From an uncultured Pseudomonadota bacterium (lineage in GTDB: Bacteria > Pseudomonadota > Alphaproteobacteria > Rs-D84): 64,000 nt of DNA. The position numbers and the translations under genes were made by a program. Position 1 is the first letter of the stretch. Each line of letters begins with the position of its first letter. Below, piece after piece: positions 1 to 64,000 of this stretch. A model generated the notes under the pieces. It had not been told where the DNA came from. It did not search any database and saw only the letters and a list, made by a program, of their open reading frames with translations. The DNA lies in assembly GCA_949298405.1 (NCBI GenBank), contig CASFWA010000002.1, positions 10,048-74,047 on the forward strand, read 5' to 3'.

Positions 1-180
1 TTCTTGTTCGCGAATTTTTTCTTGCTGAGTTTTGAAACGGTCACCGATAAACTTTAAGAACACCAATGTCAGTAACAAATCGCGCTTGTCCGTCATAGGC
101 GCGCGGCCACGCAAATGATTACGACAATTGAATAATATAGTTTCCAGTGTTTCTTCTTTTATTTTTGCTGCCTTTGCCAT
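1..180 (-). CDS. hsdM: type I restriction-modification DNA methyltransferase subunit HsdM, N-terminal ~60 codons; the gene runs off the window start
   Basis: Minus-strand ATG at 178-180. Translation MAKAAKIKEETLETILFNCRNHLRGRAPMTDKRDLLLTLVFLKFIGDRFKTQQEKIREQE matches the conserved HsdM N-terminal motif (..LRG.......lL.l.FLKfisD.F). Absent from the ORF track because it is truncated by the window edge. Confidence 0.5.
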   Translation of the reverse strand, partial: MAKAAKIKEETLETILFNCRNHLRGRAPMTDKRDLLLTLVFLKFIGDRFKTQQEKIREQE

Positions 181-313
181 ATCACATCCATTTTTGTTTA
201 TTGGTATTTGTTTCTATCAATCTGTATTTGATTATACTCATATTTGTGATTTTTGTAAGAAAAAAGGTAAAAATTCCAAAATTTTACACAATGCACTAGC
301 GTCGTGATATCTA

Positions 314-655
314 TTATTCCCCATCCGGGATTTCGGGGCTGGACACTTCGGTAATATCATCAAAGGGGATTTTGGTTTTGACTATGGTGATGTATCGATA
401 TTCGGGGTCTATGCGGGTGACCAGGCCCGTTATAGTGTCATAGGCATCGGTCCGGTAAAATCGCACCGTTATCATCATGCCTTTTTTAACCAACCCAAGT
501 TTCCGAGACAGTCGTTCGGCGGCATCACCAATCAATTCCCGTCGGGGTTCAACCACCCGATTTTTAGCCAACACCATCGCATAATACCCACGCAGGGCCG
601 CAAAAGGCATAAACTGTTTTGCACGTGCGGTATTATCAGCCATTGTGTCCCCCAA
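314..655 (-). CDS. YolD-like protein (UmuD-analogue partner of Y-family polymerase)
   Basis: 113 aa. The C-terminal pattern ITVRFYR.DAYDTITGLVTRIDPEYRYITIV...IPFDDITEV resembles the YolD family. It overlaps the stop of the upstream umuC-like gene by 20 nt, indicating an operon. Confidence 0.5.
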   Translation of the reverse strand: MGDTMADNTARAKQFMPFAALRGYYAMVLAKNRVVEPRRELIGDAAERLSRKLGLVKKGMMITVRFYRTDAYDTITGLVTRIDPEYRYITIVKTKIPFDDITEVSSPEIPDGE

Positions 656-1898
656 CCAAAGTATTACGTTTGCGACCGGTGGACTTCTCGTGATAATTTA
701 TGCCACGCAGGATGGCATTCTTGCCAAACTTGCCCTTGATATCCAGCAGTGCGTGTTGCAGTTTGCTTTCGCGTTCATCCGCCGTTGTGTCCACAAATAA
801 ATCCAGTTGCAGATGCACCGTATCTGCATCGACCAGGTTCCCCAACCCAACCGTCAATTTATGTATCGGTGTGCGTTTGTCGGTTGTTTCACGATACAAT
901 CGCACAAAGTCCGCCACCAATGTCTTGTAAGACGATGTGTGCGCTGGCAATTTACGACTGCCCCCGGTTGGGCGTCGCACATCCCGTGAATACCCCACAG
1001 ACAGAGATATTTCATCAGCCACCAGGTTCTTTTCCACCAATTCCAAGACCAGGTTATCCACCATTTCCTGCATCACAATCTGTGCATCGTCAAAGTTATA
1101 ATCTTCGAACAGAATCTGGCCGTTGGACAGTGAATGGGATTTCGCCTGATAGTTATGAATGTCGGCAATTGTGCATGGCTCTATGCCGTTCGCATGGTCA
1201 ATCAGGTATTCTGCATTTGTGCCGAACTCACGATACAGGGTTTCAGCCGGCAACTGCGTCACCCCATACAGGTCATAAACACCATATTTTTCCAGTCGCC
1301 GTGCAATGCCCGCCCCAATGTTCCAAATGTCCGTTATTGGCCGATGATGCCACAGGTGTTCCCGGAACGATTCCGCATCCAAGTATCCGATATGATCGGG
1401 GACTTTCTTGGCCGTGATGTCCAGCGCAACCTTGGCCAAGAACAAGTTTGTGCCGATGCCGGCGGTGGCGCATATGCCCGTCTCGGACCGCACCGCATCC
1501 ATCAGCATTATCGCCATTTCTTTGGGCGACCGTTTATACATTTTCAAGTAAGGCGTGATATCGATAAAGCATTCGTCAATGGAATAGACATGGATGTCTT
1601 CGGGCGAGATATAGCGCAGATAAATCCCGTAAATCTGGGCGGATACCTCCATATACTTTTTCATGCGGGGCATGGCGGTGATGTATTCAACGTTTTTGGG
1701 GATTTCAAAGACCCGGCAACGATTACGAATCCCCAGCGCCTTCATCGCCGGCGTTATCGCCAGACAGACCGCCCCCTGCCCCCGTGACGGGTCCGCCACC
1801 ACCAGGTTTACCGCAAACGGGTCCAGCCCACGGTCAACCGCTTCGACCGAGGCAAAGAAACTCTTTAAATCAATGCAAAGATAAAACCTTTCCGCCAT
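636..1898 (-). CDS. umuC: Y-family (error-prone) DNA polymerase, UmuC/DinB-like
   Basis: 420 aa. N-terminus FYLCIDLKSFFASVE with IDECFIDIT (catalytic DE) and a little-finger region are typical of UmuC/PolIV. GC content is clearly higher than the backbone. Confidence 0.85.
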   Translation of the reverse strand: MAERFYLCIDLKSFFASVEAVDRGLDPFAVNLVVADPSRGQGAVCLAITPAMKALGIRNRCRVFEIPKNVEYITAMPRMKKYMEVSAQIYGIYLRYISPEDIHVYSIDECFIDITPYLKMYKRSPKEMAIMLMDAVRSETGICATAGIGTNLFLAKVALDITAKKVPDHIGYLDAESFREHLWHHRPITDIWNIGAGIARRLEKYGVYDLYGVTQLPAETLYREFGTNAEYLIDHANGIEPCTIADIHNYQAKSHSLSNGQILFEDYNFDDAQIVMQEMVDNLVLELVEKNLVADEISLSVGYSRDVRRPTGGSRKLPAHTSSYKTLVADFVRLYRETTDKRTPIHKLTVGLGNLVDADTVHLQLDLFVDTTADERESKLQHALLDIKGKFGKNAILRGINYHEKSTGRKRNTLVGGHNG

Positions 1899-1949
1899 TC
1901 CGGGAATCAGTATAAACTGAATTCACAGGATGTCAAAAAGGATTGCATG

Positions 1950-1980
1950 AATAAAGAAACCCGCCCATGTGGGGCGGGAA
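1950..1980 (-). terminator. rho-independent terminator downstream of the small secreted-protein gene
   Basis: Hairpin CCCGCCC-ATGT-GGGGCGGG; on the minus strand it is followed by TTTCTTTATT. Confidence 0.5.
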
Positions 1981-1986
1981 TTCTTA

Positions 1987-2184
1987 TTAAAAACGATAGC
2001 TCAAATTATTAGATTTGATACCATCTGGGCGTGTTCTGTAATGTGACTGCACATATGTGCCATTGCTTTTTGTATAACCGTTCACATACACATACCCTGA
2101 GCCACCATAATAACTGGCCTGAGCTGGTACATTAAACACACACAGCGACAACACCACAACCAAACAACTTATTACCTTCTTCAT
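1987..2184 (-). CDS. small secreted Gly/Tyr-rich protein, hypothetical
   Basis: 65 aa with a cleavable signal peptide (MKKVISCLVVVLSLCVFNVPAQA). An AAGGA Shine-Dalgarno lies 8 nt upstream of the ATG, and a terminator follows. Confidence 0.4.
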   Translation of the reverse strand: MKKVISCLVVVLSLCVFNVPAQASYYGGSGYVYVNGYTKSNGTYVQSHYRTRPDGIKSNNLSYRF

Positions 2185-2293
2185 TTCATATCCTTTTGGT
2201 TCCGCGCAAGCACCATGCTCACACTATATAGATAGTGCGAAAACATATAAAATCAATTCGTTTTTCAATATTCAACACACAAAGCTATTATAA

Positions 2294-3118
2294 TCAGCTC
2301 ACTTTGTCTCTGGCACATAATTTTAATTTTGTTACCTTGCAACCATATGATAGGTCCAGCACATAAACATCCCTGAATACAGACTCAAATTTATGCTTTT
2401 GTAATTTATCGGATAAATGCACAAAACCGTTTTCGACAACGACCAACAAATCGCATTCATCGCAATTCTTTTTGTATTGTTCGAACTTCTTGTTCTTGCC
2501 GTCTATCGTCTTTTGCAGGTCTTCGAACGGGTTTTCAATACACATTCCCTGATTATTTACATGCACAGATGTATGCGGCGCATGCATTTTGCTAGCATTT
2601 ACAATAAACGTCTGCCCTTTTACATCAACCCACTTCTTTGTTATTCCCCATTTTGGAATGCCGGCTTCCTCCAGCGCAGATATCAATGCATCCTTAATTT
2701 CTTTGTCTGTGGCACTTAATTTATTAAATCCGGGGTTATAGCACCTGTCAAAAAAATCTTCCCTGGTCATACTGAATTTTCGCGGGTCTTGAATATCTAT
2801 TAGCAAGGTAAGCGCGATTCCCTGTTTCTTAAAGTGGCCGACTATCTTCTTGGCAATTTCTTCCAAACGCATCGTGGCTATGTTCTTGGCACTTTTATTT
2901 ACGAAATTAACAATCTCTAAACCTATTGTGGGCCTATTTGGAACCTTGAATATAAAATCCGGGCTTTCGCTGCTTATTTTTTTGGTTATACCGTTTTCCT
3001 GCATCCAGCGTTCACCAAGTTTATGGCGTGTAAATAACGCTAGATAAGTTGCCTCTGCGCCTTTTTGACCATCATCTTGAATTATAAATTGCCCGCCCTT
3101 GTGTACAACTTCTGTCAT
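2294..3118 (-). CDS. hypothetical protein (island cargo)
   Basis: 274-aa ORF that abuts the DUF4143 ATPase gene on the same strand. No recognisable motif. Confidence 0.45.
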   Translation of the reverse strand: MTEVVHKGGQFIIQDDGQKGAEATYLALFTRHKLGERWMQENGITKKISSESPDFIFKVPNRPTIGLEIVNFVNKSAKNIATMRLEEIAKKIVGHFKKQGIALTLLIDIQDPRKFSMTREDFFDRCYNPGFNKLSATDKEIKDALISALEEAGIPKWGITKKWVDVKGQTFIVNASKMHAPHTSVHVNNQGMCIENPFEDLQKTIDGKNKKFEQYKKNCDECDLLVVVENGFVHLSDKLQKHKFESVFRDVYVLDLSYGCKVTKLKLCARDKVS

Positions 3119-3129
3119 TGTGTATTGTT

Positions 3130-4356
3130 TTACAAATACGCCACGGGGATGACGTTTACATCGGCCGTTAATGGCAGGTGAGTTTGCGCATTACAAACAA
3201 CCGCACCTGGGCCACGTTGGGCATGCAAGACGTCTTCTATGACCCTAAAATTTTTTATGTCGCCAACATTCGGTGTCGTTGTTCGTTTGATTTCCACAGG
3301 ATACAATTTACCGTTTTCTTCAATCAAAACATCGATTTCCGCACCATGATTATCACGATAGTAATATATGTTCGGGTTGCGACCATTGTACCAATAGCTT
3401 TTAATTATTTCGGATACAACGTATGTTTCAAATATACTGCCCGCCATAGCCCCATTTGCAAGTGTTTCCGGTGTGTTCCACCCAGTCAAGAATGCGGCCA
3501 GCCCTGTATCAACGAAATATACCTTTGGAGCTTTGATAATACGTTTGGTAACGTTGCTGTAATACGGACGCAACAAGAACACCAAGCCCGACGCTTCCAA
3601 TACAGACAGCCATGATTTAATCGTTGGTGCGGTTACACCAATGTCACGGGCAATGTCACTGTAATTCATTTCCTGGCCTGTTCTGGCCGCCAAGACACGC
3701 ATAAACGACACAAATGCCATAGTATCCCCAACCGCACCAAAACTTTTAACATCGCGTTCGATATAGGTCTGCAGATATGATTCATAAAACGTATTCCACA
3801 TGTCGTCTGGTGCACCGTGCATTTTCGGATACGAACCACGCCATATCACATCATACACACGATTGATGTCCATTGGCTTGGATATTTTTGCCTTGGCATC
3901 AATATATTCCATTGTTGGCAAGAACGGTTGTGCCATTGGATTATTATTCTTTTCATCTTGGGAAAATCCGTCCAGATGCAGTATGCCGACACGTCCCGCC
4001 AAACTTTCTGATACATTTTTCATCAAATGAAACTGTTGCGAACCGGTCAGCCAGTACATACCAGGCTTGTTTTCTTGGTCTACAATCGCCTTGATATATG
4101 GAAACAGTTGCGGTGCATATTGAACTTCATCAATCAAAACAGGGGCCGGGAAACGTTGCAAAAACAGTTCTGGTTCCGTCTGGGCCAGACTTCTGTTCGC
4201 CAACGTATCCAACGAAACATAGGTTGCAGGCGTATTTGCAACATTTTGCAAAACCGTTGTCTTACCAACTTGACGCGGTCCCGTGACCATAATCACAGGG
4301 AAAAAGTTGCTGATTTTTTCTATACTCTGTTCCAAAGTTCTGTTTATGTATGCCAT
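3130..4356 (-). CDS. AAA+ ATPase of the DUF4143/COG1373 family
   Basis: 408 aa. Walker A VIMVTGPRQVGKTT and Walker B-like VLIDEVQ. Overall architecture matches the widespread ATPase-plus-DUF4143 family. A GGAGG RBS sits 5 nt upstream. Confidence 0.7.
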   Translation of the reverse strand: MAYINRTLEQSIEKISNFFPVIMVTGPRQVGKTTVLQNVANTPATYVSLDTLANRSLAQTEPELFLQRFPAPVLIDEVQYAPQLFPYIKAIVDQENKPGMYWLTGSQQFHLMKNVSESLAGRVGILHLDGFSQDEKNNNPMAQPFLPTMEYIDAKAKISKPMDINRVYDVIWRGSYPKMHGAPDDMWNTFYESYLQTYIERDVKSFGAVGDTMAFVSFMRVLAARTGQEMNYSDIARDIGVTAPTIKSWLSVLEASGLVFLLRPYYSNVTKRIIKAPKVYFVDTGLAAFLTGWNTPETLANGAMAGSIFETYVVSEIIKSYWYNGRNPNIYYYRDNHGAEIDVLIEENGKLYPVEIKRTTTPNVGDIKNFRVIEDVLHAQRGPGAVVCNAQTHLPLTADVNVIPVAYL

Positions 4357-4364
4357 AGCATCCT

Positions 4365-4401
4365 CCGGCGGATTTAAAGTTATACTTTAGAATATCAAAA
4401 G
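4365..4401. repeat. direct repeat copy 1 (about 36 bp) in the ATPase 5' leader
   Basis: CGGCGGATTTAAAGTTATACTTTAGAATATCAAAAG; repeated 60 bp downstream with about 28/36 identity. Confidence 0.6.
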
Positions 4402-4424
4402 TCAGACCCAATGTCAAATATTTT

Positions 4425-4461
4425 CGGCGGATTTAAAGTGACGCTTTAGATTATCGAAAAT
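4425..4461. repeat. direct repeat copy 2
   Basis: CGGCGGATTTAAAGTGACGCTTTAGATTATCGAAAA. The first 15 nt are identical to copy 1. Confidence 0.6.
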
Positions 4462-4471
4462 GCAGCCATAT

Positions 4472-5449
4472 TTAGCAAAAATCATCGAACACATCACCAC
4501 CTGTCCATTCATAACCGCGTTCTATGGTATAATATTTTTCTGCGCCTTCGTCTGTAATAAACGTTCTTATAGAGGTATGATAGAACATGTTAGATTTATA
4601 CTCTATTTTTGCTAACGCATAGCCCATACCACCACTGGCCATAACCACAATGGCTTTTCTATCCTTATCGAAATCTGCTTTTATAACTTCAGATTGATAA
4701 ACAGCATTTTTAGCAAACAGTTTGCCCTCGCTTATATTGTTCAAGTAATCTTGCAATGGTTCATCTGATACCACGGATGGACATAATGGAAATTCTGATG
4801 GAACTTTCCAGTTAACTTGCATTGCATTAGGTGTAAGCGATTGTTTTTCTATCGGCATATCTTCTTCCACTGTATCTTCTGGGCCCCACTGTTTATCATG
4901 ATACACCCACTCACCCAATTTACCATTGCCTGTCGGCACAGAATCTTCTTTGGCCCAACGTTCTAATTTTTCTTTACTGATTTTTGCTTCATCTGGCGAA
5001 ACTGTGCGCATCCAGTCAAAATTCTGGTCCACACTACCAGCTCTTAAAAGTGCAGGATTTTCCAAGAAGTTTTCAATACTGCCACAACATAATATTATAC
5101 GCTTTCTGGTTATTGGATTGTTCAGTGCGTTTTCCAGTCTAGTTGCCCAACGCAAGTTGTCTGGCCGATTATTACACTTATTTGTGTCCTTGTGGTCTAT
5201 TACATGCGTGGACGATGGCTTTGGTTCAAGAAAGGCCTCTGCAACAATCTGATGAACACGCACAGAATTGATATACATATATCCATTCGTTTCGTTTTTG
5301 GTTCCAAAGGTCCAAACTTCATCTAGTTTGCGTTTTATCTTGTTGGGCCGAGCATGCCGCATTACCGCACCATTATTACGCACAGAGTACCTTTCGTCCT
5401 TGAACACACATTCCTTTTCTTGGTCAAAAAAAGAGTCAACACTTATCAT
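4472..5449 (-). CDS. HNH homing-type endonuclease with NUMOD4-like N-terminal region
   Basis: 325 aa. RYSVRNNGAV resembles NUMOD4. HVIDHKDTNKCNNRPDNLRWATRLEN is an HNH_3 nuclease motif. The gene starts 3 nt after the integrase stop, in an operon. Confidence 0.6.
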   Translation of the reverse strand: MISVDSFFDQEKECVFKDERYSVRNNGAVMRHARPNKIKRKLDEVWTFGTKNETNGYMYINSVRVHQIVAEAFLEPKPSSTHVIDHKDTNKCNNRPDNLRWATRLENALNNPITRKRIILCCGSIENFLENPALLRAGSVDQNFDWMRTVSPDEAKISKEKLERWAKEDSVPTGNGKLGEWVYHDKQWGPEDTVEEDMPIEKQSLTPNAMQVNWKVPSEFPLCPSVVSDEPLQDYLNNISEGKLFAKNAVYQSEVIKADFDKDRKAIVVMASGGMGYALAKIEYKSNMFYHTSIRTFITDEGAEKYYTIERGYEWTGGDVFDDFC

Positions 5450-5451
5450 TA

Positions 5452-6639
5452 TTATCCCCTTATATCCTCTGGCACAAATTCCAACATTTTATCGGCGGCA
5501 CGTTGGATAGAATCACGCACAGGGTCCATTGTTAAACGGGCATATACCTGGGTTGCTGCGCTGGTTTTATCGCCCAGGGCCTTGCCCACAATATGTAAAC
5601 TGGCACCGGTTATGGCCTGGTAACTGCCGAATGTACGACGCAGGTCATGGAACCGCAGGTCTTCGATATTCGCACGTTTTAACAATGCATACCAGGGACG
5701 GTGAAAGTCCTCGACATGACCGCTTTTGCTGCCGGCACGACTTGAAAACACCCAGTCATCAGTCGCATAAGTGCGCATATCTTGCAATATTTCAAGTGCC
5801 TGCGATATTAATGGGATGCGTTGCGGGTCACCATTTTTAGAATCCGGGAACAGCACAAACCCTAGATTCAAATCAACATTTGACCAGCGCATGGACAGCA
5901 TATTTTGCCGACGCTGACCAATAAACAGCGATAACAGCACATAGTTTTTAAACGCCTCGTTCGGCTCTTCGGCCAGTGCTGCAAAGAAACGTGTTATTTC
6001 ATCTGGCTGCAGGAAACGTTCACGGGACTTTTCACGAAACATTTTTATCCCGACCGCAGGATTACCATGATGTGCCGGATACCCCCATTCTATGGCCTTG
6101 TTATACATGTGTTTTATCAATCCAAGTGTCCGGTTGGCGGTGTATAAACTTATCTTGCTGCGCAACCCCGAATGTATCCGTTCCAGGTCAACACGCGTTA
6201 TGCTTATCATTTTACGGTTGTGCAATTCGGGCAGGTAATTGCGAAACATTGATTCAACCTTGGCCTGTGATTTTTGCTTTGTATACACCAAAACGTGCCG
6301 TGGGTAATACTGAGTATCAAAGAACTGTTTTAATGTCATATCACGCAGGGCTTCGTTGCGTTCTTGGCCGGGGTCTGTTCCGTGGTCGGCAACGGTCCGC
6401 AATTCACGTGCTTTCATCCGGGCTTCGACCAATTTTGTAACACCAACACGACCAATTTTTACACGCTTTGGCACCCCCAGGAACTTGGTATAGAAATAGT
6501 ACGTTTTTGTCCCGCCATAGGTCACAATGATGCACAAACCCGGTTGTCCATTGTCATAATAAGTCATTGGACGCTTGTCGGTCGGAATTGGCAATTCGGC
6601 CAACGTTTTTTCTGTAAAATTTATATGGTTATTGGTCAT
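5452..6639 (-). CDS. int: tyrosine site-specific integrase (phage/P4-type)
   Basis: 395 aa. N-terminal arm-binding-like region. C-terminal catalytic HDLRRTF and a Tyr in ATQVYARLT. Lies adjacent to the tRNA-Asn fragment. Confidence 0.85.
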   Translation of the reverse strand: MTNNHINFTEKTLAELPIPTDKRPMTYYDNGQPGLCIIVTYGGTKTYYFYTKFLGVPKRVKIGRVGVTKLVEARMKARELRTVADHGTDPGQERNEALRDMTLKQFFDTQYYPRHVLVYTKQKSQAKVESMFRNYLPELHNRKMISITRVDLERIHSGLRSKISLYTANRTLGLIKHMYNKAIEWGYPAHHGNPAVGIKMFREKSRERFLQPDEITRFFAALAEEPNEAFKNYVLLSLFIGQRRQNMLSMRWSNVDLNLGFVLFPDSKNGDPQRIPLISQALEILQDMRTYATDDWVFSSRAGSKSGHVEDFHRPWYALLKRANIEDLRFHDLRRTFGSYQAITGASLHIVGKALGDKTSAATQVYARLTMDPVRDSIQRAADKMLEFVPEDIRG

Positions 6640-7294
6640 CGTTTATATCCATTGTTGCTATTTTTTCCCAATCAACCCCGTATTTGTCGACAATATCTTG
6701 CATATCTGCAGAAAGATAAAAACTACGCTCGCTACGAATGTCGGTCGGAAATCGAGATGGATTTTTCCGATCATCATGTTCTTGTTGCCAAACTTCAAAA
6801 TCAGAAACAAAAATCCCCCTTTGAACAAAAGTGTCCGCAATCGGATTTTCTTGTAACTTATATCTATCTATGTTGAAAGAGTTCCTTTCCTTTTCCGGTG
6901 TCGAATAATAACAAATAAAACTTGCCAAGTATTTTAACTCGTCTACATTCAAATGCTCGAGCATGTTAGCATACCTGGCGAACAAATTTGATTTACGGTC
7001 GGGTTCTTCCACTTTTCCCATCCCTGAAATTAATCGAGCCAACAAAATCAAATTTCTTTTTGCAACCCCCTCTTGAACGGAACGAGAAAACCTTGCCAAC
7101 ATGCTAAAAAAATCATCCCGATGGATGGCAGTTAGGTCTCCACTGCGAATGTTTGTTAACAACACCTCCCTAGCCATGTTTATGTTTTTCTGACGCCATG
7201 CATCATATACGTGCTGCATTGCGCCACCAACCACCGGCACAGCACCCAAAACACTATCAACTATCTGCGGTAATACAGCATTTTCTTTTTCCAT
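6629..7294 (-). CDS. hypothetical protein, first gene of the hyp-int-HNH operon
   Basis: 221 aa. Overlaps the integrase start by 11 nt. Confidence 0.45.
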   Translation of the reverse strand: MEKENAVLPQIVDSVLGAVPVVGGAMQHVYDAWRQKNINMAREVLLTNIRSGDLTAIHRDDFFSMLARFSRSVQEGVAKRNLILLARLISGMGKVEEPDRKSNLFARYANMLEHLNVDELKYLASFICYYSTPEKERNSFNIDRYKLQENPIADTFVQRGIFVSDFEVWQQEHDDRKNPSRFPTDIRSERSFYLSADMQDIVDKYGVDWEKIATMDINDDQ

Positions 7295-7499
7295 TTCAAT
7301 CTCTTTTTGCTACCAAGGTCCGTGTTGCAAATGCCCCAGTCCGTGAGACGTCCGTTTGTCTTTATTTGTTACCTATTTGCTACCAACGGCGTTTTTTGCT
7401 ACCAATTTCCATTAATCTTCATCAAGTATAACATAGCCTATAACCCGCAGAAAATCAAGGAAAATTAAACTTTATCAATTTCTATCAATCTTAATAAAA

Positions 7500-7549
7500 A
7501 CGGACTGTTAATCCGTATGTCACTGGTTCGAGTCCAGTTGCCCGAGCCA
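7500..7549 (+). other. 3' 50-nt fragment of tRNA-Asn(GTT) (anticodon arm to CCA); integration-site (att) copy at the island boundary
   Basis: ACGGA-CTGTTAA-TCCGT (anticodon GTT), variable ATGTC, T-arm ACTGG-TTCGAGT-CCAGT, acceptor TGCCCGA-G-CCA. No matching 5' acceptor/D-arm lies upstream, so it is not a complete tRNA. Confidence 0.75.
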
Positions 7550-7556
7550 AGAATTT

Positions 7557-7580
7557 CCGCAGATTTCTGCGGATTTTTTA
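7557..7580 (+). terminator. rho-independent terminator (native tRNA-Asn terminator)
   Basis: CCGCAGA-TT-TCTGCGG followed by ATTTTTTA. Confidence 0.7.
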
Positions 7581-7791
7581 TTGTCTGTCTTCTACCCCGT
7601 TTTTATGCAAAATTGGATGAAAATGGCTCTAAATTGCCGGAGGAGTAAAACAAAAACACATATTTGACACACAGTAATATATACCATTACTGCTGAAATT
7701 TTATATATAAATAATATTTTTATAGAATTGCAATTTTTATTATTTTTATCTACAATTAAGACCGAAAAGAAACTATAAATAGGATATCAGG

Positions 7792-8613
7792 ATGGCAGGA
7801 AAAACAATCCAAATTTATTTACCAAGCGGAAAACTTAAAGGTATAAAAAAAGCTTCTATTACAACAGAAAAACCAATCGTTTTTCAAGTTCCTCTTACAG
7901 AAGTTAGTAATAATATTGATAAACTAGATTTTAATGGTATTTATATTTTAGTTGATAGTATAACAACTAACAAACCTCAACTTTATATTGGTAAAGGGAA
8001 AGTCAAACATAGAATACAACAACATATAAAAAAGAAAAGCTTTTGGAATACGGTTTTTGCAGTTAAACTTGATAGCATTAATGGTTTTAGTGATACAGAT
8101 ATTTCATATCTTGAGTATTATTTTATAAAAAAAGCTAAAGGCTTAACCAATATTATAACAGAAGAAAATAAACAAATCCCACAGATTCCAAAATTACAAG
8201 ATGAAAAATTGGACGAATTAACGTGTTATATTGAAACAATTGAGTTTATATTATCAACCCTGGGCTTAAAATGTTTTCAAAATGAAGACGAAAATAATAC
8301 TTTCACATGCCAAGATAAATACGGAAGTTTTGGCCAAGGAAAATATAATTCAGATTCAGGGCTTCTATTATTAAAGGGCTCTAAATGTAAAATGGCATTA
8401 CATAAAGGAACCAAAAATTTACCTAAAAGAACGGATTTAATTAAAAAAGGAATTTTAAAAGAAAAGGATGGATTCTATATCTTAACAGAAGATACAACTT
8501 TCTCTTCTGTTTCATCCGCAGCTCAAATCGTATTGGCAAGACGAGCTAATGGATGGACCGAGTGGAAAAATAAAGAAGGAAAAACATTGGATGAATTGTA
8601 TAGAATAAAATAA
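7792..8613 (+). CDS. GIY-YIG nuclease with C-terminal DUF4357-like domain
   Basis: 273 aa. GIYILVDS...LYIGKG is the GIY-YIG core. The C-terminal half resembles DUF4357. Local GC is extremely low. Confidence 0.65.
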   Translation: MAGKTIQIYLPSGKLKGIKKASITTEKPIVFQVPLTEVSNNIDKLDFNGIYILVDSITTNKPQLYIGKGKVKHRIQQHIKKKSFWNTVFAVKLDSINGFSDTDISYLEYYFIKKAKGLTNIITEENKQIPQIPKLQDEKLDELTCYIETIEFILSTLGLKCFQNEDENNTFTCQDKYGSFGQGKYNSDSGLLLLKGSKCKMALHKGTKNLPKRTDLIKKGILKEKDGFYILTEDTTFSSVSSAAQIVLARRANGWTEWKNKEGKTLDELYRIK

Positions 8614-8696
8614 AACAACTTAAATAAAAGTAATAAAATCTTATGATTTTTGTTTAAAAATCAAAAGATACTAATTAATAAAAAGGATTTTATAAA

Positions 8697-9530
8697 TTGT
8701 TAAAAAAATATATCAGTATTTATATGACCCAAGATGCATATCGCTCTTTTCGTGCCATATGCCCTAGGAAACTATTTTCTAAATTGATAATTTCTAACAT
8801 TCAATATAGTAATGAAACGTGTCATAAAAAATATCGCAGAAATTTTCAGTTTATACTTTCTGTTCCAAATACAAGTATTGATTCTATATGGAGAATAATA
8901 AATTCAAACATCAATATAAAACAAGAGATTCAATCTGATTGGGAACCTAAAACTACTACCGCACCACAAGTTACAGACAGTATAAAAAAAGACATCCTGC
9001 CTATAACCCAACATACACTACACAAACAATCAGCGACAAAATCTGAACAAGTTGCTGTTAACAAAAAAACTTTTAAAACATCTGAACTTACACCTAAAAT
9101 GGTGGAAGACATTCTTGGAATAGATTACAACCTTTTGCTGGACTCTTACTTTTATTACAATTCTAAATATAGCAACTACTTTGATAGTTATCTAGACGAA
9201 TTATACAATATTAAGGATATATTGGAAAACAATTCCATGTATAAAGAATACAAGCTAGCTTTCATTACATATGCCATAATTATAGAAGAAGAAGATTATA
9301 TAAAGTCTCCTACATTATACGACCCAAATAATTACGATGGAAGTATACCTTGGAATATCTACCCTAAGTACACAACTTTTATTTCATATAATTTAAAAAC
9401 AGAAACTTTTGAAAAATATCCACGAGGTTGGATAAAAATATACGGTTCGCATTTTGATGATATCAAGACTCTATTCAATAGTAAAAATGAAGAAATATTG
9501 TCGGCATTTAAAAATGAAAAAACACGATAA
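8697..9530 (+). CDS. hypothetical protein (AT-rich orphan)
   Basis: 277 aa. TTG start with AAGGA 10 nt upstream; an alternative ATG is at 8724. No motif recognised. Confidence 0.4.
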   Translation: MLKKYISIYMTQDAYRSFRAICPRKLFSKLIISNIQYSNETCHKKYRRNFQFILSVPNTSIDSIWRIINSNINIKQEIQSDWEPKTTTAPQVTDSIKKDILPITQHTLHKQSATKSEQVAVNKKTFKTSELTPKMVEDILGIDYNLLLDSYFYYNSKYSNYFDSYLDELYNIKDILENNSMYKEYKLAFITYAIIIEEEDYIKSPTLYDPNNYDGSIPWNIYPKYTTFISYNLKTETFEKYPRGWIKIYGSHFDDIKTLFNSKNEEILSAFKNEKTR

Positions 9531-9577
9531 AACTACCTTATTTATATGTTGTTTCTAAATTGCCAAAGATATTTTAT

Positions 9578-10153
9578 CTATCTGTTCCTTTCAAATACTT
9601 GTATCTGTATCAACTTTTGATACACTTCGTTATCCACGGCACAGAAGTTTTCTGAATCTATTAAGTTCGCTAAACCTGGTAACCCTAAACTTTTATATAC
9701 TCCTGGTTTTATACATGTACTAAAACCTGTGTAAAACCACTTATTCGGAATAGTAAGTATTTTACCACTCTTTTTATCACGGCATACGATAGTTCCTGCA
9801 TAACCTGTTTGACCCAAAAACTTGATACTTGGTTTAGCGTATCTGGGATTTCGTATAACTTTACCTATATAAGGAACACCAGAATAAGGACTTATACTTA
9901 AAGATACAACCGCAACTAATTCATAACTTTTATTAAACCTAGCATCTTTTTTTAAAATATTTCTAAAATTATTGTAAATTATATTGTCTTCTTTGGATGC
10001 TGCAACGCCATTATTAAGACAACCCGTATCATAATCAAACCATTCAACAAATTGATAATTTGCACCTAATAATTCGTGCATTTTATTTTGTGTTAAAGTT
10101 TCTTTTATTATAGCCATTAAGTAATAAACTAGCACAAAGGAATCCTTTTTCAA
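9578..10153 (-). CDS. hypothetical protein (AT-rich orphan)
   Basis: 191-aa ORF convergent with the 8697 gene. Confidence 0.4.
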   Translation of the reverse strand: MKKDSFVLVYYLMAIIKETLTQNKMHELLGANYQFVEWFDYDTGCLNNGVAASKEDNIIYNNFRNILKKDARFNKSYELVAVVSLSISPYSGVPYIGKVIRNPRYAKPSIKFLGQTGYAGTIVCRDKKSGKILTIPNKWFYTGFSTCIKPGVYKSLGLPGLANLIDSENFCAVDNEVYQKLIQIQVFERNR

Positions 10154-10162
10154 TGAAATTAT

Positions 10163-10197
10163 AAAAGAATCAGCGGTGAAATTCCGCTGATTCTTTT
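10163..10197 (-). terminator. rho-independent terminator after the 10204-11199 gene
   Basis: AAAAGAATCAGCGG-TGAAATT-CCGCTGATTCTTTT, a perfect 14-bp stem. Confidence 0.7.
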
Positions 10198-10203
10198 ATA
10201 TTA

Positions 10204-11199
10204 CTAATTTAACTCTATCAACTCATATTTTGTCGTGCCTAACCCTATTGATTCTGCATACGGTAAAATATGTCGCCCCATCTGTCTGTCAATTCGTTCT
10301 TGTAATTTCTTTGCACCTGTGTCTTTAGACGCATATATCATATCTACAAACGCTTGGTCATTAGCAACTGGATCCGTTGATGCAACAATCCCCAAGTCAG
10401 ACATAACTGGATCCGTTTGATGCGCATCGCAATCACAATCAACTGACAAAAAGTTCATAACTGTTATATATACAATCTGCTTGCCCTGCGAAGCAAAATA
10501 ATCACTAACAGATTTTGCCGCCTCTGCCATTGATTCTATAAATGCCTGTTGTTCTGGTAAATTAGACCACAATATTTCTGGGTCTTCTGTGAACCCTGCT
10601 GAATGAATATAAGCCTTGCCATTTCTTGACGCTATACCAATAGATTGATTCTTTAAACTCGCACCAAAGCCGCCCATTGCATGTCCCTTGCCATGTGCTA
10701 AATTTAATATTGAATCATAATTATCCAAATGTGTCCCAACAAGGTTATATTTTAAATGCTTGCCATTATTAACTGGTATTTTCTTTTCGCCTTCTGCATC
10801 CATAATATCAACGTCCGCAAATTTTGTAAAACCGTGTTCTTCTGCAACCTTTAAATGGTCTTCTACTGTATTGCGTTTTCCAGCATATGCCGTATTACAC
10901 TCAAGAATAGTACCCTTTAATTTCTGAACAAGCGGTCCTATTAATTCAGCCTTTAAATAACCGCGAGAACCAGCCTCGCCAGTTGAAACTTTTACCCCGA
11001 CCCTGCCCTTTAATTCTACGCCAAGTGCGTCATATATTTTTATCAAATTTTCTGGTGTTATATCTTTTACATAATATACTTTTGCTGGTTCGTTTTTCAT
11101 TTCTTTCTCCGCGTTACTAAAACTATTATATATAAACCATATTAATGTTATACCTATTAAAATACTTATAAAAAGTATAAACAATTTTTTATAATTCAT
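10204..11199 (-). CDS. membrane-anchored hypothetical protein, possibly DUF362 family
   Basis: 331 aa with an N-terminal TM helix. Contains a VDCDCDAHQ Cys cluster. The family assignment is a recollection, not verified. Confidence 0.35.
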   Translation of the reverse strand: MNYKKLFILFISILIGITLIWFIYNSFSNAEKEMKNEPAKVYYVKDITPENLIKIYDALGVELKGRVGVKVSTGEAGSRGYLKAELIGPLVQKLKGTILECNTAYAGKRNTVEDHLKVAEEHGFTKFADVDIMDAEGEKKIPVNNGKHLKYNLVGTHLDNYDSILNLAHGKGHAMGGFGASLKNQSIGIASRNGKAYIHSAGFTEDPEILWSNLPEQQAFIESMAEAAKSVSDYFASQGKQIVYITVMNFLSVDCDCDAHQTDPVMSDLGIVASTDPVANDQAFVDMIYASKDTGAKKLQERIDRQMGRHILPYAESIGLGTTKYELIELN

Positions 11200-11269
11200 A
11201 TATTCTCCTTTTTAAGGAAGATTAGCACTATTTAAAACGAAAAGTTATAAACTTTTTATAAGAAATTTA

Positions 11270-12622
11270 TCAAAACCTTTGCATCATAGAAAATTCTATA
11301 CCCCATTTATCAAATTCACGTTGCCATATATTTGAATCACGGCGCATATAACTGAATGTGAAAGTCGGAACAAAATTCCATACCTCCAATTTACTATTTG
11401 AAATTGATACCGCATACCTCTGTGTTAAACTGCTTTCTGCAATTTGTTCAAACTTTCCGTCTTTTACAACCCAGCGCATATCATCATAATCCTGCAAATA
11501 TACAGATACATCAAAATACACATTAAACTGTGCTGGCAAATCTATCCCAAAACCTATTCCTAAACTTGGTCGCCAATTTGAATACACTCTATCCTTTGTA
11601 ACCTCTCTTGCAACTCCTAGTCGCAACATTACGTATTTTGAGGAATCAAACGAATGTATAAAGCGACTTGTAGCGTCATACGTTTGACCATCTAAAATCA
11701 ATCCGAAATCATCGTATGTATTATCACTAACAAGAAACGACAGTTGCCCAGATGTCTTACGTGTAAAATCATAGTTTATATTTAAACGCCCACCAGCAGA
11801 CCAATTATAAGGGTTCCAACCATACCACCGCCTGCTTGCCGTTGCAGCAAACCATACATCACCGTTTTCCCATACATACCTTGGTCCTGAACTTACAAAC
11901 AATAACAAGTCATCAAAATCGTGCTTATTATAGATATTTGCATAAATATTCGCATCCGATTTCCAACGCCACTGTTCTGACAATCGAAACTCGTAATCAC
12001 CACCCAAAACGAAGTTAAACCCAACTGCTTTTTCTGGCTCAGGTAATTGTCTACATAATGGTCCAAAAATCGTATCAACACATTCTTCACCACCAACAGA
12101 AGTGTTAATATTATTATCTGGTGCCATGCCTAAGTTTAAATACACATTCCAGTTTTTGTTCTGACGAATTACGTATCTCATATAATTCATCACATTTTTT
12201 ATATCGTCTGGTAAGTCTTTACCCGCCATGGCACGACGTAACTGATAATCCGCCTGGCGCCATTGTTTTGTATTCATATAGCAAATTGCTAATTCAAATC
12301 GAACTCTTGCTAAATCTGGATATTTATCAAGAATCTTGCGATATATCTTTATCGCTGTTTCATAATCTTTGTTTGCAGTAGCAACACGCCCACGTAAGAA
12401 ATTTTGCTCAATATTTAATGCAACGCTTTCAAATTCTGGTAGGTTATCTAATATAGATTCTGCCTGTTCTATTTCACCCTTGTCTATCAACGCACCAGTT
12501 ATTTTTAGTGCATCAACTGCAGACATAGTAATTTCTTTCGAATTATCTTTCACCTTATGCGATTCTGCCTGGCATAAGCCAGGCAGAACGATAATGATAA
12601 AAGCAAACAATAATCTCTTCAC
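11270..12622 (-). CDS. Slam-like (surface lipoprotein assembly modulator, DUF560) outer-membrane protein
   Basis: 450 aa. Signal peptide, then N-terminal TPR-like repeats, then a C-terminal region of alternating hydrophobic beta-strand pattern ending in a terminal Phe (…MMQRF). Flanked by two lipoprotein genes with TbpB/fHbp-like C-terminal barrels. Confidence 0.6.
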   Translation of the reverse strand: MKRLLFAFIIIVLPGLCQAESHKVKDNSKEITMSAVDALKITGALIDKGEIEQAESILDNLPEFESVALNIEQNFLRGRVATANKDYETAIKIYRKILDKYPDLARVRFELAICYMNTKQWRQADYQLRRAMAGKDLPDDIKNVMNYMRYVIRQNKNWNVYLNLGMAPDNNINTSVGGEECVDTIFGPLCRQLPEPEKAVGFNFVLGGDYEFRLSEQWRWKSDANIYANIYNKHDFDDLLLFVSSGPRYVWENGDVWFAATASRRWYGWNPYNWSAGGRLNINYDFTRKTSGQLSFLVSDNTYDDFGLILDGQTYDATSRFIHSFDSSKYVMLRLGVAREVTKDRVYSNWRPSLGIGFGIDLPAQFNVYFDVSVYLQDYDDMRWVVKDGKFEQIAESSLTQRYAVSISNSKLEVWNFVPTFTFSYMRRDSNIWQREFDKWGIEFSMMQRF

Positions 12623-13530
12623 TATTTCACACCAAAAGCAACATCCATTTTAATACCAGATGTATGCTCTTTAAAATTCACAGTTCCTACTGCTTCTGTC
12701 GGCACACCAATTTCTGTTTTAGGTCCATAATAATTAACTGACATATTTGCACCAGAAGTTATAAATTTATTACCCCCGACATCAAATTTCACTAAATCTT
12801 CTTTGTTCTTATAATTACTAAATTCTATTGTACCTGCGGTATCATCTTTTACTGTGACATCATACCAGTTATCAAATGTAGCGCCAAGTGTACTAACACC
12901 CGTTTCTTTATCAAAGTTTAATACAGCATCACCATCTAATTTTACAAATTCTGAATCTGCACTTGCACCACCAACCGCACGCCCAGAAAATTGCACGTCT
13001 TTTACAATATCCGCAACATCTATCCTTTGTGTTGCATTACCACTAACAAAAACTTTATCTTCTATACCAGCACGATTTGCCTCATTTTCATTTGTAATTT
13101 CATACGTACCAAAGTCCGAATAAGACAAACCTAATTCTTTTCCCAAAGAAGAATAATCCAAACTTTCATCCGCAAATTCTATACGCACGCTAGAAATTCT
13201 ATTTCCACGCGAAGGTCTGGTTCCCCTATCAGATTGCACAATATTTTCTGCATCATTTCCCCTGTCTGTACTCGGCACATAATTTACATCATCACCACGT
13301 TCATCAGTTGGGTCACGTTCAGATGTATCGCCCCTGTCTTCACTTGGTTCTGGATTTGTTTCACCCCGATTGTCACTTGGTAAATAATTTGAACTATTTC
13401 CACGACCTGATGTCGGTATATGCTTAGTACAACCTTCGGCAGAATCAAGGCATGCTGGGGAATATCCACCGCCACCACCACCACAAGCAGCCAAAATAAC
13501 AGTCAGCATTAAACAAGTTATTTTTTTCAT
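12622..13530 (-). CDS. surface lipoprotein (SLP) with TbpB/fHbp-like C-terminal handle-barrel domain
   Basis: 302 aa. Lipobox ILAAC followed by a Gly run. The C-terminal domain ends ...DVAFGVK (FGAK-type ending) and is paralogous to the 13688-14932 product. Confidence 0.65.
   Translation of the reverse strand: MKKITCLMLTVILAACGGGGGGYSPACLDSAEGCTKHIPTSGRGNSSNYLPSDNRGETNPEPSEDRGDTSERDPTDERGDDVNYVPSTDRGNDAENIVQSDRGTRPSRGNRISSVRIEFADESLDYSSLGKELGLSYSDFGTYEITNENEANRAGIEDKVFVSGNATQRIDVADIVKDVQFSGRAVGGASADSEFVKLDGDAVLNFDKETGVSTLGATFDNWYDVTVKDDTAGTIEFSNYKNKEDLVKFDVGGNKFITSGANMSVNYYGPKTEIGVPTEAVGTVNFKEHTSGIKMDVAFGVK
12863..12897. repeat. inverted repeat core A (35 bp identical, within ~90 bp of ~80% identity), inside SLP gene 1
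   Basis: TACCAGTTATCAAATGTAGCGCCAAGTGTACTAAC; its exact reverse complement is at 14648-14682. Confidence 0.85.
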
Positions 13531-13687
13531 TTTCTTCCCCTTGCCTTTACATAATGATTATACCCTATATCTTTTTTATAAACAAGAACTTGTTTTTTAC
13601 GCCTGATGACTTTATTCCCTTGAAAAAGAAATCAGTCCTATACTATACTCAAATATATAAATAGTCCTGTTAGTTAGGAGGATATCC

Positions 13688-14932
13688 ATGAAAAAATTTG
13701 CTTTCTTATTTATTGTGAATGCTTTGGCTGCTTGTAGTTTAAGTAATAGCAATGTTGACGGTTATTCTGCATACCCTGGCAACAGGAATCAATATAATCC
13801 TGGTTTAGACCTACCTTATAAAAATACTGCACAGAATAGCAATAAAGAAATTACAGGAATGGTCTCAAGTTCTTATGACCAGTTAAATAGATTTATAGCA
13901 TACAGGTTATCTGGTTATACCAACTACCCTATTAGCAATTATCAAGAAATTGCAAATTTAGCTGTATGGCTGACTTCCGATGATAGAACTGCATCAGATA
14001 TAAAAGATAAGTTTTATGAGAACTCTACCTTATTACACAATGCAATGTATGTAATTAACAAAAGTTTAGCAAGTTGCGTTAAATTTGTATCTTCTTATTC
14101 TGGCGAAGATGTGGGTAATTGTTTTGTAAAATGGCGCGCAGATAACGCGGTCACTTTTGATAAAGCAGCGCAATCTATTCGTGAAAATGCCGACTTTATA
14201 AATATACAGTCCGCGGAATTTTCTACAAACGATGATATAGTATTAAAGTTCGTTATTGATGACGGCGAAGAAAATAATGGCCCTGGTAAAATAACTGCTA
14301 TAAAAGTCGCAGACCAACAATATAACCGTATTGAAAATACTAATACATTTGAAAATGAAGAATCTATTTTAACTTATAATTCTCTTGGTAAAGAGTTGGG
14401 ACTTTCTTATTCTGATTTCGGAACCTACAAAGTAGTAAACAAAATCAATAACGAAATTTTAACTGATAATACGCCTTTTGCAGGTGGTTATTCCGCAAAA
14501 GAAATTACAGATATTGCACAAAATATCGAATTTACAGGCAAGGCCATCGGCACCGTTTCAAAAATGGCAGAAGATGGCGAGCAAAAGAAACTAGAAAAAA
14601 TTGATATTGCTGGAAATGCTGCGCTAAACTTTGACCCAGAGACGGGCGTTAGTACACTTGGCGCTACATTTGATAACTGGTACGATGTCATAGTAAAAAA
14701 TGATTCTGCGGGTACAATAGAATTTAGTAATTATAAGAACAATGCTAACGAATATGACATGCAGGTATCTGGTGATATGATAGAAGATAAAATAACTGCA
14801 AGCGGTGCAAATATGGATGTAAATTATTATGGTCAATTTCCAGAAAATAAAATACCAACCGAGGCATCTGGATTAGTTCAATACAAAGACGCAAATGGTA
14901 TAAAGTTAGACATGGCATTTGGCGCGAAGTAA
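13688..14932 (+). CDS. surface lipoprotein (SLP) paralog with TbpB/fHbp-like C-terminal domain
   Basis: 414 aa. Lipobox ALAAC. Shares LGKELGLSYSDFGTY, ETGVSTLGATFDNWYDV, AGTIEFSNYKN and C-terminal ...DMAFGAK with the divergent 12622-13530 gene. A strong AGGAGG RBS is present. Confidence 0.65.
   Translation: MKKFAFLFIVNALAACSLSNSNVDGYSAYPGNRNQYNPGLDLPYKNTAQNSNKEITGMVSSSYDQLNRFIAYRLSGYTNYPISNYQEIANLAVWLTSDDRTASDIKDKFYENSTLLHNAMYVINKSLASCVKFVSSYSGEDVGNCFVKWRADNAVTFDKAAQSIRENADFINIQSAEFSTNDDIVLKFVIDDGEENNGPGKITAIKVADQQYNRIENTNTFENEESILTYNSLGKELGLSYSDFGTYKVVNKINNEILTDNTPFAGGYSAKEITDIAQNIEFTGKAIGTVSKMAEDGEQKKLEKIDIAGNAALNFDPETGVSTLGATFDNWYDVIVKNDSAGTIEFSNYKNNANEYDMQVSGDMIEDKITASGANMDVNYYGQFPENKIPTEASGLVQYKDANGIKLDMAFGAK
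14648..14682. repeat. inverted repeat core B (reverse complement of 12863-12897), inside SLP gene 2
   Basis: GTTAGTACACTTGGCGCTACATTTGATAACTGGTA. Confidence 0.85.
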
Positions 14933-14937
14933 AAATT

Positions 14938-16722
14938 TTACGATTTCATAGTCTTATCATCTGACTTGAACTGCATATCGTATAACGTTTTATATGCACC
15001 ACATTCACGGTTTAACAAGTCTTTATGAGTCCCCATTTCTACAATTTCACCATTGTTTATTACAACTATCTTTGATGCGTTCCTTATTGTAGAAAGTCTA
15101 TGTGCTATTACAAAAACTGTCTTATCCTGCATCAGGTTCTCTATCGCTTTTTGTACAACCGATTCCGCCTTGTTATCAAGCGCTGATGTTGCTTCATCCA
15201 AAACCAATATCGGTGCATTCTTTAAAAACGCGCGTGCAATAGCAACCCTTTGTTTCTGCCCACCAGAAAGTAAAATTCCTCGTTCCCCAATTTCTGTGTC
15301 TAAACCATCTTTTAAACTTGCAATAAATTTATCTAAATATGCCATTTTTACTGCTTTCTGTAATTCTTCTTCGCTAGCATCTTTATTACCCAGCATTATA
15401 TTTTCGCGAATTGTACCAGCGAATAAAAAATTATCTTGAAAAACCACACCTATATTCTGCCGAAGCGAATGTAATGTGAAGTCCCTTATATCTGTACCAT
15501 CAATGCAAATTTGCCCCGATGTCACATCATAAAATCTTGGCAGAAGACTTACTAACGTAGTCTTTCCACCACCAGAATTACCAACCAATGCTATTGTTTC
15601 ACCCTGCTTTACAGTTAAATTTATATTTTTTAAAATGGGAACCCCTTGATTATATTCAAACCCTAAATTCTTAAATTCTATCAACTTATGAGTGGCAGGC
15701 ATTTCTTTTGCATTAGGTTTATTTGTTATAGCGGGTTTCGCATTCAAAATATCGAATACTCTATCGATTGCCATAAAAGACATCAAAACAGAATTGTAAT
15801 TAGAACCTATACTTTTCATAGGTGTATACAACATAACCAACGCAGTTAAAAACGATACAAAGTTACCTGCAGAAATTTTACCTTCTAAAATTAAAAAAGA
15901 ACCAAACCAAATAGATAAACCTATACCAATAGACAATATGACATGCATAACCGGTGTCACCCAACGAGTACGCTGCAACATTTTTATCTTTAACCTAAAC
16001 ACACCGTCTAAAACACTATTAAACTTACCTTTTTGATGTTCAGATAAATTATAAGCAATAACCGTCTTGTTCCCAGAATAAGATTCATTATATGCAGTCA
16101 AAAGTGCCGCATCGGCCGCAATAGACTGACTCATAACAGAGTCCACCTTTTTACGCAAAGAACTCATCGGTAAGAAAGCACCTATTAAAATCGCAACACA
16201 TAAAAATGCTAATTGCCACGAATTATAAAATAATACTGCTATCAGTGATATTGCGGTAAACAACTTCTGAACAAATGTTTTTAAATTTGTTAATAATCCT
16301 GCACAGGCCAAATCTGCATTATTATTAAACATAAATATTATGTCACCAGAATTCTTGGTGTTAAAGAAGTTAGTTTCAAAATCTAACATTTTCTTATATA
16401 AATCTAACTTTAATAAATTCGTTATTTTTGCCCCAACCCAAGTATTTAAATAATTCGCAGCGTAAGTTAGTCCTCCTTGAATACAAGTAAACGTAATTAT
16501 AGCAAGCGGTATGTACCATGCGGTCTGTACCGATTTTTCTACCATAACTAAATCCATATACGGTTTTAGCGACAATGCAATTACTGCATCTAATGAACCG
16601 ATAGGAATTGTTATAAGTAAAGACATTAACCCAGGAAACCAATATGGCTTTATATACGGCCACATTCGCTTATAATTCTTTACAAACATATTCTGACTTA
16701 AACGCTGTTTTATTTTACTCAT
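14938..16722 (-). CDS. ABC exporter, fused permease/ATPase (MsbA-like lipid/polysaccharide exporter)
   Basis: 594 aa. Six N-terminal TM segments. Walker A GNSGGGKTT, ABC signature LSGGQKQR, Walker B ILVLDEATSALD. Confidence 0.85.
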   Translation of the reverse strand: MSKIKQRLSQNMFVKNYKRMWPYIKPYWFPGLMSLLITIPIGSLDAVIALSLKPYMDLVMVEKSVQTAWYIPLAIITFTCIQGGLTYAANYLNTWVGAKITNLLKLDLYKKMLDFETNFFNTKNSGDIIFMFNNNADLACAGLLTNLKTFVQKLFTAISLIAVLFYNSWQLAFLCVAILIGAFLPMSSLRKKVDSVMSQSIAADAALLTAYNESYSGNKTVIAYNLSEHQKGKFNSVLDGVFRLKIKMLQRTRWVTPVMHVILSIGIGLSIWFGSFLILEGKISAGNFVSFLTALVMLYTPMKSIGSNYNSVLMSFMAIDRVFDILNAKPAITNKPNAKEMPATHKLIEFKNLGFEYNQGVPILKNINLTVKQGETIALVGNSGGGKTTLVSLLPRFYDVTSGQICIDGTDIRDFTLHSLRQNIGVVFQDNFLFAGTIRENIMLGNKDASEEELQKAVKMAYLDKFIASLKDGLDTEIGERGILLSGGQKQRVAIARAFLKNAPILVLDEATSALDNKAESVVQKAIENLMQDKTVFVIAHRLSTIRNASKIVVINNGEIVEMGTHKDLLNRECGAYKTLYDMQFKSDDKTMKS

Positions 16723-16730
16723 AACAGTCT

Positions 16731-17858
16731 CTACTTTGCTTTATAGTTATTAATAATTGCCTGAACCAACTGCATTTCTGTGAAATCGGCAGCGTCATAT
16801 TCTCTGACCTTATCGCTAACATTCGGTAAATGATGTACAGAATACAAATCTTTTATTCTTGCTGATGATATATGCGGTTTAAAAATTCTAAAATCTGTAT
16901 ATATTAAATCCATAGGACGATTGGCAGCAGTTAATAATACAGATAACCCAGACGCTAAACCTATGATTCCAGCAGACCGCTCTGCCAATGCAAATATTTC
17001 TGCCATATTTGTATCAAATGATACAGAATCTGAAAAAATATTGTTAATATCATTTACAAAAACATCATACCCTATTCTTTTAAACTCTTTTATCAGCAAA
17101 TGCCAAAAAGCATTAGACATTCCAGATAAAGAATTTGCACCAGGTAAAATAATAACGAATGGGTGCTTAAATTTATCTGCAAGTTTTCTATCTATTTTTA
17201 ATGCAACAGACTTATCAATTTTAGGTTTTTGCATTACAGATTTTTTAGTTAAATCAAAATCTTTGCATATATAATCATAAAAATTTGCCAGACCTGTTTC
17301 TTCATATATTCTGTTAAGATTTTCTGCGATTTTATATGTAGGACAAAATAACTTTCTGCCCTTATATTCAACACTTTCACAATCCAAGGCATCTTGAAGG
17401 TTATTTTTATCTATTTCAATGTATTTAATATCAATGCCTCTTGGTAAAAACATCTTATAAAAAGGAATATATTTTTTCTGCCAAACTATCAATAAAGGCT
17501 TTCTGGTGCCGCTGGCTTTTACCCACGATTTCAAATGGGTCAAGTATATATAACTTTCCCCGATATTATGTCGAATTATATAAACCCCATCATATTTTTT
17601 ACTGATTTGGTTAAATAACTTATTAAGAATTTTTCGTCTAAGGTTTTCCCTATATACCGGCAGGCAGCAAACTTTACTTATAGCATAATGATTTTTTATG
17701 CGCCTTTTATAAAGTCTAAGCCCTAACAGCCTGAAATCTTGTGTACCACGTGACGACTTTTTAAAACGCAATACGCCGCATAATATCGAATAAGTCTTTT
17801 CATTACCCCAATCATGATTATATGATGCGGAATTATAAATAATATTTTTAATCATCAC
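16731..17858 (-). CDS. putative glycosyltransferase (GT9-like C-terminal half)
   Basis: 375 aa. The C-terminal VIILPGANS...AGIIGLASGLSVLLTAANRPMDLIY resembles the heptosyltransferase (GT9) donor-binding region. Confidence 0.35.
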   Translation of the reverse strand: MMIKNIIYNSASYNHDWGNEKTYSILCGVLRFKKSSRGTQDFRLLGLRLYKRRIKNHYAISKVCCLPVYRENLRRKILNKLFNQISKKYDGVYIIRHNIGESYIYLTHLKSWVKASGTRKPLLIVWQKKYIPFYKMFLPRGIDIKYIEIDKNNLQDALDCESVEYKGRKLFCPTYKIAENLNRIYEETGLANFYDYICKDFDLTKKSVMQKPKIDKSVALKIDRKLADKFKHPFVIILPGANSLSGMSNAFWHLLIKEFKRIGYDVFVNDINNIFSDSVSFDTNMAEIFALAERSAGIIGLASGLSVLLTAANRPMDLIYTDFRIFKPHISSARIKDLYSVHHLPNVSDKVREYDAADFTEMQLVQAIINNYKAK

Positions 17859-17869
17859 TTCATATACTC

Positions 17870-18991
17870 TTAATTCTTATATTTCTGGTATACCCTTTCA
17901 GAAATCAAATCTCTTTCCCGTGCGATACCTAAAATATCATTCTCAAAATCGTAAGTTGTGCTGTAAAACTCGTTTAAAAAATCAGACGCAGCATTATTAT
18001 CTAAACCTATATCTATCCTTACACAATCTTTATAAACAGGTATATGTCGCCATACCTTTTCATCGTATAACATATCAAGAACAGGCAAATACAAAACACC
18101 CTTGTGCCATTTCAAAACAAATGCCCAGTGTCTTGAAAGCGCAATATCTGGCATGTGAATTACCATGGAATTATCTATATAAAATGTTTTTAAATTTAAC
18201 TGCTCTGTATCCCTTAGAAAAGTAAATACCCAATCAACATTGAAGTTAAACTCGTCTACATATTTTGTTGAATACTTTTCAATTAAATACTCGTTATAAC
18301 GCCAACCTATATTTTTCTTTACTACATCTAAACATTTCTGAGGATTTCTAACATACACAACCCCAAAAGACCAATGTACACCAAAAGATTTTGATACAAA
18401 CATATCGAAGTTAAAGCAATCTAAATCATTTTCTTCCGCATAAAATTCGGCTTTTTTCAGTGCTTCTGCTATTAATTCTGGCTTGGTCAAAATCATTATA
18501 TCGTCTGCATCAATATTATAAGTCCTTTTATAGTTATGTCTTGCAGCATGAACGAATGGGGTTAACATAGAATACGCAATTCTATGCCATAACTTCTGCC
18601 TTTCAACTTCATGCAATAATAATGGAACTTCTTTTTTTAATGTTTTCCTGTCACTTTTTATAAACGCGAAATCTTCGTTATAAAAGAAGCACGGTTTCTT
18701 AAAAATGCCTTCTTTCATTTTTTTATTGTCGCATACAAAATAGATAAAAGCGTCCATTCTGGCAATTATGTCCATCCAATGCTGAATACAATCAAAACTG
18801 GTTGTATGAACACGATGAACTTTTAAATAAAAAACCCGCTGTCCAGGTTTAGGCTTATGCCTTCTGCAACGTTCTATTTTCAATTTACCGTTTTGGTGTG
18901 TGTACTGAAAAACAGGAATTCCTAAAAGATAGAATTTTCTTATTTTTTCCCCATTTACTAATCTTACTTTTACTTTTTTTACAATTTTCAT
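17870..18991 (-). CDS. hypothetical protein within the polysaccharide cluster
   Basis: 373-aa ORF on the same strand as, and tightly packed with, its neighbours. Confidence 0.45.
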   Translation of the reverse strand: MKIVKKVKVRLVNGEKIRKFYLLGIPVFQYTHQNGKLKIERCRRHKPKPGQRVFYLKVHRVHTTSFDCIQHWMDIIARMDAFIYFVCDNKKMKEGIFKKPCFFYNEDFAFIKSDRKTLKKEVPLLLHEVERQKLWHRIAYSMLTPFVHAARHNYKRTYNIDADDIMILTKPELIAEALKKAEFYAEENDLDCFNFDMFVSKSFGVHWSFGVVYVRNPQKCLDVVKKNIGWRYNEYLIEKYSTKYVDEFNFNVDWVFTFLRDTEQLNLKTFYIDNSMVIHMPDIALSRHWAFVLKWHKGVLYLPVLDMLYDEKVWRHIPVYKDCVRIDIGLDNNAASDFLNEFYSTTYDFENDILGIARERDLISERVYQKYKN

Positions 18992-19002
18992 AACATTTAC
19001 CC

Positions 19003-19932
19003 CTAATTATTTTCACCAGTCATTTCAAAAGCTTGGTCCCAAGTATCTATTCTTTTTACCCCCCTTTTTAAAACATGTGCCGGATTTCCGCCAATCACCG
19101 TATAAGATTCTTCAAATGGCTTTACAACATTACTCTGCGCAGCAACAATCGTATAATCTGGCAGGCTTGCGTTTTTCCCTATAAAACTGCCCGTCCCTAT
19201 CCAACAATTATTGCCTATTCGCAGGACTCTTTTACGATGTCCATAATTTATTACTTTGTTTGTTTCAACATCTATTATCGGATGCGCGTCACTTACATAT
19301 ATCTTTGATTCAGCGGCAAGTCTTACATTATTTCCAATAAAGCACTTTAATCCGTATTCACACATATGAATTATAACCAAAGGATTTACGACCAAGTTAT
19401 CTCCTATTACTAATTCGCAATCTCCCATAGTCATAAAAATCACAAGACAAACTATTTTCTTGTCGTAAATCTTATTAGTAAAATTACCAAGCGAGAACTT
19501 ATGACCATCCCCAAGCATAGTAAGTTCTAATCTTTCTATTATCTTAGGCGCGCGAATTTTTATGGTGTTATTATTACCTTCTATTGTAAGAATTAAACCT
19601 GGTATTATTTTTGTCGTTTCAACATAATCACCAACCGCATCATTCCAAACTAATAACTTATTATTTTCCCCATGAAATACATAGTCGCTTGGACCAGCGG
19701 GTGGTGTTATTGCCTGTCTGAAATCGCTTTCTACTTTTGATAATTCTGACTTTGTTGTAAATGTTTCAAGTTTTGGGTAAATATCATTTACACCTTTTCT
19801 TAAATCTTCAATTTGTCCGCGCAAATCGTCTATCGGGTTATACATTAGTTTTTCACGAAAAGACTTTCTGCGTTCTTCATTTGGTATGAAACGACAAAGT
19901 GTATCTACCCAAAACTTTTTCATTATAATCAC
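19003..19932 (-). CDS. left-handed beta-helix (hexapeptide) acyl/acetyltransferase
   Basis: 309 aa. C-terminal hexapeptide repeats (IGNNCWIGTGSFIGKNASLPDYTIVAAQSNV). Overlaps the rpe-like gene by 4 nt. Confidence 0.6.
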   Translation of the reverse strand: MIIMKKFWVDTLCRFIPNEERRKSFREKLMYNPIDDLRGQIEDLRKGVNDIYPKLETFTTKSELSKVESDFRQAITPPAGPSDYVFHGENNKLLVWNDAVGDYVETTKIIPGLILTIEGNNNTIKIRAPKIIERLELTMLGDGHKFSLGNFTNKIYDKKIVCLVIFMTMGDCELVIGDNLVVNPLVIIHMCEYGLKCFIGNNVRLAAESKIYVSDAHPIIDVETNKVINYGHRKRVLRIGNNCWIGTGSFIGKNASLPDYTIVAAQSNVVKPFEESYTVIGGNPAHVLKRGVKRIDTWDQAFEMTGENN

Positions 19933-20582
19933 CTTAACTTTTCTACAATTTCTTTGTAAGTACGCAGTCCTCTTTTCTTACCGAACATTTCTGACGCAGT
20001 ACCACATACAAATTCTTCAATACCACGCGCAGACCACTTTGAAATTACATCTGGTGACACACAACCGTCTAAACGAATAGAAAATTTTCTATTTGGCATA
20101 TCTGCTAAAAACGCTAATTTTTTTTCAACTTCTGGTACAGCAGACTGACCCGCAAACCCAGGATTCACCCGCATAACCAATAAAGTATCTATTAATGGAA
20201 ACAAATTCTGAACTTCTTCAATTCTTGTTCCTGGGTTTATAGCAAGCCCCGCTTTTCTGCCGTTTAATTTTATTTCTTGCAAATATTTAGCAGAATCCCC
20301 AGATTCATAATGCACATAAATTATATCCGCACCATTTTTAAAAGCATAAGGTAAATGAATGCTAGGTACTTTTACCATTAAATGTGCATCTAGTGGTTTA
20401 GAAGTCATCTTTCTGACCGCCGCAAAATCTGCCCAAGACAAAGCAAAGTTCGGCACGAACTCCCCGTCCATAATATCCATGTGATATTGGTCTATTCCTG
20501 CTGCATCCATATCGGCAATTTCCGAACGGAAACTGCCGAAGTCTGCGCACATAATCGAAGGGCACAATATTTTATACGCCAT
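19929..20582 (-). CDS. rpe: ribulose-phosphate 3-epimerase family enzyme (Rpe/AlsE-like)
   Basis: The ORF track gives 19929-20606. The likely true start is MAYKILCPSIMCADFG at 20582 (Rpe N-terminal motif). HMDIMDGEFVPN, VNPGFAGQ and GCVSPDV are Rpe signatures. Confidence 0.75.
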   Translation of the reverse strand: MAYKILCPSIMCADFGSFRSEIADMDAAGIDQYHMDIMDGEFVPNFALSWADFAAVRKMTSKPLDAHLMVKVPSIHLPYAFKNGADIIYVHYESGDSAKYLQEIKLNGRKAGLAINPGTRIEEVQNLFPLIDTLLVMRVNPGFAGQSAVPEVEKKLAFLADMPNRKFSIRLDGCVSPDVISKWSARGIEEFVCGTASEMFGKKRGLRTYKEIVEKLR

Positions 20583-20583
20583 T

Positions 20584-21480
20584 TTATGCCCTTTTAGGTT
20601 TAGCAATCATAAATTCGCAACCAGAAACATCTAGTTTTTCATTTGGTTCTAATAATATCGCTGTACCAGGTAAAATCTTTATACCGTCAATTTCTTTTTC
20701 ACCACGCAACATTACAGCAAACGCAAACATATCCCCCTTGTTTTCAAATGTATCAACACCTTTAACAAGTTGTGTCGAATACATACGTTCTTCGATAGGT
20801 TCGCCGTCTTTATACTTTCTGGACGTTGATTTCTTATTTACATCTAAACAAGCAAGTGCTTTTTCTAATTGCAATGGTCTTTTTTTACCGTCTTTATCAA
20901 CGCGGTCATAATCATAAAAGCGATAAGTTTTTTCACAATTTTCTTCTATTTCGAAATGAAGTGAACCTGCTGTTGCAGCATGCAAAGTACCCCCAACTAT
21001 ATAAACATAATCACCTTCTTCACACGGCATTGAATCCAAAGTTTCTGCAATTTTTCCGTCTTTTATTTTCTGCTTCATATCATCAACGGATTTCGCTTTA
21101 CAACCGTTATACATTTTTCCGCTTTTAGGTGCTTCTAGTGTGTAAAAAGACTCATTCTTTCCAAAGGGTTTATTCTCTAATTCCTGAGCCTTCTTATCGT
21201 CTGGGTGTACTTGTATAGAAAGGTCGTCGTCTGCTTCAACCAATGCCATTAATATAGGCAATTCAGGATATTTGCTTAGACCATACTTGTCACGATTTTC
21301 CATAAACCAATCGTGAATGTTTTTACCTTTATCTGGTCCATAAATTATCTCGTTCTTAAATTCTTCAGTATCTATTGCTGAATACAGGTGCCCTATTTTA
21401 TGACAATTAGAACCTGAATATGGTGTCAATTTTGCTCCACCCCAAATAGTTTCGTGTACAATAGGTTTTAATATTTGCAT
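20584..21480 (-). CDS. class I mannose-6-phosphate isomerase-like cupin (ManA family)
   Basis: 298 aa. N-terminal IWGG and LSIQVHPDD are characteristic of type I PMI. Confidence 0.7.
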   Translation of the reverse strand: MQILKPIVHETIWGGAKLTPYSGSNCHKIGHLYSAIDTEEFKNEIIYGPDKGKNIHDWFMENRDKYGLSKYPELPILMALVEADDDLSIQVHPDDKKAQELENKPFGKNESFYTLEAPKSGKMYNGCKAKSVDDMKQKIKDGKIAETLDSMPCEEGDYVYIVGGTLHAATAGSLHFEIEENCEKTYRFYDYDRVDKDGKKRPLQLEKALACLDVNKKSTSRKYKDGEPIEERMYSTQLVKGVDTFENKGDMFAFAVMLRGEKEIDGIKILPGTAILLEPNEKLDVSGCEFMIAKPKRA

Positions 21481-21496
21481 GGTATGTCCTTATTTT

Positions 21497-21898
21497 TTAT
21501 AAGTTTTCATCAATTATTACCGACAATTCTTGTAAGCCTTGATTTCTATCTGGCGCAACAACATGTGCGCAACATAGACCACTAGGTTTGTTATCGTTGA
21601 ATAAAATTCTTTCTCCCATTGGAATTGCGAACTTTATATCATCAAAACGAATACCCGCATCCAAAATAAAGTTGATTGTCTTATCACGAACATCTGGTTC
21701 ATCTTCGCGCGCAGTAAGAATCAACACATAATCTTCCTCTGGGATATTACGCAAAAAATCCAGCGCACCAGGCAACCATTCATCCTGATTTGATATTCCG
21801 TCTTTATAACCATTGTGCCTTACTAATGTCCCGTCAAAGTCCAGTATCCATGTATGACGTAATGGCGATAAACGCAGTTCTTTATTGCTCATTTTCAT
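21497..21898 (-). CDS. small HAD-superfamily phosphatase
   Basis: 133 aa. DFDGTL motif I near the N-terminus (ILDFDGTLV). Confidence 0.55.
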   Translation of the reverse strand: MKMSNKELRLSPLRHTWILDFDGTLVRHNGYKDGISNQDEWLPGALDFLRNIPEEDYVLILTAREDEPDVRDKTINFILDAGIRFDDIKFAIPMGERILFNDNKPSGLCCAHVVAPDRNQGLQELSVIIDENL

Positions 21899-23405
21899 AC
21901 TCCATTAGCCATTCGTTAAACAATAAAGTTCCGTTATAAAACGCTATGCACATAGAGTCATAGTCTTCCCATGCATGCGAAGCCAACGACAGCCAAATAA
22001 TCGCATGTATTAATTTGATTTCTTTTACACTTGCTTCTTCTTTCGGAATTAAATTCAAGAAATAATCTGTTAGATGTTCCCACCCACCACTATTAATACT
22101 GAATGTCACTTCTTTATCAGATATATCTAAACTGAACTTTTTTATATTAAATTGGTCAAAGTTGCCGTAAATCGCATAGTACATTTTTGCCCAGTCATAT
22201 CTGACATCACCAAGGACTTGACTCTTTCCAAAATAACCACGCGCATCTATGAAATAGATTTTTCCAAGGTCATCTATCATCGTGTTTGTTAACTGACAAT
22301 CACCATGTATAGGACCGTAATATGTACTCATTAATGTGTTCAGAACCGCATGACGCAAAAGGTCTATGTTCCACATTATGTTCTGACACTTTTTACCATT
22401 TATAGAAATAAATCTTTCATTAGCGAACGGTATCGCAGATATTATTCCCTGCAATCTGTGTATAGTTTTTTTCAAGTATTCGGTATATAAATCCCATGCA
22501 GATGAAGGTGCTTTTTCATAACTATGCATAGTCTGTAATGCATGCACCATTTTTCGTATGGTTTCTTTACGATTATCATCGTCCATCTCTGCAAGGAAGA
22601 CATTTTTACCATGTATTAGTTCCATTGTTAGTGGATTCGTATTATATACTTTTGGTATGTATTCGAATCCGTATTCTTCCATTTTCTTATACCAGACAAC
22701 CTCGCGTTCTATCAACTTTACCGCTTCTGGTGTAAGACCGGTCTTTACAACCTTGCCATCAATAAATTCTATCTTGTTATAAGGACGGCATCTGTTAGAT
22801 GCTGTAGAAATCTCGTTATATGCTTCTAAGGTTCCTACATCAATGCTGCCCATTAAAGATATCGGGCTTAATGGAATATCCTTTTCGGCCAGCCATTTTG
22901 TAAAAGAACCTTCTGTCGGAAAATCTGTAAACCAACTTTTGTTATCAAAGATATATAAACCTGCAACCCCTTTACCTGAAATTTGCTCGTTCACAAGTTT
23001 TCCTTCTTTTAAACTCCATGAACAAGGAAAATCAACCAAACCAATCTGACACCCTTTTACTATTTCATTTATGCAAAAGGAATCTGATAAAATTATATCC
23101 GACCAAATAATCATAAATGGTTCGTTATCAGGTATATAAGAAACTGCTTCTTTTATTCCCGCCGCATTACCCTTGGTTGTGGCACGAACTAACATATAAT
23201 TAACATCTTTCGCGAATGTAGATAAATATCTATCTAAAACATCAAACTTATAATCACCGATAATTATAAACTCGTCTTTCGGATACTTTTTAAACAAGTG
23301 AAATATTATAGGCATATATTTTGCAGAAATTAAACTTTTGGGTTTTACATGCGTCAAAGCCTTCATTCTGGAACCAAGTCCACCCGCTTGAATTATGATT
23401 TTCAT
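21882..23405 (-). CDS. bifunctional sugar-phosphate nucleotidyltransferase / APH-type (LicA/AmgK-like) kinase
   Basis: 507 aa. N-terminal IIQAGGLGSRM (the G-x-G-T/S-R nucleotidyltransferase motif). C-terminal HGDCQLTNTMID...IDARG resembles the HGD..N..D catalytic loop of aminoglycoside/choline-kinase-fold kinases. Confidence 0.65.
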   Translation of the reverse strand: MKIIIQAGGLGSRMKALTHVKPKSLISAKYMPIIFHLFKKYPKDEFIIIGDYKFDVLDRYLSTFAKDVNYMLVRATTKGNAAGIKEAVSYIPDNEPFMIIWSDIILSDSFCINEIVKGCQIGLVDFPCSWSLKEGKLVNEQISGKGVAGLYIFDNKSWFTDFPTEGSFTKWLAEKDIPLSPISLMGSIDVGTLEAYNEISTASNRCRPYNKIEFIDGKVVKTGLTPEAVKLIEREVVWYKKMEEYGFEYIPKVYNTNPLTMELIHGKNVFLAEMDDDNRKETIRKMVHALQTMHSYEKAPSSAWDLYTEYLKKTIHRLQGIISAIPFANERFISINGKKCQNIMWNIDLLRHAVLNTLMSTYYGPIHGDCQLTNTMIDDLGKIYFIDARGYFGKSQVLGDVRYDWAKMYYAIYGNFDQFNIKKFSLDISDKEVTFSINSGGWEHLTDYFLNLIPKEEASVKEIKLIHAIIWLSLASHAWEDYDSMCIAFYNGTLLFNEWLMEYENEQ

Positions 23406-23560
23406 CGTCTCTCCCCCTCTTTTCCAGTGATAAAATTACCACCCGTCTTACAAATAAGATTTAGTACTATAAATTCCTGTATAATTCGAGGAGTATACAT
23501 TCCTATATTCCTTAGGATTTTTTAGAAAATTCATAATGTTATCATATGAGAACACTAAAT

Positions 23561-23580
23561 AAAAAAGCCCCAAGTGGGGC
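23561..23580 (-). terminator. rho-independent terminator after the DUF378 gene
   Basis: GCCCCA-AG-TGGGGC with a T-run on the minus strand. Confidence 0.5.
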
Positions 23581-23612
23581 AAAATGACATGAACAATTTT
23601 TTTATTTATTTT

Positions 23613-23825
23613 TTAACGTTCACTGTTATCAGATTTATCAATGAACATCCAAATTAACCATATTAATGCAGCAATACCAACCAAACTATATACTATACTG
23701 CTGGCCAATGTGCCTGCACCAAAAATAAATGCAACCAAATCAAACCCAAATATACCTATCAAGCCCCAGTTCAAGGCACCGATAAATGTCAATGGTTTCA
23801 AAACATAATTTGTTAATCCTCTCAT
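23613..23825 (-). CDS. DUF378-family small membrane protein
   Basis: 70 aa. GALNWGLIGIFGFDLVAFIFG matches the DUF378 signature. Confidence 0.6.
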   Translation of the reverse strand: MRGLTNYVLKPLTFIGALNWGLIGIFGFDLVAFIFGAGTLASSIVYSLVGIAALIWLIWMFIDKSDNSER

Positions 23826-23989
23826 CTTTTCTCTCCTTTTAAGGTTTAGTTTTTACGTCCTGCGACAAAGCAATTATATATATTTTTTTACATACTTTCA
23901 ATCGCAATACTGCATTTAGGAAAAGATACTTAACCCATAATTCACAAGGATTTCAACAATATATACTAGATTAAATTGCCGCAAATCTC

Positions 23990-24664
23990 TTAGTGATTAA
24001 TTATGTTTTTAATCGCAAAATTTGCCAGGCACAAACCGAATGTTCCTGTCACGGTTATAACAGAACCAAACACCCTGCCTTTTACATTATCATCAGCAGG
24101 CTCGGTTGAATATACTGTATAAAAATCCTTAATTTTTTCTTCTTTTACAATCTTTCTTATCTTCGCTGCAAGTGGGCATACACTAGTCTTTGAAATCTTC
24201 CCCACTTTTATTTGTGAGATATCTGTCTTACGTGCTGCACCCATACTTGATATAAAAGGTATTTCTTTTTTTTGACACCATTTATATAACGCTATCTTCG
24301 ATTCAACCGTATCTATTGCATCTATTACAAAATCAGGTTTTATATCTAAATCCGTATCTTTATCAAAAAACATATCTAACGCATCAACTGTTATATCTGG
24401 TGATATATCTTTTATCCTGTCTTTTGCTACTTCTACTTTCTGCTTACCCAAAGTACTTTCCAAAGCAAATAATTGACGATTTATGTTTGTTTCTTCTACC
24501 TTATCAAAATCTATTACTATAAGATGCCCGATACCACTTCGTGCCAAAGCCTCTATCGCAAAAGAACCAACCGCACCACACCCCACAACCATCACCGTCG
24601 CATTCTGCAACTTACTTATAGCATCATCACCAAATAATAAACGCGTTCTGTGTAATCTATCCAT
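23990..24664 (-). CDS. tcdA: tRNA threonylcarbamoyladenosine dehydratase (ThiF/MoeB-fold, TcdA/CsdL-like)
   Basis: 224 aa. Rossmann motif VVGCGAVGS and E1-like fold. Confidence 0.7.
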   Translation of the reverse strand: MDRLHRTRLLFGDDAISKLQNATVMVVGCGAVGSFAIEALARSGIGHLIVIDFDKVEETNINRQLFALESTLGKQKVEVAKDRIKDISPDITVDALDMFFDKDTDLDIKPDFVIDAIDTVESKIALYKWCQKKEIPFISSMGAARKTDISQIKVGKISKTSVCPLAAKIRKIVKEEKIKDFYTVYSTEPADDNVKGRVFGSVITVTGTFGLCLANFAIKNIINH

Positions 24665-25385
24665 TATTCAATACTCTTTTACTATTTTCGTAAACTTGTT
24701 TTATAAAGTCTGATTTTTCTGCGTCACGCATTTCTGCAAGCCTTTCTGCAACTTTTATAACATTTTCTATTTTTTCATTGTCGCTTTCAATAAGTATCCT
24801 GTCATGCGGTGTTGCAACAGCAGATTCTTTTAACTTATTGTGCCCATCTGTAAAAACAAGTGGTGAATAAGAAAAATATACATTACCCAAACTCAACAAC
24901 CTTCCCATAACATCCGCGCCACCGTTATAAGAATGAAATATTAGTTTTGGTGGGATTTCTTTTCCGCGTTTCTTTAATATGTGCAATATTTTATCCCACC
25001 CACCGACACAATGTATATGTACAGTTCTGTTCAAATTAGTTGCGACATCAAGTTGCGCACAAAAGACTTTTTCCTGTAAGTCCATATCTGGCTTATATTT
25101 ATCAAGCCCTATTTCACCAACCATAAATTCTGAATTCTGATTTAAAACCTCGGTCAAACGCTGTTCCCACCCTTCTCTTAAATCTTTCACGTTCCAAGGA
25201 TGAATACCAAACGCACATTTTACTGCTGAATAATTTTTTGATAAATCAAGCAACTTTGTCCAATCCTTTTCAGATGTTGAATTACATACACAACAAACTA
25301 CGCCAGATTTTTCCGCACTATTCAGCACAATTTCTGGCTCAGGCACATTCTGTAAATGACAATGAATATCTATATATTTCGGCAT
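24657..25385 (-). CDS. tatD: TatD-family metal-dependent hydrolase/DNase
   Basis: 242 aa. N-terminal IDIHCHL (HxH) and later metal-binding H/E/D residues. Confidence 0.8.
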   Translation of the reverse strand: MPKYIDIHCHLQNVPEPEIVLNSAEKSGVVCCVCNSTSEKDWTKLLDLSKNYSAVKCAFGIHPWNVKDLREGWEQRLTEVLNQNSEFMVGEIGLDKYKPDMDLQEKVFCAQLDVATNLNRTVHIHCVGGWDKILHILKKRGKEIPPKLIFHSYNGGADVMGRLLSLGNVYFSYSPLVFTDGHNKLKESAVATPHDRILIESDNEKIENVIKVAERLAEMRDAEKSDFIKQVYENSKRVLNNG

Positions 25386-25435
25386 ACCACAAGGGTAAAA
25401 TTTATAAAACGTTTTTCAAGTACAACTTTATCATC

Positions 25436-25464
25436 TTGATTTTTTTACTATTTTATGATATACT
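25436..25464 (+). promoter_or_regulatory. sigma70-like promoter (TTGATT-17 bp-TATACT)
   Basis: -35 TTGATT at 25436-25441, a 17-nt spacer, -10 TATACT at 25459-25464. Read from sequence; strength and activity unknown. Confidence 0.45.
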
Positions 25465-25480
25465 ATATGCAATTGATAAG

Positions 25481-25505
25481 GTGGTCTTCGCGACCACTTT
25501 TTTTA
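25481..25505 (+). terminator. intrinsic terminator-like hairpin 1 in the methyltransferase leader
   Basis: GGTGGTC-TTCG-CGACCAC followed by TTTTTTTAT. Confidence 0.55.
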
Positions 25506-25507
25506 TT

Positions 25508-25538
25508 GCGCCCCGTTTTATGGGGCCTTTTTTATTTT
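25508..25538 (+). terminator. intrinsic terminator-like hairpin 2 in the methyltransferase leader
   Basis: GCGCCCC-GTTTTAT-GGGGCC followed by TTTTTTATTTT. It lies immediately before the AAGGAG RBS at 25540-25545. Confidence 0.5.
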
Positions 25539-25550
25539 CAAGGAGCCTTT

Positions 25551-26426
25551 ATGCAAAAATATAAATACATAAACCTATTTTCTGGCATCGGTGGCTGGGA
25601 ATTAGGACTGCAAGACTTACCAATGGAAAACATTTTGTCTTGTGAAATTGATAAGTATGCACGTCAAACTTTCCTTGCTAATTTTCCCGACCTGCCCTGC
25701 GTAAAAAAGAATAACTACCCAACGAATATTCGTGAACTTAACCCGCATGATATACCAGAATTTGATATTCTGGTTGGCAGCCCACCTTGCCAATCTTTCT
25801 CAACCGCAGGACTTCGTAAAGGCTTAAAAGACGATAAAGACGATAAGGGAAATATGTTCTTCTATGTCTTGAACATTATTAAACACCACCGTCCAAAAGC
25901 ATTTATTCTGGAAAATGTAAAGGGATTACTTACAGCCGAAGGTGGCAGAAGTTTTCGTATTATTCACGACCTATTCAGAAACGCAGGTTATTCGTTCCAT
26001 TATAAAGTAATAAAAGGTTGTGATTGTGGAATTCCACAGGTCCGACAGCGCGTCTTTATGGTCGGATTTCGTGACGAGAATCAAGAAACAAGCACATTTC
26101 AGTTTCCTTCCCCAGTCCCACTTAAATTTACTATGCGTGATGTGTTTAAGTGTAAGACTTGTAATAGAGATATTGGGCATACTGTTATGACAACCCGCCA
26201 CAACAAAAATTATGGCGAACCTTTAAATTGGTCTGCATATATAATTGACGGGAAGGAAAGACGTATAACATTAGATGAAATTCAAATGCTAATGGGGTTC
26301 CCCGATAACTTTTTATTTCCTGTTCCTAAAACCCAACGAATGAAACAACTTGGGAACAGTATAATACCCGATTGTGTTAATATGGTATCAAAACAGGTTC
26401 TTTTGTACTTGAAAAACGTTTTTTGA
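25551..26426 (+). CDS. DNA (cytosine-5)-methyltransferase
   Basis: Motif I FSGIGGWELG, motif IV PPCQSFS, motif VI ENVKGL. The true start at 25551 (AAGGAG 5 nt upstream) is preferred over the ORF-track start at 25455, because the extension contains two terminator hairpins. Confidence 0.85.
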   Translation: MQKYKYINLFSGIGGWELGLQDLPMENILSCEIDKYARQTFLANFPDLPCVKKNNYPTNIRELNPHDIPEFDILVGSPPCQSFSTAGLRKGLKDDKDDKGNMFFYVLNIIKHHRPKAFILENVKGLLTAEGGRSFRIIHDLFRNAGYSFHYKVIKGCDCGIPQVRQRVFMVGFRDENQETSTFQFPSPVPLKFTMRDVFKCKTCNRDIGHTVMTTRHNKNYGEPLNWSAYIIDGKERRITLDEIQMLMGFPDNFLFPVPKTQRMKQLGNSIIPDCVNMVSKQVLLYLKNVF

Positions 26427-26443
26427 TTGGTAATCATTCTTTT

Positions 26444-27466
26444 ATGAAAAAAATATTTGTGCTTTTTTTTAGTGCTTTTATGTTGATATTCCATAGTGCC
26501 ACAGCATTTGAAATATCAGACATAAAAAACTATCCTGCTATTGTTGTTAAAACAATGGTTGAAAGTGATACACTTCATAAAACAACAAGCAAGAAAACAG
26601 AAATACGAAATGGCGAGGCTTTACGAAAAATTCTAGGCGATGAAAAGGTAAAATTTGATACAGAATATGTATATATAGGTGATAAAAAAATAGAAGAAAA
26701 AGGCTCTACTACCTGGTATCATTACACAAGCCCAAAATCAAAAACTAAAAAGCCAGTTTATCATTTGTACTATCAAAAGAAACGTCCTATGTACGAAGGA
26801 CAAGTTGGTGACACATTGGCGGTTATACGAAAATCTGATAGCGAGATAGTTTTGCTTATCGTAAAGCAAAATAGTGATGCAGAAAAAGAATTATATGAAA
26901 TTATCGGTATACTGCCAAACCATACAACAAATAAAGAATCTACATTTTGGCAACGACTATGGAATACAGAATCAAAACAAACAGAAGATTATGAATTAGA
27001 AGAAGAATCTTTACCACTACCTGCAATACCAGAAAAATCTTGGGTGCGTGTTTATTTCACCCCAGGTCCAGATTGTGAAAATAATATTATCACAGAAATC
27101 AACAATGCTAAAAAGATTGATATCGCTGTTTATTCTATAACAAACCAGAATATAGTTGATGCTATAATAGAAGCAAAAGAACGTGGTGCAAAAATAAGAG
27201 TTATAACAGACAGATTACAATCAAAAGGTAAATATTCATTAGTTGATGAACTTTCTGATGCAGGTATCCCCGTTATAACAAATGTCGGACATAAGATTAT
27301 GCACAACAAGTTCGCTATATTTGACGGTAAAAGAATAGAAAGTGGCAGTTATAACTGGACTGAAAGTGCAACAGAATCAAACGCAGAAAATTGTACGTTC
27401 TTTGAACAAGAAAATAAAACCTTCTCTAAACAATTTGAATATCTTTGGGATTTGTATCAAAAATAA
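26444..27466 (+). CDS. secreted phospholipase-D-family (Nuc-like) nuclease
   Basis: Signal peptide MKKIFVLFFSAFMLIFHSATA. HNKFAIFDGKRIESGSYNWTESA is the HxK(x4)D...N PLD motif. The ORF track starts at 26423; the ATG at 26444 is the likely start. Confidence 0.7.
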   Translation: MKKIFVLFFSAFMLIFHSATAFEISDIKNYPAIVVKTMVESDTLHKTTSKKTEIRNGEALRKILGDEKVKFDTEYVYIGDKKIEEKGSTTWYHYTSPKSKTKKPVYHLYYQKKRPMYEGQVGDTLAVIRKSDSEIVLLIVKQNSDAEKELYEIIGILPNHTTNKESTFWQRLWNTESKQTEDYELEEESLPLPAIPEKSWVRVYFTPGPDCENNIITEINNAKKIDIAVYSITNQNIVDAIIEAKERGAKIRVITDRLQSKGKYSLVDELSDAGIPVITNVGHKIMHNKFAIFDGKRIESGSYNWTESATESNAENCTFFEQENKTFSKQFEYLWDLYQK

Positions 27467-27494
27467 AAAACCCGCTGAAATCAACAGGTTATCT

Positions 27495-27570
27495 TGGTGG
27501 GGACACAGGGACTCGAACCCTGGACCCAATGATTAAAAGTCATTTGCTCTACCAACTGAGCTATGTCCCC
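27495..27570 (-). tRNA. tRNA-Lys (anticodon TTT), 76 nt with encoded CCA
   Basis: Reverse complement GGGGACA-TA-GCTC-AGTTGGTA-GAGC-A-AATGA-CTTTTAA-TCATT-GGGTC-CAGGG-TTCGAGT-CCCTG-TGTCCCC-A-CCA folds as a canonical cloverleaf. Confidence 0.9.
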
Positions 27571-27687
27571 AAAACGGAACCGGAAATAAGATTCTTTGTG
27601 GTCTCTTTTTCCGTGGTTCGGGGGCAATTTTGACATAAAAAAATATAAATTGCAAGAAAAAATAATCTTTTTTTACTTTTTTCTTTA

Positions 27688-28353
27688 TCATATACCGTCC
27701 GCAGAATCTTCGGTAATATCCTGGGGCATCCCGGTGGATGCCGGGGTACCACTATCCTGCCACTCTATTATACGTAAAATTATGTTTTTTACATGTTTCG
27801 CCACTATCGTCTTGTCCCTGTGAAAATTATGTTCCGTCATCAAATGCAATATCTCGCGACTTAACGATGATAATATCTGCTCTTGGTCACTTGTTAATAC
27901 ATTCCCTTTACTGGCACGATATATTATCTCGTCTATTTCATACCGGTATGCGCGCAAATTATTCATCTCCGAACGAGTTATCTTTAGTCTTTCTGCTATC
28001 TTTTTTACAGACCAATCCTGCAATTTATTAAAAGTTTCTAAGTGCACATTTACTTTTAAACCTAATGAGTGGCGCAAAAACACAACTATGTTTAATATCA
28101 CAGAATTTACTTTATCCGAAATATTACTCGCAAGACTTCTATTAACCTGACGAGAAATTCTATAATTCGTATAGTCATAAAGTAAAAACACTAAGGGTAT
28201 CGACAATAACGACGCAGCAATATTATCTATCAACCCACTAACATTCGGATTCCGGAATTTATCTAGGGATATTAAAAATAAAGTTATGCCCCCTATTACA
28301 GATAATATATACGGTATCGTTTTTAATAAAAGGTTTTTCAGCATTATACTCAT
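27688..28353 (-). CDS. hypothetical membrane protein
   Basis: 221 aa. Two N-terminal TM helices, then a charged/helical region. Confidence 0.45.
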   Translation of the reverse strand: MSIMLKNLLLKTIPYILSVIGGITLFLISLDKFRNPNVSGLIDNIAASLLSIPLVFLLYDYTNYRISRQVNRSLASNISDKVNSVILNIVVFLRHSLGLKVNVHLETFNKLQDWSVKKIAERLKITRSEMNNLRAYRYEIDEIIYRASKGNVLTSDQEQILSSLSREILHLMTEHNFHRDKTIVAKHVKNIILRIIEWQDSGTPASTGMPQDITEDSADGI

Positions 28354-28402
28354 GCTGATATTTTAACCAAAATCCCAATAACTTTTATATAAGAAGGCTT
28401 TC

Positions 28403-29647
28403 CTATACTATATCACTGCCCCCAGGACGCATCGTTTTAAAGATTTCCCCTGTCTTATTTGGCTCGTATGCGCACTTATTTTTTACAAACAGCAATGCCC
28501 ATAATCCAGTTAAACCTAATATAAGCCCAGCAAATAAAACACCATATCGCCAACTGCCCAAAGTACCACCAAACCCAATTAATAAACACATTAACACATA
28601 ACTAACATTATCCCCAATACTATATAAAGACAGCATTACAGGTCTATGCGATGTTGGAATAAAGTCTTGCAATCGCGCAAATAATAAAATAAATAACCCG
28701 CTAAGCAAAACATAACCTATTCCTAAGAATAACAAACCTGAAACAGAATAAAAGATAGAAAATGCAACAAAACTGATACCCAATGCGCATATAGCAGTAT
28801 ATAAAATCCAATCTTTTATTTTACTAAATCTATATGCGAAAGTCTGCCCCAGCACAGAGCACCCCAAACAGAAAAATGACACAATACCAACATATTCAAC
28901 CGGCAGCCCTATTTCTACACCAATAAGGCTTAAATAATCATCCAGATATGCAAAATTTGAAAACAACCACAAAACCATCGCTACCATAAATATACAAGGC
29001 ATTTTTCTGCAAATTCTAAATGCTGTTTTTATGAAAGATATAGAACGGATTTTCTTTGCCTTTTTCGGTTCTTTTGTTTTTTTATGTTTAAACTTAATAG
29101 ATAGTATAAAAAGACTGGAAACAACCAATGCGGTAACTGATGCCAAAGTAATCCATTCATAACCAAAAAACATTAACAGAGACCCAGACGCTGCAAACGC
29201 AACCGCCATTGCTTGAATGTTATATATTACCCCAAGCACCCTCGCATAAAGATTCCGGTGGTGTCTGGCACTTAACTCGTCATAAACGACAGTCTCAAAC
29301 GATACATTATATATCGCGGTTTGCGTCCCCCATAAAAACATTCCCACTGCAAAACCCCAAAAAGTAGGGACAAATAGCCATAGTATAAATGCCGCCGCCT
29401 TTAAAAACTGCCCGAATATTATGGAATATTTATGACCTATTTTATTTGCAAGCCACGTGACCGGAATTTGTGATGCAATAATACCAACAGATAAAATTAT
29501 AAACAAAGAAGATAGTTGCATGTCTGTCATGCCGTTGTCTTGCATAAATACAGAATACACCGGTGCCAACAAAAGCATTTTATTAAAGAAAGAAAAACCG
29601 TAAATACATGTCAAAAAATGCTTTATGGCACTATGCGCCTTTTTCAT
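28403..29647 (-). CDS. MFS-type transporter
   Basis: 414 aa with about 12 hydrophobic segments in an MFS-like arrangement. Confidence 0.7.
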   Translation of the reverse strand: MKKAHSAIKHFLTCIYGFSFFNKMLLLAPVYSVFMQDNGMTDMQLSSLFIILSVGIIASQIPVTWLANKIGHKYSIIFGQFLKAAAFILWLFVPTFWGFAVGMFLWGTQTAIYNVSFETVVYDELSARHHRNLYARVLGVIYNIQAMAVAFAASGSLLMFFGYEWITLASVTALVVSSLFILSIKFKHKKTKEPKKAKKIRSISFIKTAFRICRKMPCIFMVAMVLWLFSNFAYLDDYLSLIGVEIGLPVEYVGIVSFFCLGCSVLGQTFAYRFSKIKDWILYTAICALGISFVAFSIFYSVSGLLFLGIGYVLLSGLFILLFARLQDFIPTSHRPVMLSLYSIGDNVSYVLMCLLIGFGGTLGSWRYGVLFAGLILGLTGLWALLFVKNKCAYEPNKTGEIFKTMRPGGSDIV

Positions 29648-29779
29648 ACCCTTCCCCGTTTATAAAGATAAATCACTTCTTTGATTATAACTCAAAAGCC
29701 CCCTTTTTTGTACTAAAAACATTGAATTTTTGTCAAAAAGCATTATAATTAATTGGGTATAAAGCAACAGAGGTTTCTG

Positions 29780-32191
29780 ATGGCAGATGTAAATATGAAC
29801 GATTTTCTTTTACAATATTATATGCAGTTGCATTTCAATGCAATGCCACCTGAAATCTTTGCTAAATATCAAGATTATGTAAAAGCAGATGACTTCCGTG
29901 GCAATATGAAAGATTGGAAGTCAAAATTAATGCACCAAGACAATAGTGGGAAATGGGTAAAAAATGGCCTACCTGACCCAAATGATGCAAATGGTAATTT
30001 CCACCTGACTGACGATGAATGGAAAAAGTTATTTAACGCTTTTCAGGGTGCTATGCGCGCCATGTCTGCCAACACCAAAAGTTTTGCAGAAAATTCTAAG
30101 GCAAACGCTTTCCTTAAAGAATATTTTGGCGATCCTGCTACACATCTATTCTCGAACGGTACCGCAAATCAGACCGCAGAAGCACAAATTCAAGTTCTGA
30201 AAAATTTGTTGTCTGACAATAATTTTCGATCAACCTTAAATTTCTATATCAAGGATATTTTAAAAGAAGCAGAAATTTCTTATTCCGATTTATTAAGTGG
30301 AATTAATTCTAAAAAATATAATACCGACCCTAAATTCCAAACAACTTTAAAACAAGTTGCAAGTTATATGAACTATTATGTTCATAACGACCAGAATTTG
30401 GCTAACTCCCCGTATGGGACACAAGACTTTTCTGCAATTGAATCTGGTTTTGATGACGCAACGGTTTCACAAAATAAACTTGATTACTTTAAAAGAAATT
30501 ATAAAACCCTTTTAAATACTCTGCATAACGATTCAAAAGTTTATGAAGTATTTAAAAGTTTTGATAAGGGTAAAATCTCTAAATCTTTAGATGCAGCATT
30601 AAGCAAAGTAGATTATGCAAATAAAGATAGCAAAGATTATGTTCCTCCAAAACGCAGTGACGAATTAACCCCATGGCAACACTTACAAGGTGAAATAAGC
30701 GATACACTTGAAGATTATATGGGGAAATATATTCATCTACGTGGTGATAGATTATATTTTTCTGATTCCGCAAAACTAATTATAAAAGCTATTGATGGAA
30801 CAAAGTTCAAACCGACTGACGGTATCGCAAAAGTATTGGAAAACGCAGGAAAAATTAAAGAAAACTTGCTTTATAAATCACCACGCGCGACTGACCATTT
30901 TGATTGGTTTTCTAAAACACTGGGTGAATTAAAATCTACTATGCCCAAGGCTTTTGATGGTGCTTTAAAAAATGCACGTCAAATGAAAGCGCTGATAGAA
31001 GAAATGATTATCAAAGTAGTTCGTGAAAATAAAATAGATGAAGCAAAAACTGCTATGGAGGTTCTATCCGTAATTAAGTATGGTTATACAACTAGCAAAA
31101 TTATGGACACACTTAGTAAAGAACAGTTAACTATATTCTCTGATGGTGGATTATCTTGGAATAAAAACGAAGGTGTAAAATTTGTCACAACTGCAATGGA
31201 CAAAAGTATAAAAGCGGCCTTTATGGGGGTTGGATATGTTATTACCGCTGCAGGAAACGCCTATAAACTGTCTGGCAGTAAATTTAACGGAAAAACAAAA
31301 CGCATAAAGGGCAAAAGGGATGCATGGTTAAATGATAACGCCACAGGATTACAAGCAGCAACACAAAACCGCGATACAGAAAATCAAATTGATATAACAG
31401 ACCGTGGCAATCAAGAAACTATACTGCAAGGTACAGGCATAACCGATCAAACAATAGCCCAAGAAAAACAAAACCTTGAAACATTTAAACAAGATGCAGA
31501 ACAAAAACACTCTGTTTTAGAAACGGCGTCAACAACTTATAATGATGCAAGAAGCCTTATTGATGAAGATGACTCTTATACCGCGCAAATAAACCAATTA
31601 AATGCTGATATGCAACAAATAGCAGCAGATATAGCACAGATAGATAACGATTTACGAAACCCCAATACTTTTGCTGGAATGCCGCCTGCCGCTGCAAATG
31701 CATACGCAAATGATTTAATGAGGCAAAAACGCGACAAACAAAATCTTGGTCAAAAGAAATTAAAACAAGCACAAGATTTAAGAAATCAACAAATGCAAAT
31801 TAATCAGCAGGCTTTAACAAATGCACGCGCAAATATAAACAGATATCAACAGAATTTTGTAAATGCAGAAAACGATTACAATGCTGCACAAACACGCGCA
31901 GACGATTTAAATACAAAAATAAATGATTTCACACTTGCGTCAAGCCGTATAAAAGAACTTAACGATAGAATAAACAAAAGAAATGAAGAGGTTTCAAACT
32001 GGGATAATAACCATAAAGACAAATATAAAGAACTTATGGCCTACTGGGACTTCTTAGAATCTGGTCGCGATTCTCATACAGGTAACATGTATTCTTGGAT
32101 GCCGGGCAGCGCAAAGAAAAAGCAAGCAAAATTTGATGCAAATAAAATTGCTCAACTTCAAGCGTATATGTCCAATTATAATGTGGCTTGA
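29780..32191 (+). CDS. large hypothetical protein with Q/N-rich coiled-coil C-terminal third
   Basis: About 803-812 aa (the ORF track starts at 29753; MADVNMNDF at 29780 is also possible). No signal peptide and no TM helix. The C-terminal 250 aa are heptad-like and Q/N/K-rich. Confidence 0.55.
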   Translation: MADVNMNDFLLQYYMQLHFNAMPPEIFAKYQDYVKADDFRGNMKDWKSKLMHQDNSGKWVKNGLPDPNDANGNFHLTDDEWKKLFNAFQGAMRAMSANTKSFAENSKANAFLKEYFGDPATHLFSNGTANQTAEAQIQVLKNLLSDNNFRSTLNFYIKDILKEAEISYSDLLSGINSKKYNTDPKFQTTLKQVASYMNYYVHNDQNLANSPYGTQDFSAIESGFDDATVSQNKLDYFKRNYKTLLNTLHNDSKVYEVFKSFDKGKISKSLDAALSKVDYANKDSKDYVPPKRSDELTPWQHLQGEISDTLEDYMGKYIHLRGDRLYFSDSAKLIIKAIDGTKFKPTDGIAKVLENAGKIKENLLYKSPRATDHFDWFSKTLGELKSTMPKAFDGALKNARQMKALIEEMIIKVVRENKIDEAKTAMEVLSVIKYGYTTSKIMDTLSKEQLTIFSDGGLSWNKNEGVKFVTTAMDKSIKAAFMGVGYVITAAGNAYKLSGSKFNGKTKRIKGKRDAWLNDNATGLQAATQNRDTENQIDITDRGNQETILQGTGITDQTIAQEKQNLETFKQDAEQKHSVLETASTTYNDARSLIDEDDSYTAQINQLNADMQQIAADIAQIDNDLRNPNTFAGMPPAAANAYANDLMRQKRDKQNLGQKKLKQAQDLRNQQMQINQQALTNARANINRYQQNFVNAENDYNAAQTRADDLNTKINDFTLASSRIKELNDRINKRNEEVSNWDNNHKDKYKELMAYWDFLESGRDSHTGNMYSWMPGSAKKKQAKFDANKIAQLQAYMSNYNVA

Positions 32192-32230
32192 TTTTTTCTG
32201 GTGTTTATGTTATAATTACGTTTATAAAAC

Positions 32231-32258
32231 AACCGCCGTTCTGGCGGTTTTCTTTTTT
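32231..32258 (+). terminator. rho-independent terminator
   Basis: AACCGCC-GTTCT-GGCGGTT followed by TTCTTTTTT. Confidence 0.7.
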
Positions 32259-32286
32259 CAATTTTTTATAACATAAAGGATTATAT

Positions 32287-32859
32287 ATGGCTCGCGTTTT
32301 ACAAATTCGACGCGGTACAACCGCTCAAAATGATAACTTTACAGGTTTATCTGGCGAAATCACTTTCGATACAGATGCAAAAACTATCCGCGTTCACGAC
32401 GGTCAAACCCTTGGAGGATTTCCTCTCGCACGCGCGAACAAAGATTCTTCATCCGGTGACGGTAGTTTTGATATAACATCCGTCCCAGATGAAACTTGGC
32501 AAGAAATTTTTGCCAACTTTGCCCCAGCACCATTGACAATGTTGGAAAGTACTTTAATCTCTGTTCCAAATGCGACTGCATTAGATTATATATTTGATTG
32601 CAATAAACCTGCTAAAATTATTCAGACTATGCTTGTATGTCAAACCCCAGAAGCAGGATACAGTATAGGTGATGAAGTTTCCGCTTTCGGTATAGACAAC
32701 AGAACCAACCCTGCACCAAACACTTTTATAGACCAAAGCGGTCTGCACGTTCGCCTGATGATAGGTAATAAACCTTTCTGGGTAAGCCATAAAGATACAG
32801 GAAATACAACAAATATAACAAACGAAAATTGGCGCATTTTATTCAGAGTTTACTGTTGA
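32287..32859 (+). CDS. phage tail-fibre-like protein with Mtd_N-type N-terminal domain
   Basis: The N-terminus VLQIRRGTTAQNDNFTGLSGEITFDTDAKTIRVHDGQTLGGFPLAR closely parallels the N-terminus of the Bordetella phage BPP-1 major tropism determinant (VQFRGGTTAQHATFTGAAREITVDTDKNTVVVHDGATAGGFPLAR, recalled from memory). The protein is short (190 aa). Confidence 0.55.
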   Translation: MARVLQIRRGTTAQNDNFTGLSGEITFDTDAKTIRVHDGQTLGGFPLARANKDSSSGDGSFDITSVPDETWQEIFANFAPAPLTMLESTLISVPNATALDYIFDCNKPAKIIQTMLVCQTPEAGYSIGDEVSAFGIDNRTNPAPNTFIDQSGLHVRLMIGNKPFWVSHKDTGNTTNITNENWRILFRVYC

Positions 32860-32910
32860 AACACTTAAAATCATCTGCTATGCTTGCCCCATAGAAAAAA
32901 GAGGTTTTAA

Positions 32911-34152
32911 ATGTACATACTTGCTTTGAACTGTGGTTCTTCTTCATTAAAGTATCAAGTCTTTGATGCAGATTCAAAAAAAGCCGTTGTTGGCGGAAAT
33001 GTGGAAAAAATCGGTCTGCCCGATTCTTTTATAACCCAGAAATATCCTGACGGCACAAAACAGCGCAAAGACACAGAAATGAAAAACCATGACGAAGCAC
33101 TGAATGTCGTATTATTTATGTTGCGCGAAGCATCTATTGATATGAATGAAATCAAGGGCGTTGGTCATCGCGTTGTTATGGGTGGCGACAAATTCGCTTC
33201 TTCCGTTGAAATTAATGACGAAGTTATCAAAACTATTGACGAACTTTCTTCAATAGCACCTTTACACAATCCTTCCGCACTAATGGGCATTGTCACCGCA
33301 AAACAACTTTTACCAAATGCTAAACAAGTTGCTGTTTTTGACACGGCTTTTCATCAGACAATGCCGGACTATGCGTATCGTTATGCAGTACCTAGTGCAT
33401 GGTATACAGAACTTGGCGTCCGCAGATATGGCTTTCATGGGACATCTCACTTGTATGTTTCTAAGCGCGCCGCAAAACTATTGGGCAAACCCGCTTCTGA
33501 ATGCAACCTGATTACTTTACATATTGGTTCTGGCGCATCTGCAACTGCAATCAAAAACGGTATATCTGTTGATACTTCTTTGGGTATGACACCACTGGCA
33601 GGTTTAACAATGGGTACAAGACCAGGTGACCTGGACCCAGGTGTTGTTCTTTATGTTATGCAACGTTTGGGACTAAGTGCAGACCAAATGCAAAAGCATT
33701 TAAATAAAGATTCCGGTCTGTTAGGTTTAACAGAATGCTTTGTTGACCGTAGAGATGTTGAATCCAATAGGGACGGAAACGACAAATGCCGTTTAGCCAT
33801 CGATACAGAAGTTCATAATGTAAAAAAATATATCGGTGCTTACATGGCAGAACTTGGACATGTAGACGCAATTGTCTTTACCGCGGGGGTTGGTGAAAAC
33901 GATGACTATCTGCGTGAAAAATTCTGCAGTGGTCTGGAAGAACTGGGAATAAAGTTAGATAAAGAAAAGAACGCTGTATCTTTGGCTCGCAAAGGTGTTG
34001 ATGAAGCAGAAATCAGCACCCCTGATAGCAAGGTCAAAGTATTTATGATTGCAACAAATGAAGAACTTGTAATCGTAGAAGATACATTGGCTATTATGAA
34101 CGGAACATATAATTCAAATCATTTGGAAATGGATTATTCATTTGCGAAATAA
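32911..34152 (+). CDS. ackA: acetate kinase
   Basis: 413 aa. N-terminal ILALNCGSSSLKYQVF and other conserved AckA motifs. Confidence 0.9.
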   Translation: MYILALNCGSSSLKYQVFDADSKKAVVGGNVEKIGLPDSFITQKYPDGTKQRKDTEMKNHDEALNVVLFMLREASIDMNEIKGVGHRVVMGGDKFASSVEINDEVIKTIDELSSIAPLHNPSALMGIVTAKQLLPNAKQVAVFDTAFHQTMPDYAYRYAVPSAWYTELGVRRYGFHGTSHLYVSKRAAKLLGKPASECNLITLHIGSGASATAIKNGISVDTSLGMTPLAGLTMGTRPGDLDPGVVLYVMQRLGLSADQMQKHLNKDSGLLGLTECFVDRRDVESNRDGNDKCRLAIDTEVHNVKKYIGAYMAELGHVDAIVFTAGVGENDDYLREKFCSGLEELGIKLDKEKNAVSLARKGVDEAEISTPDSKVKVFMIATNEELVIVEDTLAIMNGTYNSNHLEMDYSFAK

Positions 34153-34154
34153 AA

Positions 34155-34180
34155 AGCGCCCTTCGGGGCGTTTTTTATTT
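34155..34180. terminator. bidirectional rho-independent terminator between ackA and the convergent protease gene
   Basis: AAAAAGCGCCC-TTCG-GGGCGTTTTTT. Confidence 0.7.
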
Positions 34181-35467
34181 TATTAAATCACCTGCTTTTA
34201 TATATTCTGGGGAATCTTTTTTCAGATTTTTCCTTGCAAGTCGTGCATATTTTACAGAATTCTTTTTATCCCCCATCATATGATAATATTCTGCACGCGC
34301 CCAATCTGCTCTGCCATCATCGTATGCACGCGCCAATACCCAATAAGTTAATGGTGCGGGCTGTGATAATAAAGAACGCTTGCACAACTCTATTGCACGC
34401 GCTTTATCACCTGGCTTATTCCTTTCTGTTAAAACTAATGCCAGCGCAGTTTCTATCTGTGGTGCGCCCGACTGCAAAGACAAACTCTTTTCATATGCTT
34501 TTACACTATCATCATACCGCCCCAATTGATAATCTATATCGCCCAACAACTCATAAAAATATGGGTTACCCGGATTCTTAGAAATTAATGCTTGCGTTCC
34601 AACACGTGCACCTTCTAATTTTCCTGCCTGCATAAGTGCTATGGCACGTGCATAACCTGCAGCGTCTGATTTATCTGAATTCGGATATAGGGATGATACC
34701 CTATCTGGACTATCAAGATAGCCTATCAATTTTGCTTGTATTAATTTAAATTCTTCTTCCTGATTTTTTGTTGGTGCATTAGATGCCGTGTAATCTGAAT
34801 CTATGTTTTTTATCTGCGTCTTTATATTATTCAGTCGTTCAGATGTTAGTGGGTGGTTGATTTTATTCGGATTTACTTTGGATTCCAATACAGATGTCAT
34901 TTCACCCATTTGCTCTAAAACCTGCACAAAACCATTTGGGTCAAGTTTTGCTTTTACCAACAACTTCAACCCCATATCATCCGCAATTCTTTCTTCATCA
35001 CGAGTAAACGCCAGCATAGATTGCTGCGCTACACCACTGGACCCCGCCAAGACCCCTGCACCTAGTGACGGATTCCCACCAGCAACCATTAACCCCACAC
35101 CCAATGCTTGTATTAACATGGCGCGTTTTAATTCCGCATCCATTCGTGATGACATCTGTGCCATATGCCCGCCAATAGTATGCCCCATTTCGTGCGCTAT
35201 TACCGCTTGAAGCGCAGACGGGGACTTTATCTGTGTAAGTAACCCCGTATAAACATATATATCTTCGCCGCCCATTACAAATGCATTAAAATCATCACTG
35301 TTTATAATATGAACTTTCAATCTGCCGTCTGGAACATCTGCAGCACGACCAATTGGTGCCACCAATTCCATTAAAACTTTTTCTGTTTCTGTATCATTTA
35401 TTAATGATGCGGCATGTGCAGAAATAGAAAACAAAGCACTCATAAAAATCGTCAGAATCTTACGCAC
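34175..35467 (-). CDS. periplasmic M48 metalloprotease with TPR repeats (BepA/YfgC-like)
   Basis: 430 aa. Signal peptide, zinc motif HEMGHTIGGH, C-terminal TPR-like repeats. Confidence 0.7.
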   Translation of the reverse strand: MRKILTIFMSALFSISAHAASLINDTETEKVLMELVAPIGRAADVPDGRLKVHIINSDDFNAFVMGGEDIYVYTGLLTQIKSPSALQAVIAHEMGHTIGGHMAQMSSRMDAELKRAMLIQALGVGLMVAGGNPSLGAGVLAGSSGVAQQSMLAFTRDEERIADDMGLKLLVKAKLDPNGFVQVLEQMGEMTSVLESKVNPNKINHPLTSERLNNIKTQIKNIDSDYTASNAPTKNQEEEFKLIQAKLIGYLDSPDRVSSLYPNSDKSDAAGYARAIALMQAGKLEGARVGTQALISKNPGNPYFYELLGDIDYQLGRYDDSVKAYEKSLSLQSGAPQIETALALVLTERNKPGDKARAIELCKRSLLSQPAPLTYWVLARAYDDGRADWARAEYYHMMGDKKNSVKYARLARKNLKKDSPEYIKAGDLIK

Positions 35468-37514
35468 TGATTCCTACCCCCCTGTCAAAAATATACATCA
35501 AGTCACGAGTCCATGCATCAGGAACATCTACATCCCTTGCAGCATTTGCCGCCAATTTAAACAAATCATGATGCATTCTATAATCTACAAAGTGATAGTT
35601 TATCCAACCGCTTTGACGCGTTCCAAGTAATTCACCCGTGCCACGCATTATTAAATCTTGTTCCGCTATCTTAAACCCGTCTTCGGTTTCTGTTAGAACT
35701 TCTAATCTCTTTAAGCCCTCTTCGCTGATATTACGCCCATATACTAATATACAATAAGACTGTAAATTACCGCGCCCAACACGACCACGCAACTGATGCA
35801 ACGCCGCAAGCCCAAACCTTTCGGCATTCTCTATCACTATTATAGAAGCAGATGGAACATCAATACCAACCTCTATAACTGTTGTTGCTATCAATATACG
35901 CATATCTGACTTATCATCTGCAAACTTAGCCATAACCGCATCACGTTGCTTCTTGTCCATCTGCCCATGAACAAGCCTCGCATCAGGAAAATATTTCTTC
36001 AAGTCTTCATATCTTGACTCAACAGCGGTCATATCTGATTGCTCGGACTCTTCAACCAAAGGACATACCCAAAATACTTTGGCACCACCAGCAATCTGTG
36101 TGCGCAGACGATAAACCAGTTCTTCTAGTCTCGTAATCGACAACTTAGTAGTCTTAATCGGCAATCTGCCAGCTGGTTTTTCATTTATAATAGATACATC
36201 CATATCACCGTAAATTGTCATAGACAATGTTCGTGGTATCGGGGTTGCAGATAAAGCAAGTAAATCTGGGTTTTCTCCTTTTGCACGCAAGGCCTCGCGC
36301 TGAGATACACCAAACCTATGCTGTTCGTCCACAATAACCAAACCTAAATCTTTATATTCTACGTCTTCTGAAAAAAGAGCATGCGTACCAACAACTATTT
36401 TCGTTCTGCCAGAACGCAACGATACCAACTTTTCACGTCTGGCCACACCTTTATCACGCCCAGTTAAAACATCGCAGACTATACCAATTTTATCGCACAT
36501 CGGTTTTATCTTTGCGTAATGTTGCTGTGCCAAAGTATCTGTCGGTGCAAGTAATGCTGTCTGTGCACCACTTTCGGCCATCTTTACCGCTGCAGCAAGT
36601 GCGACTATTGTTTTGCCACTGCCTACATCCCCCTGCACCAGGCGCATCATAGGAATATCACGTGCCATATCTGTAAATATTTCTTCAACTGTACGCGACT
36701 GAGCCCCAGTCATAGAAAACGGCAACACAGAATAAAACTTTTCTAACAAATCGTATTTCTTTGCCCTGACCTTTCGTTTGTTTCGCGCGTCTTTTCTGTT
36801 TTTGCGGCTTATCACAATAGCAGATTGATGTGCCAATAGTTCCCAATATGCAAGTTTTACCACATATACAGAATTCGGATTCAAGTCATCTGCACTTTCT
36901 GGAAAATGCACATGACGAAGCGCATCAAAAAACTCTATGACCTGTGCGTCCGTTTCATACGATATCTTTTCTGGCAACATTGCGAATATCTGGTCACGAA
37001 CATTTGCAAAGGTCTTTTGTGTCAGACCTTCCCCGGAAGGATATATCGCCTGAATAGAAGGTATCTTTTCTGCATTTTGCATTTCTTCTATAAAATCAGG
37101 ATGATTTATTATTGCACGGTTGCCTTTTTCTAGTTTTCCACTTATCATACGCCACTGACCAATAGGAAGTTTCTTTAACCAATAATCTAAAAAATTAACA
37201 TTAAAAAACTGAATTAAAACTGTATTACCCATTTTATCGGCACATGTAATCTGCGTCGGTGTGCGTCTGCCACGAAAAAAGCCGCCCTTTTTATGCGCTT
37301 TTATTAATAAAGGCACAGTCACAATATCCCCCGCAACAGCAGTTGAAATGTCTTCGGTAATTCCACGCGCGCGAATATAAGCAGGTATATGCAGCATAAA
37401 GTCAAGAACTCTACGCCCACCTAAAACATCTTCAAAGCGCGCAGCCAAAACAGGCCCCACACCCTTTATAAACTGCAAATCTGTGTTTAAAAAATCAAAC
37501 AGTTCTTTCTTCAT
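35460..37514 (-). CDS. recG: ATP-dependent DNA helicase RecG
   Basis: 684 aa. Wedge domain, helicase motifs GDVGSGKT and DEQHRFG. Confidence 0.9.
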   Translation of the reverse strand: MKKELFDFLNTDLQFIKGVGPVLAARFEDVLGGRRVLDFMLHIPAYIRARGITEDISTAVAGDIVTVPLLIKAHKKGGFFRGRRTPTQITCADKMGNTVLIQFFNVNFLDYWLKKLPIGQWRMISGKLEKGNRAIINHPDFIEEMQNAEKIPSIQAIYPSGEGLTQKTFANVRDQIFAMLPEKISYETDAQVIEFFDALRHVHFPESADDLNPNSVYVVKLAYWELLAHQSAIVISRKNRKDARNKRKVRAKKYDLLEKFYSVLPFSMTGAQSRTVEEIFTDMARDIPMMRLVQGDVGSGKTIVALAAAVKMAESGAQTALLAPTDTLAQQHYAKIKPMCDKIGIVCDVLTGRDKGVARREKLVSLRSGRTKIVVGTHALFSEDVEYKDLGLVIVDEQHRFGVSQREALRAKGENPDLLALSATPIPRTLSMTIYGDMDVSIINEKPAGRLPIKTTKLSITRLEELVYRLRTQIAGGAKVFWVCPLVEESEQSDMTAVESRYEDLKKYFPDARLVHGQMDKKQRDAVMAKFADDKSDMRILIATTVIEVGIDVPSASIIVIENAERFGLAALHQLRGRVGRGNLQSYCILVYGRNISEEGLKRLEVLTETEDGFKIAEQDLIMRGTGELLGTRQSGWINYHFVDYRMHHDLFKLAANAARDVDVPDAWTRDLMYIFDRGVGISA

Positions 37515-37566
37515 ATACTATAAAATTAGCCAAAATACTAAAACTTCGCAATAAAATAAAAACATA

Positions 37567-37598
37567 AAAAGCGCCCCAAAAGGGACGCTTTTTATTCC
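37567..37598 (-). terminator. terminator after the ycgN-rph operon
   Basis: AGCGCCCC-AAAA-GGGACGCT with flanking A/T runs. Confidence 0.5.
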
Positions 37599-37613
37599 TT
37601 TCACGTTAACTAC

Positions 37614-38066
37614 TTATCTTTGCCACTTTATGGAATCTGTTAATATATGCCCCAAAACCTTACTTTGTGGCATCTTATTAAAATCTTTATCCTTGATTGG
37701 TTGTATACGAGAAAAATCTACTTTTGCAGGATATTTTGCAGGTCCGAAAATATATTCCACATACCCACAAGACGCAGGCAATAATTCATTATTCAGCACT
37801 ATATCTAAATTAACTTTCTGACATTCGCCCTTTTCTGCTTCTATTCTCTTTTTATAGATTTTACATGCTTTGGTTGAACAATCTAAATGTTCGCAACAAA
37901 AATCTGTATATAAAGTAATGTCTTTAAATCCTGATGATAATTTTATCAAACAACACATACCACACCTTTTACAAAGTGCTTCCCATTCTTTTGGCGTCAT
38001 TCGACGCAATTCCGCAACTCTCTTTAACTGTTCAGGGGTCAGTTTTACCTTATTATCTGATAGCAT
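37614..38066 (-). CDS. YcgN/UPF0260-family Cys-rich protein
   Basis: CKRCGMCC...C..L.C..C..Y is the CxxCGxCC zinc/iron-chelating pattern of YcgN. Start chosen at MLSDNKV (4-nt overlap with the rph stop); the ORF track extends to 38111. Confidence 0.55.
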   Translation of the reverse strand: MLSDNKVKLTPEQLKRVAELRRMTPKEWEALCKRCGMCCLIKLSSGFKDITLYTDFCCEHLDCSTKACKIYKKRIEAEKGECQKVNLDIVLNNELLPASCGYVEYIFGPAKYPAKVDFSRIQPIKDKDFNKMPQSKVLGHILTDSIKWQR

Positions 38067-38068
38067 AT

Positions 38069-38785
38069 TTATTCCAAAACCTGTTTCTGTAATTCTATTA
38101 AACGGGCGCACCCCCTTGATGCCATATCCATCAATTTTACAAGTTGGTCCTGAGTAAACGGATGCTGTTCCCCTGTTGCTTGAACTTCTATAAACCTGCC
38201 TGATTCAGATACAACAAAATTAGAATCTAATTCTGCAACACAATCTTCTTCATAGTCTAAGTCCAAAACTAAATCACCATCCCAAAGACCGGCAGAAATT
38301 GCGGCAACATGCTCTTGTATAGGATTTTCTTTGATACGCCCCTTTTCCAGCAACCAGCGCACCGCCAAAGCCATAGCAACGAAACCACCTGTTATTGACG
38401 CACATCTTGTGCCACCGTCTGCCTGGATAACATCGCAATCTATTGTTATTGTATGGCGCCCCAATTTTTCCATATCAACCACGCTTCGCATAGCGCGTCC
38501 TATCAACCTTGATATTTCTGCACTACGGTGGTCTTTCATTAATGTTTCACGGTTTTTTCTTGTGCCAACCGCACGCGGCAACATCGAATATTCTGCTGTC
38601 ACCCAACCACCCGTCTTATTTTGCAGACGTTTCCACAAAGGCTGGTTCAAATCAACAGATGCAGTACATAAAACCTGAGTTCCACCCATTTTTATAAGGC
38701 AAGACCCTTCTGCCCATTTATTTACACCCGTTTCCATAGATACAGGTCGTACTTGTTCTGCCTTTCTTAAAGATGGTCGCATCAT
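38069..38785 (-). CDS. rph: ribonuclease PH
   Basis: 238 aa with typical RNase PH core motifs. Confidence 0.9.
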   Translation of the reverse strand: MMRPSLRKAEQVRPVSMETGVNKWAEGSCLIKMGGTQVLCTASVDLNQPLWKRLQNKTGGWVTAEYSMLPRAVGTRKNRETLMKDHRSAEISRLIGRAMRSVVDMEKLGRHTITIDCDVIQADGGTRCASITGGFVAMALAVRWLLEKGRIKENPIQEHVAAISAGLWDGDLVLDLDYEEDCVAELDSNFVVSESGRFIEVQATGEQHPFTQDQLVKLMDMASRGCARLIELQKQVLE

Positions 38786-38910
38786 AGCAAAAGCCTTTAT
38801 TTTCTATAAACGAAGTGTCAGTATATAATAAGAATATAAAATTGCAATTTTTTTTAAATTTGCTTTTTTTTGTATATATTGCTATCCTGCCTTGCTGAAA
38901 AAGGATTTTT

Positions 38911-39942
38911 ATGTCGGCACAGACAAAACGCCGGTTTAAAAAACTGGTAAGTTATTCGGGAATATTTTTCTTTTTATTAGCCGCCTTTATGCTGTGGTGG
39001 CAACTACGCGATTACAGTATTTATGATATTATAAGCGCAATTTTTAGTATTCCTATGATAAACTTAATTGCTGCATGTATTGCTTGTTTTGCAGGGTACC
39101 TGGCTTTGTCTTTGTATGACTTTTTGGCTCTGCGATATGTTGGTGGTCACGTTTCTTGGTGGAAATGGATGTTGGCAGGTATGCTTGGGTTCGCAATCAG
39201 CAATAATGCAGGGCATGCTGTTGTCAGTGGGGGTGCAATTCGATATAGACTGTATACTCGGTGGAGAATAAGTGGTGGTGACATCGTAAAAATGCTTACT
39301 TTTTCCGGTTTTACTTTCTTCTTGGGTTGCTCTGCGATATTAATTATAGGCTATTTTCTAGTTCCTTCTGCCTTACTTGATAGGTCAGTCGGGGCAAGCG
39401 TCGGATTAAATACCTTATTCATCTTCTGTTCTGCGGCAGTCTTGGCATACTTTGCAGTCACCCTGTTCTTTTACAAAAAAAGCATAAAAATAGGAAACCT
39501 GAAATTTCAGGTACCTTCTACTAAAACCGCTTTCCTGCAAATGTTATTAGGAGCAGCCGATAGCGTTCTGGCAGGGTTGGTCTTGTATTTCTGCTTATTG
39601 CCTTTTGTACAAATTCCATTCGGTACTTATATCGGTCTCTTCGTAATAGCCCAAACTACCGGTGTATTCAGTCAAGTACCAGGTGGTATAGGCGTTTTTG
39701 AAACTATTTTCTTACTGGCTTTACCAGAACATATAGATAAAGCAGATATTTTCGGTGCTTTATTGGCTTATAGAATTATCTATTACCTGCTGCCGTTAAT
39801 TGGTGCGGGCGGGCTGTTCTTTATATATGAAAATTGGCTGCGTGCGCGTATGAAAAGATGGCTAGAAGAAGCAAAAGCCAAAATTCCACAAATTCCTGCA
39901 AAAATCAAAAACATAAAAAATCTTAAAAATAAGAAAAAATAA
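38911..39942 (+). CDS. integral membrane protein, UPF0104 / lysylphosphatidylglycerol-synthase-TM-like (flippase-like) family
   Basis: 343 aa, about 8 TM segments, with a Lys-rich C-terminal tail. Family assignment is by overall similarity only. Confidence 0.45.
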   Translation: MSAQTKRRFKKLVSYSGIFFFLLAAFMLWWQLRDYSIYDIISAIFSIPMINLIAACIACFAGYLALSLYDFLALRYVGGHVSWWKWMLAGMLGFAISNNAGHAVVSGGAIRYRLYTRWRISGGDIVKMLTFSGFTFFLGCSAILIIGYFLVPSALLDRSVGASVGLNTLFIFCSAAVLAYFAVTLFFYKKSIKIGNLKFQVPSTKTAFLQMLLGAADSVLAGLVLYFCLLPFVQIPFGTYIGLFVIAQTTGVFSQVPGGIGVFETIFLLALPEHIDKADIFGALLAYRIIYYLLPLIGAGGLFFIYENWLRARMKRWLEEAKAKIPQIPAKIKNIKNLKNKKK

Positions 39943-40148
39943 ATACCTTGCCATACTGTATATTCGCATGATATGCTATGAGTTATCGTATGACATGGGG
40001 TTAATATAAGTGTTTGTATTATCACTATTTTCTGTAATTCGATTTGCGCTTTTTGTTATCGTTGCGCATTCCCTTGGCATGGGCTTGGACGCCCCACGGG
40101 GACGGGTTATTTCCATCGCATACGCATACAGAACAAAAGGATTATTAA

Positions 40149-41945
40149 ATGTCAAAGAAGATTTATGTGGACGCAGTCCACCCGGAAGAAACAAGGGTGG
40201 TGGTGGTGGATACTGCTACCAACCGCGTTTCTGATTTTGACGTTGAAACAACGACAAAACCCCAGATAAAAGGGAACATTTATCTGGCAAAGGTCATTCG
40301 CGTCGAACCTTCCTTGCAGGCGGCTTTCGTTGATTACGGGTCTGGTAAAAATGGCTTCTTACCTTTTTCAGAAATTCACCCCGATTATTATCAGGTGACC
40401 CCTGAACAAAAAAAGAAATTGTTGGAACTGGCTCATGCTAATATCGTTGATGACGATGAAGACCCAGATGATGAAAATGATGAAGTAGCAGAATACGACG
40501 ACCAAAGCGCAGGTGATGATAATAAAGAATTCACAAAACGCGCACATGAATTCAAAATTCAGGACGTTATAAAACCAAAACAAATTTTGCTGGTTCAAGG
40601 GGTTAAGGAAGAACGTGGTCAAAAAGGCGCATCAATGACAACTTATTTGTCATTGGCGGGGCGTTTTGCCGTTTTAATGCCAAATTCCAGAAAACGCAAT
40701 AGTTATGGTATTTCTAAAAAGATTTCTGATAAATCAGAACGCGCACGCTTGCGTGAAATACTACACGAACTTAAAATACCAAAAGGTATGACCGTCGTTT
40801 TGCGTACTGCTGCTTTTGAAGCAAATGCGGCAGAAATTGCAAAAGACTATGATTACTTGGTTAACTTATGGAATGAAATCCGTAAAACTACCTTGGAATC
40901 TGTTGCACCTATTACTATACATACAGAAGATTCCTTATTGCGTCGCGTAGTTCGTGACTTCCTGTCCGACAAAGAAGATGTCTTGGTTGTTCAAGGTGAA
41001 GAAGCATTTGATGCGGCAAAACAATATTTTCAGCAGATGTATGGGCGCACACCACGCAAACAGTTGGTTCAATATAAAGATGCTGCGGTTCCTTTAATGG
41101 TAAAAGCGGGCGTTGAAAAACAATTAGAAGGTTTGCATGGCCCATATGTTCAATTGCCTTCTGGCGGTTCGCTGGTTATAAACCAGACAGAAGCAATGGT
41201 TACAATTGACGTTAACTCGTCCCGTGCTATCAAAGAAAAAGATATTGAACAAACCGCGTTAAACACTAATTTAGAAGCAGCAGAAGAAATTGCATTACAA
41301 CTTCGTCTTCGTGACTTGGCGGGTATTGTCGCAATCGACTTTATCGATATGGAAGAAGAAAAGAACAACCGCAAGTTAGAAATGAAAATGCGCGAAGTTA
41401 TGAAACGTGACCGCGCACGCACTCAAGTTGCAAAAATAAACAACTTTGGTGTTTTGATGCTATCACGTCAGCGCTTGCGCAGTAGTTTTATGGAATCTTC
41501 ATACGTTCAATGCCCACACTGCATGGGTGCAGGCGTAGTTCCAAGCATACAGACAGCGGCAATAATCTTATTCCGTCACTTGCAAGAAAAACTGCTTGCA
41601 AAAAGTGCACAGAAAATCATTATGACAGTACCAACTGATGTAGCGATTTATCTTTTAAATCATAAACGCGCAGAACTGGCAGCAATGGAAGCCGAATTTG
41701 AAACTGAAATTGTTATAGTCGGTGATGACAGTTTAATGAATATTGACCAATATTCAATTCAACGCGTTGCACCAGAACAAAACAAGACGGAAGAATTATT
41801 GGGCGCATACGAGCCATCTACAGATGTGAAAAAGAAAAACGCACAGCATGTAGAAGCACGCAAAACGACAATGAACGCGCCGCGCCGTCGTCGCAAGAAT
41901 GATTCAAAAAAGAAATCCAGCCTGTGGCACAAATTGGTTGGTTAA
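40149..41945 (+). CDS. rne: ribonuclease E/G family endoribonuclease
   Basis: 598 aa. N-terminal S1 domain and catalytic core with an acidic insert (DDDEDPDDENDE). A long 5' UTR of about 200 nt precedes it. Confidence 0.85.
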   Translation: MSKKIYVDAVHPEETRVVVVDTATNRVSDFDVETTTKPQIKGNIYLAKVIRVEPSLQAAFVDYGSGKNGFLPFSEIHPDYYQVTPEQKKKLLELAHANIVDDDEDPDDENDEVAEYDDQSAGDDNKEFTKRAHEFKIQDVIKPKQILLVQGVKEERGQKGASMTTYLSLAGRFAVLMPNSRKRNSYGISKKISDKSERARLREILHELKIPKGMTVVLRTAAFEANAAEIAKDYDYLVNLWNEIRKTTLESVAPITIHTEDSLLRRVVRDFLSDKEDVLVVQGEEAFDAAKQYFQQMYGRTPRKQLVQYKDAAVPLMVKAGVEKQLEGLHGPYVQLPSGGSLVINQTEAMVTIDVNSSRAIKEKDIEQTALNTNLEAAEEIALQLRLRDLAGIVAIDFIDMEEEKNNRKLEMKMREVMKRDRARTQVAKINNFGVLMLSRQRLRSSFMESSYVQCPHCMGAGVVPSIQTAAIILFRHLQEKLLAKSAQKIIMTVPTDVAIYLLNHKRAELAAMEAEFETEIVIVGDDSLMNIDQYSIQRVAPEQNKTEELLGAYEPSTDVKKKNAQHVEARKTTMNAPRRRRKNDSKKKSSLWHKLVG

Positions 41946-41975
41946 AAAAATCCCGCAACTGCGGGATTTTTATTA
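41946..41975. terminator. rho-independent terminator after rne
   Basis: AAAAAAATCCCGC-AACT-GCGGGATTTTTATT. Confidence 0.75.
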
Positions 41976-41977
41976 TT

Positions 41978-41994
41978 CTGGGGCGGATGACCGG
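41978..41994. repeat. 17-bp direct repeat of the tRNA-His 3' end (CTGGGGCGGATGACCGG); second copy at 42186-42202
   Basis: Identical 17-mer. It brackets a GC-rich segment of about 190 bp (41995-42185). Confidence 0.8.
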
Positions 41995-42149
41995 GACACC
42001 TGCGCCAGGCAATTTTATTGTCTGGCTTCGTATTGTTCGCTTATCGCACCTAACGGTGCTGCTCACCACTCGTTCACGTTCGACTTCCCTTCGGTCGTCT
42101 TACTGACTCGTATGCGAACCTCGGTTCGAACCCGACCCGTCCAAAGTTA

Positions 42150-42183
42150 TAAAAAATACTGGCATAACGCCAGTATTTTTTAT
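42150..42183 (-). terminator. rho-independent terminator of the tRNA-Ala/tRNA-His transcript
   Basis: AAAAAATACTGGC-ATAAC-GCCAGTATTTTTT. Confidence 0.65.
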
Positions 42184-42186
42184 AAC

Positions 42187-42264
42187 TGGGGCGGATGACC
42201 GGATTCGAACCGGCGACATTTGGTACCACAAACCAACGCTCTAACCAACTGAGCTACATCCGCC
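42187..42264 (-). tRNA. tRNA-His (anticodon GTG) with encoded G-1 and CCA
   Basis: Reverse complement G-GCGGATG-TA-GCTC-AGTTGGTTA-GAGC-G-TTGGT-TTGTGGT-ACCAA-ATGTC-GCCGG-TTCGAAT-CCGGT-CATCCGC-C-CCA. The extra 5' G pairs with discriminator C. Confidence 0.85.
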
Positions 42265-42279
42265 ATACTCAATTCTTCT

Positions 42280-42355
42280 TGGTGGAGCTGATCAGACTCG
42301 AACTGACGACCCCTTGCATGCCATGCAAGTGCTCTACCAACTGAGCTACAACCCC
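42280..42355 (-). tRNA. tRNA-Ala (anticodon GGC), 76 nt with encoded CCA
   Basis: Reverse complement GGGGTTG-TA-GCTC-AGTTGGTA-GAGC-A-CTTGC-ATGGCAT-GCAAG-GGGTC-GTCAG-TTCGAGT-CTGAT-CAGCTCC-A-CCA. The G3.U70 Ala identity pair is present. Confidence 0.85.
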
Positions 42356-42435
42356 CTTGCGAAGCATTATTCTATATTTCTTCTTGCAAAAAGTCAAATC
42401 AATTTGCTAATCTTTTTACACATAAGGAGATTAAT

Positions 42436-42996
42436 ATGGATTATCAATCTTTAAAAGCAGAAGTTGAACAAAAAACCTTGCAAACACTAGAAGTTTTGAA
42501 AAATGAATACGCTGGTCTGCGTACTGGTCGCGCTTCCGTTCACCTTTTAGATGGCGTTCGTGTACCTGTATATGGTTCCGATATGCCTTTAAACCAAATC
42601 GCAACCGTTGCAACACCAGACAATCAAACTCTTACAGTCACTGTATGGGATATTAATAATGCAGGTGCCGCAGAAAAAGCAATTCGCGATTCTGGGCTGG
42701 GCTTAAACCCTATGACAGCTGGTGGGGTTATTCGTTTAAACATGCCGCCACTTACAGAAGAACGCCGTAAAGAATTAACTAAAGTTGCTGGAAAATATGC
42801 AGAAGAAGCAAAAATTTCTATGCGCAATATCCGTCAAGATGCTATGGGTAAAATTAAACGCGCTGTCACAGATAAAGAAATTTCTGAAGACGATCAACGC
42901 AAATTCGAAGATGACTTACAGAAAGTTTTTGATAATCGCGCCGCAGAAGTTGACGCATTGGCAAAACAAAAAGAAGCTGACATCATGTCTGTTTAA
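42436..42996 (+). CDS. frr: ribosome recycling factor
   Basis: 186 aa with a typical RRF sequence. Confidence 0.9.
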   Translation: MDYQSLKAEVEQKTLQTLEVLKNEYAGLRTGRASVHLLDGVRVPVYGSDMPLNQIATVATPDNQTLTVTVWDINNAGAAEKAIRDSGLGLNPMTAGGVIRLNMPPLTEERRKELTKVAGKYAEEAKISMRNIRQDAMGKIKRAVTDKEISEDDQRKFEDDLQKVFDNRAAEVDALAKQKEADIMSV

Positions 42997-43019
42997 CTTC
43001 AAAACTTCGGATATAAAAA

Positions 43020-43781
43020 ATGCTAAAACTATTTAAAAAGAAAAAAGAATCTCAATCTACCGAACCAGCGAAGTTGCCGCAGCATATCGCCTTTATATGC
43101 GATGGTAATCGACGCTGGGCAGAAGCACGCGGTTTGCCACCGCTTATGGGGCATAAAGCAGGTATTTCAAACTTTGAAAATCTGGTCGATTGGTTCATTG
43201 CTCGCGGTGTTTCAACAATCACCTTCTTTATTTTCTCTACAGAAAATTGGAACCGTTCAAAAGAAGAAATTGATTTCTTGATGGACCTGTTCTATACAGA
43301 ATTAAAGAAAAATCTTAAACACGCGGTTGAAAAAAACTTGCGATATCGTGTAATTGGCTCGCGCGATAGATTGCCTAAAAAACTAGCAAAACTATGTGAC
43401 GAACTAGAAGAAAAGTCTGCTGAAAACACAGGTGGTACCGTTGTATTTGCTTTGAATTACGGCGGTCAAGATGAAATCATAAATGCAGTAAATGATGCCA
43501 TTGCTGCTGGTAAACCCGTTGATAAAGAAACTTTTGAAACATTCTTGGATACGGGCGAACTTTTACCAATCGATTTAATGGTAAGAACAAGCAATGAATA
43601 CAGAATATCTAACTTCTTATTATGGAAATTAGCATATGCAGAATTATTATTCTTACCAGAACATTGGCCAGATTTAGTAAAAAGTGAAAAACTGTGGCAA
43701 TTTACTTTGGATGAATTCGCAAAACGCAATAGACGTTTTGGTGGCGGTAAAAAAGCCAACTATGCAGGTATAAAAAAATAA
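43020..43781 (+). CDS. uppS: isoprenyl transferase (undecaprenyl-diphosphate synthase)
   Basis: HIAFICDGNRRWA and a conserved cis-prenyltransferase core. Confidence 0.9.
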   Translation: MLKLFKKKKESQSTEPAKLPQHIAFICDGNRRWAEARGLPPLMGHKAGISNFENLVDWFIARGVSTITFFIFSTENWNRSKEEIDFLMDLFYTELKKNLKHAVEKNLRYRVIGSRDRLPKKLAKLCDELEEKSAENTGGTVVFALNYGGQDEIINAVNDAIAAGKPVDKETFETFLDTGELLPIDLMVRTSNEYRISNFLLWKLAYAELLFLPEHWPDLVKSEKLWQFTLDEFAKRNRRFGGGKKANYAGIKK

Positions 43782-43793
43782 GGGACGTAAACT

Positions 43794-44438
43794 ATGTCGA
43801 ACACAACGCAAAGAGTAATTGTTGGTGCTGTAATGGCTCTTATCGCTATCGCGGCAGCAGTCGGTGAATATTTCGGATTCCCAGCCGTTAAATACTTAGG
43901 TATTTTTGTCGTTCTGGCTATGATTTTGGAAATGATTATTTGCACTACTCATACACCAAAAGAAACATTAAAAAATAACTGGTTATCTTTTGCTTTATTC
44001 TTTGCGTGGTTGTTTGTCATGCTGGCCGCCGTCAACTATGTCGGAACCCGCCCTTGGATTATGCTATTATTACTTTTAATCATAAGTTGTGCAGATATCG
44101 GTGCATGGTTCTTTGGTCGCCTGTTTGGTGGTGACAAAATGTGGGAAAGATTATCGTCTGGTAAAACTTGGTCCGGTCAAATTGCAGGGATTCTGTGCGG
44201 TACTGCGGCATCAATAATGTATGGATTGCTGGGGACAGATACTTTCATGCCACAATTAATGTGGATTGGTATTAGTGTCGCACTGCTAAGCCAATATGGT
44301 GACTTGACTGCAAGTTGGATAAAACGCAAAATGGGCATAAAAGATTTTGGCCGTATTCTACCTGGACACGGTGGCATGCTGGATAGATTTGACGGGTGGA
44401 TTTATGTTCTTCCCCTGATATGGCTTGTTATGTTGTAA
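43794..44438 (+). CDS. cdsA: phosphatidate cytidylyltransferase
   Basis: 214 aa. Multiple TM segments and the CdsA signature LPGHGGMLDRFDG. Confidence 0.8.
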   Translation: MSNTTQRVIVGAVMALIAIAAAVGEYFGFPAVKYLGIFVVLAMILEMIICTTHTPKETLKNNWLSFALFFAWLFVMLAAVNYVGTRPWIMLLLLLIISCADIGAWFFGRLFGGDKMWERLSSGKTWSGQIAGILCGTAASIMYGLLGTDTFMPQLMWIGISVALLSQYGDLTASWIKRKMGIKDFGRILPGHGGMLDRFDGWIYVLPLIWLVML

Positions 44439-44468
44439 TTGTTTTTGGGTTAAAAAGGAAAGGGAATT

Positions 44469-45527
44469 ATGCAAATTATTTTAACCATTGTCGCATTATT
44501 AATTGTTCTGGGCGTAGTGGTTTTTGTACACGAACTGGGACATTTCTTGGCCGCTCGTTGGGCCGGTGTACACGTAAATACTTTTTCTATCGGTTTCGGC
44601 CCCGCAATCGTAAAATGGCACGATAAAAAGGGTACTGTGTGGAAAATTGCGTGCTTGCCTCTGGGCGGATACGTTTCTATTTATGGTCAAGAGGACATGT
44701 TTGACCGTAAAAAATATAAAGAAATGCCAGAAGATAAAAAGAAAGGTCACTACCTTTCAGCACCAGCATGGAAACAGTTTATTATAATAGCCGCGGGTGT
44801 ATTCATGAACTTCGTCCTTGCTTGGGGTATTTATTCCGCAATGTTTATGTTCCAACCGAAAACAGTTCAACTACCCGTTGTCGGACAAGTCATTCAAGAA
44901 AGCATCGCTTTTAATGCTGGCGTTAAACCAGGTGATATAATTGTTCGTATCGATAAAGAAAAAATTACTAATTGGGGCGAACTTATTATAGCAAAAGAAC
45001 TGGCCGCTAATCGTGATGCAAATGTTCTTATTGCACGTGGAAACGATTTGATAACCGTTCAACTGTCCCCAGCAGAAAGATGGGGATTAATAGCCGACGG
45101 CAGTAAAACAGAATTACGCAAAAAGGGTTTCTTTGGCGCGCTGTATTCTGGTGCACGTGAGACTTACTATCAATCAAAAACTTTGTTAGTTGTGTTAAAG
45201 CAAATTGTCACCGGTGAAAGGTCTTCTAAGCAACTGGGGTCTTTTATTACCATCGCAGAAGTATCCGGGAAAGCCATGGCAATGGGATTCTTTGCACTAC
45301 TGTCAATTATTGCATTGCTGTCTGTTAACTTAGGTGTTATAAACTTATTACCCCTGCCGGTTCTGGACGGTGGTTATTTGCTGATATTAATTATAGAAGG
45401 CATTACCAGAAAAAAACTTGGTGGGAAAAGCATGGAAATCGCAATCATCGCTGGCTGGTTGTTTATATTCGCGCTGTTTGCACTGACTATGTGGAATGAC
45501 TTGGCACGTGTATTTGGGTTGAATTAA
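44469..45527 (+). CDS. rseP: RIP zinc metalloprotease RseP
   Basis: HELGHFLAAR zinc motif, PDZ region and C-terminal TM segments. Confidence 0.85.
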   Translation: MQIILTIVALLIVLGVVVFVHELGHFLAARWAGVHVNTFSIGFGPAIVKWHDKKGTVWKIACLPLGGYVSIYGQEDMFDRKKYKEMPEDKKKGHYLSAPAWKQFIIIAAGVFMNFVLAWGIYSAMFMFQPKTVQLPVVGQVIQESIAFNAGVKPGDIIVRIDKEKITNWGELIIAKELAANRDANVLIARGNDLITVQLSPAERWGLIADGSKTELRKKGFFGALYSGARETYYQSKTLLVVLKQIVTGERSSKQLGSFITIAEVSGKAMAMGFFALLSIIALLSVNLGVINLLPLPVLDGGYLLILIIEGITRKKLGGKSMEIAIIAGWLFIFALFALTMWNDLARVFGLN

Positions 45528-45528
45528 A

Positions 45529-47802
45529 ATGAAAAAAAATACTACTTTTGTTTTAGCAGCATGTTCAATTTTTGTCGCCCCATTGGCAAACGCTGCAAAT
45601 GTTTCAAGAATTGATGTCAGCGGTAACCAACGCATGGATGCAGAGTCTATCCGCATACTGTCTGATGTGAAAATTGGGGAAAATATAGGCACAGAACGCG
45701 CAAACCAAATCGCAAAAAAACTGCAAGAAAGTGGCTATTTTTCTAAGGTCAGTGTTCGCATGTCTGGTGATGTCTTGAAAATTGATATTAAAGAAGCACC
45801 AATCGTAAATATGGTGACAGTCGAAGGTAATGACGACATATCTACCGATGACCTAAAAAAAGAACTGCGCCTTAAAGAACGTTCTTCTTATGACGAATCT
45901 GTCATAGGCGCAGATGTACAAAGAATGTTAACCCTTTATCAACGAAAAGGCTTCTTTGGCACAAAAATAGAACCTAAAAAGATAGAACTAGAAGATAATC
46001 GTGTTAATGTCGTCTATGAAATTAAAGAAGGTCACCCTACTTATATAACAAGCATCGATTTTGAGGGAAATAAAAAATTTAGTGACCGAACTCTTCGTGG
46101 CGAAATTTTATCCCGTGAGCATGCTTGGTGGCGATTTATGACACAATTCGATGTATTTGATGAAGATAGAATCAAATATGATGAACAAATGTTGCGCCAA
46201 TTTTATATGCGTAATGGTTATGTTGATATTCAAATCACAGATGCTAATGGTAAATTTACACCAGATAGACAATATTATTCTGTCGTGTTCACAATCGATG
46301 AAGGTGAAAAATATAAGTTCGGCAAACTTACAATAGACAATCCTTTTGATGATGTACCAGATGAAGAACTATATGATGTTATCGTTATGTCCAAAGGTGA
46401 TGTCTATAATATTGACGAAGTAGATGAAACTATATCTGCCCTGCGTGGTGCTGTTGCAGATCATGGGTATGCTTTTATCAATGTTGAACCTGTACCTGTT
46501 AAAAACGACGATACAAAAACAATCGATTTAGAATTTAAAATTCAAAAGACTAATCGCGTTTATCTGAATAGCATAAATATTTTAGGTAATGTTCGTACTT
46601 TCGATAGCGTCATAGAACAATTAATTCCTATGCGTCCAGGTGACCCATTCTCGCTACAAACTATTGAAGAAGGTCGTCAAAATTTAATGCGCACACGCTT
46701 CTTTAAAGACGTACAAATGGTTCCAAGTCGTGTTGCAGATGCAAATATGATGAACCTGGATATTAAAGTAGAAGAACAGCCAACAGGTGAATTATCCGGT
46801 GGTTTTGGCTGGTCTAATATCAATGGTTTTATGGTTGATGCCGGTATTACCGAAAGCAACTTTATGGGGCGTGGACAAGTGGTACAACTGCGCGGTTCCA
46901 TCGCACAATATCAAAAACAAGCATTGTTTAGTTTTACTGAACCTTACCTTTTCGGTCGTCAATTATCTGGTGGTTTCGATGTTTCTTATACCATGTATGA
47001 TTATTCTTCACTTGGTGGGTTCGGTTATGACCGCGACTCGCTGACTGTCGCAACTCGTATGGGGTGGAGGCTCACTGACCACTGGACCCAGAATGTCAGA
47101 TTGTCCGCTTCTTTCGACCAGAACTATGACCTGCAATCCGCAAATGGTTGGCGGGATGCTAATTTATATACTTTAAGCACCAACCTTAGATACTATAATC
47201 TTGATACGAATTTTGAACAAAATACTCATACCGGAGTTGTTGCAAATCTGGGCGTTGCTTATACAGGTTTTGGCGGAACAGAAACTTATATGCGATACAG
47301 CGCAGATATTACCGGTATGATAAAATTCTTTGACGATAGATGGCAATTGCGTTCTTCACTTGATTTCGGTTTATTACAATCAATCGGTGGGGACTATATT
47401 TCTCGTGTTTACCGTTATTTCTTGGGTGGTGAATCATTGCGCGGTTTTGATATCGCAGGTGTCGGTTCCAGAAACTGGGCTTATACAACTTATTCATTGG
47501 GCGGTCTGTGGAAGATTAACGGTTCAACACAATTGAACTTCCCTATCTTTATTCCAGATGAATATCAAATAAAAGGTTTCGTATTCTTTGATTATGGCAT
47601 CCTAGGTAAACCACCAAAAGAAGAATATTATTATGCAGGTCGCCCCAATTATATAGATGATAACATCAGAACTTCTGCGGGTGTCGGTGTCTATTGGAAT
47701 ACACCAATGGGGCCAATGAATTTTAGTTGGGGTTGGCCACTTAAAATGGATAAATACGATAGAGAACAAAGATTCTTGTTATCTTTTGAAACCCAGTTCT
47801 AA
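45529..47802 (+). CDS. bamA: outer membrane protein assembly factor BamA
   Basis: 757 aa. Signal peptide, POTRA repeats and a C-terminal beta-barrel ending ...SFETQF. Confidence 0.9.
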   Translation: MKKNTTFVLAACSIFVAPLANAANVSRIDVSGNQRMDAESIRILSDVKIGENIGTERANQIAKKLQESGYFSKVSVRMSGDVLKIDIKEAPIVNMVTVEGNDDISTDDLKKELRLKERSSYDESVIGADVQRMLTLYQRKGFFGTKIEPKKIELEDNRVNVVYEIKEGHPTYITSIDFEGNKKFSDRTLRGEILSREHAWWRFMTQFDVFDEDRIKYDEQMLRQFYMRNGYVDIQITDANGKFTPDRQYYSVVFTIDEGEKYKFGKLTIDNPFDDVPDEELYDVIVMSKGDVYNIDEVDETISALRGAVADHGYAFINVEPVPVKNDDTKTIDLEFKIQKTNRVYLNSINILGNVRTFDSVIEQLIPMRPGDPFSLQTIEEGRQNLMRTRFFKDVQMVPSRVADANMMNLDIKVEEQPTGELSGGFGWSNINGFMVDAGITESNFMGRGQVVQLRGSIAQYQKQALFSFTEPYLFGRQLSGGFDVSYTMYDYSSLGGFGYDRDSLTVATRMGWRLTDHWTQNVRLSASFDQNYDLQSANGWRDANLYTLSTNLRYYNLDTNFEQNTHTGVVANLGVAYTGFGGTETYMRYSADITGMIKFFDDRWQLRSSLDFGLLQSIGGDYISRVYRYFLGGESLRGFDIAGVGSRNWAYTTYSLGGLWKINGSTQLNFPIFIPDEYQIKGFVFFDYGILGKPPKEEYYYAGRPNYIDDNIRTSAGVGVYWNTPMGPMNFSWGWPLKMDKYDREQRFLLSFETQF

Positions 47803-47836
47803 AAATATTGCGGACAACCGCAATATTTTTCTTTTA
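47802..47836 (+). terminator. rho-independent terminator after bamA
   Basis: AATATTGCGG-ACAA-CCGCAATATT followed by TTTCTTTT. Confidence 0.7.
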
Positions 47837-47895
47837 GGCTTGACGCATTAAGTGTATTTTTCTTATAATTCAATTAATCTAAGGGGGAAAAAGAT

Positions 47896-48042
47896 ATGAA
47901 AAAGGTTATTCTCGGGATTTTCGTTGCGTTGGCTTTGGCAGGTTGTGGTCAGGTATATGACCGTGAACCAGTCGGTGTCGGATACGATAATAACGAACTG
48001 AAACTTAGCCCTTGCGCGTGCATAATGGTATATCAGGCTTAA
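47896..48042 (+). CDS. small lipoprotein (48 aa)
   Basis: Not in the ORF track (below 60 aa). AAGGGGGAAA RBS, MKKVILGIFVALALAGC lipobox. Similar in its signal/lipobox region to the 56129-56278 ORF. Confidence 0.4.
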   Translation: MKKVILGIFVALALAGCGQVYDREPVGVGYDNNELKLSPCACIMVYQA

Positions 48043-48072
48043 TACTTTATTTTACCATAGGGAGGGAAATCT

Positions 48073-48774
48073 TTGGACTATCCAAGCAGTTTTGAAACGC
48101 CTGCTTTCCCTGCGGGAAAACGCATAGCCGTTTCCCGCTTTATGGCTATTGGTATATCGGTTTTATTTCTGCTTATAATCTTTATGTGCGGAATCTTGTT
48201 TTGGGTCTCACGTTCACAGAAAATTGATCCTTTTCTGGTTTCTATAAATAATGTGACGGGGCGTTGGATTGATGTAGGTCATTCACATGGTAATGCACCT
48301 TTTGAATACTCTACAACACGTACAATGCAGGAATCCGTCGTCGGAAATTTTGCAGCAAAATGGTTCATGATTTCAGAAGATGCAGAAAATAATGATGCTC
48401 TATGGAAAACTTGCGAAAGAAATGTTGACTGTATAGGTGAAAATACACCCGCATATGGAATTAATGATTGCGCAATATTCTGTATGACTAGCGAAGAATT
48501 ATTCTCTCGGTTCGTGTACGATATTGTACCAGACTATCAAAATAGATTTGCAAATGGTGAACGTTGGAATCTGGATAAAGCAAACATTCAAATAGAACCC
48601 GCTAGTACAGTTTCTGATGTTGGGGGTACTTGGTTACTGCGCGCAAATATCCAATCTAATATGTCAGCAGATATTAATATCGTTGCTTTTGTAAAAGTTG
48701 CAAGAAATGTCGCTTTTTATCCACAAAACTTGGGGTACTATGTGGCGGACTTTAACGCATATAAGATAAATTAA
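48073..48774 (+). CDS. membrane-anchored hypothetical protein (N-in, single TM, periplasmic domain)
   Basis: 233 aa with a TM helix near residues 25-45. Weakly paralogous to the next gene. Confidence 0.5.
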   Translation: MDYPSSFETPAFPAGKRIAVSRFMAIGISVLFLLIIFMCGILFWVSRSQKIDPFLVSINNVTGRWIDVGHSHGNAPFEYSTTRTMQESVVGNFAAKWFMISEDAENNDALWKTCERNVDCIGENTPAYGINDCAIFCMTSEELFSRFVYDIVPDYQNRFANGERWNLDKANIQIEPASTVSDVGGTWLLRANIQSNMSADINIVAFVKVARNVAFYPQNLGYYVADFNAYKIN

Positions 48775-49415
48775 TGAGAAAGTTGATTATGTTCTTTGCC
48801 GGTTTGGTTTTATTAGTGCTAACATTCATAGCACTGTACACAACTGGTGCTATATATGATGCAGGAAGCAATTTAACCGTTCAACCTTATTTCTTTCAAC
48901 CAAATAATTTATCAGAACGCCGTTTAGGGAAACCCCTGACCGCAGAAGAAATCGGAGATAACAAATTTATGGATATGTTGGTGCGTAAATATGTAAATGA
49001 ATATTTTTATGCCGCACCAGACCCAGAAAACCTTGCACGAAGAACACGTGGTAATAGTACACTTGCAAGCCTTTCTTCTGCAAAAGTTTTTGATGAATGG
49101 CTAGCAACAGAAGGACAAACCATTCAGAAACTGGCAGAAGAAAAATCTTTGCGAATAGTTAGTCTTATTGATGAAATTTATAAACCAGCCGACAGTGATT
49201 ATTGGATTATAAATTATGAATTAAAAATATGGTCAAAGCCTAACGATTTTTCTATAATACCAGAAACAAATCGCGGAACGCTGTATATGAAAATAAGATA
49301 TGAACCAGGTATGCGTAAAGATGTTGACTTGGAAACAATACACGACTTCCTAGAAAATGGTGGCGACCCCGCAGTAGTGTTTCAATTTAGAGTCGAAGAA
49401 GTAATTAGAGGTTAA
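48774..49415 (+). CDS. membrane-anchored hypothetical protein, paralog of the previous gene
   Basis: 213 aa with an N-terminal TM helix. Its start overlaps the upstream stop. Confidence 0.5.
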   Translation: MRKLIMFFAGLVLLVLTFIALYTTGAIYDAGSNLTVQPYFFQPNNLSERRLGKPLTAEEIGDNKFMDMLVRKYVNEYFYAAPDPENLARRTRGNSTLASLSSAKVFDEWLATEGQTIQKLAEEKSLRIVSLIDEIYKPADSDYWIINYELKIWSKPNDFSIIPETNRGTLYMKIRYEPGMRKDVDLETIHDFLENGGDPAVVFQFRVEEVIRG

Positions 49416-49424
49416 AAAAGCAAA

Positions 49425-50216
49425 ATGACAAAAAAACTTACTTATTTTTTTAGTGCTTTCTTTGTATTTGCTTTGCCTTTGATTCCTTGTCATGCCGCAA
49501 CTGATGACGCTTTTGATTTTAGCAACTTTGCAATTACAGAAAGTACAGATGCTGATTTAACCACAGAATCTGTATCTCTTAACCTGGATGCAGAACCAGC
49601 GAATGTTAACAGTTTTGATATAGCAGGCGTTATGCTGGGTATGCCATTCGAAGATGTAGAAACGTTATTCTTTAAAGCAAAGGGACTGTACGCCCCCCGC
49701 AAAGACAATAGCATAATCTATACCATACAAAAAGACTGGAAATATAATCTTGATTATGAATGTAGGCAACAAGGTATATATGCACCAGCAGACCTTGAAC
49801 AGTGTATAAACACTTTGGCAAAAAATCGCGGGTTATTATACGCATCTGAATTACATTTAGTGCGTGAAAATACAGGAGAAACGCTTGTAATCTATTTTAC
49901 AAGTAATGCAACAGATAACCTTGTATGGCGTATAGTTTATACAAATGATGTTAACGATATAGAAGGAGCACACGAAAAATTTGAAAACCAACGTGAAAAG
50001 AAAATCTTGGCATTCTGGCAGAACGTTCTGGATAAATATGGCGCCCCAAATTCAGGTACAGATAAATGGATTTCAACAAATAATTCTTATGACCCAATGA
50101 TGACTGCTTATTACGGTTCGTTGGACTTGGTTGATATGGGTCGCTGGACATCAGATGTCGCAAAGAATGTACAACAAGCACGCGAAAATTTCCAGGCAAA
50201 GCCATACGCTTTTTAA
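49425..50216 (+). CDS. secreted hypothetical protein
   Basis: 263 aa with signal peptide MTKKLTYFFSAFFVFALPLIPCHA. Confidence 0.5.
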   Translation: MTKKLTYFFSAFFVFALPLIPCHAATDDAFDFSNFAITESTDADLTTESVSLNLDAEPANVNSFDIAGVMLGMPFEDVETLFFKAKGLYAPRKDNSIIYTIQKDWKYNLDYECRQQGIYAPADLEQCINTLAKNRGLLYASELHLVRENTGETLVIYFTSNATDNLVWRIVYTNDVNDIEGAHEKFENQREKKILAFWQNVLDKYGAPNSGTDKWISTNNSYDPMMTAYYGSLDLVDMGRWTSDVAKNVQQARENFQAKPYAF

Positions 50217-50222
50217 ATATAT

Positions 50223-50250
50223 AAAAAGACCGTTTTATAAGGTCTTTTTT
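50223..50250 (+). terminator. rho-independent terminator
   Basis: AAAAAGACC-GTTTTATAA-GGTCTTTTTT. Confidence 0.65.
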
Positions 50251-50546
50251 CCTTTACAATCATATATATTCTCTCTACAATTAGCGTGGATTTCAATAGG
50301 TATTGAAGTTCGGGGCTTAGAAATATAAACCAATTTACAATTTTACAAAAAATTGTGATATTAATTACAATGTTTCTAAAAAACCGACCGCTAATTTTAT
50401 AATTGGTGGTTATTCTTTACCTTATGATTCCGACTTTATTCCCAAATGGGTGGATGCGCATGGTTATATATTGAAAACCAGCGGAATTAGAAAAAAGTTT
50501 TCTGATTATTTGAACGTCCACCCCCAGAGTAAAAAGGTAAAAAACT

Positions 50547-51386
50547 ATGCCAAAAGTATCTGTTTTAACACCGATTTATAATACCAACCCAGAATTCTTA
50601 AAAGAATGTATAGAAAGTATTTTAAATCAAACATTTAAAGACTTTGAATTCTTAATACTTAACGATAGTCCAGATAATATAGAAATAGAAAAAGTTGTAA
50701 AATCTTATAACGACAAAAGAATAAAATATATAAAAAATGAAAAAAACCTTGGGATATCTGAGTCAAGGAATAAACTTTTAAGCCTTGCACAAGGTGAATA
50801 CTTGGCAATATTTGATCACGATGATATATCTATGCCTGATAGACTTGAAGTAGAGGTTAAATATCTTGACGCAAATCCAGAAATAGGCGCGGTTTCTGGT
50901 TGGTTGGAGCTTTTCGATAAAAAAACAGAAATATGGTACACCCCAGAATTTGATATAGATATAAAAAAGATTATGACGGAAGATTGTTCTTTCTTTCATA
51001 CCGCAGCAATGATAAGACGAGATATATTAATTAATAACAACATCAAATACGAACCTTATTATACACCAGCGGAAGATTATCGTCTGTGGGCCAGATTGAT
51101 GAACGTAACAAAATTTTATAATTTTCAACGCCCCCTAGTAAAATATCGTTGGTTTGAAAATAATACAACAAACCTACAAGCAGAAAAAATGTCAAGGGCA
51201 CATGATGCCATACAAATAGACATAATAAATGAATTTCCTGCTTATAGATGGGCTTTTTTGCAAATGAAAAACCAACAAACAATATTCCGCCTTCGGTTAT
51301 TCAATTTGATACCAATATTAAAAATAAAAAACAACTGGGTATTATTATTTGAGTTTATCCCAGTATTCAAAATAAAATGGAAATAA
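50547..51386 (+). CDS. family 2 glycosyltransferase
   Basis: VSVLTPIYNTNPEFLKECIESILNQT...LNDSPD and a DxD motif (FDHDDIS). Confidence 0.8.
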   Translation: MPKVSVLTPIYNTNPEFLKECIESILNQTFKDFEFLILNDSPDNIEIEKVVKSYNDKRIKYIKNEKNLGISESRNKLLSLAQGEYLAIFDHDDISMPDRLEVEVKYLDANPEIGAVSGWLELFDKKTEIWYTPEFDIDIKKIMTEDCSFFHTAAMIRRDILINNNIKYEPYYTPAEDYRLWARLMNVTKFYNFQRPLVKYRWFENNTTNLQAEKMSRAHDAIQIDIINEFPAYRWAFLQMKNQQTIFRLRLFNLIPILKIKNNWVLLFEFIPVFKIKWK

Positions 51387-51410
51387 ATTCTATATCAAAA
51401 TGAGTTTATC

Positions 51411-53528
51411 ATGAAACGAACATTTAACACAGATTCTTTAAAGATAAAAAAATATACCTTTTTTGGTATTTGCTTTCTTACAAAAATTTGGGAATATAAT
51501 TTTAGAGAAACAAGATTATTAGGAATAACTATAAGTCGTAAAAATAATAAACAATTTATAATAAAAAATTCTATAAATTTTAATAATATATTTAATAAAA
51601 ATATAATAAAAACAAATAAGACTATAGATATAATTATTCCTATATATAACGGTGCAGAACATTTAGACCCACTATTAAACTCTGTAATTTCTAATACAGA
51701 TTTAAACTATAAACTTTTCTTAATAGATGATAAAAGCACGGATTCAAATGTTGAACAAATACTAAAAAAATGGCATGACAAATTTGGCAACAAGGCAATA
51801 ATAATACATAATGAACAAAACTTAGGTTTCGTTCAAACTGTTAATAAAGCTTTATCATATACGACAAACGATGTTGTAATATTAAACACAGATGTCAGAG
51901 TCCCTAAAAACTGGGCTTCCAGGCTTATGCAACCTATTTTTGAAAATCCTAATGTTGCGTCCGTCACACCCTTTTCAAACGCGGCAACCATTTTTTCTTT
52001 CCCCAAGCAATGGGAAAACAATGAATTAGAAATACCACTGCAAGAAATAGACGATATATTTTCTAAATTAAATTTTGATAATAATATTATACAACAACTA
52101 CAATTTCCTACTGGTGTTGGTTTTTGTATGGCGATGAGTCGTAAAGCTTTAAACAAAATAGGTGTTTTTGATTCTGTATTTGGTCGGGGATATGGTGAAG
52201 AAAATGATTGGTGCATGAGAGCCGTAAAAGCAGGTTTTATAAATACATTGGCGTATAATCTTTTTGTTTACCATAAACATGGTGGAAGTTTTTTGACAAA
52301 CGAAAAAAAGCTTTTATGTGAAAACCATAATAAAATTATAAAAAAACGTTATACTAGTTATGATAAAAATATAAAATTAGCTGCTTCAAGTTATAATTAT
52401 CAATCTATACTTTTTTTATTAAAACTTCTTTATTTTAATAAAATTGTAAACACAACTGTTTTGTATGTAGACCATTCTTTGGGTGGGGGAACAGAGTCTT
52501 ATTTTCTTGATCAAATCTCTACAATTAAGAATCAAACCCTGATAATAAGAATGCAGTATTTTCACGATTATAGAAAATATGTATTAAGTATTATTTATAA
52601 AGATACTAATGTTACACTAGGTGGTTTATTATTAAATGATTTGCTACTGCTTTTAAAAGAACTAAATTTTACTGAAATTATTATAAATAATCTTGTAGGA
52701 TATGAAAATACATTAGAGTTTCTTGATATAATAAAAAATTTAAAAAATAAAAATACCATATTAACGATGCGCGGTCATGATTATCAAGCAATATGCCCCT
52801 TTTTTACTTTACTTAATTACAAAAAGGATTTTTGTAATTTGCCATTGCCAGAAAAATGTAAACAATGTTTTTTAAATAATTCATTCGGTACAGATAAAGA
52901 ATCAGAAGTAATCTTGAAATCTGGCGCAACCAGTATAACAGAATGGCGCGCAAAATGGAACGATTTTTTAGAAAAATATCTTGATGAACTTATCGTTTTT
53001 TCTGAAAGTGGGAAAAATTTATTTTTAAAAACTTACCCTTGTTTAAAAGACAAAATAAAAATTATACCGCACAAGATTTTACCGCTACGCAAAGTCAATA
53101 TAAAACCATCTAAAAAACATACAATTGGTATTTTAGGTAATATTTATAGTGCTTCAAAAGGTTTAAATATTTTATCTGAAATCATAAAATTACAGAAAAA
53201 ATATAATATTTCTGTAATACTTATAGGTAACACAAATAAAAATATAAAAATAAAAAAAACAGGTACATACAAAAGAGAAGAACTTCCTAATCTTTTAGAA
53301 AAATATAAAATAGATATAATATTTATACCATCTGTCTGGCCAGAAACATTTTCATACACTACATCAGAAGCAATGGAAATGGATATCCCAGTAGCATGTT
53401 TTGATTTGGGTGCACCAGCAGAAAGGGTGATAAATTATAAAAAAGGATTGATTATAGATAAAATAAACGCAGAATATGCGTTACAAAAAATTCTCTTATT
53501 TATTAAAAAGCAAAAGAAAAATTTATGA
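51411..53528 (+). CDS. two-domain glycosyltransferase (N-terminal GT2 plus C-terminal GT1/GT4-like)
   Basis: IDIIIPIYNGAEHL...LIDDKSTD is the GT2 domain. The C-terminal ...ETFSYTTSEAMEMDIPVACFDLGAPAE is the GT-B EX7E motif. The true start may be internal. Confidence 0.65.
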   Translation: MKRTFNTDSLKIKKYTFFGICFLTKIWEYNFRETRLLGITISRKNNKQFIIKNSINFNNIFNKNIIKTNKTIDIIIPIYNGAEHLDPLLNSVISNTDLNYKLFLIDDKSTDSNVEQILKKWHDKFGNKAIIIHNEQNLGFVQTVNKALSYTTNDVVILNTDVRVPKNWASRLMQPIFENPNVASVTPFSNAATIFSFPKQWENNELEIPLQEIDDIFSKLNFDNNIIQQLQFPTGVGFCMAMSRKALNKIGVFDSVFGRGYGEENDWCMRAVKAGFINTLAYNLFVYHKHGGSFLTNEKKLLCENHNKIIKKRYTSYDKNIKLAASSYNYQSILFLLKLLYFNKIVNTTVLYVDHSLGGGTESYFLDQISTIKNQTLIIRMQYFHDYRKYVLSIIYKDTNVTLGGLLLNDLLLLLKELNFTEIIINNLVGYENTLEFLDIIKNLKNKNTILTMRGHDYQAICPFFTLLNYKKDFCNLPLPEKCKQCFLNNSFGTDKESEVILKSGATSITEWRAKWNDFLEKYLDELIVFSESGKNLFLKTYPCLKDKIKIIPHKILPLRKVNIKPSKKHTIGILGNIYSASKGLNILSEIIKLQKKYNISVILIGNTNKNIKIKKTGTYKREELPNLLEKYKIDIIFIPSVWPETFSYTTSEAMEMDIPVACFDLGAPAERVINYKKGLIIDKINAEYALQKILLFIKKQKKNL

Positions 53529-54274
53529 AAAAAGTTGTTTATACATGCATAACAGGGAATTATGATGATGTCCCTGAATATAAATATATAGATAAAACCT
53601 GGGATTATTTCTTATTTACTGATAATCCAGAATTATTAAAACATAAAAAAATTAAACATTGGAATATTGAACCGCTTGTTTATAAAAAACTTGATAATGT
53701 TCGGAATGCCCGTTGGCATAAAATAAATACCCACATACTATTTCCTGATTATAATTATAGTTTATGGTTAGATGCTAACATTTCAATAAACACAAAAAAT
53801 ATTTTTGAAAAATGTAACAAATATATAAAAAAGGATGTATTAATTGCTATTCCTTTACATCCAGAAAGAAATTGTATTTATAAAGAAGCAGAAATAATAA
53901 AACAATTAAATATCGATTATCCCCAAAAAGTTAATAAAGAAATGCGTTTTTTGCAAAAGAATCATTACCCACAAAATAATGGATTATCAGAAACATGTAT
54001 AATATTTAGACAACACAATAAAATTCAACCGATGTTAGATTTATGGTGGGAAATGATAAAAAAATACTCTAAAAGAGACCAATTGTCTTGTAATTTTGCA
54101 GCTTGGAGGTATAATATAAAAATAATCCCAATGTATAACCAAGCAGGTGCACACAGAACAAATAAAGATTTTACTTTTTCGTATAAATCAACTCATAATC
54201 AAGATAAAATTAATACAAATAAAATCAAAAAAATTTTATGTTTTTTGACAAATTATTTAAAGGTTCAAAAATGA
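53525..54274 (+). CDS. putative glycosyltransferase-like protein (TGNYD motif)
   Basis: 249 aa. N-terminal VYTCITGNYDDV. Family assignment uncertain. Confidence 0.45.
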   Translation: MKKVVYTCITGNYDDVPEYKYIDKTWDYFLFTDNPELLKHKKIKHWNIEPLVYKKLDNVRNARWHKINTHILFPDYNYSLWLDANISINTKNIFEKCNKYIKKDVLIAIPLHPERNCIYKEAEIIKQLNIDYPQKVNKEMRFLQKNHYPQNNGLSETCIIFRQHNKIQPMLDLWWEMIKKYSKRDQLSCNFAAWRYNIKIIPMYNQAGAHRTNKDFTFSYKSTHNQDKINTNKIKKILCFLTNYLKVQK

Positions 54275-55137
54275 TTTTTAATCGTATATCAAAGGAAAAA
54301 GAAAAAGCAAATGATGCTAATTTATTAATTTATTCTTATGCTAACAAAAAATATTATGAATTTGCAATTTTATACCCTATATGGGTACTTCAAAATAATC
54401 AAGATGCAAAAATAGAAATTGCTTTAGAAGATAAAGATTTATTCTATAAAAAGTATTCTCATTTAATAGAATATTACGAAAAAAACTATACCAATAAAGT
54501 ACTTTTTACACAGATAGATAAAAAAGTTATACAATACCCTGCTGGAACAATACGTTTTATAACACAACCAAAAAGCAAAGCAAAATATGTATACATAGGA
54601 GATATAGATATAATTGTTCTTCACAATATCTGTACCCTGCACATTCCTAACATAGAAAAAAATGCCCTGGATTTTTCAAATATAAAACGCATCGGACAAA
54701 ATAAGTTATCAGGTTTGCACTTCATTGAATATGAAAAAATGTACCCTGTTGAAAAAATAAAAAAGAAGTTAAAACATATAAATGATGAAGAACTTCTTTA
54801 TATTCTAATGAAAAATAAAGGTTATAAGATTCCTGATGAAAATAAAAACAAATATCGTCCACTGTGCGGAATACATATCAGTTATTTTTCGCGCCCGCCA
54901 TTAAAAACTTTAACCACAAAAGACGAAGAAACCACATTTCCTTCATGGTATGATAATTGTAATAATGAAAAACTTCTTTATTCAGAAATAGAAAATTTTT
55001 TTAATTTAAGATATTCAGAAAAAATAAAAAATTTCTATAATAATATAAAAGAAACAGATATAGATTTGCGTAGAATAATTCAATTTATAGATTTATTTGC
55101 TTTTTATTTGAAAAACAATCAACAACTTTTAAGTTAA
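54238..55137 (+). CDS. hypothetical protein in the glycosyltransferase cluster
   Basis: 299 aa; an alternative start is at 54271. Very AT-rich. Confidence 0.4.
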   Translation: MFFDKLFKGSKMIFNRISKEKEKANDANLLIYSYANKKYYEFAILYPIWVLQNNQDAKIEIALEDKDLFYKKYSHLIEYYEKNYTNKVLFTQIDKKVIQYPAGTIRFITQPKSKAKYVYIGDIDIIVLHNICTLHIPNIEKNALDFSNIKRIGQNKLSGLHFIEYEKMYPVEKIKKKLKHINDEELLYILMKNKGYKIPDENKNKYRPLCGIHISYFSRPPLKTLTTKDEETTFPSWYDNCNNEKLLYSEIENFFNLRYSEKIKNFYNNIKETDIDLRRIIQFIDLFAFYLKNNQQLLS

Positions 55138-55176
55138 AAACCGAAGAGGGAAATAAGCCCTCTTCGGTTTTTTATT
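55137..55176. terminator. bidirectional rho-independent terminator
   Basis: AAAACCGAAGAGGG-AAATAAG-CCCTCTTCGGTTTTTTATT. Confidence 0.8.
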
Positions 55177-55654
55177 CCGCAACATAACCGCATATACGCC
55201 AGGAACGAAGGAGATTTGTAAAATCAGTACCAGTACCAGTACGAGCTTTGACAACCATACCCGTTGTTGTTTTATTCGTACAAACTATATGTATACCGTA
55301 ATTATCATCGCCCCCACACGCAATATATGAATATTTATTATCAGCCATTTCCAGTTTAAACGTTATATTTTTTTCACCAGATGACATTATACCGCCCTGT
55401 TCTACCCAACCGCTTTTGTACTTGCGGTACCAACTGCTGCCGTCGGAGGCTCGCCAAGTTTCCGTCACATAATCCGCGGTCATTATATCTGCTGGTATCT
55501 CACTCTTTTTCGCCAATACCGTTCCACCTGCCGTTTCTCCGTCATGAACGCGCAAAGTATTGTTCGTCGTATCCATTGTCACTTCCCCAATGGCACCAGT
55601 AAATTCTTCGTGCTGGTCCGCACTACCACGACGAAACTGCACACATTTCGACAT
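55172..55654 (-). CDS. phage tail-fibre-like protein with Mtd_N-type N-terminal domain (second copy)
   Basis: The N-terminus VQFRRGSADQHEEFTGAIGEVTMDTTNNTLRVHDGETAGG shares the same motif as 32287-32859 and the BPP-1 Mtd N-terminus. Confidence 0.55.
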   Translation of the reverse strand: MSKCVQFRRGSADQHEEFTGAIGEVTMDTTNNTLRVHDGETAGGTVLAKKSEIPADIMTADYVTETWRASDGSSWYRKYKSGWVEQGGIMSSGEKNITFKLEMADNKYSYIACGGDDNYGIHIVCTNKTTTGMVVKARTGTGTDFTNLLRSWRICGYVAE

Positions 55655-55701
55655 CTTATAATCCTTTTTATACTATCTTTTGTGTTTGTAAAAATTGAAA
55701 C

Positions 55702-56064
55702 TTGATGCTAGGATTTAAAATTATGACATCTTATACAACTGGCTTATTTACTGAATTTTTAACTCGTTTATTTCTTCGAATTCATGGCTTTCGTATCTTA
55801 AAATCCCGCTATGTGACGGGGCACTATACTAACCGTGCAGAAATTGATATAATTGCGAAAAAAGCAAACCTTATAGTCTTCGTCGAAGTAAAAAAACGAC
55901 GTACTACTATTGATGCTTTTAATGCTATATCTGCTACACAAGTAAAACGCCTAAGACGGGCTGCAGAAACTTTTTTAGCCCAAAATCACTGGTCTGGTGA
56001 TGCCAGATTCGATGTCGTTATATTTACTCCTTTCAAGATTCAATGGTTTAAGGGTGCTTTATAA
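55702..56064 (+). CDS. YraN/UPF0102-family endonuclease-like protein
   Basis: 120 aa. AEIDIIAKKANLIVFVEVKKR resembles the YraN PD-(D/E)xK-like core. Confidence 0.6.
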   Translation: MMLGFKIMTSYTTGLFTEFLTRLFLRIHGFRILKSRYVTGHYTNRAEIDIIAKKANLIVFVEVKKRRTTIDAFNAISATQVKRLRRAAETFLAQNHWSGDARFDVVIFTPFKIQWFKGAL

Positions 56065-56128
56065 ACTTGAAAAAATGACTTTTTTCTTTTATAATCATTA
56101 TACGCTTTTTACAGAAAAGGAGTAAAAT

Positions 56129-56278
56129 ATGAAAAAAGTTATGTTGGCTCTGTTCGCAGTTTTGACTTTGGCTGCTTGCACAGGTTCTTATAAACAAGGT
56201 AACTGTGAATACGATTTCTTGCTTCACAAAGATATTTCTATTTCTAAACTTATCGGCAACGCAACTGGTGGTTGCTAA
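56129..56278 (+). CDS. small lipoprotein (49 aa)
   Basis: Not in the ORF track. AAAGGAG RBS, MKKVMLALFAVLTLAAC lipobox, followed by a terminator. Confidence 0.4.
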   Translation: MKKVMLALFAVLTLAACTGSYKQGNCEYDFLLHKDISISKLIGNATGGC

Positions 56279-56283
56279 AAAAG

Positions 56284-56311
56284 TTAATCCCGCGAAATCG
56301 CGGGATTTTTT
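56284..56311. terminator. rho-independent terminator
   Basis: AATCCCGCG-AAA-TCGCGGGATTTTTTATT. Confidence 0.75.
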
Positions 56312-56567
56312 ATTCTATAACCGCCGTTTTTATCAAGGCTACATCCTCTTTTATCCCATCCAGTTTTATTTGCAATTGCCCTATACCCGTTTCTAATATA
56401 GTCGCACGATTCTCTAGTGCGGTTATTCTGTGGTCCGCTCGTTCAAGCTCTGCCAGTGAGGAATCTTGACGCGCAACCCAATATATCATCCCAGCAATAA
56501 ATGCTATCAGGAACCAACTGTCTCGCAAAACGTCAATTATACCAGTTAGCCCCGTCTGATTTGTCAT
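56310..56567 (-). CDS. small membrane/coiled-coil protein, hypothetical (last gene of the phage-like operon)
   Basis: 85 aa with one TM helix. Its start overlaps the stop of the upstream ORF. Confidence 0.35.
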   Translation of the reverse strand: MTNQTGLTGIIDVLRDSWFLIAFIAGMIYWVARQDSSLAELERADHRITALENRATILETGIGQLQIKLDGIKEDVALIKTAVIE

Positions 56568-56758
56568 TATTTGCCCCGTTCTATCATGTTCTCTATCAAG
56601 TGAACAAGTGCTCGTTGTGCCTCTAGACCGCGTAATTCTGAATCACTGGCGTTCGGACCTAGGACCCTTTCTATGGTTATTTTACGTAAGTGCGCCAATA
56701 CCGCTGCACCCGCGGATGTGGAAAAGGCACGTGTAAAGTTCTGTTCTATCTCTTTCAT
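56567..56758 (-). CDS. hypothetical 63-aa protein downstream of the portal gene
   Basis: Short ORF translationally coupled to its neighbours. Confidence 0.3.
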   Translation of the reverse strand: MKEIEQNFTRAFSTSAGAAVLAHLRKITIERVLGPNASDSELRGLEAQRALVHLIENMIERGK

Positions 56759-56768
56759 TGTCCTCTCC

Positions 56769-57992
56769 TTATATCAAAGTTTCTTCTAATGCCATCTGCG
56801 CAATCGGGGCAATATATTTTAATTCTGCATCGCTATGTAGGGATATTTTATCTATCACCCCACGACGCGATAATATCTGCAGTCCCCTTTCACATAGTGG
56901 TCTGATAAACTCATGCAGCAATCTGCCGTATGTCGCACCAAGTATTCGCATCATATCCGCATTACGCGCCATTATCTCGGTCGCGGTCATCTCTTTTTCA
57001 GATAACAAACCTAATCTATCCGCTAGTAATGCATGACGAATTCGCTCGCGCAGGTCCTTTAATATTATCTGCGACACATCAAAATCTGCACCAGAAGAAA
57101 GCGGTGTTAAACCCGAACTACCTACTGCTTTCGGAATAATCGCACCAGGGGTTAGGTTTATATTTGATAGATTTATTACCCCGTCATCATCGGCCTGCCA
57201 AATACCTGAAACTGCTATTGTTGCATTCTTTAGCACTAATTCTACAACCTTGTTCGCAGTTTTTATATCGGGTAAAGCACGTAATACGGGACCACGCCCA
57301 TATAACTCGCCACTGGCAACAGACCAGCGAAAAATTAAGTACGGGTTCGTTTCAAATGTACCTGTTGATACAATGTTGTTTTCTATATCCCCACCGACAT
57401 CTAACCATGCGGTAAAATCTTTACCAACAAGACTTTGCACAAGTCGCAAAGGCATATCTGGGTCTTTCTTTATAGTATCCCGAATATCCGCAGGCGGTGT
57501 CCAAGACGGGTACTTTTCCATAACTTCGCGCGCAGGCATACTTGCAGTATGAAAAACTGCGTTCGGCAATATCGCAATATCCTTCATAGGTATCGCAGTA
57601 AAGGAAAATGCAGAATCTGCACCAATTGGATTTTCTGCCATAAATAAACAAGCAGTTCCTAAAATCACTAAATCTAAATAACACTGATGTATAGTTGTAT
57701 AAAAGTTAGAATCATTCAGGTTTGCGCGTAATGCCGCTGCAGCAGTTGTAGCATCTGGTGAATCTTCACTTTCTGGTATCAATGAAATCCATAAAGATTC
57801 TGGTGGTGTAAGCAAAGAATACATTGACGCAGCCAAATTATCTACTGCATCAGCAGCAGTAGCATCAAACAATGTTGCGGCATCATCGTCTTCTGTCGGC
57901 ATTGTATAGCGCAATGCACTATCCCATCTATTTAACCATGGCGCACGCATATCCAGCGCACGACGATACATCTGTTGTAAATTATTTTGCAT
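56769..57992 (-). CDS. phage portal protein (HK97/GTA-like size class)
   Basis: 407 aa, lying immediately downstream of the terminase nuclease fragment. Length and the acidic/helical C-terminus are consistent with a portal. The assignment rests on context and overall resemblance. Confidence 0.55.
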   Translation of the reverse strand: MQNNLQQMYRRALDMRAPWLNRWDSALRYTMPTEDDDAATLFDATAADAVDNLAASMYSLLTPPESLWISLIPESEDSPDATTAAAALRANLNDSNFYTTIHQCYLDLVILGTACLFMAENPIGADSAFSFTAIPMKDIAILPNAVFHTASMPAREVMEKYPSWTPPADIRDTIKKDPDMPLRLVQSLVGKDFTAWLDVGGDIENNIVSTGTFETNPYLIFRWSVASGELYGRGPVLRALPDIKTANKVVELVLKNATIAVSGIWQADDDGVINLSNINLTPGAIIPKAVGSSGLTPLSSGADFDVSQIILKDLRERIRHALLADRLGLLSEKEMTATEIMARNADMMRILGATYGRLLHEFIRPLCERGLQILSRRGVIDKISLHSDAELKYIAPIAQMALEETLI

Positions 57993-58012
57993 GTTTGCTC
58001 CTTTTAAAATTA

Positions 58013-58876
58013 TTACAACTTAAATTCTGTGTTCGCAGTAAACGGTCTGAACCCCTGCCCCAGTGGTCTAACAGGTGAAGGCAATGCACAAATTGCACCC
58101 GCAACTGCATCAATACCATCATCATGACCACTGCTTCCTAGTGGTGTCCAACCTAACATTTCCGATAAAAGAGGCGTAAATTGAACGCTACGATGAGCAT
58201 GCAACCTGCCCGTTGTCAAAATAGGTTCTATTGCATCTAAGATTCTATTTTCTTTATTCTTGTTATTTAAAATCTTCTGAACTTGAATTTTTATACCGCG
58301 CTGTTTAGCGACTGTTCTCATTATCTCTGGCAGCGCGTTTCCCATACCATTTGTTTCTATATAAATTTTATATAAAGAATGCTTTAATAAAAAATCTAAG
58401 GCCATTTCACACTGACGAGCCAATGGATAATTATCTTCATCAGAAACCAGCAAATATTTAATATCATGTATAAAAAAATGTTTATTCTTATCATCTCGAT
58501 ATATCAATACGCAAACACTGCCGTCTGATTTCCTTCGCCCAGACGACGGGTCCCAGTATGCAGTAACACCTGTTATAAAAAATTCTCCTATCTTTGCATT
58601 TCGTGGTTCAAAATCTTCGTCATATAGATGCAAAGAGTCTGGGTCAAGACGTGCCCTGTCTGGTGCGACAAACCGCAACATCATCTGAGCAGAAAAGTAC
58701 CTTTCCCCAACCGTTTTTCGCAATTCTTCTATTTTTTCTATTGAAAACAGCTCTGGCCATGCCGGTTTTCCGTCAGAATCAATTATTGGTATCCTTAATT
58801 CCCTAAAACCGTTCAAAAAAGGCGTTGAAAAAGCAAAATTTTTATATAACATATCTGACATGGACTTCACTCCCAA
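58013..58876 (-). CDS. large terminase subunit, C-terminal nuclease half (fragment of a split gene)
   Basis: 287 aa. PAWPELFS...GERYFSAQMM linker, then RNase-H-like nuclease motifs TAYWDPSS, SVCVLIYRDD, IYIETNGMG and HDDGIDAVAGA. The ATPase half is missing from this ORF and is found at 62190-62798. Confidence 0.7.
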   Translation of the reverse strand: MGVKSMSDMLYKNFAFSTPFLNGFRELRIPIIDSDGKPAWPELFSIEKIEELRKTVGERYFSAQMMLRFVAPDRARLDPDSLHLYDEDFEPRNAKIGEFFITGVTAYWDPSSGRRKSDGSVCVLIYRDDKNKHFFIHDIKYLLVSDEDNYPLARQCEMALDFLLKHSLYKIYIETNGMGNALPEIMRTVAKQRGIKIQVQKILNNKNKENRILDAIEPILTTGRLHAHRSVQFTPLLSEMLGWTPLGSSGHDDGIDAVAGAICALPSPVRPLGQGFRPFTANTEFKL

Positions 58877-60410
58877 AACCTTGCCAACGAATTTAGAAGC
58901 AGAACAGGCTGTTCTGGCCGCGGTTCTTATGAATAACCGCGCATTGGAAAAGGTTTCTGAATTCCTAAAACCTGAGCATTTTTCTCATCCTGCACACCAA
59001 GAAATTTATAAACTTGCAGAAAGACAATTCGCTTCTGGGGTTCCTTTTGACATAATCACCGCAAAAAACTATCTGGACCAACAAGGTGTTTTGGAATCTG
59101 TCGGTGGTATCGATTATTTAACTCAACTATCTAGCGCAGGTGCAACTGTTGTAAATGTTGAACAATATGGTCGCATTGTTTATGAAAATGCTTTACGTCG
59201 TGATTTGATAAATCTTGGTCAATCTATTACTGATGCTGCTTTTGTCGAAGACTTGGACAACCCTGTTTCTGCACAAATAGAAACAGCCGAACAAAAACTT
59301 TTTGAAATGGCTTCTGCTGGTGTTTCAGAACGCGAAGTATCTTCTATCGCTACCGCATTGCAAAGTGCTTTATTAGAAGCAGAAATCGCCTATAAAGCAG
59401 ACGGTAAATTATCAGGTCTGACAACTGGTTTAACTGCATTGGATAAATCTATTAGTGGTCTGCATCACTCTGACCTTATAATAATCGCAGGTCGTCCCGC
59501 GATGGGTAAAACCACCCTTGCGATGAATATCGCTTTTAACGCGGCGAACGCTATTCTTTACGGGCGCGCGAACGAAAAATATAAGGGGGCTGTTGCTTTC
59601 TTTAGTCTTGAAATGTCTGCGTCTCAGTTGGCGGCACGTGTGCTGTCTTCACAATCAAAAGTACCTGCATCGTCTATGCGCGAAGGTAATCTGACTGATG
59701 AAGACTTTTTAAAAATGTCCCAGTATTCTGCGGCTATCGGTAAAGTGCCACTGTTTATAGATGACACACCTGGTATGTCTGTACCTATGATTAGAACACG
59801 TGCAAGAAGGCTTGCAAGAAAATGTGGCGGTATCGCGCTTATTGTTATTGACTACTTGCAACTTATGACTTCACCTGGTGGTAAACGAAGCGAAAACCGC
59901 GTTCAAGAAATTTCAGAAATTACCCGTGGTCTTAAAATGCTTGCAAAAGAACTGGACGTTCCTGTCATCGCACTATCACAATTATCACGTAGTGTTGAAT
60001 CGCGTGATGATAAACGCCCGCAGTTGGCAGACTTGCGTGAATCTGGTTCCATTGAGCAAGATGCTGATATTGTTATGTTTACTTACCGTGAAGAATACTA
60101 TCTTGAAAATCGTGACCCTTCACAAAGAATTTCTGGTAATACAAACGAAAAAATTATCGAAAGTTATCAGAAACGGTTGGAACGCGCACGCGGTAAGGCA
60201 GATGTTATAATCGGTAAAAACCGTCATGGCAGACCTGAAACTGTACGTCTTGCTTTCTTCGGAGATTACAGTTTGTTCGACAACCTCGACGAGATGGAAG
60301 GAAGACCTGTTGAAGAGTTCTCTTCTTCACCCGCACAAATATCAGATGTTTCAGATTTCCAACCTGAACCCATCGATACAAACGAAATTCCTGACGATAT
60401 GCCACTGTAA
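58860..60410 (+). CDS. dnaB: replicative DNA helicase DnaB
   Basis: 516 aa. N-terminal DnaB domain, Walker A GRPAMGKTT, and a full RecA-like C-terminal domain. It overlaps the terminase-C start by 17 nt, on the opposite strand. Confidence 0.9.
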   Translation: MDFTPKTLPTNLEAEQAVLAAVLMNNRALEKVSEFLKPEHFSHPAHQEIYKLAERQFASGVPFDIITAKNYLDQQGVLESVGGIDYLTQLSSAGATVVNVEQYGRIVYENALRRDLINLGQSITDAAFVEDLDNPVSAQIETAEQKLFEMASAGVSEREVSSIATALQSALLEAEIAYKADGKLSGLTTGLTALDKSISGLHHSDLIIIAGRPAMGKTTLAMNIAFNAANAILYGRANEKYKGAVAFFSLEMSASQLAARVLSSQSKVPASSMREGNLTDEDFLKMSQYSAAIGKVPLFIDDTPGMSVPMIRTRARRLARKCGGIALIVIDYLQLMTSPGGKRSENRVQEISEITRGLKMLAKELDVPVIALSQLSRSVESRDDKRPQLADLRESGSIEQDADIVMFTYREEYYLENRDPSQRISGNTNEKIIESYQKRLERARGKADVIIGKNRHGRPETVRLAFFGDYSLFDNLDEMEGRPVEEFSSSPAQISDVSDFQPEPIDTNEIPDDMPL

Positions 60411-60478
60411 TCATTTTGTGCTTGATAAACCTCTAAAAATTGACTAATATTTTGTCAAGAAATTCAAGGGGTTTTACA

Positions 60479-61486
60479 ATGGCTCAAGAAGAAATCATCT
60501 TTCCAAATAATATAAGAAATATTCGTCTGGCAAACGGCATGAAAATGACCGAGTTGGCACGTCAGGCAAACTTATCCCTGTCCGCTGTTTCAAAAATTGA
60601 AAAAGGCGTACGTCGCTTGAACCAAAAACAACTGTTAAATATATGTAATATTCTTGGTTGTAAATTATCTGACATTTTCATCAAGGAATCTGATGAAGTT
60701 GCTAATCAGTGGCAAGACGAAATTAAACGCCGTCTAACCGATAATGAAGATAGCGGTTTAAAAATATTCGGAAGCGGTCTGCGTAAAATTCGTCAGCAAT
60801 CTGGTAAAACTATCGCCCAAGCCGCAAAAGATGCAGGTATGACATTGTCCGTATACCATAAAATAGAAGTCGGACAACGTGAAATTTACCAGAATGAAAT
60901 TGAACCTTTGGCAAACTCATTTAAACTTACCGCGGAGACTTTGTTCGATAAAATCGCAAACTTATATAAATCTGGCGAACTTAATAAACAAATTAACAAA
61001 GTCAAAGAACGCGTAAAATCTGTACTTATCCCAGGGAATCCTTTATCTGGTATCGATATGCATAGCAGTTTATACGGTGCAAAATTATATGATAGCGCAC
61101 GTAAAAAGTTAGTACCTGTTTTCGGCACACCTGATGGCAAGGCTATCGCATTCAAAAAATCTGACAAGACAATGATTGTAGCCCCGATGATGTTAGAAGG
61201 TCGCAAAGGGATTTATGCAGTTATTCCTAATTCTAAACGTTTGAGTGGTTTCATACCTGAAAAATCTTATCTTTTCGTTGATTCCGAAACACCTGCACAA
61301 GTTGGCGACTTGGCAATATGTATCGATACAGATTTTGAATCAATTGATGCCGAAGAAACTGCAACCGCACAGGTGGTTAGTGTCAAACAAGATTCAAAAG
61401 GTAAAATATACGGACAAATATCTTCACCAGAAGAAAAAATTGTCGGCAAATCTTTACATAAAGTCGTTATGATTGTTATGGAATAA
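60479..61486 (+). CDS. tandem-HTH (XRE-family) transcriptional regulator with cI/LexA-like C-terminal domain
   Basis: Two HTH_3-like segments (IRNIRLANGMKMTELARQANLSLSAVSKIEKG and LRKIRQQSGKTIAQAAKDAGMTLSVYHKIEVG) and a C-terminal beta-rich domain. A GDSM-type Ser/Lys dyad is not clearly present. The ORF track starts at 60440. Confidence 0.55.
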   Translation: MAQEEIIFPNNIRNIRLANGMKMTELARQANLSLSAVSKIEKGVRRLNQKQLLNICNILGCKLSDIFIKESDEVANQWQDEIKRRLTDNEDSGLKIFGSGLRKIRQQSGKTIAQAAKDAGMTLSVYHKIEVGQREIYQNEIEPLANSFKLTAETLFDKIANLYKSGELNKQINKVKERVKSVLIPGNPLSGIDMHSSLYGAKLYDSARKKLVPVFGTPDGKAIAFKKSDKTMIVAPMMLEGRKGIYAVIPNSKRLSGFIPEKSYLFVDSETPAQVGDLAICIDTDFESIDAEETATAQVVSVKQDSKGKIYGQISSPEEKIVGKSLHKVVMIVME

Positions 61487-61512
61487 TCTTTATACTGTAG
61501 GGGGGATACAAA

Positions 61513-62193
61513 ATGAAAACTAAAATTAGTGTGACAGCACAAAGATTATTAAATTTATATCGCCAAGAACACGTAATTTTTGGTGGTTGGGCTGCCGTTA
61601 ATTCTGTATTTATAAAAGAAGCAACCCCCGAAGTTCTGAAAGAATTACGAGATATGCCAACTGGTAAAAACCTAATAAAGCATATTGAAAATCTACGCAG
61701 TGGAAAAACCCCAATGGATTCTATTGAACGTGACTTACTTCCTTATGGTGGTATGATGACCGAAAGTGTCGCAACCATTTATTTGACCCCAAGCGAGTGG
61801 GAAGAATTAGAAACGGGAATCAACAACTTTATTCCTACGGAAGAGGGATTGAACACTTTACAACAATTAAACATTGTAAAAAAATTCGGGGACCAATGGT
61901 TAGTTGCAATTAAAGCGGCTCTGGCTGCTAGACCAGAATTATTAGAAAAATGGTCTGTTGTCAAAAAAACTTATCGCGCATACTACTTATGGAAAGTCGC
62001 CAGTGACATGATTAATCAACCTTTGTCCGAACGTGCACGCGCCCAATTACAAGCAGATATGCCTGAATATGAAACATATCTTCCAATGTTCGGTAATGAA
62101 GGCACAGAACTATTAGAAAAATTACGTTCCTTCATCACAACCATGAAACCTATTGATACCGATAACGCACCAGATGCGCCAACGTCTATTTAA
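61513..62193 (+). CDS. hypothetical protein
   Basis: 226-aa ORF. Its stop overlaps the stop of the convergent terminase-N fragment by 4 nt. Confidence 0.4.
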   Translation: MKTKISVTAQRLLNLYRQEHVIFGGWAAVNSVFIKEATPEVLKELRDMPTGKNLIKHIENLRSGKTPMDSIERDLLPYGGMMTESVATIYLTPSEWEELETGINNFIPTEEGLNTLQQLNIVKKFGDQWLVAIKAALAARPELLEKWSVVKKTYRAYYLWKVASDMINQPLSERARAQLQADMPEYETYLPMFGNEGTELLEKLRSFITTMKPIDTDNAPDAPTSI

Positions 62194-62798
62194 GAAAACT
62201 CTTCTTTTGTTCTATAAATCGTGTCCATTGTATGTGGGGTGCCAATGTATATCATCGAACCAGTCGGAGATAAAATAAAATCCAATTCCCGCAGTCGTTC
62301 TCTTAACGCTTCCCGTTTCTGAGCGGTATTACATGTATTTGGCACCTCTACATCATCGCAAATTATTAAGTCAGCACGCATACCAGTTATATTTCCATGT
62401 ACACCCTGACAAATTACAGAAGGCTCACGAATACCTATTGGTCTGTTTACCGTTATTCTGCCCTGTGCCCACTCTTTCTTTACATTAGGCACTAAATCCA
62501 CACAACGCGGATGATTTTCTAGTATATGCCGAATATGAGCCACCATACGCGAAGATAAACCACTTTCTGCAGATAATATTAAAATCCTAGTTTCTGGTCT
62601 AAGATACAATGCACATGCTGCAAAAATCCCCACAACTGTAGATTTTCCAGAATGACGAAATGCCATTAACAAACCTTTATGAGGTTCTTCATCTAAAACG
62701 GAAACCAGAAATTTCATAATTTCTTTATGATGCGAAGGTGTTGTAAACCCAAGAACTTCGTTCCATTCATCTAAAAAATTATAAAAGTCCGTAATCAT
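62190..62798 (-). CDS. large terminase subunit, N-terminal ATPase half (fragment of a split gene)
   Basis: 202 aa. Walker A AFRHSGKST, Walker B ADLIICDDVE, and IYIGTPHTMD (the conserved GTP..H segment after the coupling motif). Ends in a stop; no nuclease domain. Confidence 0.7.
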   Translation of the reverse strand: MITDFYNFLDEWNEVLGFTTPSHHKEIMKFLVSVLDEEPHKGLLMAFRHSGKSTVVGIFAACALYLRPETRILILSAESGLSSRMVAHIRHILENHPRCVDLVPNVKKEWAQGRITVNRPIGIREPSVICQGVHGNITGMRADLIICDDVEVPNTCNTAQKREALRERLRELDFILSPTGSMIYIGTPHTMDTIYRTKEEFS

Positions 62799-63360
62799 CT
62801 TTTGTTTCGTTTGGCGCAGGCTCTGTTATACTTCCATAATCATTGATTAACTTAGGTAATGCGTTATCTAATACAGATAACAGATTGTTATATAACCCCA
62901 GTACACTACCACCTGATAATTTATCTTCTATAACCTGAAGGTTATAATTTAAAAAGTTCATCACATTATCGTGTATATTCGCCCATTCAGTTAAATTAAT
63001 ATCTATGGAATGTAAATCCTTAAATGCTTCTAGTAAAAAATTAAAATCTGAATTTAAACTTTCAGGGTCTATCTTCGATGTCGGCTGATAATCTACAACA
63101 CGTGACAAAGAAATCTGACGAAATATATCTATCTTACTTCCTTCTGATGGGGCAGTAGAAAAAATAACCGTACCACCGTCAAAATCATCATTGGCATAAA
63201 CAGAGTATAAAGTATCTGATACAATCTTTTCGTCTATGGCAACCCTTATATCTGCATCTTGAAAAAATGGAAATGCGAATAAAAACTCAGATGTCGTGCC
63301 GTCACCAACATAAGATATTTTATACATAATCGCCCCCTTTTTACCCCAATAAATCGTCAA
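62779..63360 (-). CDS. phage-like hypothetical protein; N-terminus resembles the podovirus tail-fibre N-terminal motif
   Basis: 193 aa. KISYVGDGTTSEFLFAFPFF parallels the T7 gp17 N-terminus (LTYQLDGSNRDFNIPFEY). Weak. Confidence 0.3.
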   Translation of the reverse strand: MTIYWGKKGAIMYKISYVGDGTTSEFLFAFPFFQDADIRVAIDEKIVSDTLYSVYANDDFDGGTVIFSTAPSEGSKIDIFRQISLSRVVDYQPTSKIDPESLNSDFNFLLEAFKDLHSIDINLTEWANIHDNVMNFLNYNLQVIEDKLSGGSVLGLYNNLLSVLDNALPKLINDYGSITEPAPNETKDDYGLL

Positions 63361-63688
63361 ATCTGTCTAATATAGATTTCAATAAATTAGGTTTTGACGC
63401 TTTTATCTTGTTAAGTTTTTCCGCGTTGTTTTTACGCTTTGTTTCATAGGGTTCTTCTGTTTCTTGTTTCAATCTTTTTAATACTGCACCTTCTGTCATA
63501 CTTTTCCCAGACATACCTGATGCACCATACTTTGCACGCTGAGTCGCCAAAGTTTTCTTTACTAAATTAGTCTTCTCTTTTTCATCGGCCGCCATGTCAG
63601 CAAGAACTTTCTGACGTTCTGTTTCTGCTTCTTTCTTTGATTTTTTATAATCTAAAATATCTGTCACATCTGATACAAGTTGTCCCAT
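63341..63688 (-). CDS. hypothetical charged/coiled-coil protein (phage-like region)
   Basis: 115-aa ORF overlapping the downstream gene by 20 nt. Confidence 0.35.
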   Translation of the reverse strand: MGQLVSDVTDILDYKKSKKEAETERQKVLADMAADEKEKTNLVKKTLATQRAKYGASGMSGKSMTEGAVLKRLKQETEEPYETKRKNNAEKLNKIKASKPNLLKSILDRFDDLLG

Positions 63689-63706
63689 GATTTTCTCCCT
63701 TGTTTT

Positions 63707-63919
63707 TTAAACTAGATAATATCCATACATGCTTACTGATAATACTGTTGCTGGTAATTGCTCGCTGCTTTTAATTGTCCATGGCGCTTCCATACAATTA
63801 CGTTGGATTCCAAATAAATTAATGGAAACATCCCCACTATACCCAAGCGAACTTTCCTCAAATACTTCATTAGGTAAATCTGCCCGTGCATCATTTATAA
63901 ACAATGTCTTGGTATTCAA
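63707..63919 (-). CDS. hypothetical protein (phage-like region)
   Basis: 70-aa ORF. Further minus-strand coding sequence may continue to the window end. Confidence 0.25.
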   Translation of the reverse strand: MNTKTLFINDARADLPNEVFEESSLGYSGDVSINLFGIQRNCMEAPWTIKSSEQLPATVLSVSMYGYYLV

Positions 63920-64000
63920 AACACGCGCCGCTATTTTCCTTAATCTTATTTTACTTGCATTATGACCTGATGCGCGTAATGGTAATGCAGACGCACAGAA

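What the first reader, a model, noticed from the sequence alone, without database searches (positions are those of the whole stretch)
58013..62798. Large-terminase gene split into ATPase and nuclease halves by a 3.3 kb opposite-strand cassette that carries dnaB
Two minus-strand ORFs together reconstitute a complete TerL. ORF 62190-62798 holds Walker A (FRHSGKST), Walker B (DLIICDDVE) and the conserved GTPH segment, then stops. ORF 58013-58876 begins with the TerL linker (PAWPELFS, GERYFSAQMM) and carries the full RNase-H-like nuclease motifs (YWDPSS; IYIETNGMG; HDDGIDAVAGA). They lie in the correct order and orientation, 3.3 kb apart. The intervening DNA is on the opposite strand and encodes a full-length DnaB helicase, a tandem-HTH cI-like regulator and a 226-aa protein. 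Its ORFs abut both terminase fragments, with a 17-nt overlap on one side and a 4-nt overlap on the other. Either a precise insertion of a replication/regulation module into a prophage or GTA-like terminase gene, or a rearranged prophage whose DnaB has been domesticated. If this is the cell's only dnaB, an essential replication gene sits inside a phage packaging gene.
Basis: partly seen in the sequence, partly recalled or inferred. Interest (0 to 1): 0.8.

Follow-up and report, generated by a model that had tools for sequence, protein, structure and literature searches.

The report
Conserved two-piece terminase enclosing dnaB
In a whole clade of small-genome gut bacteria (Candidatus Enterousia), the DNA-packaging enzyme gene of a domesticated T7-like virus-particle gene cluster has been cut in two by a host operon carrying the replication helicase dnaB. 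Both halves have been kept intact by selection ever since, so this is an ancient working arrangement, not a broken prophage.

Summary
Two minus-strand ORFs are the contiguous N and C parts of one T7-type large terminase (TerL). They are separated by about 3.4 kb of plus-strand dnaB, a double-HTH regulator and a 226-aa protein (p226).

It is not a recent disruption. The same architecture occurs in every sufficiently long locus of 80 GTDB species representatives and about 60 IMG/VR contigs of Ca. Enterousia and relatives (Alphaproteobacteria, order Rs-D84, genomes about 0.75-1 Mb). TerL-C identity falls to 50% across them.

- **Selection:** both halves are uninterrupted, with dN/dS about 0.065 and invariant ATPase and nuclease motifs.
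- **Setting:** the halves sit in a compact, integrase-less, roughly 12 kb cluster (endolysin-like, scaffold, capsid, adaptor, nozzle, fibre, TerL, portal) at a fixed chromosomal site.
- **Relatives at or below 40% identity:** all have an intact TerL.
- **Origin of the cassette:** the HTH-p226 pair heads a lolCDE-like operon with no phage genes in outgroup alphaproteobacteria. DnaB passes the cellular replicative-helicase equivalogs and fails the phage-DnaB model.
- **Junctions:** the dnaB and terL-C start codons overlap in CATG. A conserved promoter-like site for dnaB lies in the first codons of terL-C.

Best reading: a candidate podovirus-type gene transfer agent with a two-chain terminase. 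Particle production, trans-assembly of the halves and dnaB uniqueness are untested.

The parts
63707..64000 (-). 3' end of the tail nozzle gene (T7 gp12-like, 571 aa in relatives), cut by the window end
   Evidence: The 70-aa ORF here matches the C-terminus of the 571-aa protein of L002/L005. That protein matches phrog_376 tail protein (4e-85) and weakly Pfam Phage_nozzle.
63341..63688 (-). p115, conserved small cluster protein of unknown role
   Evidence: Present in 75 loci, dN/dS 0.22. No family found.
62779..63360 (-). Short tail-fibre protein with a T7 fibre N-terminal (tail-attachment) domain. The start is probably the ATG about 33 nt inside this ORF.
   Evidence: Pfam Phage_T7_tail 3e-06, phrog_1640 9e-16. 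Present in about half of the related loci.
62190..62798 (-). TerL-N: ATPase core of a T7-type large terminase (Walker A RHSGKST, Walker B DLIICDDVEVP, C-motif GTPH). It stops 5-6 residues after the C-motif region.
   Evidence: NF033889 223 bits (cutoff 150), positions 1-192; phrog_38 positions 271-460. Aligns to T7 gp19 residues 50-215. Uninterrupted in 77 of 78 loci, dN/dS 0.065, motifs invariant.
61513..62193 (+). p226: all-helical host protein of unknown function, last gene of the cassette. Its stop codon shares TTAA with the terL-N stop codon.
   Evidence: dN/dS 0.057. AF2 pLDDT 74 with no fold match. Only 58 representatives at 50% identity in 1.84e9 proteins. Homologues sit downstream of the HTH gene in host operons of outgroups.
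60479..61486 (+). Double-HTH (XRE-family) regulator with a beta-rich C-terminal domain of unknown family. The conserved start is MAQEEIIF; the mechanical ORF starts at 60440.
   Evidence: Two HTH_3 domains. The N-terminal HTH is almost invariant across 14 divergent loci. Outgroup homologues are 36-40% identical over the full length. The C-terminal domain has no Pfam or PDB match.
58860..60410 (+). dnaB, cellular-type replicative DNA helicase, first gene of the cassette
   Evidence: Pfam DnaB and DnaB_C. Passes NCBIfam equivalogs NF006606 (613 > 540) and TIGR00665 (507 > 385), fails phage_DnaB (409 < 499). 77-99% identical across loci, dN/dS 0.038.
58825..58852 (+). Sigma-70-like promoter for dnaB (TTGAAA-16-TAACAT) embedded in terL-C codons about 4-12. 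The -10 hexamer ends 7 nt before the dnaB ATG, so the mRNA is probably leaderless.
   Evidence: Consensus scan. Nucleotide-level conservation in all loci. Synonymous-site conservation is 0.85-0.92 against a gene mean of 0.54, the strongest island in the locus. Function is inferred, not shown.
58013..58861 (-). TerL-C: remaining ATPase/lid segment plus RNase-H-like nuclease (YWDPS, ETNG, HDDGxDA) of the same terminase. It has a new 14-residue N-terminus (MSDMLYKNFAFSTP) and a Shine-Dalgarno-like GGGAG inside dnaB codons 4-6.
   Evidence: Pfam Terminase-T7_RNaseH-like and Terminase_6C; phrog_38 positions 468-709. Uninterrupted in 84 of 84 loci, dN/dS 0.066, catalytic residues invariant. Start context.
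56769..57992 (-). Portal (T7 head-to-tail connector type), 407 aa
   Evidence: Pfam Head-tail_con 2e-81. 79-99% identical across loci, dN/dS 0.041.
56567..56758 (-). Bbp19-like small phage protein (63 aa)
   Evidence: Pfam Phage_Bbp19 4e-10 on the L005 orthologue. Conserved position.
56310..56567 (-). p85, last conserved gene of the cluster
   Evidence: Present in 67 or more loci, dN/dS 0.068.
56286..56307 (.). Palindromic GC-rich hairpin (AATCCCGCGAAATCGCGGGATT) with T-runs, terminator-like on both strands, at the end of the cluster
55172..55654 (-). 160-aa tail-fibre-like protein with an Mtd_N domain. A variable accessory gene beyond YraN (55702-56064, +).
   Evidence: Pfam Mtd_N 5e-13, phrog_9648. 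Present in only some relatives at 39-87% identity.

Best explanation
The window ends inside a vertically inherited, domesticated T7/pelagiphage-like gene cluster of Ca. Enterousia (gut Alphaproteobacteria, order Rs-D84, genomes about 0.75-1 Mb).

Gene order in relatives: endolysin-like p136, p73, scaffold, a Lys-rich HC2-like protein, major capsid, p75, tail adaptor, nozzle, p115, an optional short fibre, TerL, portal, Bbp19-like protein, p85.

Once, in the ancestor of this clade, a 3.4-kb host operon (dnaB, double-HTH regulator, p226) came to lie antisense inside terL, just after the ATPase C-motif. Since then:

- **Shown:** each piece has its own start and stop codon and is kept under strong purifying selection, with every catalytic motif intact.
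- **Inferred:** TerL-N (ATPase core) and TerL-C (lid plus nuclease) are translated separately and re-associate non-covalently into a two-chain terminase. That terminase fills capsids made by the cluster.
- **Inferred:** the particles are GTA-like. The cluster has no integrase, no phage replication genes and no T7-type internal ejection proteins, and it is far smaller than the 32-37 kb genomes of the phages with the most similar capsid protein.
- **Shown by family criteria:** dnaB is a cellular-type replicative helicase.
- **Inferred:** dnaB is the cell's only replicative helicase. It is transcribed, probably as a leaderless mRNA, from a promoter that doubles as the first codons of TerL-C.
- **Consequence of the layout:** dnaB-operon transcription converges head-on with transcription coming from the capsid/tail genes and TerL-N. 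TerL-C and portal need either antisense read-through of the cassette or an unidentified promoter.

The split is most simply a frozen accident. It was tolerated because the two fragments still assemble, and it cannot be reversed because the insert is essential.
For: - **Halves are contiguous parts of one TerL:**
- **Universal architecture:** every sufficiently long locus of 80 GTDB species representatives (TerL-C 58-98% identity) shows it. So do about 60 IMG/VR contigs down to 50% identity and the very divergent L170 and L174.
- **Intact TerL beyond the clade:** all relatives at or below 40% identity have an intact TerL in T7 gene order.
- **Purifying selection:** dN/dS is 0.065 for TerL-N, 0.066 for TerL-C, 0.041 for portal and 0.038 for DnaB. 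ORFs are uninterrupted in 77 of 78 and 84 of 84 loci.
- **Invariant motifs:** Walker A, Walker B, C-motif and nuclease motifs.
- **Fixed chromosomal site:** the context BamA, three genes, YraN, cluster recurs across the full divergence range. Cluster, cassette and genome have the same GC content, 0.39, 0.395 and 0.375.
- **Cluster content and limits:**. Flanking genes are host genes and no integrase is present.
- **Host origin of HTH-p226:**
- **DnaB is cellular-type:**
- **Embedded promoter and overlapping start codons:**
- **No reconstitution machinery:** no intron or other RNA family and no flanking repeats.
Against: - No direct evidence that particles are made, that they package DNA, or that the two polypeptides associate.
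- From my own recollection of T4 gp17 work (not checked here), separately expressed ATPase and nuclease domains did not restore packaging in trans. A working two-chain TerL would therefore be unusual.
- The cut lies inside the ATPase domain, between the C-motif and the lid, which makes trans-assembly more demanding.
- No small terminase was recognised, and no promoter for terL-C/portal was found.
- One relative, L046, has lost the adaptor-to-TerL-N segment and most of the portal, yet keeps TerL-C and the cassette. The structural genes are therefore dispensable in at least one lineage, unless that contig is misassembled.
- Whether dnaB is single-copy was not testable.
Confidence: 0.6

Rival explanations
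1. The halves have been exapted separately. TerL-C acts as a stand-alone nuclease, or TerL-N as a stand-alone ATPase, in some host process such as defence or DNA processing. Alternatively the cluster makes empty or non-DNA-packaging particles, so no two-chain terminase exists.
For: The cut lies inside the ATPase domain. TerL-C evolves faster than TerL-N (58-98% against 72-96% identity). L046 keeps TerL-C although its structural genes are deleted. No TerS was recognised.
Against: Both halves keep every catalytic motif of a packaging motor. They are co-conserved with portal, capsid, scaffold and nozzle in nearly all loci, with similar dN/dS. The portal, the terminase's docking partner, is one of the most constrained genes in the locus, with dN/dS 0.041 against 0.038 for dnaB.
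Confidence: 0.2
2. A mobile temperate phage or satellite carries its own replication module (a phage dnaB, a cI-type repressor and a loader-like protein). The element spreads horizontally among gut alphaproteobacteria.
For: IMG/VR lists about 60 of these loci as 10-12 kb viral contigs. Phage DnaBs at 44-49% identity exist. XRE-type HTH regulators are common in phages.
Against: No integrase or excisionase is present, and the flanks are host genes at a conserved chromosomal site. The HTH-p226 pair is a host operon head in outgroups without phage genes. DnaB passes the cellular equivalogs and fails the phage model. GC content is fully ameliorated. The IMG/VR contigs end at the cluster borders and look like computational provirus calls rather than packaged genomes.
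Confidence: 0.1
3. The intact terL is reconstituted when needed. Possible routes are site-specific excision of the cassette in terminally differentiating producer cells (as with the B. subtilis skin element), RNA splicing or trans-splicing, or protein splicing.
For: The break is exact, with no residues lost. There is a formal parallel with herpesvirus UL15, whose two exons flank antisense genes and are joined by splicing (PMC3079670).
Against: No group I or II intron or any other Rfam family occurs in 55000-64000. No direct or inverted repeats lie at the junctions. No recombinase is present in the cluster or cassette. There are no intein-sized extensions: TerL-N ends 5-6 residues after the homologous region and TerL-C adds only 14. 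TerL-C has its own conserved ATG and Shine-Dalgarno-like sequence. Excision would remove dnaB.
Confidence: 0.07
4. A decaying prophage remnant. A chance insertion or rearrangement killed terL, and the two ORFs are pseudogene fragments.
For: This is the default expectation for a phage gene interrupted by host DNA. The portal is short (407 aa against the 489-position Pfam model) and the T7 internal core proteins are missing.
Against: Intact ORFs are found in 77 of 78 and 84 of 84 loci spanning 50-98% protein identity. dN/dS is about 0.065 and the catalytic motifs are invariant. Pseudogenes would not survive this divergence in genomes of about 90% coding density (PMC12306168).
Confidence: 0.03

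Closest known systems
Gene transfer agents: RcGTA-type GTAs of Alphaproteobacteria, and FpGTA of Faecalibacterium (reported as the first podovirus-like GTA-like element, PMC12946183)
   Same: A compact head/tail/packaging gene cluster without integrase or phage replication genes. It is fixed in the chromosome, vertically inherited across a clade, and under purifying selection. It includes an endolysin-like gene.
   Different: The structural genes are T7/HTVC019P-pelagiphage-like (capsid PF19821, T7 scaffold, gp11/gp12-like tail, T7-type TerL and portal). They are not HK97-siphovirus-like as in RcGTA, and they are unrelated to FpGTA's host phylum. TerL is in two pieces with an essential host operon nested inside. 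Packaging of random host DNA, which defines a GTA, is untested here.
Herpesvirus terminase gene UL15: two exons separated by a roughly 3.5-kb intron that holds UL16 and UL17 on the opposite strand (PMC3079670)
   Same: A terminase ATPase/nuclease gene is interrupted by about 3.4 kb carrying genes on the opposite strand, and the arrangement is conserved across a whole lineage.
   Different: In herpesviruses the pieces are joined by spliceosomal mRNA splicing into one polypeptide. Here there is no intron, each piece has its own start and stop, and the inserted genes are host housekeeping genes. From memory (not checked here), the UL15 exon boundary lies between Walker A and Walker B. Here the cut comes after the C-motif, so the two events are independent.
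Intact T7-type large terminases: T7 gp19 (PDB 8dgc, 4bij) and the TerLs of pelagiphage-like podoviruses and prophages (L149-L168, L085)
   Same: Same family (NF033889, phrog_38), same motifs, and the same neighbouring genes (portal, scaffold, capsid, gp11/gp12-like tail).
   Different: Those are single polypeptides of 479-586 aa. The phages also carry 3-4 kb of internal-core and fibre genes between nozzle and TerL, which are missing here.
Genes split by an intervening element and restored by excision (B. subtilis sigK/skin, 'phage regulatory switches'); phage genes split by introns, inteins or homing-endonuclease insertions
   Same: A coding sequence is interrupted by kilobases of foreign DNA at an exact point.
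   Different: The polarity is reversed: a phage-derived gene is interrupted by host genes. No recombinase, repeats, intron or intein was found. Both fragments appear to be expressed as separate proteins. This comparison rests on general knowledge, not on a test done here.

Membership tests
T7-type phage terminase large subunit (NCBIfam NF033889 / phrog_38) | Full-length match to the family profile above its cutoff, as a single polypeptide | tested here: not met
   TerL-N scores 223 bits (cutoff 150) on profile positions 1-192. TerL-C scores 107 bits on positions 231-500. Together they cover the profile, but on two polypeptides encoded 3.4 kb apart. It is a homologue, not a canonical member.
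T7-type phage terminase large subunit (NCBIfam NF033889 / phrog_38) | ATPase Walker A, Walker B and C-motif, plus RNase-H-like nuclease acidic residues | tested here: met
   RHSGKST, DLIICDDVEVP, GTPH, YWDPS, ETNG and HDDGxDA are invariant or nearly so in 78 and 85 sequences.
Gene transfer agent | Phage-like structural cluster fixed in the host chromosome, vertically inherited, under purifying selection, and lacking integrase and phage replication genes | tested here: met
Gene transfer agent | Particles are produced and package essentially random host DNA, in pieces too small to carry the whole set of GTA genes | not testable with these tools
   This needs VLP sequencing or microscopy of Enterousia-containing samples. 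The organism is uncultured (PMC12306168).
Gene transfer agent | Production under host regulatory control | not tested
   No regulator binding sites or expression data were examined. Only a conserved dnaB promoter-like site was found.
Replicative DNA helicase DnaB (cellular) | DnaB N- and C-terminal domains, scoring above the equivalog cutoffs | tested here: met
   PF00772 and PF03796. NF006606 613 > 540 and TIGR00665 507 > 385. The phage_DnaB exception model scores 409 < 499.
Replicative DNA helicase DnaB (cellular) | The only dnaB in the genome, and therefore essential | not testable with these tools
   There is no second copy in the 64-kb window. Whole Enterousia genomes could not be read. 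A single copy is plausible given the 0.75-1 Mb genomes.
Group I/II intron or intein-interrupted gene | Intron RNA structure, or intein domains flanking the break | tested here: not met
   No Rfam match at E <= 1 other than three chance-level sRNA/leader hits outside the cassette. The fragment ends add only 5-6 and 14 residues.
Excisable intervening element (skin-like / phage regulatory switch) | A site-specific recombinase and repeated att cores at both junctions | tested here: not met
   No repeats at 58.8 kb or 62.2 kb. No recombinase family in the cassette or cluster proteins. Cores shorter than 9 nt cannot be excluded.
Lambda cI / LexA-type (S24) repressor | HTH plus a C-terminal S24 autopeptidase domain | tested here: not met
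   Two HTH_3 domains are present. The C-terminal 156 residues match no Pfam family even at E <= 10, and no PDB sequence by profile search. The single-sequence AF2 model was unusable, pLDDT 34.

The most novel reading that the evidence does not exclude
Ca. Enterousia carries a previously undescribed podovirus-type (T7/pelagiphage-derived) gene transfer agent whose packaging motor is a natural two-chain terminase. The cell's only replicative helicase operon is nested antisense inside terL, so head-on transcription and the overlapping divergent start region couple chromosome replication and particle production. For example, late-operon read-through could silence dnaB in producer cells, or dnaB transcription could keep terL-C and portal off. 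The nesting also makes the element impossible to delete in a genome under reductive evolution.
Probability: 0.3. Interest if true: 0.85.

Novelty: new variant of a known kind. Interest (0 to 1): 0.75.

Why it matters
- **For terminase mechanism:** large terminases are regarded as single-chain motors whose ATPase and nuclease must be covalently linked. A TerL kept in two pieces under strong selection across at least 80 species would be a natural experiment showing where the motor can be cut. It gives a system for testing trans-assembly directly.
- **For GTA biology:** it would add a T7-like, podovirus-type candidate GTA in Alphaproteobacteria. It occurs in bacteria with about 900 genes that still devote about 12 kb to it, which argues for a strong benefit.
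- **For genome evolution:** it is a clear case of an essential housekeeping operon nested inside a virus-derived gene, with overlapping start codons and a promoter that doubles as coding sequence.
- **For databases:** IMG/VR and GenBank hold these bacterial loci as 'viral contigs' or 'Bacteriophage sp.' records.

Tried and rejected
- **Target-site duplications or inverted repeats at the junctions:** none found.
- **Introns or other structured RNAs:** none.
- **C-terminal domain of the HTH regulator:** no Pfam or PDB match. The single-sequence AF2 model failed.
- **An internal antisense promoter for terL-C in the 5' end of dnaB:** the synonymous-site scan shows no strong island there.
- **HTH-p226 still sitting in its ancestral chromosomal position, with phage DNA flanking it:** the window's genes upstream of the cluster (p233, p213, p263) have no detectable homologues next to HTH-p226 in outgroups L169 and L171. 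No support was found, so the idea was dropped.
- **Inversion as the origin of the split:** rejected on geometry. A single inversion with one breakpoint in terL would put TerL-C on the opposite strand from TerL-N.
- **Second dnaB:** only the window could be searched.
- **Literature:** no paper links Enterousia or Rs-D84 to prophages, GTAs or a split terminase.

Full report
**1. The observation**

- TerL-N, 62190-62798(-), 202 aa, matches T7-type large terminase profiles. It covers phrog_38 positions 271-460 and NCBIfam NF033889 positions 1-192 of 500, at 223 bits against a cutoff of 150.
- TerL-C, 58013-58876(-), matches phrog_38 positions 468-709, NF033889 positions 231-500, and the Pfam T7 RNaseH-like terminase domain.
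- The concatenated halves align as a single tblastn piece over 96% of their length to intact TerLs of T7-like phages, at about 28% identity.
- Against an intact 479-aa relative (P0091), the break falls between '...GTPHTFDTIYNISED' and 'GFLQDFKRLKLPI', so nothing is lost or duplicated.
- Against T7 gp19 itself, TerL-N covers residues 50-215. The cut therefore comes just after the ATPase C-motif and before the lid and nuclease. It is not at the domain hinge.

Between the halves, on the plus strand, lie three genes:

- dnaB, 58860-60410
- a protein with two HTH_3 domains, whose conserved start is at 60479
- a 226-aa protein with no family (p226)

**2. Junctions**

- The conserved TerL-C start is the ATG at 58861-58859 (MSDMLYKN..., the 282-aa form seen in databases). 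It overlaps the dnaB ATG (58860-58862) by 2 nt in the palindrome CATG.
- The stop codons of p226 and terL-N share TTAA at 62190-62193.
- The 14 residues that TerL-C has beyond the TerL homology are encoded by DNA carrying a sigma-70-like site. The site is TTGAAA-16-TAACAT at 58825-58852, and it ends 7 nt before the dnaB ATG.
- This stretch is conserved at the nucleotide level in all relatives. It is the only strong island of synonymous-site conservation in the locus: 0.85-0.92 against a mean of 0.54 and an sd of 0.10.
- I read it as the dnaB promoter, probably giving a leaderless mRNA, doubling as coding sequence. This is an inference.
- A GGGAG Shine-Dalgarno-like sequence for TerL-C lies inside dnaB codons 4-6.
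- There are no direct or inverted repeats at the junctions, and no intron or other Rfam family.

**3. It is ancient and under selection**

- *Protein search.* A search with the joined TerL returned hundreds of stand-alone 279-282-aa TerL-C proteins, from 100% down to about 59% identity.
- *GTDB scan.* A scan of GTDB species representatives gave 397 relatives. The best 80 (58-98% identity) are MAGs labelled Candidatus Enterousia or uncultured Alphaproteobacteria.
- *Host lineage.* This is order Rs-D84, with genomes of 0.75-1.0 Mb (PMC12306168).
- *Gene order.* In every locus long enough, the order is nozzle, p115, (fibre), TerL-N, [p226, HTH, DnaB on the other strand], TerL-C, portal, Bbp19-like, p85.
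- *More distant loci.* About 60 IMG/VR contigs extend this to 50% TerL-C identity. L170 and L174 extend it to p226 at about 58% identity.
- *Beyond the clade.* All relatives at or below 40% identity have an intact TerL in the usual T7 order of portal, scaffold, capsid, tail, TerL. These are pelagiphage-like phages and prophages, plus the L085-type mini-cluster.
- *dN/dS.* Values (NG86, pairs with 0.05 < dS < 1) are 0.065 for TerL-N, 0.066 for TerL-C, 0.041 for portal, 0.038 for DnaB, 0.052 for HTH and 0.057 for p226.
- *ORF integrity.* ORFs are uninterrupted in 77 of 78 (TerL-N) and 84 of 84 (TerL-C) loci.
- *Motifs.* Walker A, Walker B, the C-motif and the nuclease motifs are invariant.

A pseudogene reading is excluded.

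**4. What the halves belong to**

In relatives whose contigs run past the window end, the cluster is about 12.3 kb. Its genes, in order:

| Gene | Note |
|---|---|
| p136 | weak Hydrolase_2 / endolysin match |
| p73 | no family |
| scaffold | PF05396 |
| Lys-rich protein | HC2-like |
| major capsid | PF19821; 44% identical to Pelagibacter phage EXVC031P |
| p75 | phrog_18004, no known function |
| adaptor | phrog_394 |
| nozzle | phrog_376 |
| p115 | no family |
| short T7-type fibre | optional; present in about half of relatives |
| split TerL with cassette | this finding |
| portal | Head-tail_con |
| Bbp19-like protein | PF25181 |
| p85 | last conserved gene |

- The cluster has no integrase, no phage replication genes, and none of the 3-4 kb of internal-core and fibre genes that the related phages carry between nozzle and TerL.
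- The flanks are host genes. The context BamA, three genes, YraN (UPF0102), cluster recurs from the window to the most divergent members.
- GC content of cluster, cassette and genome is the same.

This is the signature of a domesticated, vertically inherited element, that is a GTA-like cluster. No paper describes it. A podovirus-like GTA-like element has so far been reported only in Faecalibacterium (PMC12946183).

**5. What the cassette is**

- DnaB passes the cellular equivalogs (NF006606 613 > 540; TIGR00665 507 > 385) and fails the phage_DnaB model (409 < 499). The best phage DnaBs are 44-49% identical.
- p226 belongs to a tiny family, with 58 representatives at 50% identity among 1.84 billion proteins.
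- Its distant members are found in four outgroup alphaproteobacterial loci: L169, L171, L172 and L173.
  - There the order is double-HTH regulator, p226-like protein, about 146 aa, about 427 aa, MacB/FtsX, ABC ATPase.
  - No terminase is present in any of them, and in L169 and L171 no dnaB lies upstream.
  - Their HTH proteins are 36-40% identical to the window's over the full length.
- The regulator and p226 are therefore host genes, not a phage cI/replication module.
- The functions of p226 and of the regulator's C-terminal domain remain unknown.

**6. Mechanism**

*Shown:* two separately delimited ORFs, each under strong constraint and with complete catalytic equipment. They are embedded in a constrained particle-gene cluster. 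A cellular-type dnaB operon is nested antisense between them, with a conserved promoter-like site.

*Inferred:*

- The two chains assemble into a working terminase.
- The cluster makes GTA-like particles.
- dnaB is the sole helicase.
- dnaB-operon transcription converges with late-operon transcription, which may couple the two programmes.

The origin of the split cannot be reconstructed. A single inversion is excluded by geometry, and an insertion or translocation of a host segment is the simplest description. The most economical view is a frozen accident: it was tolerated because the fragments still cooperate, and it is irreversible because the insert is essential.

*Rivals:* separate exaptation of the halves (0.2), a mobile phage or satellite (0.1), reconstitution by excision or splicing (0.07), a decaying remnant (0.03).

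**7. Comparison and novelty**

- The closest functional kind is a GTA. The structural lineage (T7/pelagiphage-like) is new for Alphaproteobacteria, and the defining property, packaging of random host DNA, is untested.
- The closest architectural parallel is herpesvirus UL15. Its two terminase exons flank UL16 and UL17 on the opposite strand and are joined by splicing (PMC3079670). No splicing signal exists here.

I classify the finding as a new variant of a known kind, with interest 0.75.

**8. Caveats**

- All genomes are MAGs. One relative (L046) shows deletions in the structural genes that could be real decay or misassembly.
- The '397 relatives' include an unknown number with intact TerL. 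The split is documented for the 80 retained loci and for the IMG/VR and Logan loci examined.
- The E-values and consensus scans for promoters are suggestive only.

Noticed in passing
window 32287-32859 (+): A second 190-aa ORF with an Mtd_N (major tropism determinant N-terminal) domain lies 23 kb from the cluster. Its first 52 residues are 48% identical to those of the fibre-like gene at 55172-55654. It may be a dispersed accessory fibre gene, as in multi-locus GTAs.
   Followed up: partly
window 50500-55140 (+): A low-GC island (22-30% against about 38-40% elsewhere) of glycosyltransferase genes (GT2, GT2+GT1, TOD1/MUCI70-like) sits between the conserved RseP-BamA block and the cluster. This interval varies in content among relatives.
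   Followed up: partly
L085/L086/L087 (ENA/Logan gut metagenome contigs), about 2.5-12.5 kb of each locus: A different roughly 10-kb mini-cluster has an intact 479-aa TerL. Its order is portal, Bbp19, scaffold, capsid, adaptor, nozzle, TerL, Hydrolase_2 endolysin. It is flanked by an S24 repressor and an HTH gene and lies next to the S10 ribosomal operon of a 40%-GC bacterium. Like the Enterousia cluster it lacks the internal-core genes. It may be a second, independent domestication or a satellite.
   Followed up: partly
L169, L171, L172, L173: In outgroup alphaproteobacteria the double-HTH regulator and the p226-like gene head a conserved operon ending in MacB/FtsX and an ABC ATPase (lolCDE-like). 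In L169 the next gene is a partial paralogue of p226. This hints at an envelope-related role for HTH-p226, which was not pursued.
   Followed up: partly
L046 (MAG RGIG7782, water buffalo), 6100-11330: The cluster has internal deletions. The adaptor is fused at residue 41 to TerL-N residue 59, and the portal is truncated at residue 103 next to p85. The cassette and TerL-C are intact. This is either real decay of the structural genes in one lineage or a misassembly.
   Followed up: partly
L039, L051, L075, L093, L104: between TerL-C and portal: Some relatives carry 0.7-2 kb insertions here that encode small Cys-rich proteins with signal-peptide-like N-termini, mostly on the opposite strand. TerL-C and portal are therefore not always adjacent.
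   Followed up: no
L005 1110-1490; L002 1680-2039 (beyond the window end): A 119-126-aa Lys/Ala-rich protein that hits the histone H1-like HC2 family lies between scaffold and capsid. It could be a DNA-condensing or internal protein, or merely a low-complexity match.
   Followed up: no
IMG/VR loci L089-L148; GenBank MT838907.1 and MT835812.1: Public virus collections hold these bacterial loci as 10-12 kb 'viral contigs' or 'Bacteriophage sp.' records from faeces (capsid 64% and DnaB 49% identity). Their ends coincide with the cluster borders. They are probably computational provirus calls, not packaged genomes.
   Followed up: partly
window 56286-56307: A perfect 9-bp-stem GC-rich palindrome with T-runs on both sides lies between p85 and the region upstream of YraN. 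It looks like a bidirectional terminator closing the cluster.
   Followed up: no
window 62779-63360 and related loci: The short T7-type fibre gene (N-terminal tail-attachment domain only) is present in roughly half of the relatives and cleanly absent in the rest, where p115 abuts TerL-N. This suggests modular gain or loss of the receptor-binding apparatus.
   Followed up: no
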